A program made the position numbers and the translations under genes. From Thermoplasmatota archaeon (GTDB taxonomy: Archaea; Thermoplasmatota; JAKEGO01): a stretch of 64,000 nt of DNA. Position 1 is the stretch's first letter, and every line of letters begins with the position of its first letter. The DNA is taken from positions 1-64,000 of the forward strand of contig JANQNK010000006.1 in assembly GCA_028279595.1 (NCBI GenBank), in the 5' to 3' direction. Shown here piece by piece: positions 1 to 64,000 of the stretch. The notes beneath the pieces were generated by a model, which did no database searches, was not told the DNA's origin, and saw nothing but the letters and a program-made list of their open reading frames with translations.

Positions 1-2
1 TC

Positions 3-1580
3 AAGTCCGCATTCGCGCTCCTCGGCATGGGTATCTTCATGACCCTCTTATATCCCGGATTCACAACGATGCAGATCAAGCTCATCGCCGTCGGTTTTAT
101 CATCATCTTCACGTTGATCAACCTCCGGGAGGTCAAGCTCGCTGCCAAGCTCCAGGTGGGAATGGTCGTCCTCCTGATCGCGTTGATGGTGGTCTACGTC
201 ATCATCGGTCTGTTCTTCGTAAAAATGAACAGGTTCGACGATTTCGCACCGAAAGGGTACGGCGCCGTGCTCGCGACCACCGGGATGGTGTTCGTCTCCT
301 TCGCCGGAACGACCAAGGTCGCAGCGATAGCCGGCGAGGTCAAGAATCCTGGGAGGAATCTGCCCCTGGGTATGTTCCTCTCCTGGTCGATCGTCTCTAC
401 CCTTTATTTCTTTGTCATCTTCGTTACGGTCGGCGTTACGAATCCCGGTGACCTCTCGAACTCCCTCACACCGATATCCCTTGGCGCCGACGTCACGATG
501 GGCGTCGTCGGGGTCGTAATCCTGAGCATCGCGGCCATACTTGCCTTCGTCTCCACCGGCAACGCCGGGATACTTGCCGCCTCGCGGGATCCAATGGCCA
601 TGTCAAAGGATGGTCTCCTACCCAACTTCTTCGGAGAGGTCTCGGAGCGGGGAACACCCAAGTACTCCATAGTGTTCACATCCGGGTTCATGATACTCGT
701 GGTAATGGCCCTCGACCTAGAGGACTTCGTCAAGACCGCATCGACGCTGATGCTCATACTGTTCATCCTCAACAACCTGGCGATCATCTTCATGCGTGAA
801 GGCAACATCAGGTATTACCATCCGAGATACAAGGCGCCGTTCTATCCGTGGATCCAGTTCATCGGCATTGGCGCCTACACCATCCTGATATTCCAGATGG
901 GGCCCGTGCCGATCATCACCGCAGGCATATTCCTGCTGTTCGGCCTCGGGTGGTACTTCTTCTACGCATACGGGAAGATCAAGAGGGAATACGCTCTCCT
1001 GCACGTCATCGAACGGTTGACAGGGATCAAACACACCAGTCCGAAACTCAATGAGGAGCTGAGGGAGTGCCTGATGGAGAGGGACAACATCTCCGAGAAG
1101 AGGTTCGAGCACAAGCTCAATAGTGCGACCACCCTCGATATGGAGTACTTCGTCTCTCCCTGGGAGCTGTCGCGGATCGTCGCCTCGAAGCTGTCAACGA
1201 ACCTCGATATCCCCGAGGACGAGCTCTACAACCGTCTCGTTCGGAAAGGTATGGATTCGAATATCTTCGTCAATCCGGGATTCGCTGTCATCTCGCTCCA
1301 GATAAAGGGAAGGAACAAGTTCGAGATGGCCTTGATCAAGGCTGAGAAGGGGACATTCTTCTCGAAGGACATGCCCCCCGCCAGAGTGGCATTTGTCGTG
1401 GTATCATCTCCGGACGAGCAGAACTTCTACTACCACTCGCTCATGTGGCTCCTGCAGATAACCGAGTCCATCGAACTGGTCGAGTCCATACCGGAGATCG
1501 AGACCGCCGAGGACCTGAGGGACCTTATGATGGAGTCCTGGAGGAACAGGACCTTCGATTTCGATATGAAGATGGACTGA
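3..1580 (+). CDS. APC-family amino acid permease with C-terminal PTS EIIA-like domain (5' partial)
   Basis: Frame is open from the window start (KSAFALLGMG...). Many TM segments, AGEVKNP and ASR.P.AM..DG.LP APC motifs, soluble C-terminal EIIA-2-like domain. Confidence 0.85.
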   Translation, partial: KSAFALLGMGIFMTLLYPGFTTMQIKLIAVGFIIIFTLINLREVKLAAKLQVGMVVLLIALMVVYVIIGLFFVKMNRFDDFAPKGYGAVLATTGMVFVSFAGTTKVAAIAGEVKNPGRNLPLGMFLSWSIVSTLYFFVIFVTVGVTNPGDLSNSLTPISLGADVTMGVVGVVILSIAAILAFVSTGNAGILAASRDPMAMSKDGLLPNFFGEVSERGTPKYSIVFTSGFMILVVMALDLEDFVKTASTLMLILFILNNLAIIFMREGNIRYYHPRYKAPFYPWIQFIGIGAYTILIFQMGPVPIITAGIFLLFGLGWYFFYAYGKIKREYALLHVIERLTGIKHTSPKLNEELRECLMERDNISEKRFEHKLNSATTLDMEYFVSPWELSRIVASKLSTNLDIPEDELYNRLVRKGMDSNIFVNPGFAVISLQIKGRNKFEMALIKAEKGTFFSKDMPPARVAFVVVSSPDEQNFYYHSLMWLLQITESIELVESIPEIETAEDLRDLMMESWRNRTFDFDMKMD

Positions 1581-1606
1581 TCCAACCGGGGATCGGGGGA
1601 TCCGAC

Positions 1607-2248
1607 CTACTTGATCGTGGTGATATCACCGTAATAATCGGGAAGGAACTCCTGGATGTTCCTGTATTCATCCTTGTCGATCAGGAATTTCCTTATGTCC
1701 CGCTTCTTCCCAAAGAATCCCTTCGTGTCGGGCAATTCGATCGTCAACACATAGTCCCCGAGTCCTCTTTTAACGCTGATGCTGCGGATTTCCGATCTCG
1801 AATGGCTACCGTACTGATCGAACAATTGCTTGATCTGTGCTCCGTGGGTTATTCCATATACCATCTCTCGAAATGATTTTCGTTTACCGAATGTTTTGAC
1901 TGATTTGATTGCCTGAGTGGCGAGACCACCCCGTCCACTCAGGTATGTAGGTACGTGCACGATTATCAATTCTCTCGGTGTGAAATACAGACGATAGTAA
2001 TTGCTGTCGTTCGCCCTTCTCGCCATGTCGACCGTGCCGATGAACTTATCGTTAGGATCCAATGGACCCTGTTGTTGAAATTCCATGTCCATGATCCCGA
2101 CCGCAAATTCGGATATTAGAGGATTTGAATCAGTTGTTGGTCGGTCAATTTGATCGTCCATTTTGAAATTCTGGCGACATATCCAGCAGTAATAGGTGTC
2201 TTTTTTCGGAACATGCTGGACATCACCATCACAGACTGGACATTTCAT
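1607..2248 (-). CDS. Hypothetical protein with N-terminal Zn ribbon and possible PH-like beta domain
   Basis: CPVC...CWIC at the N-terminus; upstream GGTGA RBS; lower GC than neighbouring genes. Confidence 0.65.
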   Translation of the reverse strand: MKCPVCDGDVQHVPKKDTYYCWICRQNFKMDDQIDRPTTDSNPLISEFAVGIMDMEFQQQGPLDPNDKFIGTVDMARRANDSNYYRLYFTPRELIIVHVPTYLSGRGGLATQAIKSVKTFGKRKSFREMVYGITHGAQIKQLFDQYGSHSRSEIRSISVKRGLGDYVLTIELPDTKGFFGKKRDIRKFLIDKDEYRNIQEFLPDYYGDITTIK

Positions 2249-2322
2249 ATATTCACCTTCTGTGTGGATTTCATGGTCCCCACCACTTGAGGAGTAATGG
2301 ACTATGTCTATTTAATCCGTTC

Positions 2323-2355
2323 GAAAAATGAAAAGGAGCGGGGCCGAAGCCCCGC
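2323..2355 (-). terminator. Hairpin plus U-tract terminator after asnA
   Basis: Minus strand reads GCGGGGC-TTCG-GCCCCGC followed by TCCTTTTCATTTTT. Confidence 0.65.
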
Positions 2356-2367
2356 GATTGTCCACGC

Positions 2368-3495
2368 TCACTCGAGAACGTGAATGTTCTTCTTCTCGCA
2401 GATCTCCTTGAGCTGGTTCGGCCATATCGTGACCGAGACCTCTCCGAGGTGCGCCTTCTGGAGGAGGAGCATCTGCGTCCTGGACTGCCCGATACCGCCG
2501 CCGATCGACAGCGGGATCTCGTCGTTCATGATGGCCTGATGGTAGGGCATGTCGAGGTAGTGCATCAGGTCGGATGCCTCGAGCTGCTGGACCAGGGTGT
2601 CCTTCGTCACGCGTATTCCCATCGAGGTGAGCTCGTGGCGCCTCTGGGTGACGTGGTTCCAGACGAGGATGTCGCCGTTGAGGCCGTGCATGGGCCTGCC
2701 GTCGGCGGACGTCGTCGGGGTGATCCAGTCGTCGTAGTCCGCGGCGCGCATCTCGTGCGGGTAGCCGTCGTCCAGGACCCATCCGATCCCGTAGATGAAG
2801 ACAGCGTCCTTCTCCTTGAGGATGGCCGTCTCCCTCTGCTTCCTCGGGAGGTCCGGGTACCTGGCGAGCAGGTCCTCGGCGTGTATGAAGAAGAGCTCCT
2901 CCGGAAGCCTTGGGATCCCGGTATCGTTGAGCTGCGGATACATCTCGCGGACCATCCTGTCGGCGCCCACGAAGACGCTCCATATCCTCTTGACGACGTC
3001 GGTCAGGAACTCGAGGTTCCTGTCCTCCGCGGTGATGACGCGCTCCCAGTCCCACTGGTCGACGTAGGAGCTGTGGTCGTGGTCGAGGAAGTAGTCCTTC
3101 CTGACCGCGCGCATGTCGGTGTTGATCCCCTCTCCGACCTCGCATTCGAACTGGGCAAGGGCCAAGCGCTTCCACTTCGTCGCTGCCTGGACTATCGATG
3201 CGTGGATCGGCTCTGGTATCCCGAGACCGGCATTGAACTCCACCGGAGTCCGTGAGCCGTCACGGTCGAGCATGTCGTTCACACCGCTGTCAACCTCGAC
3301 GATCAGGGGTACCTGGACAAGGAAGAGGTTCAGCTGCTCAGCGAGTCCCTTCTCGATGTACTCCTTCACGGCGTAGACCGCCTTCTGGGTCTCCTTGACG
3401 TCCAGCACCGACGAGTAGTTGTCGGGAAGGATCTTTTCGACTTCTTCGTACGTGCTGATCCCGGGACCAGCCAGATCTGCCTTCTTATCGTTCAT
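2368..3495 (-). CDS. asnA: Aspartate-ammonia ligase (asparagine synthetase A)
   Basis: KWKR, HSSYVDQWDWE, RAADYDDW, LNGDILVW, ELTSMGIRV and SIGGGIGQSR motifs; GGAGG upstream of the ATG at 3495. Confidence 0.92.
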   Translation of the reverse strand: MNDKKADLAGPGISTYEEVEKILPDNYSSVLDVKETQKAVYAVKEYIEKGLAEQLNLFLVQVPLIVEVDSGVNDMLDRDGSRTPVEFNAGLGIPEPIHASIVQAATKWKRLALAQFECEVGEGINTDMRAVRKDYFLDHDHSSYVDQWDWERVITAEDRNLEFLTDVVKRIWSVFVGADRMVREMYPQLNDTGIPRLPEELFFIHAEDLLARYPDLPRKQRETAILKEKDAVFIYGIGWVLDDGYPHEMRAADYDDWITPTTSADGRPMHGLNGDILVWNHVTQRRHELTSMGIRVTKDTLVQQLEASDLMHYLDMPYHQAIMNDEIPLSIGGGIGQSRTQMLLLQKAHLGEVSVTIWPNQLKEICEKKNIHVLE

Positions 3496-3574
3496 CTCAT
3501 CATCCTCCGTTAAACGGGTGTATCGTTGGCACACCGACCCACGAATTTGTATATAAAGGTATTCGAAAACCCCT

Positions 3575-4258
3575 CTAATCGGCCGGCCCCAGTCCCGTTG
3601 CGGTTATCGAGAACCTGGCGCTCTCCCCTTCGGGTCTCGACCTGTGCTTCATGAGGACCGCCTCCCGGACGTTGGGGGAGACCCAGTCGAGCCGAACGAT
3701 CGTCTTCGCATTGTGCCTCAGAACGTATCCGCCCACGGGTTCGAGGATGTCGGTCTCGACGTCGGTGTAGACCTGGTTCGCGATGACCACGGCGACGTTC
3801 TCCTGACGTGCGAGGCTCAGAAGACCGAGTATCTGCGAAAGGAGGTTCTTCCGGAGCGTGTCATCCGAATGATAGTCCAATCTGTAGTACACCGTCGCGG
3901 AATCGAGGATGATCAGTCCGATCTTCGCCTGGCTGCGGGCCAGCCTGACCGCCTTGTCCACGAGCTTCTTCTGCTCCGTCATCGAGAATGGATGGTAGAT
4001 GATGATGTCCTTGAGCAACGATGGGTCCTCGGCCATCTGGCCGAGCCTCTCCGCCGAGATGCCCTCAGTGTCGATGTAGATGACCCTGTGCCCCTTCGCG
4101 GCTGCGCTCAATGCCAGGCTGAGACAGATGTTCGTCTTTCCAGAGCCAGCGCCGCCGTAGAACTCCGTTAAAGTGTCGGTCTCGACCCCTCCGCCGAGCA
4201 GGTCGTCGAGCGGTCCGCACCTTGTCGATAGCCTTGGTATGGTGCTCCCTTCCGACAT
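3575..4258 (-). CDS. radB: DNA repair protein RadB
   Basis: LDDLLGGG, GGAGSGKT, IDTEG, NQVY, C-terminal KHR motif; no RadA N-terminal domain. Confidence 0.9.
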   Translation of the reverse strand: MSEGSTIPRLSTRCGPLDDLLGGGVETDTLTEFYGGAGSGKTNICLSLALSAAAKGHRVIYIDTEGISAERLGQMAEDPSLLKDIIIYHPFSMTEQKKLVDKAVRLARSQAKIGLIILDSATVYYRLDYHSDDTLRKNLLSQILGLLSLARQENVAVVIANQVYTDVETDILEPVGGYVLRHNAKTIVRLDWVSPNVREAVLMKHRSRPEGESARFSITATGLGPAD

Positions 4259-4263
4259 GTCGC

Positions 4264-6867
4264 TCAATCCCCCTTGATGGCATGGAGTTCGCGCTCAATG
4301 ACCGCGCACTCCTCGGGTTTGAGGGTCTTCGGGCTGAGCGGTACCAGGAAGATGATGTCCCGCTCGGAGATGGAGTCCTTCGTCCTACGTATCAGGTTGA
4401 CCACCGGGTCGAAGCCGTGGATGTGGACCAGGTACTCGATGCCGTCGAGCATGATGACGCACCGCTCCTTCTGGTTGATCCGCGACATCAACACCTCCAT
4501 GAGTTCCTCCAGGACGGAGGAGATGGTCCCATCCCCCTCCGACATGTCAGTGAGCCACATGACATCGGCATTCCCGAGGTCGTAGAAGTGCTTCAGCTGT
4601 CTCGGGTTCGTCCTCGAGATCAGCAGTCCCTGGGACTCGCCTATCGCCTGTGTGAAGAGCTTGTATGCCGGGTCCGGCTGGACCACCTCCAGGAGGTACG
4701 AGAATCCCCAGTCGAGTCCCCCCGGCACCACCTGGACTGATGGTTCCGGCTCGGGTTCGGACGGCTTCGGCTTCTTTGCCCTCTTCGGCTGCGGCCTCTC
4801 CATCTTCGCGGGTGTCAGGTAGTCCTTGAGGAGGTCCGTCGCCCTGGCGAGGTCGATGTCCTTCCCCTTCAGAGTGTGTTCGGCGTGGAGCTTCGAGAGC
4901 GCACCCTCCAGCTCCCTGATGCTGAGCCTGATGTTGGATGCTATGAACTCGATGACGTCTGCCTTCAACGGCAGTCCGCGCTCTGCGCTCTTCTTGATGA
5001 GAATGGCCGTTCGAAGCTCCAGCGAAGGATGCTGGATGTCGGCTATGAGGCCTCCCTCGAAGCGGGTCCTGAGCCTCTTCTCGAGGGTGGTCAGCTCCTT
5101 CGGGGGCCTGTCGGATGTTATGACGATCTGCTTACCCTCGGTGTGCATGTTGTTGAATATCTGGAAGAACATCTCCTGGGCCGACTCCTTTCCGGCCAGT
5201 ATCTGGATGTCGTCGATCAACAGGACGTCGGCGTCGTCGTACTTCCTCATCGCTCCGGAGTTCGGCATGCCCATCGATTGGACGACGTCGCTCGTGAACT
5301 CCTCGCTCGTCACGTATATCTGCCGGAGCTCCGGTTCGTTCTTCCTTATCCTGTTGTGGATGGCCCCCAGGAGGTGGGTCTTTCCCAGTCCCGAAGGGCT
5401 GTAGATGAAGAGTGGATTGTATGTCTGGCCCGGCGCCTGGGCCACGGCGAACGCGGCCGCTCTGGTGAACCTGTTGGTCTCGTCAACGACGAATGTGTCG
5501 AACGTGAAGCGCTTGAAGTGGTTGGGCACGGTCCCCTCGCGGAGCCGCGCCTTCGAGGCCTCGCCGAGGATCACGTCGGCCGGGACCTCCGAATCACCGT
5601 CCCCCATGGACCTCATCAGGCTCCGGACCCTCGGGCTCTTCTTCTTCCGAGGCCTGGGTTTTGCCTGTCTCTGCGGTGCCGGCTTCTTCGGTGCCTGCTT
5701 CTTGGCGGGCTTCTTCCTCTTCTTCGAGGGTTTGGCTGGGGGTCTCGCCTTCGGTGGAGCCTTCTTGGGAGCGGGTCGCCTAGCGGCCTGCGGCGGGGGT
5801 GTCCTCACCTTCCTCTTCGGCGCCTGTTTCCTGGCCGGCCTTCGCGTGTCCGGCCTGCTCGCTATCCCCTCGGACGCTGCCTTCAGTCCGAAGTGGTAGA
5901 CCTGTTTCTCGAGACCCGGGATGTTGACGGGATCGTAGGTCCTGTCGAGGAGGTTCTGCTTCTCCCTCTTGTAGGTCTCGGTGTCGATGTCCTCGATGAT
6001 CTTCCTGTGCTCCTTCAGCACGCTGATGTCCCTCTCGAAGAGCTTGAACTCCGTCTTGATTATCTCGATGTTCTCGGTCCGGATCGCGGTCTCGAGCCTG
6101 TCGACGATGTAACCCATGCTCCTCCAGTAGTGCATGAGCGCCTCGAACCTCGACATCTCGCCCCTGTTGTCGCTCTTCCGGGCCTCCTTGCGCCTCATCA
6201 TGATCTTGTTCTCTAGTCCGAGTATCTTCTTCCTGACAACGAGGGTCTTGTTGACGTGTTTCAGTATCTCCTCGATGTCGCCCTTCTCCTCGTCGAACCC
6301 TTCCGCGTCAAGCAGGTACAACCGGTCCCGAAGGTCCTTCATGATCGAGACGTTACGCTCGAAACTGTCGAACTCGGCCCTTATCTGGTCGATATCCGTG
6401 CCGCCGATGACCTCCTCGAGATCGTCGGTGTCCCATCCCTCGCGCCGCCACATGGCAATGCGCTTGTTCATCACGACCATCTCGTTCATCTTCCACAGCT
6501 CGGTGTTGACGAACGAGTCTCTGCCCTCCTTCAGCTTGCCGTCCTCCTCGTCCTCGACGATGGCGTCGAGGTCGTCCACGACATGGAGGTCGATGTTGCA
6601 CGTGTTCGCGTTGGCCTCCTCCAGGATCCTCGTGAACCCGGCATCAGAGGCGTAACGCTTGTCGAAGTTGGCGATAGCCCATGTGGGCCTCCCCTCGCGG
6701 AGGATGACATCGCCCTCGTAGTACTTGTCGAAGTTGTAGAAGTAGACCGCAACGTAGCCTTCGAACGAATCGTTCCTGCATTCCTCGAGAACCGAGAATA
6801 GGCTCTGTTCCTGCGTCGTCGTCGACTTGACGATCTTACCCACCGGGAGCCTTGTCTCCGAGGCCAT
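4264..6867 (-). CDS. Multidomain DnaA/Hda-family AAA+ protein: DUF2226/PATAN-like N-terminus, two helical repeats, K/P/A/R-rich linker, DnaA ATPase, C-terminal DUF835
   Basis: FTFDTFVV..N, YNPLFIYSPSGLGKTHLL, LLIDDIQ, ITSDRPP, RLRTRFEGGL, IRELEGAL; DUF835 signatures LLISRTNP, VMWLT, MLDGIEYL. Confidence 0.85.
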   Translation of the reverse strand: MASETRLPVGKIVKSTTTQEQSLFSVLEECRNDSFEGYVAVYFYNFDKYYEGDVILREGRPTWAIANFDKRYASDAGFTRILEEANANTCNIDLHVVDDLDAIVEDEEDGKLKEGRDSFVNTELWKMNEMVVMNKRIAMWRREGWDTDDLEEVIGGTDIDQIRAEFDSFERNVSIMKDLRDRLYLLDAEGFDEEKGDIEEILKHVNKTLVVRKKILGLENKIMMRRKEARKSDNRGEMSRFEALMHYWRSMGYIVDRLETAIRTENIEIIKTEFKLFERDISVLKEHRKIIEDIDTETYKREKQNLLDRTYDPVNIPGLEKQVYHFGLKAASEGIASRPDTRRPARKQAPKRKVRTPPPQAARRPAPKKAPPKARPPAKPSKKRKKPAKKQAPKKPAPQRQAKPRPRKKKSPRVRSLMRSMGDGDSEVPADVILGEASKARLREGTVPNHFKRFTFDTFVVDETNRFTRAAAFAVAQAPGQTYNPLFIYSPSGLGKTHLLGAIHNRIRKNEPELRQIYVTSEEFTSDVVQSMGMPNSGAMRKYDDADVLLIDDIQILAGKESAQEMFFQIFNNMHTEGKQIVITSDRPPKELTTLEKRLRTRFEGGLIADIQHPSLELRTAILIKKSAERGLPLKADVIEFIASNIRLSIRELEGALSKLHAEHTLKGKDIDLARATDLLKDYLTPAKMERPQPKRAKKPKPSEPEPEPSVQVVPGGLDWGFSYLLEVVQPDPAYKLFTQAIGESQGLLISRTNPRQLKHFYDLGNADVMWLTDMSEGDGTISSVLEELMEVLMSRINQKERCVIMLDGIEYLVHIHGFDPVVNLIRRTKDSISERDIIFLVPLSPKTLKPEECAVIERELHAIKGD

Positions 6868-6957
6868 ACCTCACCCCAATGGCGACACGTGTCATCCGGA
6901 AATCTGTGCAGCCTGCTGGTGGTAATTCCCATGTTGCTATATATATTTATACGGCAG

Positions 6958-7758
6958 TCAGGCCCGTTTTCGGAGCATTTCGAGCCACTCGTCCCTCGCT
7001 GCCATGGCGCAGCAGCCTGGCAGGGCGTCGGGACCGGGAGCCACGGCGCCGTCGAATCCCGCCTCATCGGCCGCCTCCAGGTAGCCCTTTCCACGGGGAT
7101 GCATGCATCCGAGGACGAGCCGGCCTTCGAAGTTCTCCCGCATCCAGCTCATCAGCTCGACCGGCGGTGACCTGAGTCCGGGCAAGGGACCGTCGACCAG
7201 AGCGTTGACGATCAGCGCCTTGGCGCCGAGCTGTGCAGCCATGGAGACCGCTGTGCTCTCTCCGATGATCTCCCCGCGGTGCAGTCCCATCGTCACATGG
7301 GGTACCACCTCGATGCCTGCATCCTGAGCCCGTCTACCGGTCTCCATATAGTCCAAGGGTCTCCTGTCGAGATGGTATAACTCCTGTATCGTCCGGGCGT
7401 CGCCGATCAGATCGATCGATACTATGTCCACCCCGGCTGCGGCCAGTTCCTCTGCCGAGTCCCTCGCCAGGAAACCGGAATGGACGTTGATTATCAGGTC
7501 GGTCATATCGGAGAGTTCTCCGATCGCTGGAAGGTAAGGTCCAATGTCGAGACGTCCCTCGGCGTCGAAGCCGCCGCTTATCAGCATCCCGACCCCATCG
7601 TTCTCCCAGAGGTCCATCCCGAAGGAGAGAAGATCCGCAGGGTCCTCGATGTGCTTCATGCAATCGAGAAAGGTGCCCCTGCAGTGATCGCACATCAGAG
7701 AACATTCCCTGTCGATGGTAATCGCGGGGAACCGGGCTCCCGGCATGAACCGCAGCAT
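6958..7758 (-). CDS. Radical SAM protein (biotin synthase-related, COG1856-like)
   Basis: CSLMCDHC motif plus LISGG, NVHSG, VPHV and LGCM. Confidence 0.8.
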   Translation of the reverse strand: MLRFMPGARFPAITIDRECSLMCDHCRGTFLDCMKHIEDPADLLSFGMDLWENDGVGMLISGGFDAEGRLDIGPYLPAIGELSDMTDLIINVHSGFLARDSAEELAAAGVDIVSIDLIGDARTIQELYHLDRRPLDYMETGRRAQDAGIEVVPHVTMGLHRGEIIGESTAVSMAAQLGAKALIVNALVDGPLPGLRSPPVELMSWMRENFEGRLVLGCMHPRGKGYLEAADEAGFDGAVAPGPDALPGCCAMAARDEWLEMLRKRA

Positions 7759-7763
7759 CGGTC

Positions 7764-7982
7764 CTACTCCATGGGCGTCATGGATATGACGTTGTTCCCG
7801 CGCAGGACGACGGTGCCGAGGCGCCTTCGCTGGTCCTCGGTCCGCTCCTCCGTCTCCTCGAGGACGAGGTTCATGTACTCGTCATAACCCGTGAGGGTTC
7901 CCTCGAGGGTCCTGCCGTCCTTCAGAAGCAGGGACATCTTGCGGTTCAGGGTCTTTTCAAGGACATCTACCGGAAGCGCCAT
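7764..7982 (-). CDS. Sm-like archaeal protein (Lsm)
   Basis: Sm1 motif LKDGR.LEG.L.GYD.YMNLVL and Sm2 motif LRGNNV. Confidence 0.93.
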   Translation of the reverse strand: MALPVDVLEKTLNRKMSLLLKDGRTLEGTLTGYDEYMNLVLEETEERTEDQRRRLGTVVLRGNNVISMTPME

Positions 7983-8133
7983 TGTATCGGCCCACCTATA
8001 TCCGAGTCTCCCTTAAACCTATCGGAGGCACGCGGCCCTCGGGTCCATTTTCAGACTCCCCGGATCCGTCGTCAGGACTATCTTTAAATATCGTCATCCA
8101 TCTCTCGGAGCAGTAACTGGACAGGGACGAACC

Positions 8134-9081
8134 ATGGCTCTGAGCGAACCGAAGGTAAGGCTGACGTATCCGCAGCTCTACATGATGGTATCGCTCATAA
8201 CGTACTTCCTGGCCATCTTCTCCGGGACACTAGAGGGCGAGGCAATATTCTCCGACGACAACATCGAGATCACGGAGTACACGATCCTGTGGGGCGCATT
8301 CCTCGGAGCCGCCATGCTGACGTTCTTCATGGCCTTCAGGCTGTCGTGGACGAACGCGATGTGGTTCGTCGGGGCCTACCTGCTCCAGCTCGCCGGTGTG
8401 ACGCTCTATCTCATCGCGGACGAGCCCGGGACGACGGAGTTCGCCATCTCCGCGTTCGTCGTCTTCCTGTCGTTCGCCCTCCTTTCCACACTTATCTGGA
8501 AGGTCAAGGACATCAGGGACAGCCTTCAGGACGACACCAGGATAGTCATGGAATACGTCCCTCTCGGCCTGTGGGCGATCGAGGTCGTCGTCGCCGGGAC
8601 CTTCCTTCTCGCCTCGTTGATCTCGTTCCAGTTCTGGGTCGAGGAAGGCGGATCGCTCGTCTACTTCCTGCTATACCAGATCATTTTCTACGGCATCGTG
8701 CTCCACTCCTTCGTGGTACCCGAGGAGCTCTTCTACACCCTTGAGAAGAGCGTTCCCGAGGAGATGAGGAAATCACTCCTCGAGAGGCGCACCTCACGTA
8801 CGGTCCAGAAGACCTCCGTAAAGGCGACCCCTGTGGACAACTGCCCTCTCTGCGGCCAGGACCTGAACAAGGAGAAGAGGAAGTGCGGCACCTGCGGAGA
8901 GGTGTTCGAGTTCCGATGGTGCGGCAACAGCGAGGAGTACATCATCACATGCCCGTACTGCAACCTCCAGACCCCCTACGGCAGGGAGAAGTGCATCCAC
9001 TGCGAGCGTGCCATTCAGACCTCGATAAGATGTCCATCCTGCTCCACCGAGGTGCCCCTCAGCGAGTGGCACGAGGCGTGA
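8134..9081 (+). CDS. Membrane protein (about 6 TM) with C-terminal multi zinc-ribbon region
   Basis: Hydrophobic N-terminal 200 aa; CxxC pairs CPLC, CGTC, CPYC, CIHC, CPSC. Confidence 0.75.
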   Translation: MALSEPKVRLTYPQLYMMVSLITYFLAIFSGTLEGEAIFSDDNIEITEYTILWGAFLGAAMLTFFMAFRLSWTNAMWFVGAYLLQLAGVTLYLIADEPGTTEFAISAFVVFLSFALLSTLIWKVKDIRDSLQDDTRIVMEYVPLGLWAIEVVVAGTFLLASLISFQFWVEEGGSLVYFLLYQIIFYGIVLHSFVVPEELFYTLEKSVPEEMRKSLLERRTSRTVQKTSVKATPVDNCPLCGQDLNKEKRKCGTCGEVFEFRWCGNSEEYIITCPYCNLQTPYGREKCIHCERAIQTSIRCPSCSTEVPLSEWHEA

Positions 9082-9084
9082 TCC

Positions 9085-10446
9085 TCACTCTTTTATCCCG
9101 ACGATGTAAAGCAGCGGCTCATTGCCCATCGAGGTGACGAACCCACGGACCGTTACTGTCCTGCCGTGCAAAGAAGCGAGCCTGAGGGCCGTTGTCCAAT
9201 CGAGCATCGGCAGGGTAGGCACGGTCCCGTCCCTCGTCAATCTGGGAAACGCCGCCGTGTGCCATCTCTCCCCCACCTTTACCCTGCGGGCACGAACGTC
9301 GCGTACCCTGACCTCCGCCTCGAACCATCTTCCAACCGTATCAGGAGCGACCCTGTCCACCGTCCCGGGCGAGTTCATCGGCTTCGGTCCCGTAAGTACC
9401 GATCCGTACGATGAAGCCACCCTTACGACCCCGTCGAAGTCAGATCTCTTCCGTCTTGCGCGGTAGTACTGGACCGGATGGATGATCTCCCCGCAGAGGA
9501 TGTCCGGGTCGCGGCAGATGCCGTAGGACCTCATCGTCTCGCACTTCGGCACGGAGTACTCCGTCCCCGATGTGACACCGGTTATATGGTCGACCTGGTA
9601 CCGGGCGATCTTGTCCTGGAAATCGGGCGCCGATGCAAACAGACCCATTATCGACTCCTCGTCCATCCCTATCGTGTGAAGGAACGTGGTGAGGGCGAAC
9701 CGGGCGTGGTGGGGAAGGTTAACGCCTGCGGCGGAGTCCTCCATCAGATGCACCATGCAGGGAGGTGAATCGTCCAGTACCGGGGGTCCCCCTACATCCG
9801 CGGTCCTCGTGAGCGCGGTTTCCTCCCTGAGACGTTTCACATGCTCTCCCATGAGTGTCAGCATTTCCATGTCCACCGGGATAGGAAGATCGGCCTCGAG
9901 GCGTCGGCGTACCTCTTCCATGGTCAATCTTGTCAACTCGGACCTCTCCAGAAGGACCTCGCCGTCCGCCACCGGCCGGTTCACGAGCTTCCACTCACCC
10001 CCGGGACCGCCGATCCGATCGGAGGAGAGGGCCAGGTAGTCTGCGAACCTGACCGCGTAACCTTCCGGGGTCTTGGAGTAATCGATCCCCAATTCGCCCG
10101 TGACCAGCTCGAGGACGTCCTCCTCGGCGTCGTCGAGGTCCTCCCTCATCCGGCCGGCCTCGTTCAGAGCGAAGCGCCTGATGAGCGACATGTCGTTGAC
10201 CGCGGACACAAGGATCCTCGATACGATGTACACGAGGACGGACCTGAGTGCCTCGGGCTCCTCCAGGACAGTCTCTCGTTTCCATTCCCGCTTCCCGAGG
10301 GCCTCGAGGGTCCTCAGGAAGCCGTCCTGCCTCACTTCGGCATAGTCCGGTGAACGAAGGAGCACCTCGGGTGAAGGTCCATACTGACGGACGAACGACC
10401 CTGTCTCCTTGAGGAACGGGAAGCTGGAGAGCACCGAAGGTTCCAT
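9085..10446 (-). CDS. priL: DNA primase large subunit with C-terminal extension
   Basis: WKLVNR, PPCM, NLPHHARFAL, APDF...ARYQVDHI, Y..PKCETM...GIC Fe-S domain. Confidence 0.9.
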   Translation of the reverse strand: MEPSVLSSFPFLKETGSFVRQYGPSPEVLLRSPDYAEVRQDGFLRTLEALGKREWKRETVLEEPEALRSVLVYIVSRILVSAVNDMSLIRRFALNEAGRMREDLDDAEEDVLELVTGELGIDYSKTPEGYAVRFADYLALSSDRIGGPGGEWKLVNRPVADGEVLLERSELTRLTMEEVRRRLEADLPIPVDMEMLTLMGEHVKRLREETALTRTADVGGPPVLDDSPPCMVHLMEDSAAGVNLPHHARFALTTFLHTIGMDEESIMGLFASAPDFQDKIARYQVDHITGVTSGTEYSVPKCETMRSYGICRDPDILCGEIIHPVQYYRARRKRSDFDGVVRVASSYGSVLTGPKPMNSPGTVDRVAPDTVGRWFEAEVRVRDVRARRVKVGERWHTAAFPRLTRDGTVPTLPMLDWTTALRLASLHGRTVTVRGFVTSMGNEPLLYIVGIKE

Positions 10447-10497
10447 TTGAAGCCTATTTATACGCGAATTCTATTTAATATGTTGCTGGTGAGCACG

Positions 10498-11013
10498 ATG
10501 GGAGGCACGGAGTTCGAGAGGGAGCTCAAGGGGATACTCGAGGCCCGCGACGATGTCATGGAGAAGGTCGTCCGTTCCTGTTCCGACGATGAGACCACGA
10601 ACTACGCCCTGGTATCGGATATTCCGTTCATGGTCATCAGGGCAGCGGGTTCCTTCGGCGTGGACCTGGTCGCGTATAGACACGGCGTCTTTTTGCCCAT
10701 CGAGGTCAAGTCGTCCGGCAAGAAGCGTCTGTGGCTCGGATCCGAGCGACACGTCCAGCAGGTGGACTCGTTCCACGAGGCGTGCCGTACCTCCGGGGTG
10801 ATCCCCGTCTACGCGTTCAGGCTCAAGAAGCAGCGGGGCGACGCGTGGAGGATATTCACGGCCGAGGACGTGGACCCGACAGGGATGTCCCGATTGCTGT
10901 TCAACACACTCCCGAAGGTGACGAGGACCAAGGGTGACAGGGTGGTGCTTCCGTGGGAGGAGGGCATGCCCCTCAATGAGTTCATAGCCTACGTCCATTC
11001 ACTGCTCGAGTGA
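10498..11013 (+). CDS. hjc: Holliday junction resolvase
   Basis: G..FEREL, RAAGSFGVDLVA and IEVKSS PD-(D/E)xK motifs. Confidence 0.85.
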   Translation: MGGTEFERELKGILEARDDVMEKVVRSCSDDETTNYALVSDIPFMVIRAAGSFGVDLVAYRHGVFLPIEVKSSGKKRLWLGSERHVQQVDSFHEACRTSGVIPVYAFRLKKQRGDAWRIFTAEDVDPTGMSRLLFNTLPKVTRTKGDRVVLPWEEGMPLNEFIAYVHSLLE

Positions 11014-11016
11014 CGC

Positions 11017-11916
11017 TCACCGCATGTACTTTCGTCTGAGCTCGTTCGCAGCCCTGATGTAGGCCTGCGAACCGTTCGAGCCCATATCGTAGGTCGCGAT
11101 CGGGACACCCATGCTCTGGGCCTCGGCAACGCGCCTGTCCCTTGGCACAGCCGCCCGGAGGACGGTCCTCCCGAAGTGGTCCCTGACCTCATCGGCGATC
11201 TCGATGCTCAGTGGCGTCCTCTCGTACATCGTGATGAGTATCCCCTCGACCCTCAGGTCGGGATTCAGGTTGTCGCTGACGACCTTGATTATCCCCACGA
11301 GGTCCTTTATCCCCTCGAGGGCGAAGTATTCGCACTGGAGCGGTATCAGCACCCTGTCCGCGGCGACGAGGCTGTTGACGGTCAGCAGGCCCAGCGAGGG
11401 CGGTGTGTCTATGAAGATGAAATCGTAGTAGTCCTTGATCGGCGCCAGCGCGCTCCTCAGCTGAAGCTCCCTCTCGGGATGCTCCACGAGCTCCACGTTC
11501 ACCCGGGAAAGGTCGACGTTCGCGGGTATCAGATCGAGTCCCGGGAGGTCCGATGCAAGGAGGACGTCCTCGGCGGTCCCCAGGCCCAGCAGGACGTCAA
11601 GTATCGTCCCTTCGATCTCGGAACGCTCCACGCCCAGGCCGCTGGTCGAGTGCCCCTGCGAGTCCATGTCCACCAGCAGAACGGGATGCCCCATCCTTGC
11701 CAGCGTGGTCGCCATGTTCACGGATGTCGTCGTCTTGCCGACACCCCCCTTCCGGTTGGCCACTGCGATGACGACCGGATCATCCAGGTGGCGTTCTATC
11801 GGCCTCTGTTGAAGCATAATCTTGCGTCTCTTCGGTCTGCGCACGCGGCCTGTCAGCTGGACCGATTCCTGCTTGGGCTGTTCCTGTTTGCGTCTGAGCC
11901 ATCCCATCCCGATCAC
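11017..11916 (-). CDS. parA: ParA/Soj-family ATPase
   Basis: Deviant Walker A NRKGGVGKTT, DMDSQG, IDTPPSLG, PLQCEYFALEG. Alternative start at 11907. Confidence 0.92.
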   Translation of the reverse strand: MIGMGWLRRKQEQPKQESVQLTGRVRRPKRRKIMLQQRPIERHLDDPVVIAVANRKGGVGKTTTSVNMATTLARMGHPVLLVDMDSQGHSTSGLGVERSEIEGTILDVLLGLGTAEDVLLASDLPGLDLIPANVDLSRVNVELVEHPERELQLRSALAPIKDYYDFIFIDTPPSLGLLTVNSLVAADRVLIPLQCEYFALEGIKDLVGIIKVVSDNLNPDLRVEGILITMYERTPLSIEIADEVRDHFGRTVLRAAVPRDRRVAEAQSMGVPIATYDMGSNGSQAYIRAANELRRKYMR

Positions 11917-11917
11917 A

Positions 11918-14900
11918 TCACTTCTTTGACTTCCTGAGCCGTTCGATCTCCTTCAGGATCTTCTCGGCCTTGAGGTCCACTTCGCCGCCCGCCTTCGCGG
12001 GCTCTACGGACTCCGCAGCAACGACGACAGCTGCGGCGGGTTCCTTGGCGACCTGGGTCTTGACCGGTACACCGGTGCGGGCTATCGGTTTCGCCTCGAC
12101 GATGGCGCTCCGCTCCAGCTGGGCCTCCAGCTCGTGCACCTTCGACTGCAGCTTCCCGACCTCACCCTCCTTGTCCGCCAGTCTCTTCTTCAGGGTCGCC
12201 GAGCTCCTGTCCTTCGCGAACTCCTCGACCCGCTTCTTGAGCTCGTTCATCTTCTTTGTGTTGTCGGCCACCCGCTTGTCGGCCTCCTCGGAGACCTTCT
12301 TGATCTTCTTGTCGCGCTCCTCGATCTGCTTCTTGAGGGTATCGAGCTCCTTGTCGAGCTTGTCATGGTCCTTGCCCTTCGCCTTCGAGGTCTCTATCTC
12401 CGTTTTCAGGGTGACGATCTCCTTGGCGAGCTTCGCCTCGGACTTCTCCTTGACCGCCACGGTCGCCTTCAGTTCGTCGATCTCCTTGACCCTGCTGTTG
12501 GCGACCTCTTGTACCTTCTCGATCTTCTCTTTCAGGCCCGCCATGTCCGTGGACGAGTCCTTGAGCTTCTCCTTCTCTGCATTGAGCGCTTTAATGTTCT
12601 CCTTGAGCTTTGCGATCTCCTCGGCGGCGCCCTGGTCCGTCTTGGTCGCCTCCTGGAGCTTCAATTCGTAGTCCTTGATGAGCTTGGCCTTCTCGGCCTC
12701 GAAATTCTCGCTGGCAGATGCTCCATCCGCCATCTTCTTCTTGAGCTCGGTCAACTCGACCTCGTGCGCCTCCTTCATCTTCGAGATCGCGGCGCTCTTG
12801 GCCTCGTCGGTGGAGTCCATCTCCTTCTTCAGGTTCTCGAACTCCATCTTCAGGACGTCGGCCTCCTCGCGCTTCCTCTTGAGCTCCTTCTCGAGGTCAG
12901 CTGCTCTGTCGCCCGCCTTGTCGGCGGACTTGACGGCTCCCTCGAGCTCCGATATCGTGGCCTGCAGCTCCTTGATCCTCTCGTCGGACGATCCGACCTC
13001 CTTGACCCTCTCGTTAAGGTCTGCCTCGAGCTTACCGATCCTTTCCTGGTAGCCCTTGACCTCGGTCTCGAACTTGGCCTCACCCTCGCTCCTTGCGGAT
13101 ATCTGGGCCTCGAGCATGGAGACCCGCTCCTCGTAGGCCGTCACCTTCTTCTTCAGTTCGGCCTCCGACCTCGTCCTGGCGTTGAGCTCCTCGAGCATCT
13201 TCTCGGCCTTCTCCTCGGCGGCCTTCACGCCCTCGTCCGACTCCATCGACGCCTCGCGAACGGTGGATATCTCGTTCTCCAGCGCCTTGAGCCGCTCGGC
13301 CAGCGCCTCGGCCTTCGATCTCAGCGACTCCTCTTCCTTTGTCTTCTGGTTGAGCTTCTCCGTGAGTTCCGTGACGCGGCCCTCGGAGGCCTTGATCCTG
13401 TCGTCCGACTCCATCGTGGCGCCCCGCACCGCCTGGAGCTCCTTCTCCAATCCCTTGACGCGCTCCTCGCTCGCGGCGCTCCTGGTCTTGACGGCCTCCA
13501 GGGCGTTGGTCTTCTTGTTGAGCTCCTCGGACAGCTCCGTCTCCCTTGCCTGGAGCTCCTTGATCCTCTCTGCGTGCTCTCCGGCGCCCTCGGCCTTCGC
13601 CTCGAGGTCCTTCTCCAGTACCTTGATCCTCTCCGAGAAGGCTTCGACCTCCTTCTTAAGCTCGGCCTCGGTACCGGATTTGGCGTTCAGCTTCTCGGTG
13701 AGCTCCACTGTCCTTCGTTCTGCAGCCTTGATGTTCTCCTCGGATTCCATGGCAGCGTCGCGTACAGCTTCGAGCTCCTTCTCGAGGGCCTGTACCCGAG
13801 CCTCGGAGGCGCCGCTCTTGCGCTCGAGCTCCTTCTCACCTTCACGCTTCTTGTCGAGGGCCGTCTGGAGCCTCTCGACCCGCGCTTCGGCCTCCTGGGC
13901 CCGCTTCTCGATCTCCTCGGTCCCCTGGCCGATGTTCTGCATCTCGTTGGAAAGCTGTTTGACCCTGGCGTTCGCCGATTTCAGGTCCTCACGGAGCTTC
14001 GCCTCGGTCTTGGTACCCTCGTCGGTGAGCATCGACTGCTTCTCGAGCTCCTTCTCGAGGTTCTTGATCTTCCCGCCACGCTCGCGCAGGGCCTCCATGG
14101 CCGAGACGACCTCGCCCTCGAGCTCCTGTATCCTCTCCTTGGCAGCTCCCTCGGAGCCCTCGAGGGTCGATATCCTCTTCTCGAGCTCGACGGACGACTT
14201 CCTGAACTCCTCCGCCCTGTCCTCTGCCTTCTTGACCCTGGCGTCGGCGTCCTCGGAGCCCTTCGATTTCTGTGCGAGCTCCTCCTCGAGCTGTGCTATT
14301 CGCTCGTCCGACTTCTTGGACTTGAAAAGAAGGTCGTGCTGCAGCTTCTTCTGTCCGTTTATCTCGGTCTGAAGCTGTGCGACCTTGCCTTCGTGTGATT
14401 TGATGGAGCTCTCGAGCTCGATCCTGCCGTCCTGCTCGGACTTCACCTCGATCTCCAGCTCCTTGATCCTCTTCTCCCGGGACGCCACCTTCCCGGCGGC
14501 GGACGACTCTATCTCCTCGATCTTCCCGAGCTCCTCCTCGAGACCGGCTATGCGATCCTCGAGGGAGGTCGCCTTCCTCGATGCGTCGGTCGCCAATTTC
14601 TTCTGGTCCTCGAGCTTCCTCTCCAGGTCCGCCGCCCTCTTCTCGGCGGCCGCGACCGTTCCGCTGGACTCGGTGACGAGCTTCTCCCGCTTGTCGATCT
14701 CGTTCTGCAGTCCACTGACGGCCTTCTCGAGGTCTGCAACCTTCGCCGCGGCCTCTGCGGCGCTCTTCTCGGCCTTAACTACCTTTTCGTCAGCGGTCTT
14801 CGCAGCACCGTCGCGCTCCTCCTCGAGCGCCTTGACGGCGGTCTCGTGCTCCTGAGCCTTGTCCTCGAGCTGCGCTATCCTTTCCAGGTATGATCTTGAT

Positions 14901-17437
14901 TTCGCTTCGAGCTCCTTAGTGGTCGAGATCCGGGCCTCGAGCTCGGCCTCCAGCTTGGAAGCCTCCCCCCTGACCTTCTTGATCTCCTTCTCGAGCTTCG
15001 TATCCGCCTCGCCACGGGTGCTGAGCTCCTGCTCGACCTCCTTGACCCTCATCTCGGACTCCTTGACCGCCTTCTTCATCTCCGCGATCTTCTCGTCCCT
15101 CGATGCGATCTTCTTCTCCAGGGAGGCGATGTTCTTCGCATCCGTCCCGGCCTTGCCCTCGGCCTCGATGGCCGCGGCCCGGGTCCTCTCCACGTTCTTC
15201 TCTAGGTCCGCTATCTGCTTGTCCAGCTCGGCCGCCCTCTCGGCCTCTGCGGTACGTTCCTCGACGAGGTGTTCGAGCTCCGCTATCCGCTTCGAGTCGG
15301 TCTCTGCCCTGCCCTCCGCGTCGATGGCTGCACCGCGCGTCCTCTCGATGTCCTTCTCGAGGTCCGTCACACGGTCGACGGCGGACTCCGCCTCGCTGGT
15401 CGCTGTCTGCAGAAGGCCCTCGAGCTCAGCGATCCGCTCCCTGAGCTCCGTCCTCTTTTTGTCGTTGCGGGTCTTCGTCCTCTCGGCGTTCTTCTCGAGC
15501 TCTGCGATGCGCTCCTCGTACTCGGAGAGCTTGCCCGCTCCTGCGGACTTCTCCCGTTCAATTCCCTTCTCGAGCCTGGCGATGGTCTTCTCGTACTCCG
15601 AGCTCCGGCCGATCGCCTCGTCGCACTCGGTCCTCATTCCCTTGAGCTCTGTCTCCATCTCGGAGACCCTGGTCTCCAGGTCGACGTTCTTCTCGATGGC
15701 CTCGTCCTTCGCTGCGGACTCCTTCTCGAGCCTGCTCTCCTGCTTCCGGAGGGTCTTTTCGAGGTCGGCGATGCGGGTCTCGGTCTCGGCTCCCGCTGTG
15801 CTCGTGCTCTCCAGTTCGCCCTCCAGCTCGGCGACACGACCCTCCAGAGTGCGGACGTTGCCTCGGGCCTCCGACCGCTCCGAACGGGCCTTCTCGAGTG
15901 ACGTCTCGAGCTTCGTGATGGTCTTCTCCTGCTCCGCGACCGTGCTCTCGGCGACGGAACTGTCCTTGTTGAGGGACTTGAGGTCCTTTTCGAGGCCTGC
16001 CACGGTCTCCTCGAGGGTCTTCGCCTGCTTGGTGGCCTCGCTCCTCTCGGATCGCGCCTTCTCGAGGGAGCGCTCCAGCTTGACGATCCTCTTCTCGTAC
16101 TCGGTCGCCATCTCGACGGCCTCCTCGCTCCCCTTTTCGCTGGAAGCGACGGTGGCCTCGAGGTCGACGATACGCTTGTCGTACTCGTCCCTCTGCTTCT
16201 CGTGGGTCTTGACCTCCTTCTTGAGGTCCTTGACCTCTCCCTTCAGTTCCTCTATCGTGACTGCGTACTTCTCGGCCTTGGACTCGAGCCCCTCGGCCGC
16301 CTTCGCCCTCGCGTCAAGCTCGGCCTCGAGCTCCTTGGCCCTTTCCTGGACCTCCTCGAGCTCCTCGCCCTCGCGGGACCCGGCCTCCTCGACCTTGCTG
16401 AGGTCCTTCTCGAGCTGCTTGATCCTCTCCTCGTAGGTGGAGGCCTTCTCCTCGTGCTTCTTGACCCTGGAGGCCCACTCGTCCTCCAGGCTTGCGATCT
16501 TGTCCTCGTAGTCCGCCTTCTTCTCGGCGTCCTCATCGGCAGCGGAGGCACTCCTCTCGACCTCCTTTTCAAGCTCCGCGATCCTGTCCTTGTACTCCTT
16601 CTCGAGCTTCTCCAGTGCGGACTCATGCTCCTTCCTCATGGCCGCGGCGTCGACCTCACCGCCCTTCTCGAGCTCATCCTCCAGGGTCTCGATCCTCGCC
16701 TCGTAGGAGCGCTTCGCCTCGAGCAGTCCGGCCTCGATCCCTTTCCGGGACTCCAGGTCCTTCTCCAGCTCGGCGACCCTGTCCTCGAGCTCGTCTCCGC
16801 TGTCAGCTCGCGATTCGAGTTCCTTCTCGAGCCTCTTGATCTCGGACTTGAGCTCCTCCTTCTCATCCTCGAACCCGCTCTTCAGGTCCTCGATCTCCTC
16901 GGGGGAGACGCCCGGCTCCTTCATCTCGGCCTTGAGCTCATTGAATTCGTTGGTTCTCGTCTCCAGCTCGCGGAGGATGCCCTGCCGCTCGAGCTCCTTG
17001 ACCCCGAGTATGCGTTCCAATTCGCGCATCCTGTCGTAGAGGTCCTCCCATCCCTCGAGATTGGATTGGAGCTTCTCCACCTCCTTCTCGGCGGACTTCT
17101 TCTCCTCCCTGAGCCCTTCCATCTCCTGCTCGATCTCCTTCTCCTTCTCGGACTGGACCTCGTTGAGCTTGTCGAGCTCCTTCTTCAGGTCCTTGATCTC
17201 ATCCTCGCTCTCCTCGAGCTTCTCGGTGGACTTCGAGAGCTTCTTCTCCAGGTCCTTGATGGACTTGTCCTTGGTGGATGAATCGGACCTCGCGGCCTCG
17301 AGCTCGGCCTGCAGGTCCTCGATGGTCTCCTCCTTGGAACCGAGGTCGGTCTCCAGTGTAGAGATCTCGTCCTCGATGTGCGAAAGGAAGTCCTTGATCG
17401 TCGGTGCCTTCTTCCCGGAGTTCTCGTCGCCTGACAT
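11918..17437 (-). CDS. Giant (1839 aa) coiled-coil protein
   Basis: E/K/A/L-rich heptads along the whole length; no Walker A/B or SMC hinge seen; start overlaps the upstream stop (TAATG at 17435-17439). Confidence 0.85.
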   Translation of the reverse strand: MSGDENSGKKAPTIKDFLSHIEDEISTLETDLGSKEETIEDLQAELEAARSDSSTKDKSIKDLEKKLSKSTEKLEESEDEIKDLKKELDKLNEVQSEKEKEIEQEMEGLREEKKSAEKEVEKLQSNLEGWEDLYDRMRELERILGVKELERQGILRELETRTNEFNELKAEMKEPGVSPEEIEDLKSGFEDEKEELKSEIKRLEKELESRADSGDELEDRVAELEKDLESRKGIEAGLLEAKRSYEARIETLEDELEKGGEVDAAAMRKEHESALEKLEKEYKDRIAELEKEVERSASAADEDAEKKADYEDKIASLEDEWASRVKKHEEKASTYEERIKQLEKDLSKVEEAGSREGEELEEVQERAKELEAELDARAKAAEGLESKAEKYAVTIEELKGEVKDLKKEVKTHEKQRDEYDKRIVDLEATVASSEKGSEEAVEMATEYEKRIVKLERSLEKARSERSEATKQAKTLEETVAGLEKDLKSLNKDSSVAESTVAEQEKTITKLETSLEKARSERSEARGNVRTLEGRVAELEGELESTSTAGAETETRIADLEKTLRKQESRLEKESAAKDEAIEKNVDLETRVSEMETELKGMRTECDEAIGRSSEYEKTIARLEKGIEREKSAGAGKLSEYEERIAELEKNAERTKTRNDKKRTELRERIAELEGLLQTATSEAESAVDRVTDLEKDIERTRGAAIDAEGRAETDSKRIAELEHLVEERTAEAERAAELDKQIADLEKNVERTRAAAIEAEGKAGTDAKNIASLEKKIASRDEKIAEMKKAVKESEMRVKEVEQELSTRGEADTKLEKEIKKVRGEASKLEAELEARISTTKELEAKSRSYLERIAQLEDKAQEHETAVKALEEERDGAAKTADEKVVKAEKSAAEAAAKVADLEKAVSGLQNEIDKREKLVTESSGTVAAAEKRAADLERKLEDQKKLATDASRKATSLEDRIAGLEEELGKIEEIESSAAGKVASREKRIKELEIEVKSEQDGRIELESSIKSHEGKVAQLQTEINGQKKLQHDLLFKSKKSDERIAQLEEELAQKSKGSEDADARVKKAEDRAEEFRKSSVELEKRISTLEGSEGAAKERIQELEGEVVSAMEALRERGGKIKNLEKELEKQSMLTDEGTKTEAKLREDLKSANARVKQLSNEMQNIGQGTEEIEKRAQEAEARVERLQTALDKKREGEKELERKSGASEARVQALEKELEAVRDAAMESEENIKAAERRTVELTEKLNAKSGTEAELKKEVEAFSERIKVLEKDLEAKAEGAGEHAERIKELQARETELSEELNKKTNALEAVKTRSAASEERVKGLEKELQAVRGATMESDDRIKASEGRVTELTEKLNQKTKEEESLRSKAEALAERLKALENEISTVREASMESDEGVKAAEEKAEKMLEELNARTRSEAELKKKVTAYEERVSMLEAQISARSEGEAKFETEVKGYQERIGKLEADLNERVKEVGSSDERIKELQATISELEGAVKSADKAGDRAADLEKELKRKREEADVLKMEFENLKKEMDSTDEAKSAAISKMKEAHEVELTELKKKMADGASASENFEAEKAKLIKDYELKLQEATKTDQGAAEEIAKLKENIKALNAEKEKLKDSSTDMAGLKEKIEKVQEVANSRVKEIDELKATVAVKEKSEAKLAKEIVTLKTEIETSKAKGKDHDKLDKELDTLKKQIEERDKKIKKVSEEADKRVADNTKKMNELKKRVEEFAKDRSSATLKKRLADKEGEVGKLQSKVHELEAQLERSAIVEAKPIARTGVPVKTQVAKEPAAAVVVAAESVEPAKAGGEVDLKAEKILKEIERLRKSKK

Positions 17438-19035
17438 TAGGATCCCTCCTCCATCATCTTCTGAAGTACACGTTCCCTGGCCACCAGGTCCACCTTCTTC
17501 TCCTCGAGCCGGATCCTGATCCGCTTAGCCTCATCTATCAGGGCCGCGACCTGTGATAGAAATATCTGCTGGCGCTCCTTGAACGCCTTGATCTTGAACT
17601 TGAGGTCCGCCTCCCTCTCCTCGAGGTTCTGCATCTCCGATTCCTTGAGGGCCACATCGACCGACCGACGGCGGATGTCCGCCTCGCGCTTGTCGAGCTC
17701 CGTGGCGAACCGTGAGAGCTCCTCGGACCGTAACTGGAGGTTCATCTCCTTCTCGCCGAGCCTTCCCTCCTTGTAGTCGATGTCGGGGCCTACCTGTTCG
17801 AACGTCGGCATCGGTCCCGGAACGGGCGAAGGCATCGGTACATCGGTCGTGATGCCCTTCTCCCGAGTTCGGAGGTTGTCCTCCCAGATCGCGAGGGTCT
17901 CCTCACGCCTGTCGAGGGCGTCCTCGAGCCTGGCGATCTCGAGCTGCTTCCTGGAGACCTCCTCCACCTCGACCTCCCGGACCATCATCTCGACCTCCTT
18001 CCGGATGAGCTCCTCCCTCGCCATCTGTTCCTCCTTCTTGAGGTCCTGCTCCATCTGCCGCAGCCCCTCCTCGCGGGCCTGCAGCAGCTCCTCGCGGCGC
18101 TCTATCTCCTCGACGAGAGCATTCCTCGTCGTGAGCTTTCCCGCGACCTGCGTCTGCATCGTGTTGATCTCGGCGATCTTCGCTTTGAGCTCCACCTCGC
18201 GGATGTCTATCTCGTCACGCTTCCGCTTGAACTCTTCGTACTTCGCCTCGTCGATTATGATCTCGACCTCCTTCTTCAGGAGGTCCTCCTTTATCGCATC
18301 GAGCTCCTGCTCCTTCTTCCGCATCGCTGCGTCCCTCTCCTCGAACGCGGCACGCATCTTGTCGAGCTCGTCCCTTCCGGCAACGAGCTTCTCCTCGATA
18401 TCCCTCTCGCGCTCCTCGAGGGCGTGCTCCCGGGCGGCAAGTTCCGCCGTTCCTGCTGCATCGCCGACGGGTGCCGATTCGATATCACGCCGGAGGTCCT
18501 CGATCTCTGCCTCCTTTCGTGCGAGGTCCCTCTCCCTCTCGGCGAGGTACTTCGTCTTCTTGTCGATGTCCGAGGTCGTGGTCCGTGTGACGTTGTCGGA
18601 TATCTTGTCCATGTTGTTCTTAATTTCGACGACGAGGTCCTCGAACATCGCGACGAGTTCGCTCTTCGTCTTCTCCCGACCGTCCTTGCGGAGGCGCTTC
18701 TCCGTCTTCTTGAGCTCCTCCTTCTTCCGCTCGATCGCCTCCATCATCTCGGAGATCTTGGTCGGCGGGACCTCCTTCACAGAGACGACGCGGATGTTCG
18801 TTTTGCCCTTGAGCTTGAGGTTGGGCGATATCGTATCGAGAAGCGACTCACCGACGCCGGGAACATTGAGCAGTTGCTTCTTCCGTGTGATCGGACCGTT
18901 GTCCTTGACGTACTTCACTATGGCTATCGCCTTCTTCTCGCCGAGGCCCGGAAGTACGAGGAAATCCTCTACCTTCGCCTCGTTGATGTTGATCGATCCT
19001 ATGACCTCTATCGGCGTAGCTCCCTTGTCTTCCAT
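17437..19035 (-). CDS. ComEA-like helix-hairpin-helix domain plus coiled-coil protein
   Basis: ININEA..EDFLVLPGLGEKKAIAIV...NGP...QLLNVPGVG, then about 450 aa of coiled coil; no signal or TM segment. Confidence 0.85.
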   Translation of the reverse strand: MEDKGATPIEVIGSININEAKVEDFLVLPGLGEKKAIAIVKYVKDNGPITRKKQLLNVPGVGESLLDTISPNLKLKGKTNIRVVSVKEVPPTKISEMMEAIERKKEELKKTEKRLRKDGREKTKSELVAMFEDLVVEIKNNMDKISDNVTRTTTSDIDKKTKYLAERERDLARKEAEIEDLRRDIESAPVGDAAGTAELAAREHALEERERDIEEKLVAGRDELDKMRAAFEERDAAMRKKEQELDAIKEDLLKKEVEIIIDEAKYEEFKRKRDEIDIREVELKAKIAEINTMQTQVAGKLTTRNALVEEIERREELLQAREEGLRQMEQDLKKEEQMAREELIRKEVEMMVREVEVEEVSRKQLEIARLEDALDRREETLAIWEDNLRTREKGITTDVPMPSPVPGPMPTFEQVGPDIDYKEGRLGEKEMNLQLRSEELSRFATELDKREADIRRRSVDVALKESEMQNLEEREADLKFKIKAFKERQQIFLSQVAALIDEAKRIRIRLEEKKVDLVARERVLQKMMEEGS

Positions 19036-19398
19036 CTAGGCGACCTCCCGGTCGATCGTGTGTCCGAAGAACGGACCCTCTCCCGCAAAGTTGATCGCAT
19101 GCCGAATCGGGGAAAACTTCGAAATGATTTCAAAATAAAAGACCGAGGCTTCGGTCAGGTCGACCCATGAAACCATTCCCCCTTTCCGGACCATTCAACC
19201 ACCTTGCGGGCGACAAAACATTATGGATTTTCCCTTTTATTAATGTATCGATTAATACTGTATTAGGAGAAAATTCTTTTTCTAGGAAAATTTTTCCATA
19301 TTTACAGATGTTTTTTCATAGCCAGTACTTTTTTTTTCTGCCGTTTTTCTCCACTGATGAACGTATTTATTATCTAAAATATCGAATTTATCAAATCA

Positions 19399-19538
19399 TT
19401 TTTTCTGTCTTTTTTTTCTTTTTTTTTTATTATTTTTTCCCATTTTTTCTACTTTTCCCTCTCATTTTTCCATCCTTTTTTTCCGAATTTTTTCACATTT
19501 TTTTCTTTTTTTTTTGTAGTTTTTTTCCTCCTTTTTTT
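19399..19538. repeat. Array of 13 T-runs with about 11-bp phasing inside an AT-rich intergenic region
   Basis: T4-T10 runs ending at 19404, 19417, 19428, 19438, 19448, 19456, 19469, 19482, 19493, 19504, 19515, 19526 and 19538. Confidence 0.8.
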
Positions 19539-19723
19539 CTGGAAATCACTGGATCATTTCCTAACAAATTATCCTGTTTTTCAGGTTACATCATTCGAAC
19601 TACTTACCGTTCCTTGAGGAAAATTCACATGCTCGAAACAGGCTAATATGATCTCAGATCGGTGTCTATCTCAGGCATCGAATTCAATTAGGATTAAATA
19701 CCCATAGCAGGATTCCGCGGCAT

Positions 19724-19797
19724 GGGCCTGTAGCTCAGCCCGGCAGAGCATCTGGCTTTTAACCAGGTGGTCGGGGGTTCAAATCCCTCCAGGCCCG
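19724..19797 (+). tRNA. tRNA-Lys (anticodon UUU), no intron, CCA not encoded
   Basis: Acceptor stem GGGCCTG/CAGGCCC; anticodon arm TCTGG-CTTTTAA-CCAGG; T loop GTTCAAATC; TTAAATA box about 25 nt upstream. Confidence 0.97.
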
Positions 19798-19921
19798 TAG
19801 CGGTTCTAAACGAATTTAATTTAAGGTACGGGCCTATCGGAAACGAACCCCGGATAGAGCGGGGTTGTTCGGAAATCAACTTTCATCGTAATCCTTAAAC
19901 CCCCCGTCACTATGCATCCCC

Positions 19922-21172
19922 ATGAGCGGGTCGATGATCGAACAGATATTGCAGAATCATTCAACCGATGATGTATCCCCGGGAGAGACGATATGGCTCG
20001 ATATCGACGTCAGGTCGGCGCGTGATTTCGGCGGAGCGAACGTCGTCAAGAACCTGATGAAATGGTATCCCGACGACCCCGTGCTCGATCCCGCGAAGAC
20101 CTTCTTCACATTCGACTGCGTCGTTCCCGCGAACAACATCCCCTATGCTAACAATCAGCAGATCTGCCGCGATTTCGCAAGACAGCACGGCGTCGAGGTC
20201 TACGACGTGGACAGCGGTATCGGCAGTCACGTGATGATCGAGAACGGGATCGCCGTACCCGGGGCGACGATAGTCGGGACCGACAGTCATCTCAACCTTC
20301 TCGGCGCTATCGGTGCGTTCGGTCAGGGGATGGGCGATCAGGACATCGCCTTCGCCTTCAAGACGGGACGGACTTGGTTCGAGGTCCCTAGGACCATGCG
20401 GATCGACGTCTCGGGAAGGCCCGCGAAGGGATCGACGGCGAGGGACCTCACCCTCGCGATCGTGGGCGAACTCGGTTCCCGGGGTTGCCTCGGCAAGGCC
20501 GCCGATTTCGACGGGCGCGCGGTGAAGGGACTCACGATCGACGGACGCATCACGCTATCGAGCATGGCGACCGAGATGGGTGCCGTGGCAGGATTGATAC
20601 CGCCCGACAGGAGCGTCATCGAGTACTGCAAGACCAGGGCGGCAGGACCGTTCAAAGCTGTCAATCCGAAGGACGGTGCGACCTACGATGAGGAGCGGAA
20701 CGTCGATGTCTCGGACCTCGGTCCGATGATAGCCCGCCCCGGACGGCCGGACGATGTGGTTCCCGTGAGCGAAGTGGGGGACGTCCCCATCGATTCGGCC
20801 TTCATCGGTTCCTGTACGAACGGCAGGTACGATGATATCACGAGGATCGCGGAACTCGTGGACGGAAAGCACATCCACAGGGACGTTTTCGCGATGGTCG
20901 TTCCCGCGACGAACGACGTCTACGGCCGCCTTCTCATGAGGGGGGACATCCAGACACTTCACCAGGCCGGATTCATCGTCATGAACCCCGGCTGCGGCGG
21001 CTGTGCCTCCGGACAGGCCGGAATGACCGGCGAAGGACAGGTCCAGGTCAGCACATCGAACAGGAACTTCAAGGGTAAGCAGGGTGCTGGCGACACGTAC
21101 CTTGCCTCGCCCGAGACCGTTGTCGCATCGGCCCTCGCCGGAAGGATAGTGACCCTCGAGGAGGTGGCCTGA
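19922..21172 (+). CDS. Aconitase-family (LeuC/HacA-like) large subunit, copy 1
   Basis: GTDSH, IGSCTNGR, PGCGGC, STSNRNFKGKQG, YLASP. Confidence 0.9.
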   Translation: MSGSMIEQILQNHSTDDVSPGETIWLDIDVRSARDFGGANVVKNLMKWYPDDPVLDPAKTFFTFDCVVPANNIPYANNQQICRDFARQHGVEVYDVDSGIGSHVMIENGIAVPGATIVGTDSHLNLLGAIGAFGQGMGDQDIAFAFKTGRTWFEVPRTMRIDVSGRPAKGSTARDLTLAIVGELGSRGCLGKAADFDGRAVKGLTIDGRITLSSMATEMGAVAGLIPPDRSVIEYCKTRAAGPFKAVNPKDGATYDEERNVDVSDLGPMIARPGRPDDVVPVSEVGDVPIDSAFIGSCTNGRYDDITRIAELVDGKHIHRDVFAMVVPATNDVYGRLLMRGDIQTLHQAGFIVMNPGCGGCASGQAGMTGEGQVQVSTSNRNFKGKQGAGDTYLASPETVVASALAGRIVTLEEVA

Positions 21173-21699
21173 TGTCGCACACCTATGAAGGCAGGGTCTG
21201 GGTCATAACGGACAAGAACGGCAGGCTCATCGATGACGTCGATACGGACCAGATATTCCATAACAGTCATCTAGCCATCACGGAGATATCGGAGATGGGA
21301 CAGCATGCCCTGGGCAACCTCGATGGTTGGAAGACCTTCGCCGGGGAGGCTGCGTCCGGTGACATCCTGATATTCGGCGAGAACTTCGGCTCCGGTTCGA
21401 GTCGGCAGCAGGCCGTCGACTGCTTCGCCGCCCTGGGAGTCTCATGCATCGTCGCCAAGTCGTTCGGTGCGATCTACAAGAGGAATGCGATCAACTCAGG
21501 CCTACCGATTCTCGAGCTGCTCGATGTCGATATGGGCGAAGTATCCACCGGAGACAGGATCGTGGTGAACATCGATGCCTGCATCATTACCAAGGACGCG
21601 GCCCCGATCGGAGCCGTGAGGCCGATGTCGAAGGTCCAGAGGGAGATTATGGACGCTGGAAACATATTCCTCTATGCGAAACACATCGGGGGAGATTGA
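21172..21699 (+). CDS. Aconitase-family (LeuD/HacB-like) small subunit, copy 1
   Basis: DTDQI, NFGSGSSRQQA, AKSFGAIYKRNAINSG. Confidence 0.9.
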   Translation: MSHTYEGRVWVITDKNGRLIDDVDTDQIFHNSHLAITEISEMGQHALGNLDGWKTFAGEAASGDILIFGENFGSGSSRQQAVDCFAALGVSCIVAKSFGAIYKRNAINSGLPILELLDVDMGEVSTGDRIVVNIDACIITKDAAPIGAVRPMSKVQREIMDAGNIFLYAKHIGGD

Positions 21700-22212
21700 A
21701 TGAACGGAACCGAGATAATGAGAGAACTGCCCGAGATCGCCAAGATCGAGGACGAGGACCTTAGGGAGAAGACGCTGTTGACCTACCAGGCTGCGACAAC
21801 CAGGGGCGGTTGGTCGTCTCTGCACGATATACCTTTCACGCTCCTAATACCAGACCTCGACCGGGACTACGTCGACCACGTCAGGAGGGTGACGTCATCG
21901 GCCAGGGCCGTAGCCGCGACCCGTGACGACCTCGACATGGACACGGTGACTGCCGGGGCGCTCCTGCACGACGTCGGAAAGCTCCTCGAGTACGAGCCCA
22001 CCGACCCTGTCGTTAAGTCATCGTTCGGGCATCTCGTCAGGCACCCAGTGTCCGGAGCGGCCCTCGCGATGGAGTTCGACCTTCCCGATGAGATCGTCCA
22101 CCTGATAGCCGCCCATTCGAAGGAGGGCGAGGCGGTCTCGAGGACGGCAGAGGCCATACTGATCCATCACTGTGATTTCATCGATTTCGAGATCGAGAAG
22201 ACTAAACACTGA
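21700..22212 (+). CDS. HD-domain (HDIG) protein
   Basis: DHV, LLHDVGK, RHP.SG, AHS and HHCD motifs. Confidence 0.85.
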   Translation: MNGTEIMRELPEIAKIEDEDLREKTLLTYQAATTRGGWSSLHDIPFTLLIPDLDRDYVDHVRRVTSSARAVAATRDDLDMDTVTAGALLHDVGKLLEYEPTDPVVKSSFGHLVRHPVSGAALAMEFDLPDEIVHLIAAHSKEGEAVSRTAEAILIHHCDFIDFEIEKTKH

Positions 22213-22220
22213 CGGCGTTC

Positions 22221-23765
22221 CTACTTGACCCTGTAGATAGTGTCAAGCATGGTGCCGTCGCGGTATTCGACGTAGGCTATCGGTTCATCCGTAAGCTCGG
22301 GTTCGTCGATACCACCGCCCATCTCAATGGCCATCTTCCTGAGATCGCCGATGTCCAGGATCGGCAGGTCGGATCCCTTGAGGGCGTCCACGAGGTCGTC
22401 GCGGACCGGATTTATCGCGATGCCTCGTTCCGTAGCGACGATGTCGACCGAATCACCCGGAGTGGACACGGTCACGACGTCGTCGACGATGACCGGGATC
22501 CTCCCCCTGAGGAGCGGGATCACGATGAGTGACACCCGCGAACCGGCTGCAGCGTCCGAATGGCCGCCGATGCCGTGGAGCAGCAGTCCGTCCGAGTGCG
22601 TGTTGACATTGACATTGAAGTCCAGATCGACCTCAGTTGCTCCGAGGAAGCACGCATCCTGCTGGTGCGTAACACATCCCTTGTTGTGAGGGTTCCCGAA
22701 CATGTAATGGGAGACCTCGACATGAGCAGGATCCTCCGAAACGGACCTGACCGCCGCGAGGTCGAACGCCTGCGCATCCAGGATGGCCTCGAGGGTGCCC
22801 TCCCTGAGCATGTCGACCACCACGCCGGTGATCCCCCCCATCGCGAAGCTGCCCACGATGCCCTTGGCCTTCATGTACTGATGTAGGTACCCGACCGCAG
22901 CGAGGGAGATGCCTCCGGCACCCGCCTGGAACGAGAAGCCGTCCTTTAGGTATCCGGAGTCCGCGAGGGCCGCCACGGCATATCGTGCGATGAGGAGCCT
23001 CGAGGGGCTCCTGGTCATCCTCGTAGTTCCCGACATGATGCCCTCGGGATCCCCGATCTGTGGCACCACGGCAACGACGTCGACGTGGGTCGATGGGATG
23101 CTCATGTGCGTGACCGGATAAGGGACGAGGTTGTCGGTGACGACGACAACCCTGTCGGCGTACTGTGCATCTATCCATGCGAACCCCATGGGTCCGAAGG
23201 CCGACGGACCGTTGACTCCGTTCGCATTGCCTAGCGGGTCGCATTCCGATGCTGCCAGGAAGGCAACGTCGATGTGAGCCTCCCCGGACTCTACCGCTCT
23301 TGTCCTTCCTCCGTGTGATCTTATGAACGTGGGTTCCGGGAACAGGCCGCTCGATGCGGCGCGCCCGAGGGGTCCGTTGAGGCTCCCGTCGATGAGGTCG
23401 ATGACCCCTTTCTCGGCCATCGCGATCATGGGTTCGTGACATGGGAATATCGCCGAGGGAAGGAGCCGCATCCCCTTCAGACCGGCCTTCTCTATCTCCT
23501 CCATGACCATGTTCATGACCCAATCCCCGTTCCTGAGGTGATGGTGGAACGAGACGGTCATGTTGTCAGCGAGGTCGACCCGCTTGATCGCCTCTGCGAT
23601 GGAATCGACCACCTTGTCGTCCGACGGTCTGTGGCTCCCCAACGGCGGGGTCGCCTTGTTCCCGGCAGGGCCTGTCGCGAAGACACCTGCATAGGGGGAC
23701 ACCGACCGTCCCCTTACCTCGGTGGGGACCGTCCTTCCGATGCTGTTCTCGGTGGTCCCGGTCAT
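22221..23765 (-). CDS. citF: Citrate lyase alpha chain-like CoA-transferase
   Basis: SFHHHLRNGD, RSHGGR, FSFQAGAGG, LGATEVD, GGHSDAA, TPG..VD. The ATG at 23765 overlaps the citE stop (ATGA). Confidence 0.9.
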   Translation of the reverse strand: MTGTTENSIGRTVPTEVRGRSVSPYAGVFATGPAGNKATPPLGSHRPSDDKVVDSIAEAIKRVDLADNMTVSFHHHLRNGDWVMNMVMEEIEKAGLKGMRLLPSAIFPCHEPMIAMAEKGVIDLIDGSLNGPLGRAASSGLFPEPTFIRSHGGRTRAVESGEAHIDVAFLAASECDPLGNANGVNGPSAFGPMGFAWIDAQYADRVVVVTDNLVPYPVTHMSIPSTHVDVVAVVPQIGDPEGIMSGTTRMTRSPSRLLIARYAVAALADSGYLKDGFSFQAGAGGISLAAVGYLHQYMKAKGIVGSFAMGGITGVVVDMLREGTLEAILDAQAFDLAAVRSVSEDPAHVEVSHYMFGNPHNKGCVTHQQDACFLGATEVDLDFNVNVNTHSDGLLLHGIGGHSDAAAGSRVSLIVIPLLRGRIPVIVDDVVTVSTPGDSVDIVATERGIAINPVRDDLVDALKGSDLPILDIGDLRKMAIEMGGGIDEPELTDEPIAYVEYRDGTMLDTIYRVK

Positions 23766-24670
23766 TCCTCTCCCTCCCCCGTGTCGTCTGCCTCCACCTT
23801 TCGGAGGTCCAGTACCGATCCCGGAGCGGATGCTGCCTCTATCGTCCGCTGCGCCCTCTTGACGACCGGAGGATCGACCATCGCTCCGTCGACCTTCACG
23901 GCGCCGATCCCCTTTGCCTCGGCTGCTTCGGCAGCCTCGACGATCAGCCTGGCCCTTTCGACCTCGCGTTCGTCCGGTGCGAACGCATTGTGAATGGTCT
24001 CGACCTGGTTGGGATGGATGGCTCCACGGCCCGAGAATCCCAGGCTCTTCGAGTAGCGGCAGGCCTCGATCAGTCCATCCGCGTCGTCCACCCTCGAGAA
24101 GACGGAATCCAGCGGTTCGATCCCCGCGGCCCTCGCCGCGGCGACTATCGTCGACTTGGCGAAGAGGAGGGCTGTCTCGTCGGGACCGATCATCCCGAGG
24201 TCGGACGACAGGTCCTCGACCCCGAGCGTTATAGCGACGATCCTGTCCTCGGAGAGGGCTATCTCCCCGGCCTTGGAGAGGCCGAGGGCCGACTCGATTA
24301 TCGGTATTATCTTGAAATGTCCGTTGTCGATCCCCATCTCCCCTTCCATGCGATCGAAGACCGTGTCGATGAACCGTATCTGGTCCACGGATTCGCATTT
24401 CGGAAATAGAATTCCCGCGCAAGCCGGCGTAAGGACACGCATGTCCAACTCGGCGGTCTCCCTGTCCGAGTTCACCCTGATGAAGACGGCCGACCTGCCG
24501 AAATCCATCGACCTGATGGATTCGGAAACGAGGTCCCTTGCCTCGTCCTTCCGGTCGGCCGGGACCGAGTCCTCGAGGTCGAGGACTACGATGTCCGCTC
24601 CGTAGACGCCGCCGGCAGCGAGCATCTTCGGCTGTATCCCGGGGACGTACAGTCTGGAACGCATCAGCAT
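23762..24670 (-). CDS. citE: Citrate lyase beta chain-like (CitE/HpcH) acyl-CoA lyase
   Basis: RSRLYVPG, DLEDSV, IRVN, PKCE, IIESALG, GVEDL, AIHPNQ, MVDPPV. Confidence 0.9.
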   Translation of the reverse strand: MLMRSRLYVPGIQPKMLAAGGVYGADIVVLDLEDSVPADRKDEARDLVSESIRSMDFGRSAVFIRVNSDRETAELDMRVLTPACAGILFPKCESVDQIRFIDTVFDRMEGEMGIDNGHFKIIPIIESALGLSKAGEIALSEDRIVAITLGVEDLSSDLGMIGPDETALLFAKSTIVAAARAAGIEPLDSVFSRVDDADGLIEACRYSKSLGFSGRGAIHPNQVETIHNAFAPDEREVERARLIVEAAEAAEAKGIGAVKVDGAMVDPPVVKRAQRTIEAASAPGSVLDLRKVEADDTGEGEE

Positions 24671-24927
24671 TCGATACCACCCCTTCTCAGAGCAGTTCGG
24701 GTCCTCGCCCTGATGATCGGGTCCAGAGCACCCCTGTCAACGACCCGGACCGAACCGGATCCCACGGCATGTTCCTCGATGATCCCCCTGACGGCCGCCT
24801 CTACCCGCGATCTCGCGAGGGGCGCGCACTCGATCTCGATGACGATATCATCATCAGGACCTACAATAACGGAGACATCTCCCTTCTCTTCCGAACCCGC
24901 TGACGCATCGTTCTGGATTCCGGGCAT
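24664..24927 (-). CDS. citD: Citrate lyase acyl carrier protein-like (degenerate)
   Basis: 87 aa; AG...GD start and D.GALD.II.AR..A end, directly upstream of citE. Confidence 0.7.
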   Translation of the reverse strand: MPGIQNDASAGSEEKGDVSVIVGPDDDIVIEIECAPLARSRVEAAVRGIIEEHAVGSGSVRVVDRGALDPIIRARTRTALRRGGIEC

Positions 24928-25023
24928 CAGACCACCGTCAGACAATCGCCCGAGGCATATAAATATACTGTATTGGCCGGGGATCGAACCCGATGTCGGT
25001 ACTTCCCGGCACCTCCAACGATG

Positions 25024-25065
25024 GACGCGCTCGATGACGGGCCTATCCGTCATCAACGCGTCTCG
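25024..25065. repeat. Intergenic palindromic repeat, copy A
   Basis: CGCGCTCGATGAC-N10-GTCATCAACGCGTCTCG, arms identical to 46207-46246. Confidence 0.7.
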
Positions 25066-25162
25066 CCTATGTCGGGGCCGTCCGTCATGGGTCCGATATC
25101 GACGGTCGTCGAGGAAATGATTTTATAGCCCTGTGCAGGTTCCCCATCGTTCAGGTGATCAA

Positions 25163-26419
25163 ATGGGACGCACGATCGCTGAGAAGATACTTTCAAGGGC
25201 CAGTGAGAGGGACGCGACAGTGGGAGATATCGTCATGGCCAAGGTGGATCGGGCAATGTCGCATGACAACGCCGGTCTGGTCTCGAAGACCTTCGGCAGG
25301 ATCGGTGTGCCGCATGTGTGGGACCCGGAGAGGATCGTTATCCCGATCGATCACCGCGCACCGGCGAACTCGATCAAGACGGCCGAGGGCCACAAGCTGA
25401 TCAGGACCTTCGTTAAGGAGCAGAACATCACGAACTTCTACGACATCAAGGAGGGCATCTGCCACCAGATCATGCCCGAGAAGGGACACGTGGCACCCGG
25501 TGAGCTCATCGTCGGAACGGACTCGCACACCACGACCTACGGCGCCTTCGGGGCGTTCTCGACAGGTATCGGAGCCACCGAGATGGCATGCGTCTGGGCG
25601 ACGGGCGAGCTCTGGCTCCGCGTTCCCAGCACATACAAGATAACGGTCAAGGGCGAGTTCCCGGCCGGCGTCTTCGCGAAGGACCTCATACTATACATCA
25701 TCGGAGACCTCCGGGCAGACGGAGCGGACTACAGGGCGGTCGAATACCATGGACCGACGATGGAGAGGATGTCGGTCTCGGAGCGAATGACCCTATGCAA
25801 CATGTCGATGGAGATGGGCGCGAAGGCGGCCATCGTCCCTCCGGACCCGAAGGTCGAGGAGCTCCTAGAGGGCAAGATGGAACGGCTCTACACCCCAGTC
25901 CATCCAGACGAGGACGCGGAATATGAAAGGACCCTCGAGTACGACGTGTCGGACCTTGAACCGCAGATAGCCTGCCCGCACGCCGTGGACAACGTCAGGG
26001 CGGTCGGTCAGGTCTCGGGGACACGGATCGATCAGGCTGTCGTCGGGTCCTGCACGAACGGGAGGCTTGACGACCTCAGAATAACAGCCGACATCCTATG
26101 GGGCCAGAAGGTCCACAGGGATACGAGGCTCATCGTCATCCCGGCATCCCGCGAGGTCTATCTCGAGGCCATGAACGAGGGCCTGATCCAGACGATCATG
26201 GAGGCCGGCGGTGTGGTCATCAATCCCGGATGCGGTCCGTGCCTGGGCGCGCATCAGGGCATCATGGCGGACGGCGAGCGCTGCATCGCATCCACCAACA
26301 GGAACTTCAAGGGGCGGATGGGATCCCCCGACTCGGAGGTCTATCTCGCTTCACCCGCCACGGTGGCCCACTCAGCCATCGACGGCGTCATTGCCGACCC
26401 GAGGGAGGTGGTCAGATGA
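25163..26419 (+). CDS. Aconitase-family (homoaconitase/IPMI) large subunit, copy 2
   Basis: TIAEKIL, IDH, GICHQ, GTDSHT, GSCTNGR, GCGPCLG, NRNFKGRMG. Confidence 0.92.
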   Translation: MGRTIAEKILSRASERDATVGDIVMAKVDRAMSHDNAGLVSKTFGRIGVPHVWDPERIVIPIDHRAPANSIKTAEGHKLIRTFVKEQNITNFYDIKEGICHQIMPEKGHVAPGELIVGTDSHTTTYGAFGAFSTGIGATEMACVWATGELWLRVPSTYKITVKGEFPAGVFAKDLILYIIGDLRADGADYRAVEYHGPTMERMSVSERMTLCNMSMEMGAKAAIVPPDPKVEELLEGKMERLYTPVHPDEDAEYERTLEYDVSDLEPQIACPHAVDNVRAVGQVSGTRIDQAVVGSCTNGRLDDLRITADILWGQKVHRDTRLIVIPASREVYLEAMNEGLIQTIMEAGGVVINPGCGPCLGAHQGIMADGERCIASTNRNFKGRMGSPDSEVYLASPATVAHSAIDGVIADPREVVR

Positions 26420-26913
26420 GCGGGAAGGTATGGAAGTACGAGGACGACATCAACACGGACGTCATCTTCCCCGGGAGGTACCTGCACCTTCTCGAGCCGT
26501 CGGAGATGGCCGAGCACGCGATGGAGGACCTCGATTCGGAGTTCGCCAAGGGGGTCACCAAGGGTGACGTGGTGGTCGCAGGCCGCAACTTCGGCTGTGG
26601 ATCGAGCAGGGAGCAGGCAGCGACCTGCCTCCTTCATTCAGGCGTCTCGACGGTGGTGGCTCGTTCCTTTGCCAGGATATTCTACCGCAACGCGATCAAC
26701 CTGGGAATGCCAATCATAGTGAGTGACACGATCCCGGACAAGGTCAGCCCCGGCGACGAGGTCGAGATCGATCTCGGAGGAGGCCGGTTCACGAACGTGA
26801 CCACGGGCGAGGTGATCGAGTTCGATCCGCTTCCCGAGTTCGTTCTCGAGATCGTCAACGTCGGAGGACTGATCCCCTATACGAAGAGGAAGCTCGGACT
26901 GGAGGATGATTAA
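26416..26913 (+). CDS. Aconitase-family small subunit, copy 2
   Basis: DDINTDVIFPGRYL, NFGCGSSREQA, SFARIFYRNAINLG; ATGA overlap with the upstream gene. Confidence 0.92.
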   Translation: MSGKVWKYEDDINTDVIFPGRYLHLLEPSEMAEHAMEDLDSEFAKGVTKGDVVVAGRNFGCGSSREQAATCLLHSGVSTVVARSFARIFYRNAINLGMPIIVSDTIPDKVSPGDEVEIDLGGGRFTNVTTGEVIEFDPLPEFVLEIVNVGGLIPYTKRKLGLEDD

Positions 26914-26915
26914 GG

Positions 26916-28061
26916 ATGGCCAAGTACAAGATAGCATGGCTCGAGGGAGACGGCATCGGAAAGGACGTGATGGACGCGGCCTCGAGAGCGATCGACGCTC
27001 TCAGCCTGGACGCTGAGTTCGTCAAGGGAGACGTCGGATGGGAGCTCTGGCGGACGGAGGGCAATCCCCTCCCCGACAGGACGATAGACCTGTTCAACAG
27101 CACGGACTGCTGCCTCTTCGGCGCCATAACGTCGAAGCCCAAGCAGGAGGCCGAGAACGAACTCGTCCCGGAACTCCAGGGCAAGGGGCTTGTCTATTCG
27201 AGCCCCATCGTCGGGGCCCGGCAACGACTGGAACTGCACACGAACATGAGACCCTGCAAGGCCTATCCAGGGAATCCCCTCAATTACAGGGATGACATAG
27301 ACATCGTCGTCTTCAGGGAGAACACCCAGGGGTTGTACGCGGGCGTCGAGTTCCACCCCGTGCCCGACGAGGTCAGGGACGTCCTCGGAAGGAACCATCC
27401 CAGGATGGCTCGTTTCGACGATACGTCAAACGACGACATGGCCATCTCGACGAGGGTATTCACCCGAGATGGGTGCCGGTCGATCGTCCGACAGGGCTTC
27501 GAATACGCGCAGAAGTACGGGAGGAAGAGCGTCACGATCGTGGAGAAGCCCAATGTCATCAGAGAGACATCGGGCATGATGATCCGCGAGGCGAGGAAGA
27601 TATCCGAGGAGTACCCGGATGTCGAGCTCTGGGAGACCAACGTCGACGCCATGTGCATGTGGCTCGTCAAGAACCCCCAGGACTACTCCGTCCTCGTCGC
27701 ATCCAACATGTTCGGCGACATCATCAGCGACCTTTGCGCCCAACTCGTCGGAGGCCTCGGATTCGCGGCCAGCGCGAACATCGGAGAGGATTACGCCCTA
27801 TTCGAGCCTACCCACGGCAGCGCACCCAAGTATGCCGGGAAGTACATCTCCAATCCCATCGCGATGATGATCACGACCCGTCTGATGCTCCAATACCTCG
27901 GCGAGGAGGAGAAGGCGGAGACCCTCGAGAACGCCATCGCAAAGACCATTGCCGATGGAAGGGTCAGGACCTACGACATGGAGAAGCGGTCCGCTGACAT
28001 GGAGGCGGACGCGGGGAAGACCATGGAGGTCGCCGACGAGGTCGTCCGGAACATGGCATGA
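26916..28061 (+). CDS. Beta-decarboxylating dehydrogenase (homoisocitrate/isocitrate/IPM family)
   Basis: GDGIG, LFGA, YSSPIV, FRENT, KPNV, NMFGDIISD, FEPTHGSAPKYAG. Confidence 0.9.
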   Translation: MAKYKIAWLEGDGIGKDVMDAASRAIDALSLDAEFVKGDVGWELWRTEGNPLPDRTIDLFNSTDCCLFGAITSKPKQEAENELVPELQGKGLVYSSPIVGARQRLELHTNMRPCKAYPGNPLNYRDDIDIVVFRENTQGLYAGVEFHPVPDEVRDVLGRNHPRMARFDDTSNDDMAISTRVFTRDGCRSIVRQGFEYAQKYGRKSVTIVEKPNVIRETSGMMIREARKISEEYPDVELWETNVDAMCMWLVKNPQDYSVLVASNMFGDIISDLCAQLVGGLGFAASANIGEDYALFEPTHGSAPKYAGKYISNPIAMMITTRLMLQYLGEEEKAETLENAIAKTIADGRVRTYDMEKRSADMEADAGKTMEVADEVVRNMA

Positions 28062-28136
28062 TAACCCCAGTGCGGGTCCGTCAATGACAAAGGATATATC
28101 ACACGTCGCACATTGACGACCGGGACTGGTGGCAAG

Positions 28137-28886
28137 ATGAGGTATCTTACGATAATGATACTGCTAGTGGGGATCGCCCTTCCGCAAGCGGCGGCTGCCG
28201 ACGATCTCCTGGTATCGGTGGATCTGGAATTCGTGATCGGTCCATCGGACGTAAGGATCATATCCGTCTTCGAATACAATTCATCGTTCAGCCAAGGCTA
28301 CCGGGAATTCATGGACCAGAATGGGGATGGCCGTGTATCCCAGGGCGAATCGGACGCGTTCCACGAGTTCCTGGACATCAATGCTACCAAAGAGGACAAT
28401 TCGTCATTCACTTTCACCCTTGACGGGATCGAGGAATACTATTATCGATATCTGTATCATTTCGGGAACTCGGTAGGCCCTGTCGACTCATCTACCAATC
28501 TCACATGGAATGCTGAATTGAGATACAGCTTCGATACAACGAGCAGCAACGAGCACACGATCATATGGGCGGTTGTGAACGACACGGGGAACGGGTCATC
28601 GAACATTGACCAGGATACAGATTCGTTCAGTGTCGTCCCCGCAGATGGATGGCGGTTCAAGACGGTCAACGGACAGAACGCCACTGAACACGGGGATGGC
28701 TTCGACTTCCTTACATTCAACACTACGTTCAATCGGACCGATGGTGAAGACCTCGTGATCGTAATAGAAAGGATCGGAAATACCGGGAAGGACGACAGCA
28801 CGCCAGGTTTCGAAGGCTTGATGGCAATAACGGCACTTTTCATCGTGCTCCTATTAAAGAGAACGAGACTTCGATCACGATCTTGA
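28137..28886 (+). CDS. Secreted surface glycoprotein with PGF-CTERM sorting signal
   Basis: Signal peptide, many N-x-S/T sequons, DQNGDGRVS Ca-binding-like loop, TPGF followed by a TM segment and basic tail. Confidence 0.8.
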   Translation: MRYLTIMILLVGIALPQAAAADDLLVSVDLEFVIGPSDVRIISVFEYNSSFSQGYREFMDQNGDGRVSQGESDAFHEFLDINATKEDNSSFTFTLDGIEEYYYRYLYHFGNSVGPVDSSTNLTWNAELRYSFDTTSSNEHTIIWAVVNDTGNGSSNIDQDTDSFSVVPADGWRFKTVNGQNATEHGDGFDFLTFNTTFNRTDGEDLVIVIERIGNTGKDDSTPGFEGLMAITALFIVLLLKRTRLRSRS

Positions 28887-28897
28887 TAAATTATGAT

Positions 28898-29210
28898 GGC
28901 AGCCTCCATCTGGAGGCCGCCTTCTCCCACGGTAAATCGCGGCGGAGGGGATGGGCACCTCCGCCGCTGGAACGGCCGGGAGAGCCGTTCCGTACTCTGT
29001 TCATCCTGAACTGGGCTGGATAGAGCATCGGCTAGGGCTGTCATCTCGGATCAGGTGCTGGGATCCCTCCCACGTTGCTGGCGGACAGGTACTGCCCGTG
29101 GTCCTTCCATCCTCTACGGCATTACACTGACGTCCTGTCCCACTCCCCTCACCGTCAGGTCCGTGGACAGGGCCACGGCTCGGCACGGGAGGAAAATAGG
29201 TGTGGGAGGG
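28898..29210. ncRNA. Candidate structured non-coding RNA (unassigned)
   Basis: Consecutive GC-rich hairpins in a roughly 330-bp gap between convergent genes. Confidence 0.35.
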
Positions 29211-29221
29211 GTGCTAACCCC

Positions 29222-30355
29222 TCACCTGATGAAGTCTATGCCGAACTCGTTTCCGAGCGAGGAACCGAAGTTCACTCCCGGGCCGAGGATCTGCTCGGAC
29301 TTGACGCCTGTCAGGATCACCATGACCCTTATCGTCTGGTCCAGAGTGGGGTCTATCATGGCCCCCCAGATTATCCTCGCGTTCGGGTTGATCCTCTTGT
29401 TGACCTCCTCGGCAACGGTCTGGGCTTCCTCGACGGTCATGCCCGGTCCGCCCGTCACATTGACGAGTGCGCCGGTGGCATAACTGATGTCGACGTCCAG
29501 AAGCGGTGAGTTCAGGGCCTCGTTGAGCGCTGTCAGGGCCTTGTCCTCGCCGGAAGCCTCTCCAAGACCGATCATCGCGACGCCGCCGCCCTTCATGATG
29601 GTCTTCATGTCGGCGAAGTCGAGGTTGACCAGTCCCGGCTTGGTGACGATCTCGGTGATGCCCTTGATAGAGCGCATCAGGATCTCGTCCGCAACCTTGA
29701 ATGCATCGTTCAGAGCGAGCCTCGGAACGAGCTCCAGGAGCCTGTCGTTCGGTATGACGATAACGGTGTCGGCCACGTTCCTCAGCTTCTCGAGGCCGTA
29801 CTCGGCGTTCTCGGACCGCACGATCCCCTCGGCCTTGAACGGCCGGGTGACGATCGCGATGGTCAGGGAGCCGTCGTCCTTGGCGAGCTTCGATACGACC
29901 GGAGCGCTTCCGGTTCCCGTACCGCCGCCGAGGCCGCAGGTCACGAAGACGATGTCCGATTCGGCCACCGACTTTCGCAGCTCCTCCTCGCACTCGAGCG
30001 CGCCCTCTTCGCCGACCTGCGGCAGGGAGCCCGCACCAAGTCCGCGGGTGAGCCTCTTCCCGACGAGGATCTTGTGCGGCGAGTGCACCGTCAACAGATG
30101 CTGCGCATCGGTGTTGAGGGCATAAAGGTCCGCGCCCGCGATCCCCTCTTCCGTTATACGGTTGATCGTATTGCTTCCCGCCCCGCCGCAACCGAAGATC
30201 TTGATCCTGGTCTTCAGTTTCATCAGAACTTCCATGATCTCCCGGTCTTCCGTGGCCGTCTCGTGGACGACGGGTGGAGCCGGGGTCGTTGTCACTGCTG
30301 GCTCGGGAGCAACTCCCCTATTCCTCTTTAAGGCATCTTCGATTATAGATCTCAT
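29222..30355 (-). CDS. ftsZ: Cell division protein FtsZ
   Basis: [30 protein letters not shown]. Confidence 0.96.
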
Positions 30356-30736
30356 GGTTGATTCACCCATCCCAGTCTGTATTTCCCGTAACGCCCTATG
30401 GGTATATATACCTTACTATGTCTCATTTTCCCATCTAGCGCCTGTAAAACACACTTTCTTTTTATGCATTAAACAAACGATAGAGACCAAATCCAAATCA
30501 TTGATATTATTTATAGGATAATTTACAAAGATATTATCATAATCTCGATTCATATCGTACCAAATCTCTACATATTTCAAATAATAATCTCTTTTTCACA
30601 ATCATTAATCTGCTATTATTATTTTGAGAATTAATCAAAACAGGATTCACGAAATAATTCGATTTTCTCTTAAAAAATTTCTCATAATAACGGTTACACA
30701 AAAGCCTTTTATAATGAACCTCTGTTATTGTAATGC

Positions 30737-30754
30737 GCTTGTGTGATAACAAGC
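30737..30754. promoter_or_regulatory. Palindromic operator candidate in the RHH gene promoter
   Basis: GCTTGT-N6-ACAAGC about 23 nt downstream of TTTTATAA (30707-30714). Confidence 0.4.
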
Positions 30755-30792
30755 CTATCTTGAAATGCACATCGATTACAGGAGACACCTCG

Positions 30793-31143
30793 ATGGCCGG
30801 ATCGCAGAAGAAAACACACTCCGTACGTCTCGACGATGACGACATGCACGAGCTGAGCGCTCTCGCCGTATCGGAAGGCAGGAGCGTCTCTGACGTGATC
30901 CGCGAGTCCGTACATACATATCTCGAGATGAAGAGCAAGCGCAAGTTCAGCGTCGAGCTCACCCCCGATGCGTTGGAATACCTCCGTTGGATGATAGAGC
31001 GTGGATACATCAACGACATGGAATACGCGGTGAACAACGCGGTTGAACGCTACCTGACCTCGAAATCCCTGGAGATCGAGGAAAGGAAGTTGAGGCGGCA
31101 GAGACTGGACGAATGGGCCAGCGAAGAGCGTGTCCGGTTGTAG
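30793..31143 (+). CDS. Tandem ribbon-helix-helix (CopG-like) protein
   Basis: HSVRL...SVSDVIRESV..YL plus a second FSVEL...G....AVNNAV.RYL unit; GGAG RBS. Confidence 0.75.
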   Translation: MAGSQKKTHSVRLDDDDMHELSALAVSEGRSVSDVIRESVHTYLEMKSKRKFSVELTPDALEYLRWMIERGYINDMEYAVNNAVERYLTSKSLEIEERKLRRQRLDEWASEERVRL

Positions 31144-31314
31144 TAGGGATGGGATGCACACTACCTCCTGCCGCCTCCTCAAGTTTTATATAGTAAGGCG
31201 CGTCATCCGGCGTGTCCAAGGCTTTCCGGACATTATCAACATATACGGCACTTGTCGATAATCATCCCTTTTTTCATCGACAATTATTTATACCAGTTGG
31301 GGCTAGCACGAGCG

Positions 31315-31992
31315 ATGGAACTCAGTGAGAGGATAGCCGGAGAGATCGTCATGTCCGAGGAGCCAGGGAAGGCTTTGAGGAAATGGCGGCAGATCTTCGA
31401 TATATCCCAGAAGGAACTGACGGGACACCTCGGTCTTTCGCCGTCCGTCCTGAGCGACTACGAGTCGGGCCGCAGGGGTTCCCCGGGCGTTAAGATGGTC
31501 CAGAAGATCGTCAACGCCATGGTCGAGATCGATCAGAACCGAGGCGGCGGTACCCTCGAGAGGTACAGCGAGGACAGCATCAGCGAGGCGATACCCGACA
31601 AGAGGGAGTTCACGAAGGGGATCCTCGCCGAGGAGTTCATAGAGACCATCGAGGGCCGCGTCATCGGAGGGAAGTCCCGTATGAGGCGGATCCTCTGGGG
31701 ATACTCCGTCATCGACAGCCTGAAGGCCATCACGACACTCTCGTCCTCCGACTATCTCAAGGTCTACGGTTATTCCAGCGAGCGTGCGCTGATCTTCCTC
31801 GGGGTCATGTACGGCAGGTCCCCCATGGTGGCGATCAGATCGCATCCGCTGAAGCCCGGCCTTGTCATATTCCACCAGCCGGGCTCGATAGACCCGCTCG
31901 CCGTAGAGCTTGCCGAGGTCGAGCACATCCCCCTCGCAGTTACCGATCTTCCTCTCGACGAACTGTTCGAGAGATTGCACAAGATGAACTGA
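31315..31992 (+). CDS. XRE-HTH transcriptional regulator (COG1709-like)
   Basis: IAGEIVMS..PG..LRKWR, SVLSDYESGRR, GRSPMVAIR. Confidence 0.88.
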   Translation: MELSERIAGEIVMSEEPGKALRKWRQIFDISQKELTGHLGLSPSVLSDYESGRRGSPGVKMVQKIVNAMVEIDQNRGGGTLERYSEDSISEAIPDKREFTKGILAEEFIETIEGRVIGGKSRMRRILWGYSVIDSLKAITTLSSSDYLKVYGYSSERALIFLGVMYGRSPMVAIRSHPLKPGLVIFHQPGSIDPLAVELAEVEHIPLAVTDLPLDELFERLHKMN

Positions 31993-32001
31993 GGTGAATT
32001 G

Positions 32002-33039
32002 ATGAAAGCAGGAATCGTGACCTACGGTGCGTACGTTCCCTCCTTCCGCATAGCCGCGGAGGAGATAGCGGACACCTGGGGAGAGAACGGACCCGCGATA
32101 TCGAGGGGCCTTAACGTCAAGGCCAAGTCGGTGCCCGCTCCGGACGAGGACTCCATAACCATATCTGTCGAGGCATCCCGCAACGCATTGAGGCGGCGGG
32201 CGATCGACGCTTCGAGGATAGGTTCTGTCTTCGTCGGATCGGAATCCCCGCCCTACGCAGTCAAGCCGAGCGCGACGGTGCTCGCGGCCGCGATCGGGGC
32301 GACGCCCGACATGACCGCTGCGGACCTGGAGTTCGCATGCAAGGCCGGTACGGCCGGAATGCAGGCTGCCCTCGGAATGGTCGAGGCGGGAATGGTCGAC
32401 TACGGCCTCGTCGTCGGTGCGGACACATCGCAGGGCCGTCCCGGGGACCCGCTCGAGTACACCGCCTCCGCAGGCGGTGCCGCATACATACTCGGTGCGG
32501 ACGATCCGATCGCCACGTTCAATGACATCTACTCCTACACGACCGACACGCCGGACTTCTGGAGGAGGGACCTCCAGCCGTATCCGAGCCACGGCGGCCG
32601 GTTCACGGGGAGCCCTGCATACTTCAAGCATATCACGGCCACAACGACCACCGTGATGGAGCGCATGGGAACCTCTCCGGAGGACTACAAGTACGCGATT
32701 TTCCACCAGCCGAACGGCAAGTTCCCTCTCAGGATCGGAAAGAAGCTCGGCTTCTCCCCGGAACAGGTGGAGACAGGTCTTCTGGTCCCCTTCATCGGGA
32801 ACACCTATTCTGGTTCCATGATGCTCGGTCTGACAGCCGTTCTCGATGCCGCGTCCCCAGGCGACAGGATACTCGCGGTCTCGTACGGTTCCGGTGCGGG
32901 TTCGGACGCCTTCGACATCACCGTGACCGACTCCATTGAGAAGATGAGCGAAGCCCCGACCACGATGCAGCAGGTCGAGGGGGGGCGGATGATATCGTAC
33001 GGCGTATACGCCAAGTTCAGACGGAAGATCAGGATGTGA
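32002..33039 (+). CDS. Hydroxymethylglutaryl-CoA synthase (archaeal)
   Basis: VGSES.PYAVKP, EFACKAG, DFWRR, FHQPN.KFP, GNTYSG, SYGSGAG. Confidence 0.93.
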   Translation: MKAGIVTYGAYVPSFRIAAEEIADTWGENGPAISRGLNVKAKSVPAPDEDSITISVEASRNALRRRAIDASRIGSVFVGSESPPYAVKPSATVLAAAIGATPDMTAADLEFACKAGTAGMQAALGMVEAGMVDYGLVVGADTSQGRPGDPLEYTASAGGAAYILGADDPIATFNDIYSYTTDTPDFWRRDLQPYPSHGGRFTGSPAYFKHITATTTTVMERMGTSPEDYKYAIFHQPNGKFPLRIGKKLGFSPEQVETGLLVPFIGNTYSGSMMLGLTAVLDAASPGDRILAVSYGSGAGSDAFDITVTDSIEKMSEAPTTMQQVEGGRMISYGVYAKFRRKIRM

Positions 33040-33043
33040 TCGC

Positions 33044-34210
33044 GTGAGGAAGGTTGCAGTTATCGGGATCGGCATGACGCCCTTCGGGGAGCTGTGGGAC
33101 AGGTCGCTCAGGACCCTCGGGATCGAGGCCGGGCTCAACGCCATGGTGGATGCCGGAATAACGTCCGAGGAGGTCGATGCTCTCTACGTCGGCAACATGT
33201 CCTCGGGACGTTTCACGAACCAGGAGCATATATCGGCGGTCATTGCGGACCACACGGGACTATCCGCGAGGAACCTGCCTGCCATCCGTGTGGAGGCCGG
33301 CGAGGCCTCCGGTGCTGTCGCGTTCAGGGACGCTTACCTCTCTGTCGCCTCCGAGGTCTACGACATCGTCGTGGTCGGAGGGGCCGAGAAGATGACCGAC
33401 GTCAGCGACGCCATGGCCCACGAGATCTTCGCCACCAGCGTCGATCAGCAGTGGGAGGTGTTCCTCGGCGCCACGGTGCCATCGCTCTACGCGATGATGG
33501 CCCGGCGTCACATGCACGAGTACGGGACGACGAAGGAGCAGCTCGCATCCGTCGCAGTGAACGCTCACAAGAACGGATCGAAGAATCCCAACGCGCAGTT
33601 CAAGAACCAGATCTCCGTGGAAGCGGCCGCGAAGGCGGGAATGGTCGCGTCCCCGTTGGGTATGCTCGACTGCGCTCCGATATCCGATGGTGCCGCAGCT
33701 CTCGTGCTCGCACCACTGGACATTGCCAAGAGGATGACCGACCACCCAGTCGTGATAGCGGGCAGCGGTGTCGCCACCGACACCATCAGCCTTCACCACA
33801 GGGAATCGCTCACCACCATGAGATCGACATCCGTTGCCGCGGACCTTGCGTACAGGCGGTCCGGAATGACACCCGAACACGTCGACATCGCGGAGGTGCA
33901 CGACAACTTCACAATATCCGGGATCATGGCGGTCGAGGACCTCGGGTTCGTCGAGAAGGGACAGGGCGGTCCTGCCTTCGAGAGCGGGAAGTTCGACATC
34001 GAGGGCGACCTCCCGGTGAACACGTCCGGTGGTCTCAAGGCACAGGGACAGCCTCTCGGTGCTATCGGCATCGCGCAGGTGGTCGAGGTGACAAGGCAGC
34101 TCCGCGGGGACGCGGGCGACCGCCAGGTCGACTCGCCCCAGGTGGGTCTGACCCAGTGCGTAGGTGGAACAGGCGGTACTTCCGTCGTACATGTCATGAA
34201 GGTGATCTGA
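33044..34210 (+). CDS. Archaeal/SCP2-type thiolase homologue with catalytic residues substituted
   Basis: Thiolase fold motifs (GAEKM, N..AQF, ISDGAAA, PVNTSGGLK), but EAGEASG, HDNF and GQP at the catalytic positions. Confidence 0.88.
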   Translation: MRKVAVIGIGMTPFGELWDRSLRTLGIEAGLNAMVDAGITSEEVDALYVGNMSSGRFTNQEHISAVIADHTGLSARNLPAIRVEAGEASGAVAFRDAYLSVASEVYDIVVVGGAEKMTDVSDAMAHEIFATSVDQQWEVFLGATVPSLYAMMARRHMHEYGTTKEQLASVAVNAHKNGSKNPNAQFKNQISVEAAAKAGMVASPLGMLDCAPISDGAAALVLAPLDIAKRMTDHPVVIAGSGVATDTISLHHRESLTTMRSTSVAADLAYRRSGMTPEHVDIAEVHDNFTISGIMAVEDLGFVEKGQGGPAFESGKFDIEGDLPVNTSGGLKAQGQPLGAIGIAQVVEVTRQLRGDAGDRQVDSPQVGLTQCVGGTGGTSVVHVMKVI

Positions 34211-34608
34211 TGGGCGTTGCAAGGTTTTGGCGTGAGAACAGGACCAGGTACAATCTGATCGGCAACAGGTGCCCTACGTGCGAGAAGGCCTTCTTCCCGC
34301 CGAGGGAGCTGTGCCCGACCTGTCACAGGCAGAGCATCGGCAAGATGGTGGAGATCCAGTTCTCCGGCAAGGGCAAGATATACAGTTACTCGGACGTCCA
34401 CGACGCCCCGACCGACTTCTCCGACCAGAGGCCCTACATCATGGCCATCGTCGAGCTCGACGAGGGTCCAAGGATCACGGCGCAGATCGTCGACGCGATC
34501 GACGGTGTCGAGATAGGCATGCCTGTCGAGATGGTGTTCCGTAAGATACGCGAGGAGAGCCCGGAGGGCATCATCCACTACGGTTACAAGTTCAAACCGG
34601 CCCTCTAG
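34210..34608 (+). CDS. DUF35 Zn-ribbon/OB-fold protein
   Basis: CPTC..FFPPR..CPTC, GMPVEMVFRK, YGYKF; coupled to the thiolase gene. Confidence 0.92.
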   Translation: MGVARFWRENRTRYNLIGNRCPTCEKAFFPPRELCPTCHRQSIGKMVEIQFSGKGKIYSYSDVHDAPTDFSDQRPYIMAIVELDEGPRITAQIVDAIDGVEIGMPVEMVFRKIREESPEGIIHYGYKFKPAL

Positions 34609-34844
34609 CCGTGCAGGATGCCCTTGACGGTCACTGGTGAATAGACCGCCTTCATCTCGGAGAGGAGGTTCTCGTAGTACGCCAGGTGCTTCTTGATCAC
34701 CTGGCGGCGCTCCTCGAGGGCTCTCCGCTCCTCACCCATCGCCTCCTTTATCTTGCGGGCGTTCACCTGCAACATCCTCTTCCATCGTTCGTACTCCTTC
34801 AGGGTCTCGACGATGGCGTCGCAGTTGACCTCCTCCGCAGGCAT
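34605..34844 (-). CDS. Small helical hypothetical protein
   Basis: 79-aa coiled-coil-like ORF with TTTATA upstream on the minus strand. Confidence 0.55.
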   Translation of the reverse strand: MPAEEVNCDAIVETLKEYERWKRMLQVNARKIKEAMGEERRALEERRQVIKKHLAYYENLLSEMKAVYSPVTVKGILHG

Positions 34845-34921
34845 GGGTTTCTGACCGATATATGCGTATAAATAGGTTGCCCAGTGCCCTGGAACCCTGG
34901 CTGCCACTGGAGAACGCCGGT

Positions 34922-37900
34922 CTATCCGAGGTACCTCAATGCCTCTGCCGGGGCCACCTTCGCTGCCCTCCTCGCCGGGCTAACGGTGCTGATGAACGTG
35001 AAGATGTACGAGATCGCTGAAACTGCGAATATCGTGTCCCACGGGATCACGAACTTGGCAGCCTCGAAGTCGAGGTATATGTTGTAACCCAGAATTATCC
35101 CGAGTCCTACCCCGAGGACGATCCCCAGCAATGCTATGAACGACGATTCGATGAGGAAGCTCTTCAGTATCATGTTCCTCTTGAACCCGATTGCACGCAG
35201 CATGCCGATCTGCTGTCTCCGTTCGGTGACCGATCTTATGGTGATGATACCGAGTCCTGCGATCCCGACTACGAGCCCCAGTCCGATGAAGGCCTCGAGC
35301 AGGTAGAAGAAGTTCTTGATCATCGAGAGCTGCGCCTCCAGCTCGGCCTTGATGATGTAGGTCTGCATTCCGTTGGCGATGAACGCGCTCTCCATGTTCT
35401 TGGCGATCCTGTCCTGCTGGTCCTCCGAGAGGCCCCTCCTGAACTTGAACAGGACCAACGAGGATGCGGTGACGTTGAACTCCTCGTTCACGACCGTCGA
35501 ATTGACGAAGATCCCCTGTATTAGCGACTGTTTCATGATCCCGATTATCGTCACGGTATGATTGCCGCCGAAGGGGTCCCGGATGACGACGACCGACCCG
35601 AGCTCTATCTCGACCCCCTCCATCGGAGGACCGAACTCCTCGGGGATGACCGAGTGGTCCACGATTGCCAGTGAGCCGTTGTCCTGCACCGCCCTCCATG
35701 CGTCCTGGTATTTCGGATAGTCCTTCTCGATCCATTCCTCGAGCTCGTAGTCGCTGGAGTTGAAGAAATGCTCCGTGCATCCGATGATCGAATACCAGGT
35801 CCCGTTCTCCTCGAACTCCGGGAACGGACGTGTGTGATTCCGGTATAGTGCCCGTTCCTCGAGATCATCCGGGATGCCTTTCGGGAGGCCATATGTCGCG
35901 GAGAGGGACCTCGACAGAGGGACGATGGTCCGGAAATCATCGAGGTCGAGCGTGTCGTTCATGGATATCTGGGCCTCGACATCGAACAGCGGTGTATTGG
36001 GATTCGTGTACCCTATCATGTGATAGCCGCCGCTCTGCTCCCGTGTGATCTCGTCGATGTTCCCCTCGATCTGACTGATGATCATCGCCGTCGTGGTGAT
36101 GGTGAAGATGATGAGCGTGAACATCGCCAGCGTCATCCCGGTCCTGAACTTCGAGTCCATGGGATAGGAGATGGCCGTCTTGAAGACCGGAACGATGGAC
36201 TTGAACCTGCCGAACACCCTGATGAGCCCCTGGAGCATCAGATGGTTGTTGTAGATGACGATGAAGAGTGCTCCCATTACCATGAATATCCCCGAGAATA
36301 TCCATATCACCATGGAATCCTGCAGATCGAAGCCGAAGAGGCTGAAGAAACCGTAGGGATATGACCACACTGCCAGGATCAGGAACCCGCCGAGGGTGAA
36401 AGCCCGCTCGTCGAGCATCCACCGCCTGAGCAGAAGCGTGAACCCCAGCAGTATTATCGAGAGACCGCCGTAGGCCGGCCACGATTCCAGGTATACAGGT
36501 GATCCCGGGTCGCCGACGGCCATGTAGGTCATGACTGCGCCGAGAAGGATTATGAGGAGTTCGTACTGTCTAAGTACCTGGTCCCTGAACCTGAACACAG
36601 TCCTCTTCAGGGTTCCCAGGTCCGGGTCCAGTTCCTCGATCTCATGGCGGGTGTACCTTGGTTCGGGAATGTTCCTGATGGCCCGGATGATGTTGAGCTT
36701 GCTGACCTTCCACGAGGAGTAGACGATCGTTATGAAAGTGATCATCAGCCCCGCGCTGAAGGCGATCACTAGGCTGTCCGCCGTGAACACGAAGTACTCC
36801 ATTATCGGGAATGCCTCCCCTATGAAGATGTTCGAGAAGGCCAGGATTATCAGCCATGCGACGGCGACACCGACGAACACGCCGATCAGCGCCGCGAAGA
36901 CCGCCAGGAAGGCTCCCTCGAAGAGGAACTGGTACATCAGGTACTTCGCCCTGAGGCCGATGGCCCTCTGGATGCCCATCTCACCCTTCCGCTCCTCGGC
37001 GAGCATCACGAAGATGTTCACCACGAGAAGGACGCCTGCGATTATGCTGAACGCTCCCAGGATGAGGAAGAGCTCCGTCAGCTGTCTGCTTCCCTCGAGC
37101 GCCTGCTCGATGGCCTCCTGCTTTGCCTTGGAAATCGTCAGCGGTACCGGCTGGTTCTGGAGGTAGGGTTCGAGCCCCTTCGCAGCCCTATCGCTGAGCT
37201 CCATCCCCTCGACCTTGTCGCCGACATTGCTGATCTTGAGGTAATTTATCTGGTCGCCGACACCGAGCAGGTCCTGCAGGACATCCAACCGCATGAAGAT
37301 GTTCAGTCCTCCGATCCCCTGGAACATCCCGAATGCGGCCCGTCCCTTGAACTCCACGACCTCGCGGACCCGCACGACCGTCGAGCTGTTGAGCCCGTAG
37401 TACAGTACAAGCTTGTCGCCCCTCTTGACGTCCAGCTCGTCTGCCACCAGCTCGTTGACGAAGACCTCGTCGTCCTCCAGGTCGTTGGAGGTCTGCCTGC
37501 CTCCCCTGGTGGGGTAGAAGCTCCCGAACGCCTTGGATTCATCGTGATCTACACCCCAAAGCTGAAGGCCGGCCTCGGACAGCTTCGTCCTCCTGTCCAA
37601 TACAGAGACCGTCATCGAGATCTCGGGAGAGACGTCCTCGATCACGTTCCCCAAACCCTCGTCGTCGATGTACTGGTTGAGACCCTCGTAGACGGAGTAG
37701 TTGAAGAACGCATACGTGAAGTTCGGCGTGAACGTGAATGCGATCTCGTCGGTCTCGTCGTACGAATCGTAGGCGCTCTTGGTGAAGAGGTTCTCGAGGG
37801 TGTCTCCCACGATCAATGATCCCGATATGATCGCCGTTCCCACCATGAGCCCGCATACGATGATGACCGTGTTGACCTTCCTTCGCGTCAGGTTCCGCAT

Positions 37901-38020
37901 CCCCATCTTCGCAAGGGTCCTGTACTTGATCGCCAGGACACCTACGAATGCGAAGAAAAGGATGACGATCAACAGGAATGAGAGAGCTCCGTCGGACATC
38001 CGATCACTTTCCCTTCCCAT
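34922..38020 (-). CDS. ABC transporter permease (FtsX/MacB-like, duplicated)
   Basis: Two FtsX-type repeats, ERKGEMGIQRAIG and ERRQQIGMLRAIG; large glycosylated extracellular loops. Confidence 0.9.
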   Translation of the reverse strand: MGRESDRMSDGALSFLLIVILFFAFVGVLAIKYRTLAKMGMRNLTRRKVNTVIIVCGLMVGTAIISGSLIVGDTLENLFTKSAYDSYDETDEIAFTFTPNFTYAFFNYSVYEGLNQYIDDEGLGNVIEDVSPEISMTVSVLDRRTKLSEAGLQLWGVDHDESKAFGSFYPTRGGRQTSNDLEDDEVFVNELVADELDVKRGDKLVLYYGLNSSTVVRVREVVEFKGRAAFGMFQGIGGLNIFMRLDVLQDLLGVGDQINYLKISNVGDKVEGMELSDRAAKGLEPYLQNQPVPLTISKAKQEAIEQALEGSRQLTELFLILGAFSIIAGVLLVVNIFVMLAEERKGEMGIQRAIGLRAKYLMYQFLFEGAFLAVFAALIGVFVGVAVAWLIILAFSNIFIGEAFPIMEYFVFTADSLVIAFSAGLMITFITIVYSSWKVSKLNIIRAIRNIPEPRYTRHEIEELDPDLGTLKRTVFRFRDQVLRQYELLIILLGAVMTYMAVGDPGSPVYLESWPAYGGLSIILLGFTLLLRRWMLDERAFTLGGFLILAVWSYPYGFFSLFGFDLQDSMVIWIFSGIFMVMGALFIVIYNNHLMLQGLIRVFGRFKSIVPVFKTAISYPMDSKFRTGMTLAMFTLIIFTITTTAMIISQIEGNIDEITREQSGGYHMIGYTNPNTPLFDVEAQISMNDTLDLDDFRTIVPLSRSLSATYGLPKGIPDDLEERALYRNHTRPFPEFEENGTWYSIIGCTEHFFNSSDYELEEWIEKDYPKYQDAWRAVQDNGSLAIVDHSVIPEEFGPPMEGVEIELGSVVVIRDPFGGNHTVTIIGIMKQSLIQGIFVNSTVVNEEFNVTASSLVLFKFRRGLSEDQQDRIAKNMESAFIANGMQTYIIKAELEAQLSMIKNFFYLLEAFIGLGLVVGIAGLGIITIRSVTERRQQIGMLRAIGFKRNMILKSFLIESSFIALLGIVLGVGLGIILGYNIYLDFEAAKFVIPWDTIFAVSAISYIFTFISTVSPARRAAKVAPAEALRYLG

Positions 38021-38726
38021 CGTCCGTGAAGTCGCAGACCTCGGCCCCCTTCTCCTCCTTCGTTATAAGGCCGCTGTCCATCCAGATGATCCTGTCGGCA
38101 CGCTGGCCCACCTTGTCGTCGTGGGTTACGATGATGAAGGTCTGCTTGTTCTTCTTGTTGAGCTTGCATATGACGTCCATCACCTCGGTGGAGGTCTTCG
38201 TGTCAAGGTCCCCTGTAGGTTCGTCTGCAAAGACGATCTTGGGCTTGTTGACGAGGGCCCTGGCGATGGTCACCCGCTGCCTCTGACCTCCGGAGAGCTC
38301 GGCAGGCCTGTGGTCGGCCCACTTTCTCAGTCCCACGAGGTCCAGTGTCTTCAACGCCCTCTTCCGTGCCTTTGCGGGCTTGATCCCCGAGACCAGGAGT
38401 GGAAGCTCCACGTTCTCCACCGCTGTCAGTACAGGTAGGAGGTTGTAGAACTGGAATATGAACCCCATGTGTGTCGCCCTGTAATCGGTCTTCTGGTTGT
38501 CCGTCAGGCCCGTGATGTCCATACCCTCGACGTAGACCTTGCCGTCGGTCACGTCATCGAGCCCGGACAGGCAGTTGAGGAGGGTGGTCTTGCCACAACC
38601 CGACGCGCCCATCACGGCAACCATCTCTCCAGCGCGGACATTGAAGTCGATGCCCCTTAGCGCCTCGACCTTCACCTTTCCCGTATCGTATGTCTTGACC
38701 AGTGCCTTCGATTCGATCAGTCCCAC
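38004..38726 (-). CDS. ABC transporter ATP-binding protein (LolD/MacB-like)
   Basis: GASGCGKTT, LSGGQRQR, ADEPTGDLD, VTHD; GGAGGTG RBS before the GTG at 38726. Confidence 0.93.
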   Translation of the reverse strand: MGLIESKALVKTYDTGKVKVEALRGIDFNVRAGEMVAVMGASGCGKTTLLNCLSGLDDVTDGKVYVEGMDITGLTDNQKTDYRATHMGFIFQFYNLLPVLTAVENVELPLLVSGIKPAKARKRALKTLDLVGLRKWADHRPAELSGGQRQRVTIARALVNKPKIVFADEPTGDLDTKTSTEVMDVICKLNKKNKQTFIIVTHDDKVGQRADRIIWMDSGLITKEEKGAEVCDFTDDGKGK

Positions 38727-38883
38727 ATCGACACCTCCGATTGCCGGACAATCCATTTGGGGTATATAATCATGATTATGTTCACCCACGTTACTGTTCT
38801 TATTAAAGACACGAACACGCTGATGTTCCCGATCTTACAGGTATCTAGTAAGATTTATATCGTATCCATCTGATTGATATTGG

Positions 38884-39252
38884 ATGGCGGAGGACGAGCT
38901 CGAGGATTTCTTCGGGTCCGATGAGGAGCGGCGGCGGTTCTTTTCAGACGTCAATGAACCCGCGGTCAAGAGGGAACGTTTCATCACAGGGGTCAACGTC
39001 AACGAGAAGTACTACGAACCCCACAAGCGAGCCTCAGGCACCGTGATAGAGACGAAGCAGCCGAGGTCCTCGGCGAAGACGAAGCATATAGTCCCAGGTG
39101 TCGCGCCGACCGGCGACGACAGGCCGTCAGTGACTTCGATCGAGCGCAGATCGGCGTCGGCGAAGATGACCAAGATGGCCGCCATCGTTCTGGTCGTCTG
39201 CATCTGCATGTTCCTTGTTATCCTGATAATGAGGGGCGGCCTTTTACCATGA
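38884..39252 (+). CDS. Hypothetical protein with C-terminal TM anchor
   Basis: TTTATAT box upstream; hydrophobic C-terminus. Confidence 0.6.
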   Translation: MAEDELEDFFGSDEERRRFFSDVNEPAVKRERFITGVNVNEKYYEPHKRASGTVIETKQPRSSAKTKHIVPGVAPTGDDRPSVTSIERRSASAKMTKMAAIVLVVCICMFLVILIMRGGLLP

Positions 39253-39289
39253 ACGGACCGGAAATGTCACTAATCCAATGACCACATTT

Positions 39290-39589
39290 TCACTCATCGA
39301 GTCGACCGACGGCCTTGAGCTTGCGGTCTATTCCGTGGTCGACGTCGCGGCGGTCGTCGATCTTGACATTGGTGACGATGCGGACCGATCCCTGGTCCGC
39401 AATTGCCATGTGGGCTATCTGGACCGCGTCGAGGGCGGTGTCCAGGTCGGGGGCCTCCACCGTGGTCGACATCGGCCCCACATGTATCTTGAGCCCCGTC
39501 GCCTCGAGAGCGTCTATCGCCTTCCTCACGTACTGGCCCAGGGAATGCCCCTTGTCCACGGGGAACGAACTGATGGATACGACTATCAT
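39290..39589 (-). CDS. MTH1187/YkoF-family thiamine-binding protein
   Basis: S..P......YV, GPMSTTVE, KIDDRRD. Confidence 0.88.
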   Translation of the reverse strand: MIVVSISSFPVDKGHSLGQYVRKAIDALEATGLKIHVGPMSTTVEAPDLDTALDAVQIAHMAIADQGSVRIVTNVKIDDRRDVDHGIDRKLKAVGRLDE

Positions 39590-39672
39590 CTGATTGCCTC
39601 CGTCCGTTGATGTCAGTGGTGATGATTAACCTTTCTCCCAGAAATGTGATATACCCGGGCATCGGTTCGGAT

Positions 39673-40917
39673 ATGATGACCGATGTGGACTCGATAATCC
39701 GGGGTTCGGTGCTTGCGACAGCGAACGGCCCGGGTCCGTTGACAGGCAAGGCGATGCGGGAGATCGGGACGATCGACGATCCGGCCATTGCCGTCGAGGA
39801 CGGACATATCGTGGACATCGGTCCTGCATCGGACATAGGGTCGGAATATTCAGGCAGGGTCATCGACCTCGATGGATGCACCCTCGTACCCGGATTCGTC
39901 GACCCTCACACTCACGCTCTCTTCGCCGGAACACGGGCCGACGAGGTCGTGATGAGACAGGAGGGGTGGTCGTACCTCGAGGTCCTGAAGGCGGGAGGCG
40001 GAATCCTACGGACCATGAGGGCCGTCCGCGAGGCGACCGACGGCGAGCTCATCATGGAGACCCTTCTCAGGCTCGATCGAATGCTATCTCACGGCACCAC
40101 CACTGCCGAGATCAAGACCGGATACGACCTCAGGCCTGAGGGCGAGGTCCGCCTGCTCGAGGTCATCAACAGCATCAAGCATCCGATGACCATCGTTCCC
40201 ACGTTCCTTGGCGCACATGCCGTTCCACCGGAGTACGACGATCCCAGTGCCTACGTCGACTGTCTCATCGAGGTCCTGCCCGAGGCGGCCAACCTTGCCC
40301 GGTTCTGCGACGTCTTCTGCGAGGACGGCGTATTCGATGTCGAAGTCAGCCGAAGACTGCTCGAGGCCGCGATCGACGCCGGAATGGGCGTCAAGATGCA
40401 CGCCGATGAGATCGAGCCAATCGGCGGTGCGGGACTCGCCGCTTCCCTCGGAGCCAGGAGTGCGGAGCATCTCCTAGCGGCTTCCGATGGGGACCTCAAG
40501 GCGATGGCTGACGCTGGCGTGGTAGCCGTTCTCCTCCCGGGAACATCCTACGTCCTCATGAAGGGCAAGTATGCCGATGCTCGGAAGATGATCGAGATGG
40601 AAATACCAGTCGCGCTCGCCACCGATATCAATCCCAATTGCTGGATGGAATCGATGCAGATGGTCATGTCTTTAGCAGCGTACCAGATGAAGATGCACCC
40701 GGACGAGTGTCTGACCGCCGCGACATTGAACGCCGCACACGCCCTCGACCTTTCGGAGAGGACCGGAAGCCTCGAGGTCGGGAAATGGGCCGATATCGTC
40801 GCGATCGACGCTCCCGATCACATGCACATTCCCTACAGGTTCGGTTCGAACCACGTTCGAGCTGTGATCAAGATGGGCGAGGTCGTCGTCGACAGGAGCC
40901 GGACGTTATGCGATTGA
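39673..40917 (+). CDS. hutI: Imidazolonepropionase
   Basis: PGFVDPHTH, GGGIL.T, GTTTAEIKTGY, FLGAHAVP, DVFCE, HADE, ATDINP. Confidence 0.92.
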   Translation: MMTDVDSIIRGSVLATANGPGPLTGKAMREIGTIDDPAIAVEDGHIVDIGPASDIGSEYSGRVIDLDGCTLVPGFVDPHTHALFAGTRADEVVMRQEGWSYLEVLKAGGGILRTMRAVREATDGELIMETLLRLDRMLSHGTTTAEIKTGYDLRPEGEVRLLEVINSIKHPMTIVPTFLGAHAVPPEYDDPSAYVDCLIEVLPEAANLARFCDVFCEDGVFDVEVSRRLLEAAIDAGMGVKMHADEIEPIGGAGLAASLGARSAEHLLAASDGDLKAMADAGVVAVLLPGTSYVLMKGKYADARKMIEMEIPVALATDINPNCWMESMQMVMSLAAYQMKMHPDECLTAATLNAAHALDLSERTGSLEVGKWADIVAIDAPDHMHIPYRFGSNHVRAVIKMGEVVVDRSRTLCD

Positions 40918-40933
40918 ACCGTTCAATTCCGAA

Positions 40934-40976
40934 CGAGGCGCTCGACGCCACCCCTATGGGGCGTCCATGCGCCTCG
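40934..40976. repeat. Intergenic palindromic repeat, copy C (diverged)
   Basis: GGCGCTCGACGCC-N10-GGCGTCCATGCGCCTCG, same geometry as copies A and B. Confidence 0.55.
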
Positions 40977-41014
40977 AGTATGACTGAAAAGAACGAACCT
41001 TGTGAGGATGACAT

Positions 41015-41488
41015 ATGAGGATCCGAAAGAGATACGGCTTGCGGGAGAAGGATTTCAAGAAGGTAACGTCGGGGTTCGTCGAGACATTCGGGATGACGCT
41101 CGACGGCAGCCGTTACGAGGAGGCCGAGACCGACGGGCCGACCATGTATCTCCTCGACGGAACGCCGATCGGATTCGAACTCGAGGGCGAGCTCTATCCC
41201 GCCATCGCGGGGATCATGAAGTTCAATGCGACCAAAAAAGCGGTCACGGTGGACATGGGTGCTGTCAGGTTCCTCGCCAACGGAGCCAACGTCATGGCCC
41301 CGGGCATCGTTGATGCAGATACCTCGATCGAGGTTGGCGACACGGTCTGGGTCCGCGAGGAGTCGCATGGACGACCCCTCAGCGTGGGGAAGGCTACTCA
41401 GAACGGACCCGATATGATCAAGGGTTCCGGGGTTGCCATCGAGACCGTCCACTTCGTCGGCGACAAGATCTGGAAACTGTTCGAATAG
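41015..41488 (+). CDS. PUA-domain RNA-binding protein (COG2016-like)
   Basis: VDMGAVRFLANGANVMAPGIV, H.VGDKIW. Confidence 0.88.
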   Translation: MRIRKRYGLREKDFKKVTSGFVETFGMTLDGSRYEEAETDGPTMYLLDGTPIGFELEGELYPAIAGIMKFNATKKAVTVDMGAVRFLANGANVMAPGIVDADTSIEVGDTVWVREESHGRPLSVGKATQNGPDMIKGSGVAIETVHFVGDKIWKLFE

Positions 41489-41514
41489 CCAAATGGACAG
41501 TGAAAGAGGTCGAT

Positions 41515-42477
41515 CTAAGACAGAACGATATCGTAGCACATCTGATCGACCGCTGGAGACACCGACCGTACCTTGTGCTTTGATATCTGGAAGTTGCGTT
41601 CGAAGAGTATCGTGTTCATCGCCTCGTCGATTATCTGGGCGCTCTCCTGGGCGACCATGAGATAGAGATGTATCGTTCCCTGGTCGATGACGCCGAGGGC
41701 GTCGTCCAGGAACTCGAGCGCTCCCGTCGGATGGTTCATTACTATCCTGTCGACCTTCATTCCTCTTCGAGCGAGGGCAGGCACTGCATTGTGCGAATCA
41801 CCTACTATCGTCGTGATCCTCTCGTCGAGGTCGTTGTTCTTCGCGTTCCTGCGGGCAAGCAGAACGGCGACCTCGTTGATGTCCACGGCGAACACGTCGC
41901 ATCCGTTCCGGGCCATGTGGAGCGAGAAGGGTCCGACGCCGCAGAACATGTCCAGAGCGCTCTCGCAATCTGCCATCAGAGCTGTGACTCGCTCCCTCTC
42001 GGTGGCCAGCCTCGGCGAATAGTAGGCGTTCTTCACATCCACTTCCATGTCGAAGCCCGATTCGCGGACGAGCGTGACCGGTACGTCCGGACCGGCCAGG
42101 AGTGTCAGCTCGGGGGTCCGGAACGGTCCGTCGATCCCGGATGTGCAGTAGACGGTCCTGACCTTCTTGTGTCTCTTCAGGACCTCATTGGCCTCTTCCT
42201 CCCCGCAGTCCCGGACTATCGCGATCTCGCCGATGAGGTCGTACGGGATCCGCTTCTCGGCCTCTCGGATCACGAACCTTCCGATGCCCGTGTTAGCGAA
42301 GACGCCGATGTTCGATAGGATGTCGACAGCGTTGTCCGCATCCAGAACGGGGACGAGCAGCCTTTCGGCCGCCCGCCGTGCTGGAGCTGGAGCCAGGGCC
42401 CCTGCGTCGCTCAAAGCCTTCCTCGCCCTCTCGGCGGCCTTGAGCGGAACTGAAACGAAAGGCAGCTCTTCGAGCAT
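41515..42477 (-). CDS. Trm5/Met10-like tRNA methyltransferase
   Basis: YDLIGEIAI, YYSPRLATER, DMFCGVGPF, DIN, MNHP. Confidence 0.85.
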   Translation of the reverse strand: MLEELPFVSVPLKAAERARKALSDAGALAPAPARRAAERLLVPVLDADNAVDILSNIGVFANTGIGRFVIREAEKRIPYDLIGEIAIVRDCGEEEANEVLKRHKKVRTVYCTSGIDGPFRTPELTLLAGPDVPVTLVRESGFDMEVDVKNAYYSPRLATERERVTALMADCESALDMFCGVGPFSLHMARNGCDVFAVDINEVAVLLARRNAKNNDLDERITTIVGDSHNAVPALARRGMKVDRIVMNHPTGALEFLDDALGVIDQGTIHLYLMVAQESAQIIDEAMNTILFERNFQISKHKVRSVSPAVDQMCYDIVLS

Positions 42478-42636
42478 CGTACCGAATTCGATTCGTTGGT
42501 ATTAAGTGTTATCGGGACGAGTGGCAATTGACAATCAAAGATGACCCCCCGCCCCACGGCCACCCCGACGTAGAATGAAAACCAAATATTGCATAGTGTG
42601 TCGAGCAGTTTGCCACTGGCTATTCTATACTGTTAA

Positions 42637-44304
<1,668 letters not shown>

Positions 44305-44310
44305 GGGGGA

Positions 44311-44538
44311 TCACTCCGCAACTGTCCAGACCCAGGTCCTCTTCTCGGGCGAGAAGGACCCGACAACCTTCTTCCTGTGCTTGAGCATCATGAGGACCCT
44401 GACGACGCGCTCGGAGCATTCCGCGCCCCTGTGGGCGAGGTCGCTCTCGACGTCCGCCGTGGTGCGCGGGTTCCCGTCGGACAGCAGTCCGAGGATGATA
44501 TCCGCCGCCTCGTCGTCCTGAGTCATCGTCTCGTACAT
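44311..44538 (-). CDS. Small winged-helix-like hypothetical protein
   Basis: 75 aa, helix-helix-helix-beta hairpin pattern ending WVW; stop lies 6 nt before the mutase start. Confidence 0.55.
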   Translation of the reverse strand: MYETMTQDDEAADIILGLLSDGNPRTTADVESDLAHRGAECSERVVRVLMMLKHRKKVVGSFSPEKRTWVWTVAE

Positions 44539-44604
44539 GGGAATGTGGTTAAAAAGGATTGCCCGATTCCCAAAAGGTTAAAAGGGTCGTTGGCGTGAAG
44601 GGGG

Positions 44605-46203
44605 ATGATGAAGTGGGACAAGCCAACGCTCATCATGGCCGCGATGTTCGTGGCCGTGGGCCTTCTCGCACTGACCATTACCCCTGTGTTCGTCGACGAG
44701 GGCATGCAGGCCTTCGAGGACGAGGAGTCGCTCCTGAATCCGCTTTGGTACATGGCGATGATAGTCCTGCTCGCCCTCGGGATCCTCTTCCTCATCAAGA
44801 TGGGATTCAAGAACGTCATCAGGGCGATCATCTTCTTCGTGTTCTTCATGGCGATATCCTACGTGATCTACCCATTCATGGCGATGTACCTCGAGGGGGA
44901 CACCTCCGAGGAATGGGAGTTGATGGACTTCGGCGACGACGTGGTCGCGATCCAGGTCCTTGACGGTGGTGTTCACAGGGACGCTATTGCGGTCCAGTAC
45001 TCGAACGGGACCACGGTCGTGCACAATAACTTCGGTCCATGGGGGACCCTTCCCAACCTTGATCCGGCAGGGATTGCTGGCAGGACCGCCTACATGGATA
45101 ATTACAGGATCGAAGCCGCAGAGAACGTAACCTCCTGGAACATCAACCACTCCAGCATCGTCGCTGTCCTCAACGTGTCCTCGGCATCCGTCTACGACTA
45201 TCGTCCAGGGACGGGATTCGTGCTCATGACGGCCGATGGAGCGTTATACAAGATCGATTCGAACCTTACCCGGGACAGGATCGTCAAGTACAGCAGACCG
45301 ATCCGACACGTAGAGGCCGTCGATATGTGGGGAGACGACCGCTACGAGATCATCGTCCTTGAGGGAGATAACGTACACATACTCTACGGAGACGGATACG
45401 CCACCGATTGGGTGGTCTCCGATATCCTCGGGGAACTCGAAGCGGTGGACGCCGGAGCCGGCGAGTGGGACGGGGACGACGATACCGTCGAGCTCTTCGT
45501 CGTGGCCGATGGAAAGGTCTACAGCATCGAGATATTCACTGGATCATACGACATGAACGAAGTACTGGCCTCGCCGCAGTTCATAGCCAGCATCATCGCG
45601 ATGACCCTTGCAATCGCACTCGCAGGACTCCTCTGGTTCTGGCCGGAATGGTACGTCCTGGACACCCTCGGCGTCGTGATCGCCGCGGGCATCGCTTCCC
45701 TTATCGGAATATCCTTCGCCCCTCTTCCCGCAATAGTCCTGCTTCTCGGTCTTATAGTCTACGACGCTGTCGCTGTTTATCAATCGAAGCACATGATAGC
45801 GTTGGCCGACGAAGCGGTGGAGCAGCATCTCCCTCTCCTCGTGGTGATCCCGAAGGAGAAGGGATACAGCTACATGGACCAGGGTTCCATCAGGGAGCAG
45901 ATCGATAAGGGCGAGGAGCGCGAGGCGATGTTCCTCGGCCTCGGAGACCTCATCATACCGACGGTACTGGTCGTTTCATCCTACAGGTTCCTGGACCCAT
46001 CGACGAGCTTCCTGGGTTTCGGAGGGAATCTCGTGGTCGCCCTCGGAACGATGGTCGGGATCCTGGGTGGATTCATCTTCCTGAGCTACCAGGTCGCGAG
46101 CGGGAAACCCCAGGCCGGACTGCCCGCCCTCAACTCGGGCGCACTCGCTGGTTTCTGCGCCTCGGCGGTCGTGGTCTACGGCTCCCTCGGCTTCCTGCTG
46201 TGA
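44605..46203 (+). CDS. Presenilin-family intramembrane aspartyl protease with large inserted domain
   Basis: VYDAVAVY.SKHM, FLGLGDLIIP, PQAGLPAL. Confidence 0.88.
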   Translation: MMKWDKPTLIMAAMFVAVGLLALTITPVFVDEGMQAFEDEESLLNPLWYMAMIVLLALGILFLIKMGFKNVIRAIIFFVFFMAISYVIYPFMAMYLEGDTSEEWELMDFGDDVVAIQVLDGGVHRDAIAVQYSNGTTVVHNNFGPWGTLPNLDPAGIAGRTAYMDNYRIEAAENVTSWNINHSSIVAVLNVSSASVYDYRPGTGFVLMTADGALYKIDSNLTRDRIVKYSRPIRHVEAVDMWGDDRYEIIVLEGDNVHILYGDGYATDWVVSDILGELEAVDAGAGEWDGDDDTVELFVVADGKVYSIEIFTGSYDMNEVLASPQFIASIIAMTLAIALAGLLWFWPEWYVLDTLGVVIAAGIASLIGISFAPLPAIVLLLGLIVYDAVAVYQSKHMIALADEAVEQHLPLLVVIPKEKGYSYMDQGSIREQIDKGEEREAMFLGLGDLIIPTVLVVSSYRFLDPSTSFLGFGGNLVVALGTMVGILGGFIFLSYQVASGKPQAGLPALNSGALAGFCASAVVVYGSLGFLL

Positions 46204-46206
46204 GTC

Positions 46207-46246
46207 CGCGCTCGATGACTACCCGAGGGGTCATCAACGCGTCTCG
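46207..46246. repeat. Intergenic palindromic repeat, copy B
   Basis: Arms identical to those at 25026-25065. Confidence 0.7.
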
Positions 46247-46350
46247 ATATTGATCATGAATGGGGTATCACTGGTTCGTCGAACACCGTTGATGTCCGGT
46301 CCGTTGGCAAAGGATTAAATGGCACAGCATTATCTCCGGGCGGTGACACC

Positions 46351-47592
46351 ATGGAACGGCTTTCCGGAATAATCAGGGAGCAGATCAAGAAACCGTCCCC
46401 CATAAGGCAGATCATGAAGATGGCCGCCAGGGAGAACATATTGGCCATGGGCCTTGACCCTGACGACGTGATCTCCTACGGTGGAGGCTGGGTCAACCAC
46501 CCGGCGCCCCCGCGGCTCATCGAGATATACTCCGAGATCATCAACGATCCCGAGGCGTTCCATACCACCGGCGGGTACAGCCCAACACCCGGAATGCCCC
46601 CCATGAAGGACGCGCTCTGCAAGCTCGAGGGGACCCTCGCGGGCCAGGACATTGGACCGGAGAACATCATCGTCGGACAGAGCAGTACCCAGACCACACA
46701 CGACCTGTTCGTATCGATCATGGACCCGGGCGACACCCTGCTGATCCCGGACCCGTCCTATGCGAACTATCCCGGTCAGCTATCGTTCGCCGTCCCCGGA
46801 GCCAAGCTCGCTCGGTTCCCGGTGTTCGACCCGGAGTCCTGGGAGTTCGCCCCGGACACAGATGCGATAATCGAATCCGTCAAGACTGCCGTTTCCGAGC
46901 TCGGACCGAAGGCAGTCCTATTCCCCGCACCTGACAATCCCACGAGCAAGGTCCTCCCGCAGGAGGTCGTCGAGGGCATCGCCGACATAACCGAGGACGC
47001 GGGCGCGTTCCTCATTTTCGACATGGCCTACAGGACACAGATGTTCGTTGACCCGCCAGCATACTATGGCTGGTCCCCGAGGGAACGCGAGAACCTGATC
47101 TACCTCCACTCGAACTCGAAATGGGGCCGGGGCCTCGGCCGCAGGCTCGCATGGCTCGTCGCGTCCAATGACGTGATCGACGCCATGGAGAGGATACAGC
47201 AGTGCACCATACTCTGTCCCGACACACTGCATCAGATGGCGATGACGTCCTATCTCGAGGAGTCCATCGAAGACGGCTCCCTCGTCAACTATCTGCGCGA
47301 GGTCAACGAGATGTATCGGACCGCCGCGAGGATGACGCTGCAGGCGATCGACGAGCACATCGGGTACCCGAGGACTGATCCCGACGGCGGCCTCTATACC
47401 GTCATGAAGGTCTCGACGGACGCCGACGAGTTCGTTCCCGAGGTGCTGAAGAACACCGGGGTCCTCTTCATCCCCGGAGGAGGATTCGGACCCGCCCTCA
47501 AGGAGGGTGTTCGGATATCCTACGGCCCCCTCGTAAGCAGTCTTGAGCGCATCGAGGAGGGAATGGAGCGGGTCGGCAAGCACCTTGCCTAG
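46351..47592 (+). CDS. PLP-dependent aminotransferase class I/II
   Basis: PSPIR, DPSY.NY, PDNPT, DMAY, SNSK, R..W, IPG..FG, RISY. Confidence 0.88.
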   Translation: MERLSGIIREQIKKPSPIRQIMKMAARENILAMGLDPDDVISYGGGWVNHPAPPRLIEIYSEIINDPEAFHTTGGYSPTPGMPPMKDALCKLEGTLAGQDIGPENIIVGQSSTQTTHDLFVSIMDPGDTLLIPDPSYANYPGQLSFAVPGAKLARFPVFDPESWEFAPDTDAIIESVKTAVSELGPKAVLFPAPDNPTSKVLPQEVVEGIADITEDAGAFLIFDMAYRTQMFVDPPAYYGWSPRERENLIYLHSNSKWGRGLGRRLAWLVASNDVIDAMERIQQCTILCPDTLHQMAMTSYLEESIEDGSLVNYLREVNEMYRTAARMTLQAIDEHIGYPRTDPDGGLYTVMKVSTDADEFVPEVLKNTGVLFIPGGGFGPALKEGVRISYGPLVSSLERIEEGMERVGKHLA

Positions 47593-47773
47593 CATCACCC
47601 GATGGTGTATTAACGGAAAATCGCCTGAAACTATCGAAAACCTACTCTAAACGCATAATATTTTAATGGTGAATATTGATAAAATAACGGTTATTTTGAC
47701 ATATAACCGCAAAAAATATATATACACACCTAACCTTACTGAGATTCGGAAAAGTCCGATGGAGGATTGGCAA

Positions 47774-48367
47774 ATGATAAAGAAAATATGGAAGGACGAG
47801 GAGGCAGTATCTCCCGTTATCGCCGTCATTCTGATGGTGGCGATCACTGTCGTGCTGGCTGCCGTTCTCTACGTATGGGCGCAGAGTTTCGCTGGAGATC
47901 AGTCTGGCGTGACTACCATCGCCTGGCAAGTTAGTGTGGAAGGGAACAACTACATCATCGAGATAATCGATGTGAACTCGGAGAGTCTGGATGAGGTCGG
48001 CTGGTCCGTTCTCAACACGAACAGGCTCGTGACCACGTGGGAGAACATACACAACCCGAGCGACGACATCCGTATGGAAGGAGACTTAATGGACGTCAAC
48101 TTCACTCAGTCAGCTTACAATGCTGCTGACGAGCAGGCGTACAACAAGTTCTACTCCCAGGACCCGATCGTGCCGGGAGAGACCCTAAACCACACGCTCT
48201 GTGTAGTCTTCATGGATGTAAACGCTGATGGTAAGCTCAGCAGCGGTGACGTCATTTGGATCCGTTCTGAGGAGAACAATGGCTGTGCAGACGAGGACTT
48301 CCGCTTCCGTATGATCAACAACAAGGAAAGCCAAGCATACGGTGAGCTCGTCCTACCTGGCACCTGA
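47774..48367 (+). CDS. Archaeal type IV pilin (DUF1628-type N-terminus)
   Basis: KDEEA|VSPVIAVILMVAITVVLAAVLYVW class III signal; D.NADGKLSSGD motif. Confidence 0.88.
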   Translation: MIKKIWKDEEAVSPVIAVILMVAITVVLAAVLYVWAQSFAGDQSGVTTIAWQVSVEGNNYIIEIIDVNSESLDEVGWSVLNTNRLVTTWENIHNPSDDIRMEGDLMDVNFTQSAYNAADEQAYNKFYSQDPIVPGETLNHTLCVVFMDVNADGKLSSGDVIWIRSEENNGCADEDFRFRMINNKESQAYGELVLPGT

Positions 48368-48392
48368 ACAAGGTCAGCCATTAAAACCAAGG

Positions 48393-48433
48393 GTAAATGG
48401 GCTTCGGCCCATTTACTTTAATATTTTTTTTTT
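48393..48433 (+). terminator. Hairpin plus poly-U terminator after the pilin gene
   Basis: GTAAATGGGC-TTCG-GCCCATTTAC followed by TTTAATAT10. Confidence 0.75.
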
Positions 48434-48547
48434 GTTCTTTCTCCCAATGTGAGTCACGTCGACTACCATCGAATATCATCGGTGATCAACTCTGACCATG
48501 GGTGATGGATGGTCTTCTGAAAATGATATGTTTTTCAGACGTCTCGA

Positions 48548-49246
48548 TCAATAACCGTACAGTGGGCCGAGGACCATCAGGCCGTCGTCACCGACGTCCA
48601 GGACGAACTTCTCCATGTCGTGCTTCACGGCACGCATCTTCTTGATCTGGAGGTACCTCCTGACGTTCTGGGTCGTCTCGACCACTCCCAGCTCGATCAC
48701 GCCGTCCACGAGGAACAGCATGGTCTCCGCTCCCGCATAGGACTCCGTGAGGCCGATCCTCTCCATGATTATGGTCGTTGTGAGGTCGTTCTCCCTGAGG
48801 GTGTTGAAGAAGTGGTACATCTCACGTCTCGGGTCGTCGATGTCCACAAGGGAGTAGAGGGCTCCCAGGGAGTCGATGACCACGTACTTGAACCTCTCCT
48901 CGTTCTGCCTCTTGAAGGAGATGATGATGGAGAGGATCATCCTGAGGAAGGCGAGGTGCTTCTCCTCTCCCCTGAACTTCCTCCTCAGGCTGTTGTAATC
49001 GACGATCTTGAGGCGCTCCTCGACACCGATCCCGAGGGAGTTGAGGTTGTGATTGAGGCTCTGACCCCCCTCCTCGAGCGTAATGTAGATGCCCAGGGTG
49101 TCGTCCCTCTGGCATTGAGCGGCGATGAGCGAGTAGGCGAAGCTGGACTTCAGGGTGCCGCCCTCACCCACTATGGCGAGGGCTATGGTATGGTCGATAT
49201 CCGTCTTGAATATCTTGTCGAGCCCCTTAACGGAATCCCGGAACAC
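48548..49246 (-). CDS. KaiC/RAD55-like single-domain ATPase
   Basis: GEGGTLKS, YITLEE, VIDSL, FLVDGVIEL, KKMR..H. Confidence 0.85.
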   Translation of the reverse strand: MFRDSVKGLDKIFKTDIDHTIALAIVGEGGTLKSSFAYSLIAAQCQRDDTLGIYITLEEGGQSLNHNLNSLGIGVEERLKIVDYNSLRRKFRGEEKHLAFLRMILSIIISFKRQNEERFKYVVIDSLGALYSLVDIDDPRREMYHFFNTLRENDLTTTIIMERIGLTESYAGAETMLFLVDGVIELGVVETTQNVRRYLQIKKMRAVKHDMEKFVLDVGDDGLMVLGPLYGY

Positions 49247-49356
49247 CTGCTCTCACCGGTGCCTCATCGTAATTTTGGTTATAAAGGTTTGTGATTGCCA
49301 AACGCACGATTCGGATGCGGGAATAGCCTCAAATACCCAAAACCGTTTCGAGTGGC

Positions 49357-50409
49357 ATGGACCGTACCATCACTATGGCCCACGGCGCAGGCGGCGAGGT
49401 CATGATGGGCCTAGTCGAGAAGGTCATTGTCGCAGGCCTGGCAGACCTTGCGCCGGATTCCCCCGTCCCGCTGACATCTCTGGAGGACGGTGCAGTCGTC
49501 GGGGACATGGTATTCACCACCGACGCTCACACGGTGTCACCCCTTTTCTTCCCGGGAGGCGACATCGGATCGCTCTCCATTGCAGGCACCATTAACGACG
49601 TGGCTGTTATGGGTGCCGAACCGATCGCTTTGTCCCTCGCCCTCGTGCTCGAGGAGGGATTGCCGATCGAGGACCTCGAGAGGATAGTCGCCAGCGTACG
49701 TTCGACCTGCGAGGAGGCGGGGGTCGGCGTCGTCACAGGAGACACCAAGGTTATGGAGAAGGGTGCGGTGGACGGCGTTGTCACATGTACATCCGGTATC
49801 GGCAGAAGGCATCCCGCACTTGACGGGAACCTCTCCGCGGTCGGCGAGGTCCGTGAACCACCCGAATGGCCGTCCGACGCAGCAGTGGCGGCCAGAGATG
49901 TCATCATCGTCTCGGGGACGATCGGGGATCATGGTACTTCGATACTGACCACGAGGGAGACCTACGGGTTCGAGATGGACGTCCCCTCGGACGTCGCTCC
50001 ACTGAACCGATTGATCGGTAACGCGCTGGGGATCGGCGGCGTGGTCGCGATGAAGGACCCGACCCGCGGAGGCGTCGCCAATGCACTCAATGAATGGTCG
50101 TCGAAATCGAACGTCGGCATAATGATGGACGAGGCAGCGCTTCCGATCAGGGACGATGTGAGTTCCGTCTGCGATCTACTGGGAATCGACCCTCTGGAGA
50201 TCGGCAACGAGGGCAAGGTCCTGATAGCTGTGATCCCGGAGAAGGCAGAAGAGGTCCTGGAAGCCGTGAGGTGCTCGCCGCACGGTGCCGACGCGACGAT
50301 CATCGGCCGTGCCGACCCGTCGTTCGAGGGTGTCGTCCTTGAGACCACCGTGGGCGGACGTCGATATGTCGATCCCCCGTCGGGAGACCCCGTCCCGCGT
50401 ATATGCTGA
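49357..50409 (+). CDS. hypE: Hydrogenase maturation protein HypE
   Basis: MAHGAGG, FTTD.HTV.PLFFPGGDIG, GDTKV, KDPTRGG, NEGK, C-terminal PRIC. Confidence 0.93.
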   Translation: MDRTITMAHGAGGEVMMGLVEKVIVAGLADLAPDSPVPLTSLEDGAVVGDMVFTTDAHTVSPLFFPGGDIGSLSIAGTINDVAVMGAEPIALSLALVLEEGLPIEDLERIVASVRSTCEEAGVGVVTGDTKVMEKGAVDGVVTCTSGIGRRHPALDGNLSAVGEVREPPEWPSDAAVAARDVIIVSGTIGDHGTSILTTRETYGFEMDVPSDVAPLNRLIGNALGIGGVVAMKDPTRGGVANALNEWSSKSNVGIMMDEAALPIRDDVSSVCDLLGIDPLEIGNEGKVLIAVIPEKAEEVLEAVRCSPHGADATIIGRADPSFEGVVLETTVGGRRYVDPPSGDPVPRIC

Positions 50410-50475
50410 TCCTCCGACATCACATTCGGCCACCCCCCGCTCAACTTTTATATAACGACCGTACCCTCACCGTCC

Positions 50476-51333
50476 ATGCTCCTGCCGGACTATTACGAGG
50501 AGGACCTGGCCGAGGTCCTGAAAGGGCTCGAACCCAACCTCGCATCGGACATGCCGGCGGGGGATTTCATAGAGATCCAACCCACTGATGGAAGGGTATG
50601 CGCGGTCGACGGCGGTTCGGCGGTGCTGTTCGACGGCGGGTCCTTCACCATCGCCGCCGCCCGGGCAGGCAGTGTCCTTTACGATGGTCCTGCATCTGTC
50701 GACGAGGAAGTGTCGAGGATCTCCATCCGTCTGTTCGGTTCGAACGAGATCGACAGTGACGGCGGGTTCATGGAACCGATATCGTCGTGGCGCGCAGGAC
50801 TCGAGGAGGCGGCATCGATCGAGGCCATCGGCGACCTCGAGACCGGGGATGTACTGGCCATAGACGGTGCACTGGTGGGAGCAGGAGCCGGGTCGAGGAC
50901 CGAGAGGATCCTATCCGCGGCCGCTGACCGCGGTGTCAGGGTCGTCGGGGTGTCGAAGAAGACGAGGCTCGTGCACGTAGGAAGGCCAGCTGTGATGAAT
51001 GCGATGCTCTCTGCGGAGGCAGGCGGGGTAGGCCGACCATGGTACGTCCCTCTCATGGACCGTGGAGGAGTGACCACATCCATCGCGATGCTCCATTCGA
51101 TATCCACGTTCGCGTTCAGGATAGACCATACGGACCCATCGGCCCTGGACGTTCTTGCAGCGGCCTCGGGAGACCCTGTCTATCCCGGCTATCCATATCC
51201 CCTCGCCAGGGCGCACAACGCCGTGGCGATCCACAAACCGACCTCCCGCGGTCTGAGGTCGCTCCTTGCAGAGATGTGCAGGGAGTTGGACGGACTGGAG
51301 GACTTCCACGATGTGCTGGACCGCAACTGGTGA
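50476..51333 (+). CDS. nurA: NurA-family nuclease
   Basis: AVDGGS, IDGAL, VGVSKK, GYPYPLARAH. Confidence 0.85.
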   Translation: MLLPDYYEEDLAEVLKGLEPNLASDMPAGDFIEIQPTDGRVCAVDGGSAVLFDGGSFTIAAARAGSVLYDGPASVDEEVSRISIRLFGSNEIDSDGGFMEPISSWRAGLEEAASIEAIGDLETGDVLAIDGALVGAGAGSRTERILSAAADRGVRVVGVSKKTRLVHVGRPAVMNAMLSAEAGGVGRPWYVPLMDRGGVTTSIAMLHSISTFAFRIDHTDPSALDVLAAASGDPVYPGYPYPLARAHNAVAIHKPTSRGLRSLLAEMCRELDGLEDFHDVLDRNW

Positions 51334-52865
51334 ATGAGGGTTTGATGATGACGATCGGAAGGATAACCGGACGGGACATGACGCAGATCCGCGTGAGGAC
51401 CGCCGAGACCGACGTGGAGGTCGGGGAGATCCTGGTGGCCGACGACGGTGGCGCCAGGTTCCTGCTCAGGGTGGTGAATATAGTCTACGGCATCGAGGGC
51501 GGCAGCGACGAATGGGCAGACAGGGCGGCTGGCTCCATGATCGCCGCGGACCGGGTCGGAGGTGAGACCGTCATGCACGACGAGGACCGCCGTCTCTACA
51601 ACGGTCTAGAATGCACGATCCTCGGCCGGATCGACGACGGGTTCAAGAGGGCCAAATCATTGCCAAGGCATTTCACACCAGTACGGAGGGCGGACGGGAC
51701 CGACCTGGCCGTGCTGGCCGAATGCATGGGGCCATTATCCGTGGGTTCGCTGAGGTCCGGCAGCAGGGAGATAGACCTGGCCGTCGGTCTCGATCCCGGC
51801 GAGATACCGTACCACATAGGGATATTCGCCACGACCGGGATGGGCAAGAGCAACCTGATGAAGGTCCTCGCCTCCTCGATGATCGGACACGGTGGGTGCG
51901 GTATGCTCATACTGGACCCCCATGGGGAATACTACGACGGTGGCGTCTCCGGCAAGGGGCTTATCCACGACCCGAGGCGCGGGCGCATCCAGGTCTACAG
52001 CTCGCGCGACCTTTCGGGCCCCCACAGGTCGATAGCCATTAGCTCACGGGAGATCGAGATCGAGGACCTGATGAACATCTACACGTTCAGCCGGGCCCAG
52101 AGCGATGCCTTCCAGAGCGCCAGGCGGGTGTACAAGGACAGGTGGTTGGACAGCCTGATGAGAAAGGAGGTCAACGAACTCGCGAACGACCTGCTGGGCA
52201 CGCAGGACGTCTCGCTACATGTCATCAAGCGGAGGCTTGCGAACCTGTTCAGGTCGAACATATTGACGGAGGATGCCACGATATCGATGACCGGCAACAT
52301 CCACCGGGAGCTTTCCGAAGGCAAGGTCGTCCTGGTCGACACATCAGCGCTCGGTGAGACCGAGGAGCTCCTGGTCAGCGTCGTCCTGGCAAGGGCGGTC
52401 CTCAACAGGAACAAGGAATCGTTCCTGGATCCCGCGAAACAGGGGCGCTCCATTCCCATGCTGATATCCATCGAGGAGGCCCAGAGGGTCCTCTACCGTC
52501 CGGACGAGGGCAGGACCAGGAACATCTTCGCCGAGATCGCCCGGGAGGGCAGGAAGTTCAATACCGGACTGTGTGCGATCTCCCAGCAGCCGAAACTCAT
52601 CGACCCCGAGGTGCTCTCGCAATTCAACACGCACGTCATCCTTGGTCTCTCGGACAGGAAGGACCGCGAGATCCTGCGGGACAGCGCGAAACAGGACATC
52701 GGACCCCTTGCAAACGAGATCCAGACGCTGATGGCGGGGGAGGCCGTACTGACCTCTCCAGGAAGACCGTTCCCGATACCCCTCAAGGTCCCGTTGTACG
52801 AGGATGTCATCCCGACGGACGGCGGTGCGGAGCCGAAGCGACGCACTGACGACCTGTTCTATTGA
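51330..52865 (+). CDS. herA: HerA-family ATPase/helicase
   Basis: HIGIFATTGMGKS, DPHGEY, IEEAQ, IAREGRKF, SQQP. GTG start overlaps the nurA stop (alternative start 51345). Confidence 0.88.
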   Translation: MNEGLMMTIGRITGRDMTQIRVRTAETDVEVGEILVADDGGARFLLRVVNIVYGIEGGSDEWADRAAGSMIAADRVGGETVMHDEDRRLYNGLECTILGRIDDGFKRAKSLPRHFTPVRRADGTDLAVLAECMGPLSVGSLRSGSREIDLAVGLDPGEIPYHIGIFATTGMGKSNLMKVLASSMIGHGGCGMLILDPHGEYYDGGVSGKGLIHDPRRGRIQVYSSRDLSGPHRSIAISSREIEIEDLMNIYTFSRAQSDAFQSARRVYKDRWLDSLMRKEVNELANDLLGTQDVSLHVIKRRLANLFRSNILTEDATISMTGNIHRELSEGKVVLVDTSALGETEELLVSVVLARAVLNRNKESFLDPAKQGRSIPMLISIEEAQRVLYRPDEGRTRNIFAEIAREGRKFNTGLCAISQQPKLIDPEVLSQFNTHVILGLSDRKDREILRDSAKQDIGPLANEIQTLMAGEAVLTSPGRPFPIPLKVPLYEDVIPTDGGAEPKRRTDDLFY

Positions 52866-53011
52866 TACGGCCTCGAACCGACAACCAGAACTGTCCCCGA
52901 ACCCTACGCCCCCAACCCCGACGTGGATCGAAAATGAGGACTGAGATCACTGGAGAGTTCGACAGTGGTCGATTCCGGTAAAAGGATTAATAAGGGTAGT
53001 GCTGGATTCCA

Positions 53012-53452
53012 GTGGGTACAGGGGGTGATGGAACGACCGCTTTCAACTCCACCATTCGTCTTGAGAGGACCCGAGAGGGGGACATCGTCGACGTCACAGA
53101 GAAGGTAAGGGCCGAGATATCGAAGTCCGGGATAATGAACGGTATCTGCCTCGTCTTCGTAGCTGGCGCAACAGGTGCGATGTCCGTAATCGAGTACGAG
53201 CCCGGCCTTTTGGAGGATTTCCCCGAAGCGCTCGAGCGCCTCGTGCCCAAGGGCCACACGTACCAGCATCACCTCAGGTGGCACGACGGGAACGGCCATT
53301 CCCACGTCAGGGCCACCCTGCTGAAACCGGACATCTCTGTCCCGGTCATCGACGGAAAGGCCAAGCTGGGCCAATGGCAGCAGATCATATTCCTGGAACT
53401 CGACGTGAAGGAGCGGGAGAGGGAGCTCTACGTCCAGATCGTCGGCGAGTGA
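53012..53452 (+). CDS. YjbQ/UPF0047-family protein
   Basis: GATG, EYEPGL, H...DGNGHSHVRA, LGQWQQI. Confidence 0.88.
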   Translation: MGTGGDGTTAFNSTIRLERTREGDIVDVTEKVRAEISKSGIMNGICLVFVAGATGAMSVIEYEPGLLEDFPEALERLVPKGHTYQHHLRWHDGNGHSHVRATLLKPDISVPVIDGKAKLGQWQQIIFLELDVKERERELYVQIVGE

Positions 53453-53465
53453 ACTCGGATTCATC

Positions 53466-53525
53466 GGACCTAGATGATGATATACACCGCTGATAGTGAT
53501 GACCCCTATGAGTGCTGATAGGTCC
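53466..53525 (+). ncRNA. Box C/D guide sRNA, predicted guide for Cm34 of elongator pre-tRNA-Met
   Basis: Terminal stem GGACCTA/TAGGTCC; C box ATGATGA 53474-80; D' CTGA 53490-93; C' GTGATGA 53496-502; D CTGA 53515-18. Confidence 0.85.
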
Positions 53526-53625
53526 CCGTGAGCGGGTCACTGGCACTGCCGGTCGACCCTGGCATCCGTCCTGCCGAGGTTAACTTTATTAATACCCGGT
53601 CCAATCGGCGCCCGGTGTCCATAAT

Positions 53626-54405
53626 ATGTCAAAGGAAGAGGTCTATGGATTGCTTATGCGCGTTCCCGGGATGACCGAGGAACTGGCCGGCAAGGTGTTC
53701 GACGCTGGGTTCACCGACAAGGAGAAGCTCTACCAGGCTGCTGTCGGCGAACTCGAGGTCGTCGAGGGCATAGACTATGCCATGGCCAACAACATCCAGT
53801 CGATCGTAAGGAAGGGTGTGCTCGTAGGCGACGTCACCAAGGATGAAGAGGAGGCCGCCGAGGGCGAGGCAGAGCCCACCGAGGAGAAGAAATCCACCCC
53901 GGTCGACATGATCATGGGTATGATAGCCGGGATAATCGGAGCGATAATGGGCATCATCAAGAAGGTCATCGGGATGGTCACGGGCGGAAAGAAGGAGGCC
54001 AAACCGGCCGCCGAGACACCGACCGAGACCCCTGCCGAACCGGCAGCCCCGGAGGCACCGGCCGAGCCCGCCCCGCCTGTCGAGGAGCCCACTGCGGAAG
54101 AGCCACCGGCCGAGGCACCTCCCGCTGAGACACCAGCACCCGAACCAGTACCGGAACCAGCGCCCGAACCTGTGCAGGAGTCCGCGCCCGAACCGGCTCC
54201 AATGCCTTCACCGACGGAGGGAGATGCTCTGGAAGGCACGGTCGCCAAGATCAAAGGTGCGTTCGACGTCGACGAATCCGCGGCGATGGCCCTGATAGGA
54301 GCAGGTTTCACCGATGTCGATAAGATCAGGTCGGCAGACCTCATCCAGCTCGCCGAGATCGAGGGCATAACGCTTTCGATCGCCAAGAAGATCAAGAGTG
54401 CGTGA
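53626..54405 (+). CDS. Protein with N- and C-terminal HhH modules, hydrophobic helix and Pro/Ala/Glu linker
   Basis: VPGM...LA...AGF...EL.VVEGI at the N-terminus, similar unit at the C-terminus; MIMGMIAGIIGAIMGII; PAEP repeats. Confidence 0.75.
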   Translation: MSKEEVYGLLMRVPGMTEELAGKVFDAGFTDKEKLYQAAVGELEVVEGIDYAMANNIQSIVRKGVLVGDVTKDEEEAAEGEAEPTEEKKSTPVDMIMGMIAGIIGAIMGIIKKVIGMVTGGKKEAKPAAETPTETPAEPAAPEAPAEPAPPVEEPTAEEPPAEAPPAETPAPEPVPEPAPEPVQESAPEPAPMPSPTEGDALEGTVAKIKGAFDVDESAAMALIGAGFTDVDKIRSADLIQLAEIEGITLSIAKKIKSA

Positions 54406-54411
54406 TCGACC

Positions 54412-55176
54412 ATGATCCCGGACCTTCCGGTTCTCGAAGAACTCTCGAGGGTAGCAAAGGCCCTCTCCCGGAACGGTTGGGCCGAGGCGAATGCCGGCAA
54501 CATATCGGTCCGGGTTCCGGACCTTTCTCCAGAGGAGTTCGACGTCGGACCCTTGATCGAGAGCGACTCACGGTATCCGCTGCTGGCGGGACGCGCGGTC
54601 CTCGTGACGAGGTCCGGAAGCAGGATGCGGGACATCGCCGAGGACCCCAAGAACAACATGATCCTGGTCAAGGTCGAGTACGGTGCCTACTCCATCCTGG
54701 CAGGCGAGGGAAGACCGACGTACGAGATGCCGATCCACCTGTCCGTTCACGATATGCTCCTCACGAGCAGGCCCGAGAACAAGGCGGTCATCCATGCGCA
54801 CCCCACCGACCTGCTGGCGTTCTGTCAGCTCGGGATAAACGACATCTCCGGTACGCTGTACAAGGTCCATCCCGAGGCATATTTCCACGTTCCGGACGGG
54901 ATCGAGGTCGTGGACTACCTCGTGCCGGGATCGGACGAGCTGGCAGAGGCCAGCGTCGCCGCGTTGGAGAGCGCCCATATAGCGGTATGGAACAAGCATG
55001 GAGCGATATCCACCGGAGAGACCCTGTCCGACTGCCTGGATGTCATCGAGATCGTGAACAAGGCCGCCGCCATCTACCTCAGTGCAGTGACCGCGGGAGC
55101 CCACGGGCCGGCCGTCGGACTGTCCGAAGAGGAGATCGAGATCACCCTTGCTGCAAGGGACAGCTTGTCCGAATAG
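54412..55176 (+). CDS. Class II aldolase, rhamnulose-1-phosphate aldolase-like
   Basis: GWAEANAGNISV, PT.E...H, HAHP, VPGS..LA, W.KHG. Confidence 0.82.
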   Translation: MIPDLPVLEELSRVAKALSRNGWAEANAGNISVRVPDLSPEEFDVGPLIESDSRYPLLAGRAVLVTRSGSRMRDIAEDPKNNMILVKVEYGAYSILAGEGRPTYEMPIHLSVHDMLLTSRPENKAVIHAHPTDLLAFCQLGINDISGTLYKVHPEAYFHVPDGIEVVDYLVPGSDELAEASVAALESAHIAVWNKHGAISTGETLSDCLDVIEIVNKAAAIYLSAVTAGAHGPAVGLSEEEIEITLAARDSLSE

Positions 55177-55225
55177 ACAGAGCCACCGCTAACGGATCGC
55201 TCCTCTAACAATTATCTTGATCCAA

Positions 55226-55525
55226 TCAGTATTCGCGCCACGTGTGGTTGCACTTGACGCACTTGTAGATGCGGGTCTCGGGCTCGTCCGCAGCCCTCGT
55301 CTGCCGGATCATCCAGTACGCCTCCTTGTGCTCGCATTTGGGACATTCTATCCGGGTCTTCGGCAGGGTCAAGCCATCCTCGAGGATGAGCATCTCGTTC
55401 TCCTCGACCTCGGACCTGATGACCGTTTCCTCGGTCTTTCCCTTCGAGGCCTTACCGCATTTAGGACATAAGAGCTCCCCTTCCTTGTGGACGAGGAATG
55501 AATTGCATTTCTTGCAGAATGGCAT
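55226..55525 (-). CDS. tfs: Transcription factor S (RpoM/TFS)
   Basis: Two Zn ribbons; QTRAADEPETR. Confidence 0.93.
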   Translation of the reverse strand: MPFCKKCNSFLVHKEGELLCPKCGKASKGKTEETVIRSEVEENEMLILEDGLTLPKTRIECPKCEHKEAYWMIRQTRAADEPETRIYKCVKCNHTWREY

Positions 55526-55584
55526 CGGACCACCGATTATGACCTCTGATATAAATACGTAACCCTAGGTCGAACGTGTTCCGT

Positions 55585-56526
55585 TCAGTCCCTGATACCC
55601 TCTTCCATTACCGTGAAGACAGCCTCTCCCTCGGGGAGGTTGGGTGAATCGATGAGCCGCGCTATCCGCTTTCCGCCCTTCGACTTCCTCAAGTAGATCC
55701 TGAAAGTTGCGGTGTGGCCGACGATATGGCCGCCGATCGGCTTCGTGGGATCGCCGAAGAACATGTCCGGCTTGGACTGGACCTGGTTCGTGACGGCCAC
55801 GAGGGCGTTGTTGAGGTCCGAGAAACGCTGGAGTGAATGAAGATGCTTGTTTAGCTTCTGCTGGCGCTCGGCCAACGCACCCCTCCCTAGGTACTCGGCC
55901 CTGAAGTGCGCCGTAAGGGAGTCTACGATGAGCAATTTGACCGGTATCCCCTCGGCCACCTCCCTCGCCTTGTCGGCGAGGAGCATCTGGTGGTGCGAGT
56001 TGAATGCGCGTGCGACGTGTATCTTCGAAAGGGCTTCCTCGGGGTCGATACCGACGCCGTTGGCCATCTGGACGATCCTCTCTGGTCTGAAGGTGTTCTC
56101 GGTGTCGACCATGATCACATGGCCCTCCATGCCCCCGTCCTCCACGGGGAGCTGGACGTTGACCGCAAGCTGGTGGACGATCTGGGTCTTCCCTGAACCG
56201 TATTCCCCGAAGAGCTCCGTGATGGCCTTGGTCTCGAACCCTCCGCCGAGAAGTGAATCGAGCGCTTCCGAGCCCGATGTGAGCTTGCCGACGAGCTGTC
56301 TCTCCTCCATGACCTCCAGTCCTGTCTGGAAGTTGCCGATGTCCGCCTCCTTCTTGGCCGCCGCGATGATCTTCGCTCCGGCCGCCTCCCCGATGTCCGC
56401 CGCGTTCGAGAGTTCGGAAGGGCTCGTCACGGCCAGCGACATGAGGTCCTTGTATCCTGCGTCCCTCAGCTTCTGGGCTGTCGTGGGTCCGACTCCCGGC
56501 AGGTCTTCGATGCTCGTCTCGTCCAT
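55585..56526 (-). CDS. radA: DNA repair recombinase RadA
   Basis: N-terminal Hh[37 protein letters not shown]. Confidence 0.97.
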
Positions 56527-56633
56527 GGCGCTCGAAGGGTCAGTCCGATTATAAGCATTTCGCGGGGGGGTGGATGAAAGTTATCGGGAAAGCATATTAA
56601 CCACTGGGACCATACGGGAACGGGGGGTCGGAA

Positions 56634-57104
56634 ATGCTCTGCGAGATGTGCGGAACGGAGACGGGTTTTATCAAAACAGTGTCGATAGATGGAGCCATGC
56701 TCAGGGTCTGCGACAGATGCGCAAAGTTCGGCACCGAGGTCAAGGCGCCTGCAAGGCCGGTCAAGGCGCAGGGAGGGGTCCCTCGTCCCATCGTAAAGCG
56801 AAAGGAGCGCGACATATACGATGAGATCCAGACCGACCTCGCCGACGACTTTCCGAAGCGGATACAGCGTGCGAGGAACGCCATGGGCCTCAATCAAGAG
56901 GAACTTGGGAAGAAGATCGGAGAGAGGAAGTCGGTGATACAGAAACTCGAGCACGGCGACATGATCCCGACCAACAAGTTGATCGGCAAGCTCGAGCGTT
57001 TCCTCAACATCAAGCTCCGGGTGCCGCGGCGCGAGGAGCACAAGAGGGCTCCGGCCGAAAGACGGCCCGTGACAATCGGCGACCTCATTGACCTCGAAAA
57101 GTGA
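56634..57104 (+). CDS. Archaeal multiprotein bridging factor aMBF1
   Basis: CEMCG...VCDRCAKFG Zn ribbon, XRE HTH, TIGD C-terminus. Confidence 0.9.
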   Translation: MLCEMCGTETGFIKTVSIDGAMLRVCDRCAKFGTEVKAPARPVKAQGGVPRPIVKRKERDIYDEIQTDLADDFPKRIQRARNAMGLNQEELGKKIGERKSVIQKLEHGDMIPTNKLIGKLERFLNIKLRVPRREEHKRAPAERRPVTIGDLIDLEK

Positions 57105-57137
57105 AGTTATTTAACGGATGGACCCCCTTCACCGTCG

Positions 57138-59792
57138 ATGACGGAGGACGGTTCCGAATTCTACCGTGAGAACGACTACGCTCGTTTCGAGTGTCCCACC
57201 TGCGGTTCCGTCTACTGGGCCCTCGAGGACAAGGGGACCTGCACTGACGCTCCCTGCAGCGAGTACAGCCTGACGGGCGAGGGTCTTTTCTCTCAGTCAT
57301 TCGGCATGGACGAGATGCGTCAGTGGTTCATAGATTTCTTCGCGGACAGGGGACATGCCCCTGTCGACCCATTCCCCGTTGTCGCACGGTGGCGGGACGA
57401 CGTCTATCTGACCATCGCCTCGATCGCCGCGTTCCAGCCCCACGTCACCTCGGGCGCCGTCCCACCGCCGGCCAACCCGCTCGTCATATCCCAGCCATGC
57501 ATCAGGCTCAACGACCTCCCCTCGGTCGGACGCACCGGCCGCCACGTCACGACCTTCGAGATGATGGCGAACCACGCTTTCAACGAGGAGGAGGAGATCT
57601 ACTGGATAGACCAGACCTTGCGATACGCGCACGAGATGTTCACTTCCCTCGGAGTTCCAGCGGTGGACATCGTCTACAAGGAGAACCCATGGGTCGGAGG
57701 CGGGAACGGCGGCGAGGCTGTCGAGGTGATAATCGGCGGTCTCGAGCTGGCGACCCTGGTCTTCATGCACTACGTCGAGGACCCCGACGGCGAGGTCGAG
57801 CTGAAGGGCCAGCGCTTCTCCCCGATGCCCCGGAGGATCGTGGACACGGGCTACGGCCTCGAGAGGTTCGTGTGGGCGTCATCCGGTGCTCCAACCATCT
57901 ACGACGCGATAATACCCGAACTCGTCGAGGCGCTGGTGGCAGAGGCTGGCGTTGAAAGACCGTCCGACGACCTGCTCCTCAAGTACGTCGCTCTGTATGC
58001 CCTCGAGGTGCCGAGACCAGAGATAGTCGCAAGGCTTTCGGAGCAGTTCGGCATCGAAGCGGACGAACTCGACTCCTCACTCGGTGCCATGGAGGACATA
58101 TACGTCATAGCCGACCACATCCGAACCCTTGTCAGGATGCTCGGCGACGGAATAGTGCCCTCGAACGCCAAGGCTGGATATCTCGCCAGGCTCGTCCTCA
58201 GGCGGGCGGAGAGGCTCCGCATCCAGTACGGCATATCCTCACTATCGCAGCACTCACGTTCAGTGATATCTCGATACATGCCCCAGTACGGTGACTTCGC
58301 CGACAGGATCGTCGAGATCGTCGACCTCGAGGCCGAGAGGTTCGCATCGACCATGGAGAAAGGCCGCAGACTGGTGGAACGCCAGCTGAGCGGTACCGTG
58401 ACCACCGACGACCTCATCCAGTACTACGACACCTACGGGATCGCCCCCGACATCGTGGCCGAGGTCGGAGCGGAGAAGGGGATAACGATCGATGAGCCAG
58501 ACGACTTCCTCGCGGAAGTGGCCGAGCTCCACTCGAGGCCCGAGCCGAAGGAGAGGGCGCAGGTGCGTGACCTTCCCGCGACCACGGCAAAGTACTACGA
58601 GGCACCGTCGTTCGAGTTCGACGCCGTGGTGACCGCCGTCGATGGAGACGATGTGATCCTCGACGTAACCCAGTTCTATCCGGAGGGCGGGGGGCAGCCT
58701 GGTGACGAAGGTTATCTCGAGTCCGGTGGCGGGAGGTTCAATGTCGTGAGGACCGTACGGGAAGGCGCGGCCATCCTCCACACGACCCCCGGACATTCCC
58801 TGAAGGCCGGGGACGCTGTCCACGGCGCCATCGACCCCGAGCGTAGGATGGCCCACGCAAGACATCACACTGCGACACATCTCATCATAGGCGCATCGAG
58901 GAAGGTGCTCGGCAGGCACGTCTGGCAGGCAGGGTCCCAGCTCGACGTCGATGGTGCGAGGCTGGATGTGACCCACCACAGACCCTTGACCGAGGAGGAG
59001 GTCAGGGACATAGAGAGGACAGCGAACATCAACGTCCTCGAGGACATCGAAGTCTCGGTCTCCACGATGCACCGGAACGAGGCCGACAGGGTACATGGCC
59101 ACAGGCTCTACCAGGGCGGACCTCCCGCCGGACCGGACGTCCGGATCGTCGCCCTCGACGACTTCGACGTTCAGGCCTGTGGTGGCACGCACGTGGAACG
59201 GACGGGTCAGATCGGCATGATCAGGATCACAGGGACAGAACGCATCCAGGACGGGGTGGAGAGGATTCACTTCTCGGCAGGCATGGCCGCCCTGGACGAC
59301 GTCGTCCAGGAATCGGAACTGCTCCATAGCGCTGCCCGTGCCCTCAATGTCCAGGTCCCCGAACTCCCCAAGACGGCAGAACGCTTCTTCAACGAGTGGA
59401 AGGACCTCAGGAAGCGGAGCGAGGATCTGTCTGCCAGACTATCATCCGTTCTGTTCCAGCGCGAGGCGGAGACCGCCGAGAGGATAGGCGGGACACCGGT
59501 CATCGTTGCCATGATGGACGAGGACGTGGGACTCGGCCTGGCGAAATACCTCGTCGAGCTCGAGGACCCGGCCGTTGCGGTCATAGGCACCCCCACCGGG
59601 CGGGTGATCGCGGCATCCAACGTTGAGAGCGTCGACGCCAACGGGATCGTCAGGGAGGCAGCCTCCGTGATGGGCGGCGGCGGAGGGGGGAACGCCCGGA
59701 TCGCACAGGGCGGAGGACCTCAGAAGGAGAAGCTGGAGGAGGCCGTGAATGCAGCGGTCGAAGCAGTGCGCAGAGCGATCGGAGGGAGCTAG
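57138..59792 (+). CDS. alaS: Alanine--tRNA ligase (archaeal type)
   Basis: VVARWRDD.YLTIASI, ELATLVFM, DTGYGLER, HHTATH, CGGTH, GGGG DHHA1 tail. Confidence 0.97.
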   Translation: MTEDGSEFYRENDYARFECPTCGSVYWALEDKGTCTDAPCSEYSLTGEGLFSQSFGMDEMRQWFIDFFADRGHAPVDPFPVVARWRDDVYLTIASIAAFQPHVTSGAVPPPANPLVISQPCIRLNDLPSVGRTGRHVTTFEMMANHAFNEEEEIYWIDQTLRYAHEMFTSLGVPAVDIVYKENPWVGGGNGGEAVEVIIGGLELATLVFMHYVEDPDGEVELKGQRFSPMPRRIVDTGYGLERFVWASSGAPTIYDAIIPELVEALVAEAGVERPSDDLLLKYVALYALEVPRPEIVARLSEQFGIEADELDSSLGAMEDIYVIADHIRTLVRMLGDGIVPSNAKAGYLARLVLRRAERLRIQYGISSLSQHSRSVISRYMPQYGDFADRIVEIVDLEAERFASTMEKGRRLVERQLSGTVTTDDLIQYYDTYGIAPDIVAEVGAEKGITIDEPDDFLAEVAELHSRPEPKERAQVRDLPATTAKYYEAPSFEFDAVVTAVDGDDVILDVTQFYPEGGGQPGDEGYLESGGGRFNVVRTVREGAAILHTTPGHSLKAGDAVHGAIDPERRMAHARHHTATHLIIGASRKVLGRHVWQAGSQLDVDGARLDVTHHRPLTEEEVRDIERTANINVLEDIEVSVSTMHRNEADRVHGHRLYQGGPPAGPDVRIVALDDFDVQACGGTHVERTGQIGMIRITGTERIQDGVERIHFSAGMAALDDVVQESELLHSAARALNVQVPELPKTAERFFNEWKDLRKRSEDLSARLSSVLFQREAETAERIGGTPVIVAMMDEDVGLGLAKYLVELEDPAVAVIGTPTGRVIAASNVESVDANGIVREAASVMGGGGGGNARIAQGGGPQKEKLEEAVNAAVEAVRRAIGGS

Positions 59793-59845
59793 TAGGCAGG
59801 CGGGCTTGACAATGACATTCATCTATCGTACCGGAGTGTTCTGAG

Positions 59846-60733
59846 ATGGACGACGAGACCATCGAGAAGTACAGGGAGGCAGGGCGCATCGCTGCAAAGG
59901 CGCGAGACCTCGGCAGGTCGCTCGTGGTCGAGGGTGCGGGGATGCTCGACGTCGTTGACAAGATCGAGAGGAGCATCACCGACAACGGCGGCGGCCTCGC
60001 CTTCCCAGTGAACCTCTCCATCGACAACGAGGCTGCCCACTTCACACCGCGGACCGCGGATACCGGGGCTGTCTTCAAGAGGGGACAACTAGTCAAGATA
60101 GACGTCGGCGCCCACGTCGACGGGTACATCGCGGACACGGCCACCACAGTGGAGATCGGGACCCACGAGTGGTCGCACCTGGTGAAGGCGTCGGAGGAGG
60201 CCCTCAAGGCCGCCATCGAGACCATCGGAGAGGCGCCCCTGGCGATCGTCGGAAGGACCATCCAGGACACGATCCACGGGTTCGGGTACGAACCGGTGGA
60301 GAACCTGACGGGCCATTCCCTCGACCACTACGAACTCCACGCCGGGATCAGCGTTCCGAACGTCGAGCGCGGCATCGCGGGGACCGTACCACCGGGTACA
60401 GCAGTCGCCATCGAGCCGTTCGCGTCCACAGGTACCGCAAAGGTGTCGGGTAAGGTCCTCGGGAACATCTACATATTCAAGAAGGAGGTCAACCTGAAGA
60501 ACCCGGATGCGACCCAGCTCCAGAGGTTCCTGATGGGAAGACCGGCGCTCCCGATAAGCGAACGCGCCTGCGCCCGAGTATCCAAGAACGTCCAGAAGTC
60601 GCTCGCCATCCTTATGCGCCGGCGGGGCGTCTACGGCTACCCCGTCCTTGCAGACGAGCCCGGTTCCATGGTGTCCCAGGCGGAGCACACGGTCCTCGTG
60701 CTGGACGGCCAGAAGATCATCACGACTAGATGA
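59846..60733 (+). CDS. map: Methionine aminopeptidase type II
   Basis: AFPVN, AAH, KIDVGAHVDGYIAD, NLTGH, AIEPF, SQAEHT. Confidence 0.95.
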   Translation: MDDETIEKYREAGRIAAKARDLGRSLVVEGAGMLDVVDKIERSITDNGGGLAFPVNLSIDNEAAHFTPRTADTGAVFKRGQLVKIDVGAHVDGYIADTATTVEIGTHEWSHLVKASEEALKAAIETIGEAPLAIVGRTIQDTIHGFGYEPVENLTGHSLDHYELHAGISVPNVERGIAGTVPPGTAVAIEPFASTGTAKVSGKVLGNIYIFKKEVNLKNPDATQLQRFLMGRPALPISERACARVSKNVQKSLAILMRRRGVYGYPVLADEPGSMVSQAEHTVLVLDGQKIITTR

Positions 60734-60779
60734 CACCGTCCGCAACCCCTATCTATTGGTCATTGCATTCCTCTACCGA

Positions 60780-61244
60780 GTGAAGCCCCATATCATCGAC
60801 AGCAAGTTCCTCGAGAACCCCAGGCCCTTCTTCGTTCAGTCGGCACTCGCGTCGTTGATCATATTCCTCACGCTGCTGATAATGGGCTTCATCAGCCCCG
60901 TGATCGTCGCTGCAATGGGCGCGACGACGTTCATTGTCTTCGCCATGCCAGAGGCCTCCACGGCGGGCGTCCGTTCGATACTCGGAGGCCACATGATCGG
61001 TCTTGCCAGCGGACTCGCGTTCGCATGGTCGCCCTATCCCGTCATCGGCGCCTCCCTGGCCGTCGGAGTGTCCATCCTCCTGATGGTCGTCATGGATGCA
61101 GAGCACCCGCCTGCCGCCGGAACGGCCCTCGGCGTCGCCCTTCTGGGATACAGCGCACCGTCCGTCGTCTTCATCATCGGGGCTGCCTCCCTGCTCGCCC
61201 TGATCCATCGGGGCCTTCGTCGTTGGATGGTCGATCTCGTGTGA
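60780..61244 (+). CDS. HPP-family membrane protein
   Basis: MGATTFIVF..P, GGH, EHPPAAGTAL. Start uncertain. Confidence 0.82.
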   Translation: MKPHIIDSKFLENPRPFFVQSALASLIIFLTLLIMGFISPVIVAAMGATTFIVFAMPEASTAGVRSILGGHMIGLASGLAFAWSPYPVIGASLAVGVSILLMVVMDAEHPPAAGTALGVALLGYSAPSVVFIIGAASLLALIHRGLRRWMVDLV

Positions 61245-61547
61245 GCGAATTGTGAATTCAACCTTTATTTGTTATTTATTTCAAGTTGTGCATTAATTTA
61301 CATTTCAGAAATCAATCAGGTCCATGTTTTTCAGTAACTAATATTCATTTCCAGATCTAAATGAAGGTGTTCCATAGGGAAATTGTCAGGTACTGGCTCC
61401 TGAATACTCCGATACTTTGGATAGGACTTTCATTTAGATCAGCAACGGAACAGGTGAGACTTAACTTAGAGTATTAATTTATTCAATTAGCAGAAATTCT
61501 TAAGTAGGAAGCAATTTATTTATTGGAGTTGAAATGGAGGCATAGCA

Positions 61548-62171
61548 ATGACGAAATCGAGATTGAGCTCGTCCGTTGACGATGTGATGAAGGAGATCGA
61601 ATCGCTGCAGAAGGAGATACAGAAGGTGGGCAAGAAGGCGTTCCAGGAGGGCGATTACGTCCGAACGAAGCTGCTTATCGAGACATCCGCGAGGATGGAT
61701 TCACTCAAGGAGAAGTTCAACGAGACCGGAAGCGACCTTTCCGACCTCTACGAGGAGGTCGCCGGTCATCTCAAGGCGATACCCGCTGGCAAGACCCGGA
61801 GGACCACCAAGAGGATCCCGCGGGGCAAGAAGACCCCCGAGGAGGACTACAAGATCCCGATCCTCAAGGCCCTGATGGACCTGGACGGTAAGGGCAAGAC
61901 GTCCGACGTACTCGACAAGGTGCACCATCGAATGAAGAACACGCTGAACGAGTTCGACAAACAGCCGGTGCCGTCCGTCCCGTCGCAGCAGAGGTGGAGA
62001 CACACCGCGCAGATCGTCAGGAACAAGATGGTCAAGGAGGGTCTCATCAAGAACGATTCTCCTCGAGGGGAATGGGAGATATCCGCTGCCGGCAAGAAGA
62101 TGGTGGCCCCTAAGAAGTCCACTTCGAAGAAATCCACTTCGAAGAAGACCGACACGAAGAAGAAGAAGTGA
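61548..62171 (+). CDS. Mrr N-terminal-like winged-helix protein with Lys-rich tail, no nuclease domain
   Basis: TPEEDY..PILKAL, RW......R..MV..GL....PRG.WEIS..G; GGAGG RBS. Confidence 0.75.
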   Translation: MTKSRLSSSVDDVMKEIESLQKEIQKVGKKAFQEGDYVRTKLLIETSARMDSLKEKFNETGSDLSDLYEEVAGHLKAIPAGKTRRTTKRIPRGKKTPEEDYKIPILKALMDLDGKGKTSDVLDKVHHRMKNTLNEFDKQPVPSVPSQQRWRHTAQIVRNKMVKEGLIKNDSPRGEWEISAAGKKMVAPKKSTSKKSTSKKTDTKKKK

Positions 62172-62174
62172 AGG

Positions 62175-62813
62175 TCAGCGCCGCCGCTTCCGAATCACTT
62201 TCCTCGCATATCTTATTCCGGACTGGGTCGCGTCCAGGCTGGAGACGACGGCGTTCCTCGCCTTCCTCTCCCCCTCCTCGGCCCTGTCCAGGGTCCTCAT
62301 GAGGTGTCTGCCACCCCAGGTCACGGTCTCACCTGGATACGAACGGTCCACATGCGTCCTGTCGAGGAGATACCATCCAACCATCATCGACGGTCCACTC
62401 ACAAGCGAGAACAGGATGATGGCGAAGCTCCCGATCAGCGACGAGAGGAAGAGGCCGATGAGGACCAGCGACATGAGCCGGACCGCTAGGAAGGCTCCAG
62501 TGAGAAGAACGACCCCCGAGACGAGCAGTCCTGCGATCAGACCAAGGGGTTTGCCGATCATCACGTGACGCCGGCTCAGTCCGTGCTCCCGAAGGACCCT
62601 CAGGTCGTGAAGCCATCGTGCCAGTTTGTATCCCTTCAACCTGGCCGAGATGATAATCCATACGGAAATGACCAGCGATATCGAAGGTATCACCCTCTGT
62701 GGCCCCTCCGTGTCCTCGAGGATCCTGAGGTCCTCTGTGATGCTGATGAACATCATAATGAGGCCTGCCATGACGAGCAGGGCGCCGCGGGCCTTCGGGG
62801 AACCCATCGACAT
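62175..62813 (-). CDS. Hypothetical membrane protein
   Basis: Four or five hydrophobic segments and a basic C-terminus. Confidence 0.55.
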   Translation of the reverse strand: MSMGSPKARGALLVMAGLIMMFISITEDLRILEDTEGPQRVIPSISLVISVWIIISARLKGYKLARWLHDLRVLREHGLSRRHVMIGKPLGLIAGLLVSGVVLLTGAFLAVRLMSLVLIGLFLSSLIGSFAIILFSLVSGPSMMVGWYLLDRTHVDRSYPGETVTWGGRHLMRTLDRAEEGERKARNAVVSSLDATQSGIRYARKVIRKRRR

Positions 62814-62873
62814 CCGAATCGATTCACGGTATTAGACGATACCCTTTTCTACCGGTAAGGGAACTTGGCGAGG

Positions 62874-64000
62874 ATGCCAAAACCCTTCCTGGGAAAACTA
62901 GACCTCAAGTGGTGTCTAACGTGCAACGTCCCACTCCTCCATGACGAATGCTCGACGTGCGGCGGTCAGGTGAAGGAAGTCACCTACAGTCCCCCAGGCG
63001 ACATAAGGCCAGCGTTCGAGCAGGACATGGTCATCATCCATCGGGCGATCGGTGAGTTCGATCCCGAGGTCGACATGCTCAAGGGCGTCGTTCTGCTCAA
63101 TGCGATCTCATCGAAGTACGAGCTCGAGGAGGTCATCTCCGGAGGCCAGGTACTGGGATTCCTCCGGGAGAGGCGCTCCTTCGCCCCAAGGGCCGACTTC
63201 GCCGCCGCGATCCGTCCGAGGACGAAGGTGGTCGTAGCTGATCCCGGCGCCCGTCCCTCGCTCATGAAGAGCTCCAATCTTATGACACCGGGCGTTCTGT
63301 CGATGTCAGAGGGCATCGAGGTGGGCGACGAGGTGGTCGTCAAAGTCGACGGCGAGACGATCGCGACCGGCAAGGCGAGGATATCTTCGAGCGATATCGG
63401 GACAGTCAAGAAGGGCGTGGCCGTCAAGGTCCGCCACCGGATAGAAGGTCACACGTTCCCGGACGTCGAAAGCACCCTGGACGATGCCGTAGCTGCGAAC
63501 GCCGAGGCCCTTGCGAGGATCGAACGGAAGGCGGTCAAGGGCGTCCAGCGAGCATGGGAGTCCACGGAGAAGGCGAAGATGGTATCGTTCTCCGGCGGCA
63601 AGGACAGCCTCGCGACGCTCCTGCTCGTCCTGGAGGCTGGCTACAGGCCCACGATGTTCTTCGTCGACACGGGCGTGGAACTGCCAGGCACTCTGGATTA
63701 CATCGCGAACACGGCTGCCAGCCATGGCCTCGATCTGATGGTCGCCGACGCCGGCGACGCCTTCCTCGAGGGTCTCGAGCACTTCGGCCCTCCCGCCAAG
63801 GACTACAGATGGTGTTGCAAGACGAACAAGCTCGGACCGACAGCGAGGGCGATCGGGGAGCGGTTCCCCGATGGCGTACTGGCATTCATCGGCCAGAGGA
63901 TGTACGAATCCCAGGCCCGTGCCAGACAGGGTTCCAGCTGGAACAATCCGTGGGTGCCCGGTCAGGCTGCCTTCTCTCCCATCCAGACGTGGACCGCTCT
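62874..64000 (+). CDS. PAPS-reductase-family protein with N-terminal Zn finger and PUA domain (3' partial)
   Basis: MPKPFLGK..KWC..CNVP...CSTCG, PPGDIRPAF, SFSGGKDS, FVDTG.E, RWCCK..KLGP. Frame is open to the window end and absent from the ORF track. Confidence 0.85.
   Translation, partial: MPKPFLGKLDLKWCLTCNVPLLHDECSTCGGQVKEVTYSPPGDIRPAFEQDMVIIHRAIGEFDPEVDMLKGVVLLNAISSKYELEEVISGGQVLGFLRERRSFAPRADFAAAIRPRTKVVVADPGARPSLMKSSNLMTPGVLSMSEGIEVGDEVVVKVDGETIATGKARISSSDIGTVKKGVAVKVRHRIEGHTFPDVESTLDDAVAANAEALARIERKAVKGVQRAWESTEKAKMVSFSGGKDSLATLLLVLEAGYRPTMFFVDTGVELPGTLDYIANTAASHGLDLMVADAGDAFLEGLEHFGPPAKDYRWCCKTNKLGPTARAIGERFPDGVLAFIGQRMYESQARARQGSSWNNPWVPGQAAFSPIQTWTA

Follow-up and report, generated by a model that had tools for sequence, protein, structure and literature searches.

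A gene of a Thermoplasmatota archaeon joins the ATPase core of the bacterial initiator DnaA to a PATAN-like domain, two W..G helical repeats and a DUF835 domain, and sequence evidence leans towards this core being an ATP-gated oligomeric switch that would cluster its attached modules in a signalling or polarity network linked to KaiC. The gene lies in a 64,000-nucleotide stretch of contig JANQNK010000006.1 (assembly GCA_028279595.1), here called the window. DnaA has been regarded as a bacteria-only, single-purpose initiator. The family to which the archaeal gene belongs probably uses the ATP engine for signalling or cell positioning and not for starting replication.

Gene and domain architecture

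The gene is a single uninterrupted frame without internal stops, and the predicted model of its product consists of four folded blocks with disordered linkers between them. The features of the gene and of its surroundings are as follows.

4264..6867 (-), whole gene, 867 aa: PATAN-like domain, two repeats, basic linker, DnaA domain III, DUF835
6938..6951 (-), TATA-like AT run, candidate promoter within the 90-nt upstream gap, read by eye
6868..6877 (-), Shine-Dalgarno-like GGGGTGAGGT, immediately 5' of the ATG, read by eye
6532..6855 (-), PATAN/DUF2226-like domain, aa 5-112, by model TM-scores and profile matches (see below)
6184..6489 (-), W..G helical repeat 1, aa 127-228
5869..6165 (-), W..G helical repeat 2, aa 235-333
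5530..5859 (-), disordered basic K/R/P/A linker, aa 337-446, poorly conserved
4810..5520 (-), DnaA domain III AAA+ ATPase, aa 450-686, PF00308 E 5e-59, best-conserved part of the protein
5377..5400 (-), Walker A SPSGLGKT, aa 490-497
5203..5223 (-), Walker B LLIDDIQ, aa 549-555
4723..4809 (-), Pro/Lys/Glu linker, aa 687-715, at the position where domain IV starts; pLDDT <50, without a domain IV match
4267..4722 (-), DUF835 (inactivated KaiC-like), aa 716-867, PF05763 76 bits against a cut-off of 33.1, without Walker A
3575..4258 (-), radB, 5 nt downstream of the DnaA-core gene, TIGR02237 238 bits against a cut-off of 172
11017..11916 (-), Soj/ParA-type ATPase, 4 kb upstream of the DnaA-core gene
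48548..49246 (-), single-domain KaiC-like ATPase, PF06745 E 3e-32, candidate network partner by subfamily context

A sigma-70 promoter scan came back empty; its model is ill-suited to an archaeon. The Pfam matches are Bac_DnaA (aa 452-609, E 5e-59) and DUF835 (aa 732-861, E 3e-21) but not Bac_DnaA_C, so that the initial annotation, made from the letters alone, was right in describing a DnaA whose box-binding helix-turn-helix has given way to a Pro/Lys linker and DUF835. The DUF835 domain is modelled as alternating strands and helices of RecA type and has no GxxxxGKT motif.

The same annotation had described the upstream parts as a DUF2226/PATAN-like domain, two repeats and a histone-H1-like linker, of which the domain and the repeats stand. 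The N-terminal domain has no direct match to the Pfam models DUF2226, DUF4388 or PATAN, and a fold search against the whole PDB gave nothing above Z 5.2. Its fold is PATAN/DUF2226-like in comparisons of predicted with predicted structures (TM 0.82 to DUF2226, 0.68-0.70 to PatA_N clusters), and its profile retrieves DUF4388 proteins (10 of 84 matches) and DUF2226 proteins (3 of 84). The repeats, about 97 aa each, match one another at 33% identity over 70 aa (E 6e-11). The linker at aa 337-446 (38 K+R, 21 P and 15 A; pLDDT <50) reaches a net charge of +27 in its best 60 aa, whereas close relatives reach only +11 to +17, and most members of the family have no such linker. Histone H1 was rejected as its identity: a Pfam match is absent, the globular winged-helix domain is missing and the region is disordered, leaving a likeness of composition only.

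The gene is real and conserved and not chimeric. Full-length homologues occur in four other assemblies at 54-84% identity, the gene order LSM, radical SAM, DnaA-core gene and radB is preserved at 54% identity, and GC3 is uniform across the domains. In the probable source run, from a coral metagenome, a single contig covers positions 3072-12000 without mismatch, though this is not an independent witness. Identity by part is 72% for the AAA domain, 45% for the N-terminal domain and 30% for the linker. An assembly chimera or a decaying pseudogene, which the origin of the genome as a metagenome bin would allow, is scarcely credible: the independent assemblies refute it, and the recurrence of the architecture in many assemblies, the conserved gene order, the absence of stops and the ATPase being the most strongly conserved part count against it.

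The DnaA ATPase core

The core was initially called a near-textbook DnaA domain III, and every motif quoted for it was found. Alignment with B. subtilis DnaA extends over 236 residues of the ATPase (E 2e-69). In a Foldseek comparison the model fits 8BV3 with an rmsd of 1.7 A at 52% identity, and about 230 residues fit bacterial DnaA structures (PDB 8BTG/8BV3, 2Z4R, 2HCB/3R8F) with an rmsd of 1.6-1.7 A. Walker A (S490-T497), Walker B (D552/D553), sensor I (D586), the Arg finger (R602), sensor II (R651) and box VII are all retained. In a comparison of the gene's own clade with 86 canonical DnaAs, K496, T497, D552, D553, D586, R598, R602 and R651 are 100% kept in that clade.

The residues with which DnaA captures the DnaA-trio have fared differently. 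The six in question are N187, I190, I193, R202, E228 and K222 (PMC10721633). Three of them are replaced in the archaeal protein (N187 by S526, E228 by M566, I193 by M532), two are kept (K222 as K560, I190 as V529) and one is ambiguous, because a one-residue deletion makes the equivalent of R202 either R541 or M540 depending on the alignment. One residue is lost in the initiator-specific motif; F218, T225 and H231 are replaced as well. As read from these residues, selection has maintained the handling of ATP and the interface between subunits of the oligomer, but not unwinding at specific sequences.

Unlike bacterial DnaA, the archaeal protein has neither domain I nor domain IV. Pfam finds no domain IV (PF08299) in the gene, and a custom domain IV model matched 0 of 125 family members and 11 of 11 controls; a custom domain I model, run without a positive control, matched 0 of 125. 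The protein resembles DnaA domain III and yet scores below the cut-offs of DnaA (TIGR00362, 305.5 bits against 343.9) and Hda (TIGR03420, 101.8 against 194.8), and the Orc1/Cdc6 model (TIGR02928) matches contig positions C11:162429 and C5:34936 and not this gene. Hda/HdaA is a comparable case in being a DnaA-clade AAA+ protein without a DNA-box domain that serves as a regulator. However, the archaeal core is only 21-23% identical to Hda structures, against 52% to DnaA, the archaeal protein is multidomain, and its host has no initiator DnaA to regulate.

Host replication genes and gene neighbourhood

Homologues of named origin place the host genome in Thermoplasmatota. It carries two orc1/cdc6 genes above cut-off, the check that the initial annotation had proposed, and one DnaA-like gene. 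No cluster of DnaA boxes occurs in its 2.29 Mb (86% complete), all 20 perfect boxes being scattered, and an ORB motif scan likewise gave scattered matches. Searches of this 86% complete genome for ParB, gyrase B and Roadblock found none.

The immediate neighbours of the gene are lipS1 and radB, not dnaN. The ATG of radB (4258) lies 5 nt past the stop of the DnaA-core gene, and the two genes are probably co-transcribed. The tie to radB proposed earlier is correct for this locus but does not extend to the family: the adjacency was seen only at loci from the order to which the genome belongs, where two families have it, and at close homologues, radB is missing from 58 of the 60 family loci examined, and it does not adjoin the Methanomassiliicoccales copies. 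The neighbourhood is rich in DNA genes (radB, priL, hjc and parA) and has no signalling neighbour. In Methanomassiliicoccales, gyrB lies within 2 kb of the copies; this adjacency was considered as an oriC relic and set aside because it is one inherited block. Across the 60 loci, no neighbour is universal.

DUF835 and the KaiC link

DUF835 is a known response-regulator output, and the paper on archaeal KaiC and DUF835 does not mention DnaA (PMC5847659). The C-terminal DUF835 likens the protein to the archaeal KaiC/iKaiC network, with the difference that its input module is an AAA+ ATPase and not REC or PAS. KaiC-like genes occur in 6 of the 60 family loci, from four families. The KaiC-like ATPase at 48548-49246, which had been correctly recognised from the letters, is 38-41% identical to two KaiC-like proteins flanking family loci. 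Three further sampled homologues of it, picked by the length of their contigs, all adjoin DUF835 genes (3/3), and one of the three lies 2.4 kb from a DnaA-DUF835 fusion. The host also encodes a PAS-DUF835 protein beside response regulators and a stand-alone DUF835. A predicted complex between the DUF835 domain and the KaiC-like ATPase of the window (score 0.08, mark 0.32) is evidence neither way. From gene context, we infer control of the DnaA-core protein by KaiC.

A family in Thermoplasmatota and Gemmatimonadota

The initial annotation was right about the DnaA core but treated it as a single gene, whereas it belongs to a wide family with a bacterial branch. DnaA cores are found in 44 of 401 Thermoplasmatota genomes, in up to eight copies per genome, and not in the other 357. 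Among 125 non-canonical proteins, a set enriched for the N-terminal domain by a search with that domain, the W..G repeat occurs in 81, the PATAN-like domain in 71 and DUF835 in 57; in four more loci DUF835 is the next gene. Other fusions join the core to TPR, HEAT, zinc ribbons or an E2-like domain. In one, the partner is a pilus ATPase and two T2SSF genes come next. A membrane form (signal peptide, Fn3 ectodomain, one membrane helix and DnaA core) sits in an operon with KaiC and a 7TM-DUF835 protein. All these other fusions would make no sense for an initiator and so support a non-initiator reading.

Three DnaA matches per genome, the number expected from canonical DnaA plus a tandem pair, occur in 34 of 61 Gemmatimonadota genomes. 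The tandem protein, of which we found no characterisation in the literature, sits in a che/PatA_N-TPR/Roadblock/MglA operon. An HMM built from archaeal repeats only matches it ahead of the second ATPase (best E 9e-18) and gives zero matches to canonical DnaA. The tandem protein and the archaeal protein share a domain III without domain IV, the same W..G repeat ahead of it and a PATAN context; the tandem protein differs in that it has two AAA domains and lacks DUF835, that PATAN is encoded by its neighbours and that its host keeps canonical DnaA. As judged by these HMM matches, the shared repeat links the archaeal and Gemmatimonadota groups.

Free trees of archaeal, Gemmatimonadota and canonical DnaA sequences do not settle the monophyly of the domain-IV-less copies. 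A single domain-IV-less clade has a p-AU of 0.595, the constrained tree being 2.2 lnL better, and a single origin for all such copies is therefore not rejected by the sequences. In quick and FastTree trees, which have no Hda outgroup, the gene's clade falls among the bacterial DnaAs, but support is weak; similarity to the query determined which bacterial sequences, mostly canonical DnaA, entered the reference set. A second transfer was not accepted because of this similarity-picked set, the long branch and an AU test that permits one clade.

A ParA system sharing the repeat

The four W..G repeat copies of the genome lie in only two proteins, the DnaA-core protein and a Soj-type ParA fusion on contig C1; the gene before this fusion is PATAN-like (hhalign E 6e-5, probability 65%). 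In other families, ParA is followed by a gene that opens with a ParB-like LG[KR]G[ML] peptide and goes on with W..G repeats, without the ParB core. These ParAs keep two arginines at positions that we take to be the DNA-binding positions of Soj. All 27 genomes with a close ParA (at least 48% identity) carry a DnaA core, although they span only seven families and 19 come from one; with this ParA query, 17 DnaA-core genomes have no close ParA, and seven genomes have strong W..G repeats and no DnaA core. In B. subtilis, Soj directly controls DnaA (PMC9564211). The V323 position implicated in this control is H661 in the archaeal protein. The repeat-based tie to a ParB-less Soj/ParA system, as suggested by sequence, appears to be new here.

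A wider scheme can be drawn from these parts, though we hold it as doubtful. Thermoplasmatota would reuse the DnaA core, Soj/ParA and a ParB cut down to its ParA-activating peptide, all without their sequence-specific DNA domains. The W..G repeat would tie them into a machine for positioning or polarity that is guided by the nucleoid and controlled by KaiC/DUF835, and Gemmatimonadota would have a sister system.

A probable ATP-gated switch

By analogy with the biochemistry of DnaA, ATP binding would drive head-to-tail oligomerisation of the core and hydrolysis would reverse it. Oligomerisation would cluster the attached modules: DUF835 would face KaiC-like ATPases and two-component outputs, the W..G repeats would be a scaffold common to other proteins of the network, and the PATAN-like domain would face a surface or polarity machine, for which the archaellum or a type IV pilus motor is a candidate. 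PATAN binds the pilus motor of cyanobacteria (PilB1/PilC; PMC11181946). With an archaellum-like cluster and a second pilus ATPase, the genome encodes both kinds of ATPase, and the output may be either. The nearest likeness for this end of the protein lies in PatA-type regulators (the cyanobacterial PATAN-REC proteins PixE and PixG), which share the N-terminal PATAN-like fold as a likeness between predicted structures only; the archaeal protein has no REC.

Counted in favour of the switch, all of it drawn from homology and gene context, are the intact catalytic and oligomer residues, the strongest selection falling on the ATPase and the loss of domains I and IV, together with the DUF835 fusions, the KaiC-like loci and the che/MglA/Roadblock/PatA_N operons of Gemmatimonadota. 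Counted against it are the setting of the gene among DNA genes with no signalling neighbour, the retained K560 and V529 with the strongly basic linker, the distance of 42 kb to the candidate KaiC, the lack of a universal family neighbour and the absence of Roadblock from what is assembled of the genome.

Alternative explanations

Several of these points favour a non-specific DNA-binding filament in repair or chromosome upkeep, in which the basic linker would replace domain IV in tethering DNA and the AAA+ filament would stretch ssDNA together with RadB. The 5 nt that separate the gene from radB, an arrangement shared by two families of the order, the nearby priL, hjc and parA, the retained K560 and V529, the linker charge of +27 per 60 aa and the gyrB gene 2 kb from the Methanomassiliicoccales copies all fit it. 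Yet the trio pocket has decayed, and no part of the protein is less conserved than the linker, which carries a weaker charge in close relatives and is missing in most of the family. In addition, 58 of 60 loci are without radB, and membrane-anchored and pilus-fused relatives exist; we regard the DNA filament as rather unlikely. The initial annotation had offered DnaA repurposed as an ATP switch or an ssDNA filament under a KaiC-type network: its switch keeps the intact ATP and oligomer residues and the KaiC/DUF835 tie by gene context, while the decay of the DnaA-trio pocket weakens a sequence-specific ssDNA filament. Less credence still goes to the protein being a cargo or adaptor of ParB-less Soj/ParA positioning, where a nucleoid-binding ParA, its repeat-bearing partner and the DnaA-core protein would meet through the W..G repeat and so place a protein cluster. 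The confinement of the repeats to two proteins, the PATAN-like gene before the ParA fusion, the peptide-and-repeat gene after ParA elsewhere, the 27 co-occurring genomes, the kept arginines and the precedent of Soj acting on DnaA speak for it; the concentration of those genomes in few families, the 17 genomes with a core and no close ParA, the seven with repeats and no core and the change of V323 to H661 speak against it.

That the protein initiates replication, or regulates it in the manner of Hda, beside Orc1/Cdc6 is very improbable. Its 52% identity to DnaA domain III, its intact ATPase and the primase and ParA genes nearby would suit such a role, but domains I and IV are missing, the scores fall below the DnaA (305 < 344 bits) and Hda (102 < 195 bits) cut-offs, the host has two orc1/cdc6 genes and 20 scattered perfect boxes without a cluster, and no DnaA core was found in 357 of the 401 relatives searched.

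Significance

A literature search found no description of an archaeal DnaA-core family, although a listing in Makarova et al. 2017 (mBio, KaiC hubs) is possible. Directly tested here are the shared repeat, the residue-by-residue decay of the trio pocket, the order-limited adjacency to radB and the repeat tie to a ParB-less ParA. If the switch reading is true, a widespread and expanded non-initiator family in archaea and Gemmatimonadota would mean that the filament switch by which DnaA responds to ATP has been put to new use as a portable module for signalling. A tractable host may exist, given that Methanomassiliicoccales carry the DnaA core. For DUF835 and the KaiC network of archaea, the family would likewise supply a concrete ATPase partner, testable with soluble domains.

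Genes around the DnaA-core gene

Within the window, the genes surrounding the one that carries the DnaA core (the domain III AAA+ ATPase without domains I and IV) include:
2368-3534, asnA, a bacterial-type aspartate-ammonia ligase, just 3' of radB
11017-19035, minus strand, a gene string encoding an HhH coiled-coil protein, an 1839-aa coiled coil and ParA, 4 kb upstream of the DnaA-core gene

asnA occupies the equivalent position in locus L096 too. Near Methanomassiliicoccales-type copies of the DnaA core, gyrB-gyrA lies 2-3 kb away (L094, L188 and L148), and gyrA contains an intein in L094 and L188.

ParA proteins with W..G repeats

In the window's own genome (G000), a Soj-type ParA has two W..G repeats fused to it together with a (PE)n linker (L189:2684-5314; contig C1:77684-80314); a PATAN-like gene precedes this fusion. 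ParB was sought in this 86% complete genome and none was found. In L202, L203, L204, L206, L207, L209 and L210, the gene 3' of ParA opens with a ParB-like LG[KR]G[ML] peptide, followed by two W..G repeats (and, in L203, by TPR); the ParB core domain is absent from these genes.

Fused forms and KaiC-DUF835 surroundings

The DnaA core occurs in several fusions in relatives. In a receptor-like form (L057:3855-7354 and L063:4998-6587), the protein has, besides the DnaA core, a signal peptide, Fn3 and a single membrane helix; downstream of it in L057 lie KaiC and 7TM-DUF835. A type II/IV secretion ATPase is joined to the core at L041:5956-10455, with two T2SSF genes downstream. A ubiquitin-conjugating-enzyme-like domain is fused to the core and DUF835 (L053:738-3902 and L050:1491-2948), and a RING/PHD-like protein adjoins another copy.

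The window's single-domain KaiC-like gene has a convergent neighbour:
47666-48367, archaeal type IV pilin gene

Homologues of this KaiC are grouped with DUF835 and PadR genes, adjoining gas-vesicle clusters, in L211 and L213. Elsewhere in G000, an archaellum-like cluster (C4:135340-141296) comprises arlJ, arlI, arlH and neighbours, assigned by motifs and PF00437, and a multi-PAS-DUF835 protein lies within a response-regulator cluster (L191; C19:225001-232000).

Follow-up and report, generated by a model that had tools for sequence, protein, structure and literature searches.

The window analysed here, a stretch of 64,000 nucleotides from a Thermoplasmatota archaeon, encodes a ParA-type ATPase directly behind two genes for long coiled-coil proteins, and the locus raises the question of what such a ParA might position, and with which partners. 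To our knowledge, the placement of the chromosome and of the division plane in archaea that divide with FtsZ is largely an open problem, and the few described systems come from Sulfolobales and Haloferax. The three genes lie on the minus strand. Gene 1 (17437..19035, 532 aa) encodes a cytoplasmic ComEA-type (HhH)2 domain followed by a coiled coil, gene 2 (11918..17437, 1839 aa) a giant coiled-coil rod, and gene 3 (11017..11916, 299 aa, with a GTG start) a divergent Soj-type ParA. These open reading frames and their junctions, described in a first-pass annotation of the same DNA, are confirmed: genes 1 and 2 overlap by one nucleotide in TAATG, and genes 2 and 3 are separated by one nucleotide in TGA-T-GTG. 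One contig derived from sequencing reads, which may stem from the source sample itself, covers positions 10500-20500 with no base differences over the part compared, from which 134 nt (19399-19532) were left out, the length there being in agreement. As the annotation had stated, no ParB, SegB or AspA-like gene adjoins the ParA gene at the locus, its neighbours being the two rods and a convergent hjc gene, and no small site-specific DNA-binding partner of the SegAB, AspA-ParBA or HpaAB type was found beside it there.

The closest named relative of the host is a Thermoplasmata MAG, and its order is represented in our collection by three genomes that are 73-86% complete, namely the window's genome (G000, 86% complete, 2.29 Mb), G001 and G002. 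The whole triplet is conserved on three contigs from two families, one contig each for the window, L037 (531/1779/295 aa) and L041. The last belongs to the second family and encodes a 560 aa protein with two HhH domains, a rod of 1196 aa, and ParA. The rod-ParA pair is found in five lineages, its junction being present also in G001, L042 and L205-L207, and the gene 1-gene 2 junction is present also in L200. The tight coupling that was claimed for the operon holds within the window's genus but not elsewhere: the rod and ParA genes are 1 nt apart within the genus, as against 4 nt for L042, 60-100 nt for G001, about 136 nt for G002 and more than 300 nt for L205, with gaps of up to 100-380 nt outside the genus. 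Triplet order and strand are kept between families, and hjc and priL lie downstream wherever the contig reaches. The remaining flanks vary, the surroundings with the DnaA-like gene, tRNA and ftsZ being rearranged; within the window's genus, a tRNA-Lys lies upstream of the operon.

Database searches delimit this distribution. A profile of the ParA clade, which the three order members helped to build, finds these members at E <= 6e-150 among 401 genomes of the phylum, with the next best match at 3e-101, and by this profile search no clade member was found in the 398 other Thermoplasmatota genomes. Full-length matches to gene 1 among 1.8 billion representatives are the order's proteins only, and its alignment found no match in metagenomes, where a ParA motif scan led to one further locus. 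The ESM Atlas gave no usable match for gene 1, and only generic coiled coils for gene 2. Judged by these searches, all three genes are restricted to one clade, a small uncultured Thermoplasmatota order, in which every sampled member has one locus. The G+C content is that of the host and the locus is stable, and a horizontal island was rejected on these grounds. No description of the triplet was found in the literature; it is real, conserved and apparently undescribed, a variant of the ParA/MinD positioning systems in archaea.

HhH domains bind DNA without sequence specificity, and in the chromokinesin Kid such a grip is joined to a coiled coil. The HhH domain of gene 1 (residues 14-73; 18817..18996, minus strand; HHH_3, E 2e-13) has ComEA 8dss as its best fold match, albeit a weak one (E 8e-3), and a weak fold match to the tail of KIF22/Kid (PDB 2edu, E 0.47). 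By alignment, G30 and K34/K35 correspond to G60 and K62/K63 of V. cholerae ComEA, which are required for DNA binding (PMC3879209, PMC9747964). K35, the equivalent of the DNA-contacting K63, is invariant in four of four orthologues (identities of 78%, 71% and, for the second family, 32%), which is consistent with the earlier proposal that the domain would grip DNA non-specifically. In the predicted structure, the helical part of gene 1 consists of four segments that total about 400 residues and are interrupted by a Pro-rich stretch at 391-420; the first-pass annotation had put the coiled coil at roughly 450 aa. No TM segment was found in the products of genes 1, 2 or 3, nor an export signal in that of gene 1. 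Within the coiled coil, the beta-branched motif KEVEIIIDE (18241..18282, minus strand) is near-invariant despite the 32% overall identity, making it a candidate partner-binding site. A related family of SAP, HhH and coiled-coil proteins, from another Thermoplasmatota family, shares the strand that follows the HhH domain and has a degenerate first hairpin, with no ParA adjacent. In family f12 (L154, L155, L158, L161 and L163), such proteins have tandem SAP-like, HhH and coiled-coil repeats, and their genes overlap another coiled-coil gene, whose product has zinc ribbons at its ends; no ParA is adjacent there.

The ComEA-type domain, together with the upstream tRNA-Lys, could point to a competence or defence module, in which gene 1 would be a ComEA-like DNA receptor or ParA would be recruited to immunity, as ParA NTPases often are (bioRxiv 10.64898/2026.10.19.760177). 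Gene 1 however carries no signal or TM segment and ComEC was not found in the three order genomes, there is no nuclease or effector, the G+C content is host-like, one locus is present in every sampled member, and the searched passages of that paper mention neither Thermoplasmata nor such a gene layout. We consider this explanation disfavoured already, and very improbable.

Gene 2 has a heptad period of 3.50 and is free of proline from residue 180 to 1783. Its length and the absence of Walker A and LSGG motifs agree with its initial description as a 1839-aa coiled coil without ATPase head or hinge, and its family matches cover coiled-coil parts only. An SMC or Rad50 identity was rejected, since the protein has no ABC ATPase head, hinge or hook and smc and rad50-like genes are encoded separately. 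The computed extended length of about 260 nm is close to the 270 nm first suggested, but this length is not conserved, the 1196 aa of the other family corresponding to about 150 nm. Identity to the L037 rod is 65%, and the rod of the second family is barely alignable; what is kept across families is a short N-terminal rod segment and a C-terminal helix. This helix, of the KAEKILKEIERL type (11918..11977, minus strand), follows a Pro/Ala/Val linker and is present in five of five lineages, and we regard it as a candidate ParA-contact peptide. The rods of L037 and of the window show a strong repeat of 28 residues, matched in 0/500 heptad shuffles and accompanied by a modest charge peak at 28/3; the repeat is also seen in L206 and is absent from L041. 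Such a repeat fits a filament-forming rod, yet duplication alone can produce it.

Other long charged helical proteins of the window's genome, of 1812, 900 and 733 aa, are encoded at C1:63100-68538, C14:72479-75181 and C18:357198-359399, and an 8223-aa surface-type protein at C1:16641-41312. Several of the long helical or surface proteins of this genome end in an acidic linker and a short amphipathic helix.

Since the genome encodes several other giant coiled coils, rods are common in the host lineage, and the three genes could be stable or co-regulated neighbours rather than one machine, with gene 1 serving as a scaffold for chromatin or repair, gene 2 being one lineage-specific rod among several, and the partners of ParA encoded elsewhere. 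The HhH-coiled-coil pair of f12 without ParA, the rod-ParA gap of more than 300 nt in one lineage, and the equal synteny of hjc and priL are all compatible with this. Order and strand are nevertheless kept across families despite rearranged flanks, all three genes share one clade restriction, stop and start codons overlap in the genus, and the gap is only 4 nt in a distant lineage. Mere neighbourhood is, in our judgement, quite unlikely.

Gene 3 matches AAA_31 (E 4e-60), has a Soj fold (TM 0.94-0.95, by target, to Soj/ParA), and is 40-47% identical to solved Soj proteins, with intact Walker motifs. The features of the ParA/MinD superfamily are present, i.e. the deviant Walker A motif, signature Lys and catalytic Asp, with K56, K61 and D85 invariant in all eight members of the clade. 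These eight were aligned with 127 other Soj-type proteins, comprising the 97 best non-clade matches (bacterial where named), 27 from Thermoplasmatota and 3 fused proteins. The switch-I Asn (D-x-Q-G-N) is replaced by His (H89) in 8/8 clade members and is Asn in 127/127 controls. MinE is thought to activate MinD through switch-I N45 (PMC6803595), and we infer that H89 occupies the equivalent position. An identity as MinD itself was rejected (TIGR01969, 97 bits against a cut-off of 202), gene 3 ending with the core helix, without a C-terminal membrane-targeting helix.

The two DNA-binding sites were mapped onto gene 3 through T. thermophilus Soj, whose arginine positions we take to be the equivalents of R189 and R218 of B. 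subtilis. R189 and R218 are DNA-binding residues of Soj (PMC3778016). The first-pass annotation had emphasised a Soj-like ParA that retains both arginines, in the motifs TMYERT and PRDRR; these are present and R233 and R262 align with the two Soj arginines, which is true for the window's genus and not for the family. In all eight clade members one residue is missing immediately ahead of the R189 site, and PRN has become PRD. Arg occupies that site in only 4/8, all from the window's genus, compared with 122/127 controls, and in the second family both Soj arginines are absent. Together with the switch-I His, these changes weaken the argument from retained arginines. However, the R218 site is R in five, K in two and N in one (basic in 7/8) and the preceding residue is Arg in 7/8, and therefore the DNA-binding surface is remodelled rather than clearly lost. 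By these characters gene 3 is not a plain Soj, and the triplet ParA forms a separate long branch with a clade support of 76 and no close bacterial sister (quick tree). Its basic N-terminal arm (11776..11916, minus strand) has 11-18 K/R in 45-55 aa, with a W-L/M-R-R-R/K motif in most clade members; residues 1-28 are of low confidence or disordered in the predicted structure and residues ~31-47 ordered.

These changes leave room for a polar or membrane landmark, where ParA would have left the nucleoid, its basic Trp arm would sit on the membrane or pole, and the rod would act like Scy or TipN, with archaellum placement, or anchoring of the chromosome at the pole via the HhH protein, as example outputs. 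The deletion at the R189 site and the change of PRN to PRD in 8/8 members, the loss of both arginines in the second family and the conserved W-L/M-R-R arm point this way. Archaellins are present in all three order genomes and MinD was not found there; the motility machinery of Haloferax is positioned by a MinD protein (bioRxiv 10.1101/2020.04.03.021790), and Scy brings ParA to tips in Streptomyces (PMC3718342). Against it, three of four arm sequences have a low hydrophobic moment (0.14-0.18), none of the three proteins has a TM segment, the archaellum genes are on another contig, and the R218 site is mostly basic. We hold a landmark role to be unlikely, if worth keeping in mind.

Upstream of the operon lies a phased A-tract array (19250..19620, minus strand) with an 11.1-bp period, predicted to be bent DNA. 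It is the densest A/T-tract window of the 2.29 Mb, with 18 tracts per 300 bp against 12 for the next best, and was matched in 0/500 shuffles. The L037 upstream array has the same period and a different sequence; in the second family, the region upstream was not found to contain one. Nearer to gene 1 is a conserved leader (19036..19290, minus strand) with an inverted repeat (19238-19257) and a conserved block of ~130 nt. It includes a 52-codon frame abutting gene 1 (19036-19194, minus strand) that stays open over the same length in three species, is poorly conserved in its middle, and may be a uORF or a constrained leader. Rfam matched only tRNA and nothing in the leader, where support for an RNA structure is weak (z -2.2; double changes in 3/45 pairs from 3 sequences). 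A replication origin at the array was rejected, as no ORB match occurs there and ORB-like boxes are found elsewhere, one of them near a cdc6-like gene on contig C5. The region of C5 at 32325-42823, with this ORB-like box, the cdc6-like gene, smc and a downstream ScpA-like gene (recognised by eye and missed by the Pfam ScpA search), is a candidate origin region in its own right.

The array or the inverted repeat could be the cis site of a centromere-based segregation system, its shape read by oligomeric HhH heads, with the rod being spindle-like. No other array of the genome is as strong, its period is strict and its character is kept in a second species, and the sites of SegAB and AspA-ParBA lie directly upstream of their own operons (PMC12139799, PMC13722703). 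The second family has no such array that could be found upstream, however, HhH domains lack sequence specificity, and the ORB-like box, cdc6-like gene and smc are on another contig; moreover, it is a second ParA that groups with standard Soj. Judged from sequence, the array could equally well be a bent promoter element or a centromere, and segregation through a centromere appears improbable for this operon.

Exactly two ParA/MinD-family matches occur in each of the three order genomes. The second ParA (G000 C1:77681-79552) is fused to helical repeats, and the fusions measure 623-931 aa (G000 C1:77681-80314, L027; G001, L021; G002, L020). A gene with a GRGL peptide lies directly upstream of it in G000 and G001 and is not adjacent in G002, where instead a gene for a coiled coil of 1148 aa is located at a distance of 1.8 kb. 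Among the other Thermoplasmatota Soj genes sampled, most precede a gene whose product starts with such a ParB-like peptide. In the quick tree, the fused second ParA clusters with the Soj proteins usual in the phylum (SH-aLRT 88) and is the more likely counterpart of this standard Soj, from which, together with its GRGL partner, we infer that the triplet is a derived second system. The positioning of the chromosome proposed in the first-pass annotation loses ground for the same reason: with a second ParA that has a ParB-like peptide partner, segregation of the main chromosome is less likely to be the task of the triplet. Across loci L168-L188 and L026 (families f9, f16, f18, f45 and f6), the gene after Soj encodes a protein that opens with a ParB-like KxALGKG-type peptide and has a charged, apparently helical body, with no ParB motif seen by eye; this pair is apparently a separate ParA system without ParB, of wider occurrence.

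Neither a GRGL-type activating peptide nor an N-terminal basic peptide was found in genes 1 and 2 of three species. No ParB family match was obtained with PF02195 in G000 or with TIGR00180 in the three genomes, which bears out the first-pass annotation on this point, and MinD, CheW and ComEC were likewise not found in the three; as the genomes are 73-86% complete, we speak of these as not found rather than absent. Each order genome has one FtsZ. The ftsZ gene lies 10 kb from the operon here and is not adjacent in relatives. Within the window (29222-31143) it is divergent from a gene for a small ribbon-helix-helix-like regulator, recognised by eye, a pairing also seen in G001. The archaellum-type gene cluster of G000 is at C4:135337-142046, a contig other than the triplet's.

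Soj regulates DnaA in Bacillus. The window contains, at 4264-6867 on the minus strand, a gene that joins a DnaA AAA+ domain of bacterial type to DUF835, and such DnaA domains occur in 39/201 Thermoplasmatota genomes (<=8 matches each), largely in Soj-bearing families. The DnaA-like gene is linked to the triplet in one family and on a different contig in the second.

Among known systems, PomXYZ of Myxococcus xanthus offers the closest parallel in layout, with a conserved ParA-like ATPase and two divergent, length-variable coiled-coil partners with Pro/Ala-rich linkers. PomZ is conserved and PomX and PomY are divergent (PMC7993993), and activation by PomY depends on a short helix within its disordered C-terminal region (bioRxiv 10.1101/2025.12.01.691545), resembling the candidate C-terminal helix of the rod. 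The PomXYZ-like reading offered initially fits, a ParA-like ATPase being encoded with two coiled-coil partners and ParB not being found. The triplet differs in being archaeal, in its partners of 532 and 1200-1840 aa, in its HhH DNA-binding head and in its switch-I His, and what its partners conserve is a helix at the C-terminus, with no basic N-terminal peptide like residues 1-22 of PomX. Lacking that peptide and having the extra head, it is not filed here as a PomXYZ member, the Pom proteins having been compared by description.

ParABS (Soj/ParA-Spo0J/ParB) shares with gene 3 the Soj fold, the 40-47% identity and the intact Walker motifs, whereas the triplet has no GRGL peptide in its partners, no ParB that could be found, a remodelled R189 site and the N-terminal arm. 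Streptomyces also pairs a giant coiled coil with ParA (PMC3718342), but its ParA is the ParABS ATPase, while here a dedicated second ParA lies beside the rod, together with an HhH rod. SegAB, AspA-ParB-ParA and HpaAB (PMC12139799, PMC13722703) are likewise archaeal ParA systems with non-canonical partners, SegAB and AspA also having an upstream cis element; their described partners bind site-specifically and long coiled coils are unmentioned in both papers, in contrast to the non-specific HhH domain on a rod. ComEA (PMC3879209, PMC9747964) has the (HhH)2 fold and the lysine equivalent to K35, yet gene 1 is cytoplasmic, without export signal or membrane anchor, in genomes where ComEC was not found. 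KIF22/Kid serves as an analogy only, given the weak fold match and a triplet without kinesin motor.

We propose that the triplet is a lineage-specific second positioning module of the ParA/MinD type, in which ParA would place a nucleoid-tethered scaffold much as in PomXYZ; we put the probability of this reading at roughly 0.45. In the ParA/MinD family, ATP-bound dimers attach to a matrix, from which a partner peptide sets them free (PMC11407121). The two rods would co-assemble into one large scaffold, which the HhH heads may tether to the nucleoid, replacing part of Soj's usual DNA grip. Binding and triggering of the ParA dimer would fall to a short peptide that is conserved, in all likelihood the rod C-terminal helix or the gene 1 motif, and the ATPase cycle would bring the scaffold to a defined site. 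As output we expect, most probably, nucleoid placement and/or marking of the FtsZ division plane, in cells where MinD was not found.

This proposal is favoured because gene order is conserved next to hjc and priL, the genes are clade-restricted, and a conserved ParA accompanies divergent partners that are kept at their ends. It also draws on the invariant K63 equivalent, the basic R218 site (7/8) and the switch-I Asn-to-His change, and on genomes with one FtsZ in which ParB, MinD, CheW and ComEC were not found, as well as on the 28-residue repeat in three rods. It is weakened by the fact that ftsZ is not adjacent, that the partners have neither a GRGL nor an N-terminal basic peptide, and that other giant coiled coils are encoded. 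The f12 HhH pair without adjacent ParA, the gaps of 100-380 nt and a second family without repeat or array weaken it further, as do the incompleteness of the genomes (73-86% complete) and the small number of lineages known, five. A bolder version of the same proposal, which we consider doubtful, sees a ParB-free and Min-free archaeal apparatus, with a myosin-rod-like filament (150-260 nm subunits) tied to the chromosome by HhH heads and switched by ParA via a rewired switch I, possibly nucleating on the bent A-tract locus.

The reach of these findings is limited by a narrow range, that of one small uncultured order. Within it, the triplet is a testable Thermoplasmatota candidate with defined mutable motifs, namely K35 of the HhH domain, the terminal helix of the rod and H89 of ParA, and the invariant switch-I His is a natural variant for studying partner-triggered hydrolysis in the ParA/MinD family. 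The filament apparatus, if true, would have no known counterpart, being a tether of cytoskeletal kind that serves segregation or the choice of division site. If the PomXYZ-like reading is true, the design of a ParA with two coiled coils would have arisen in archaea too.
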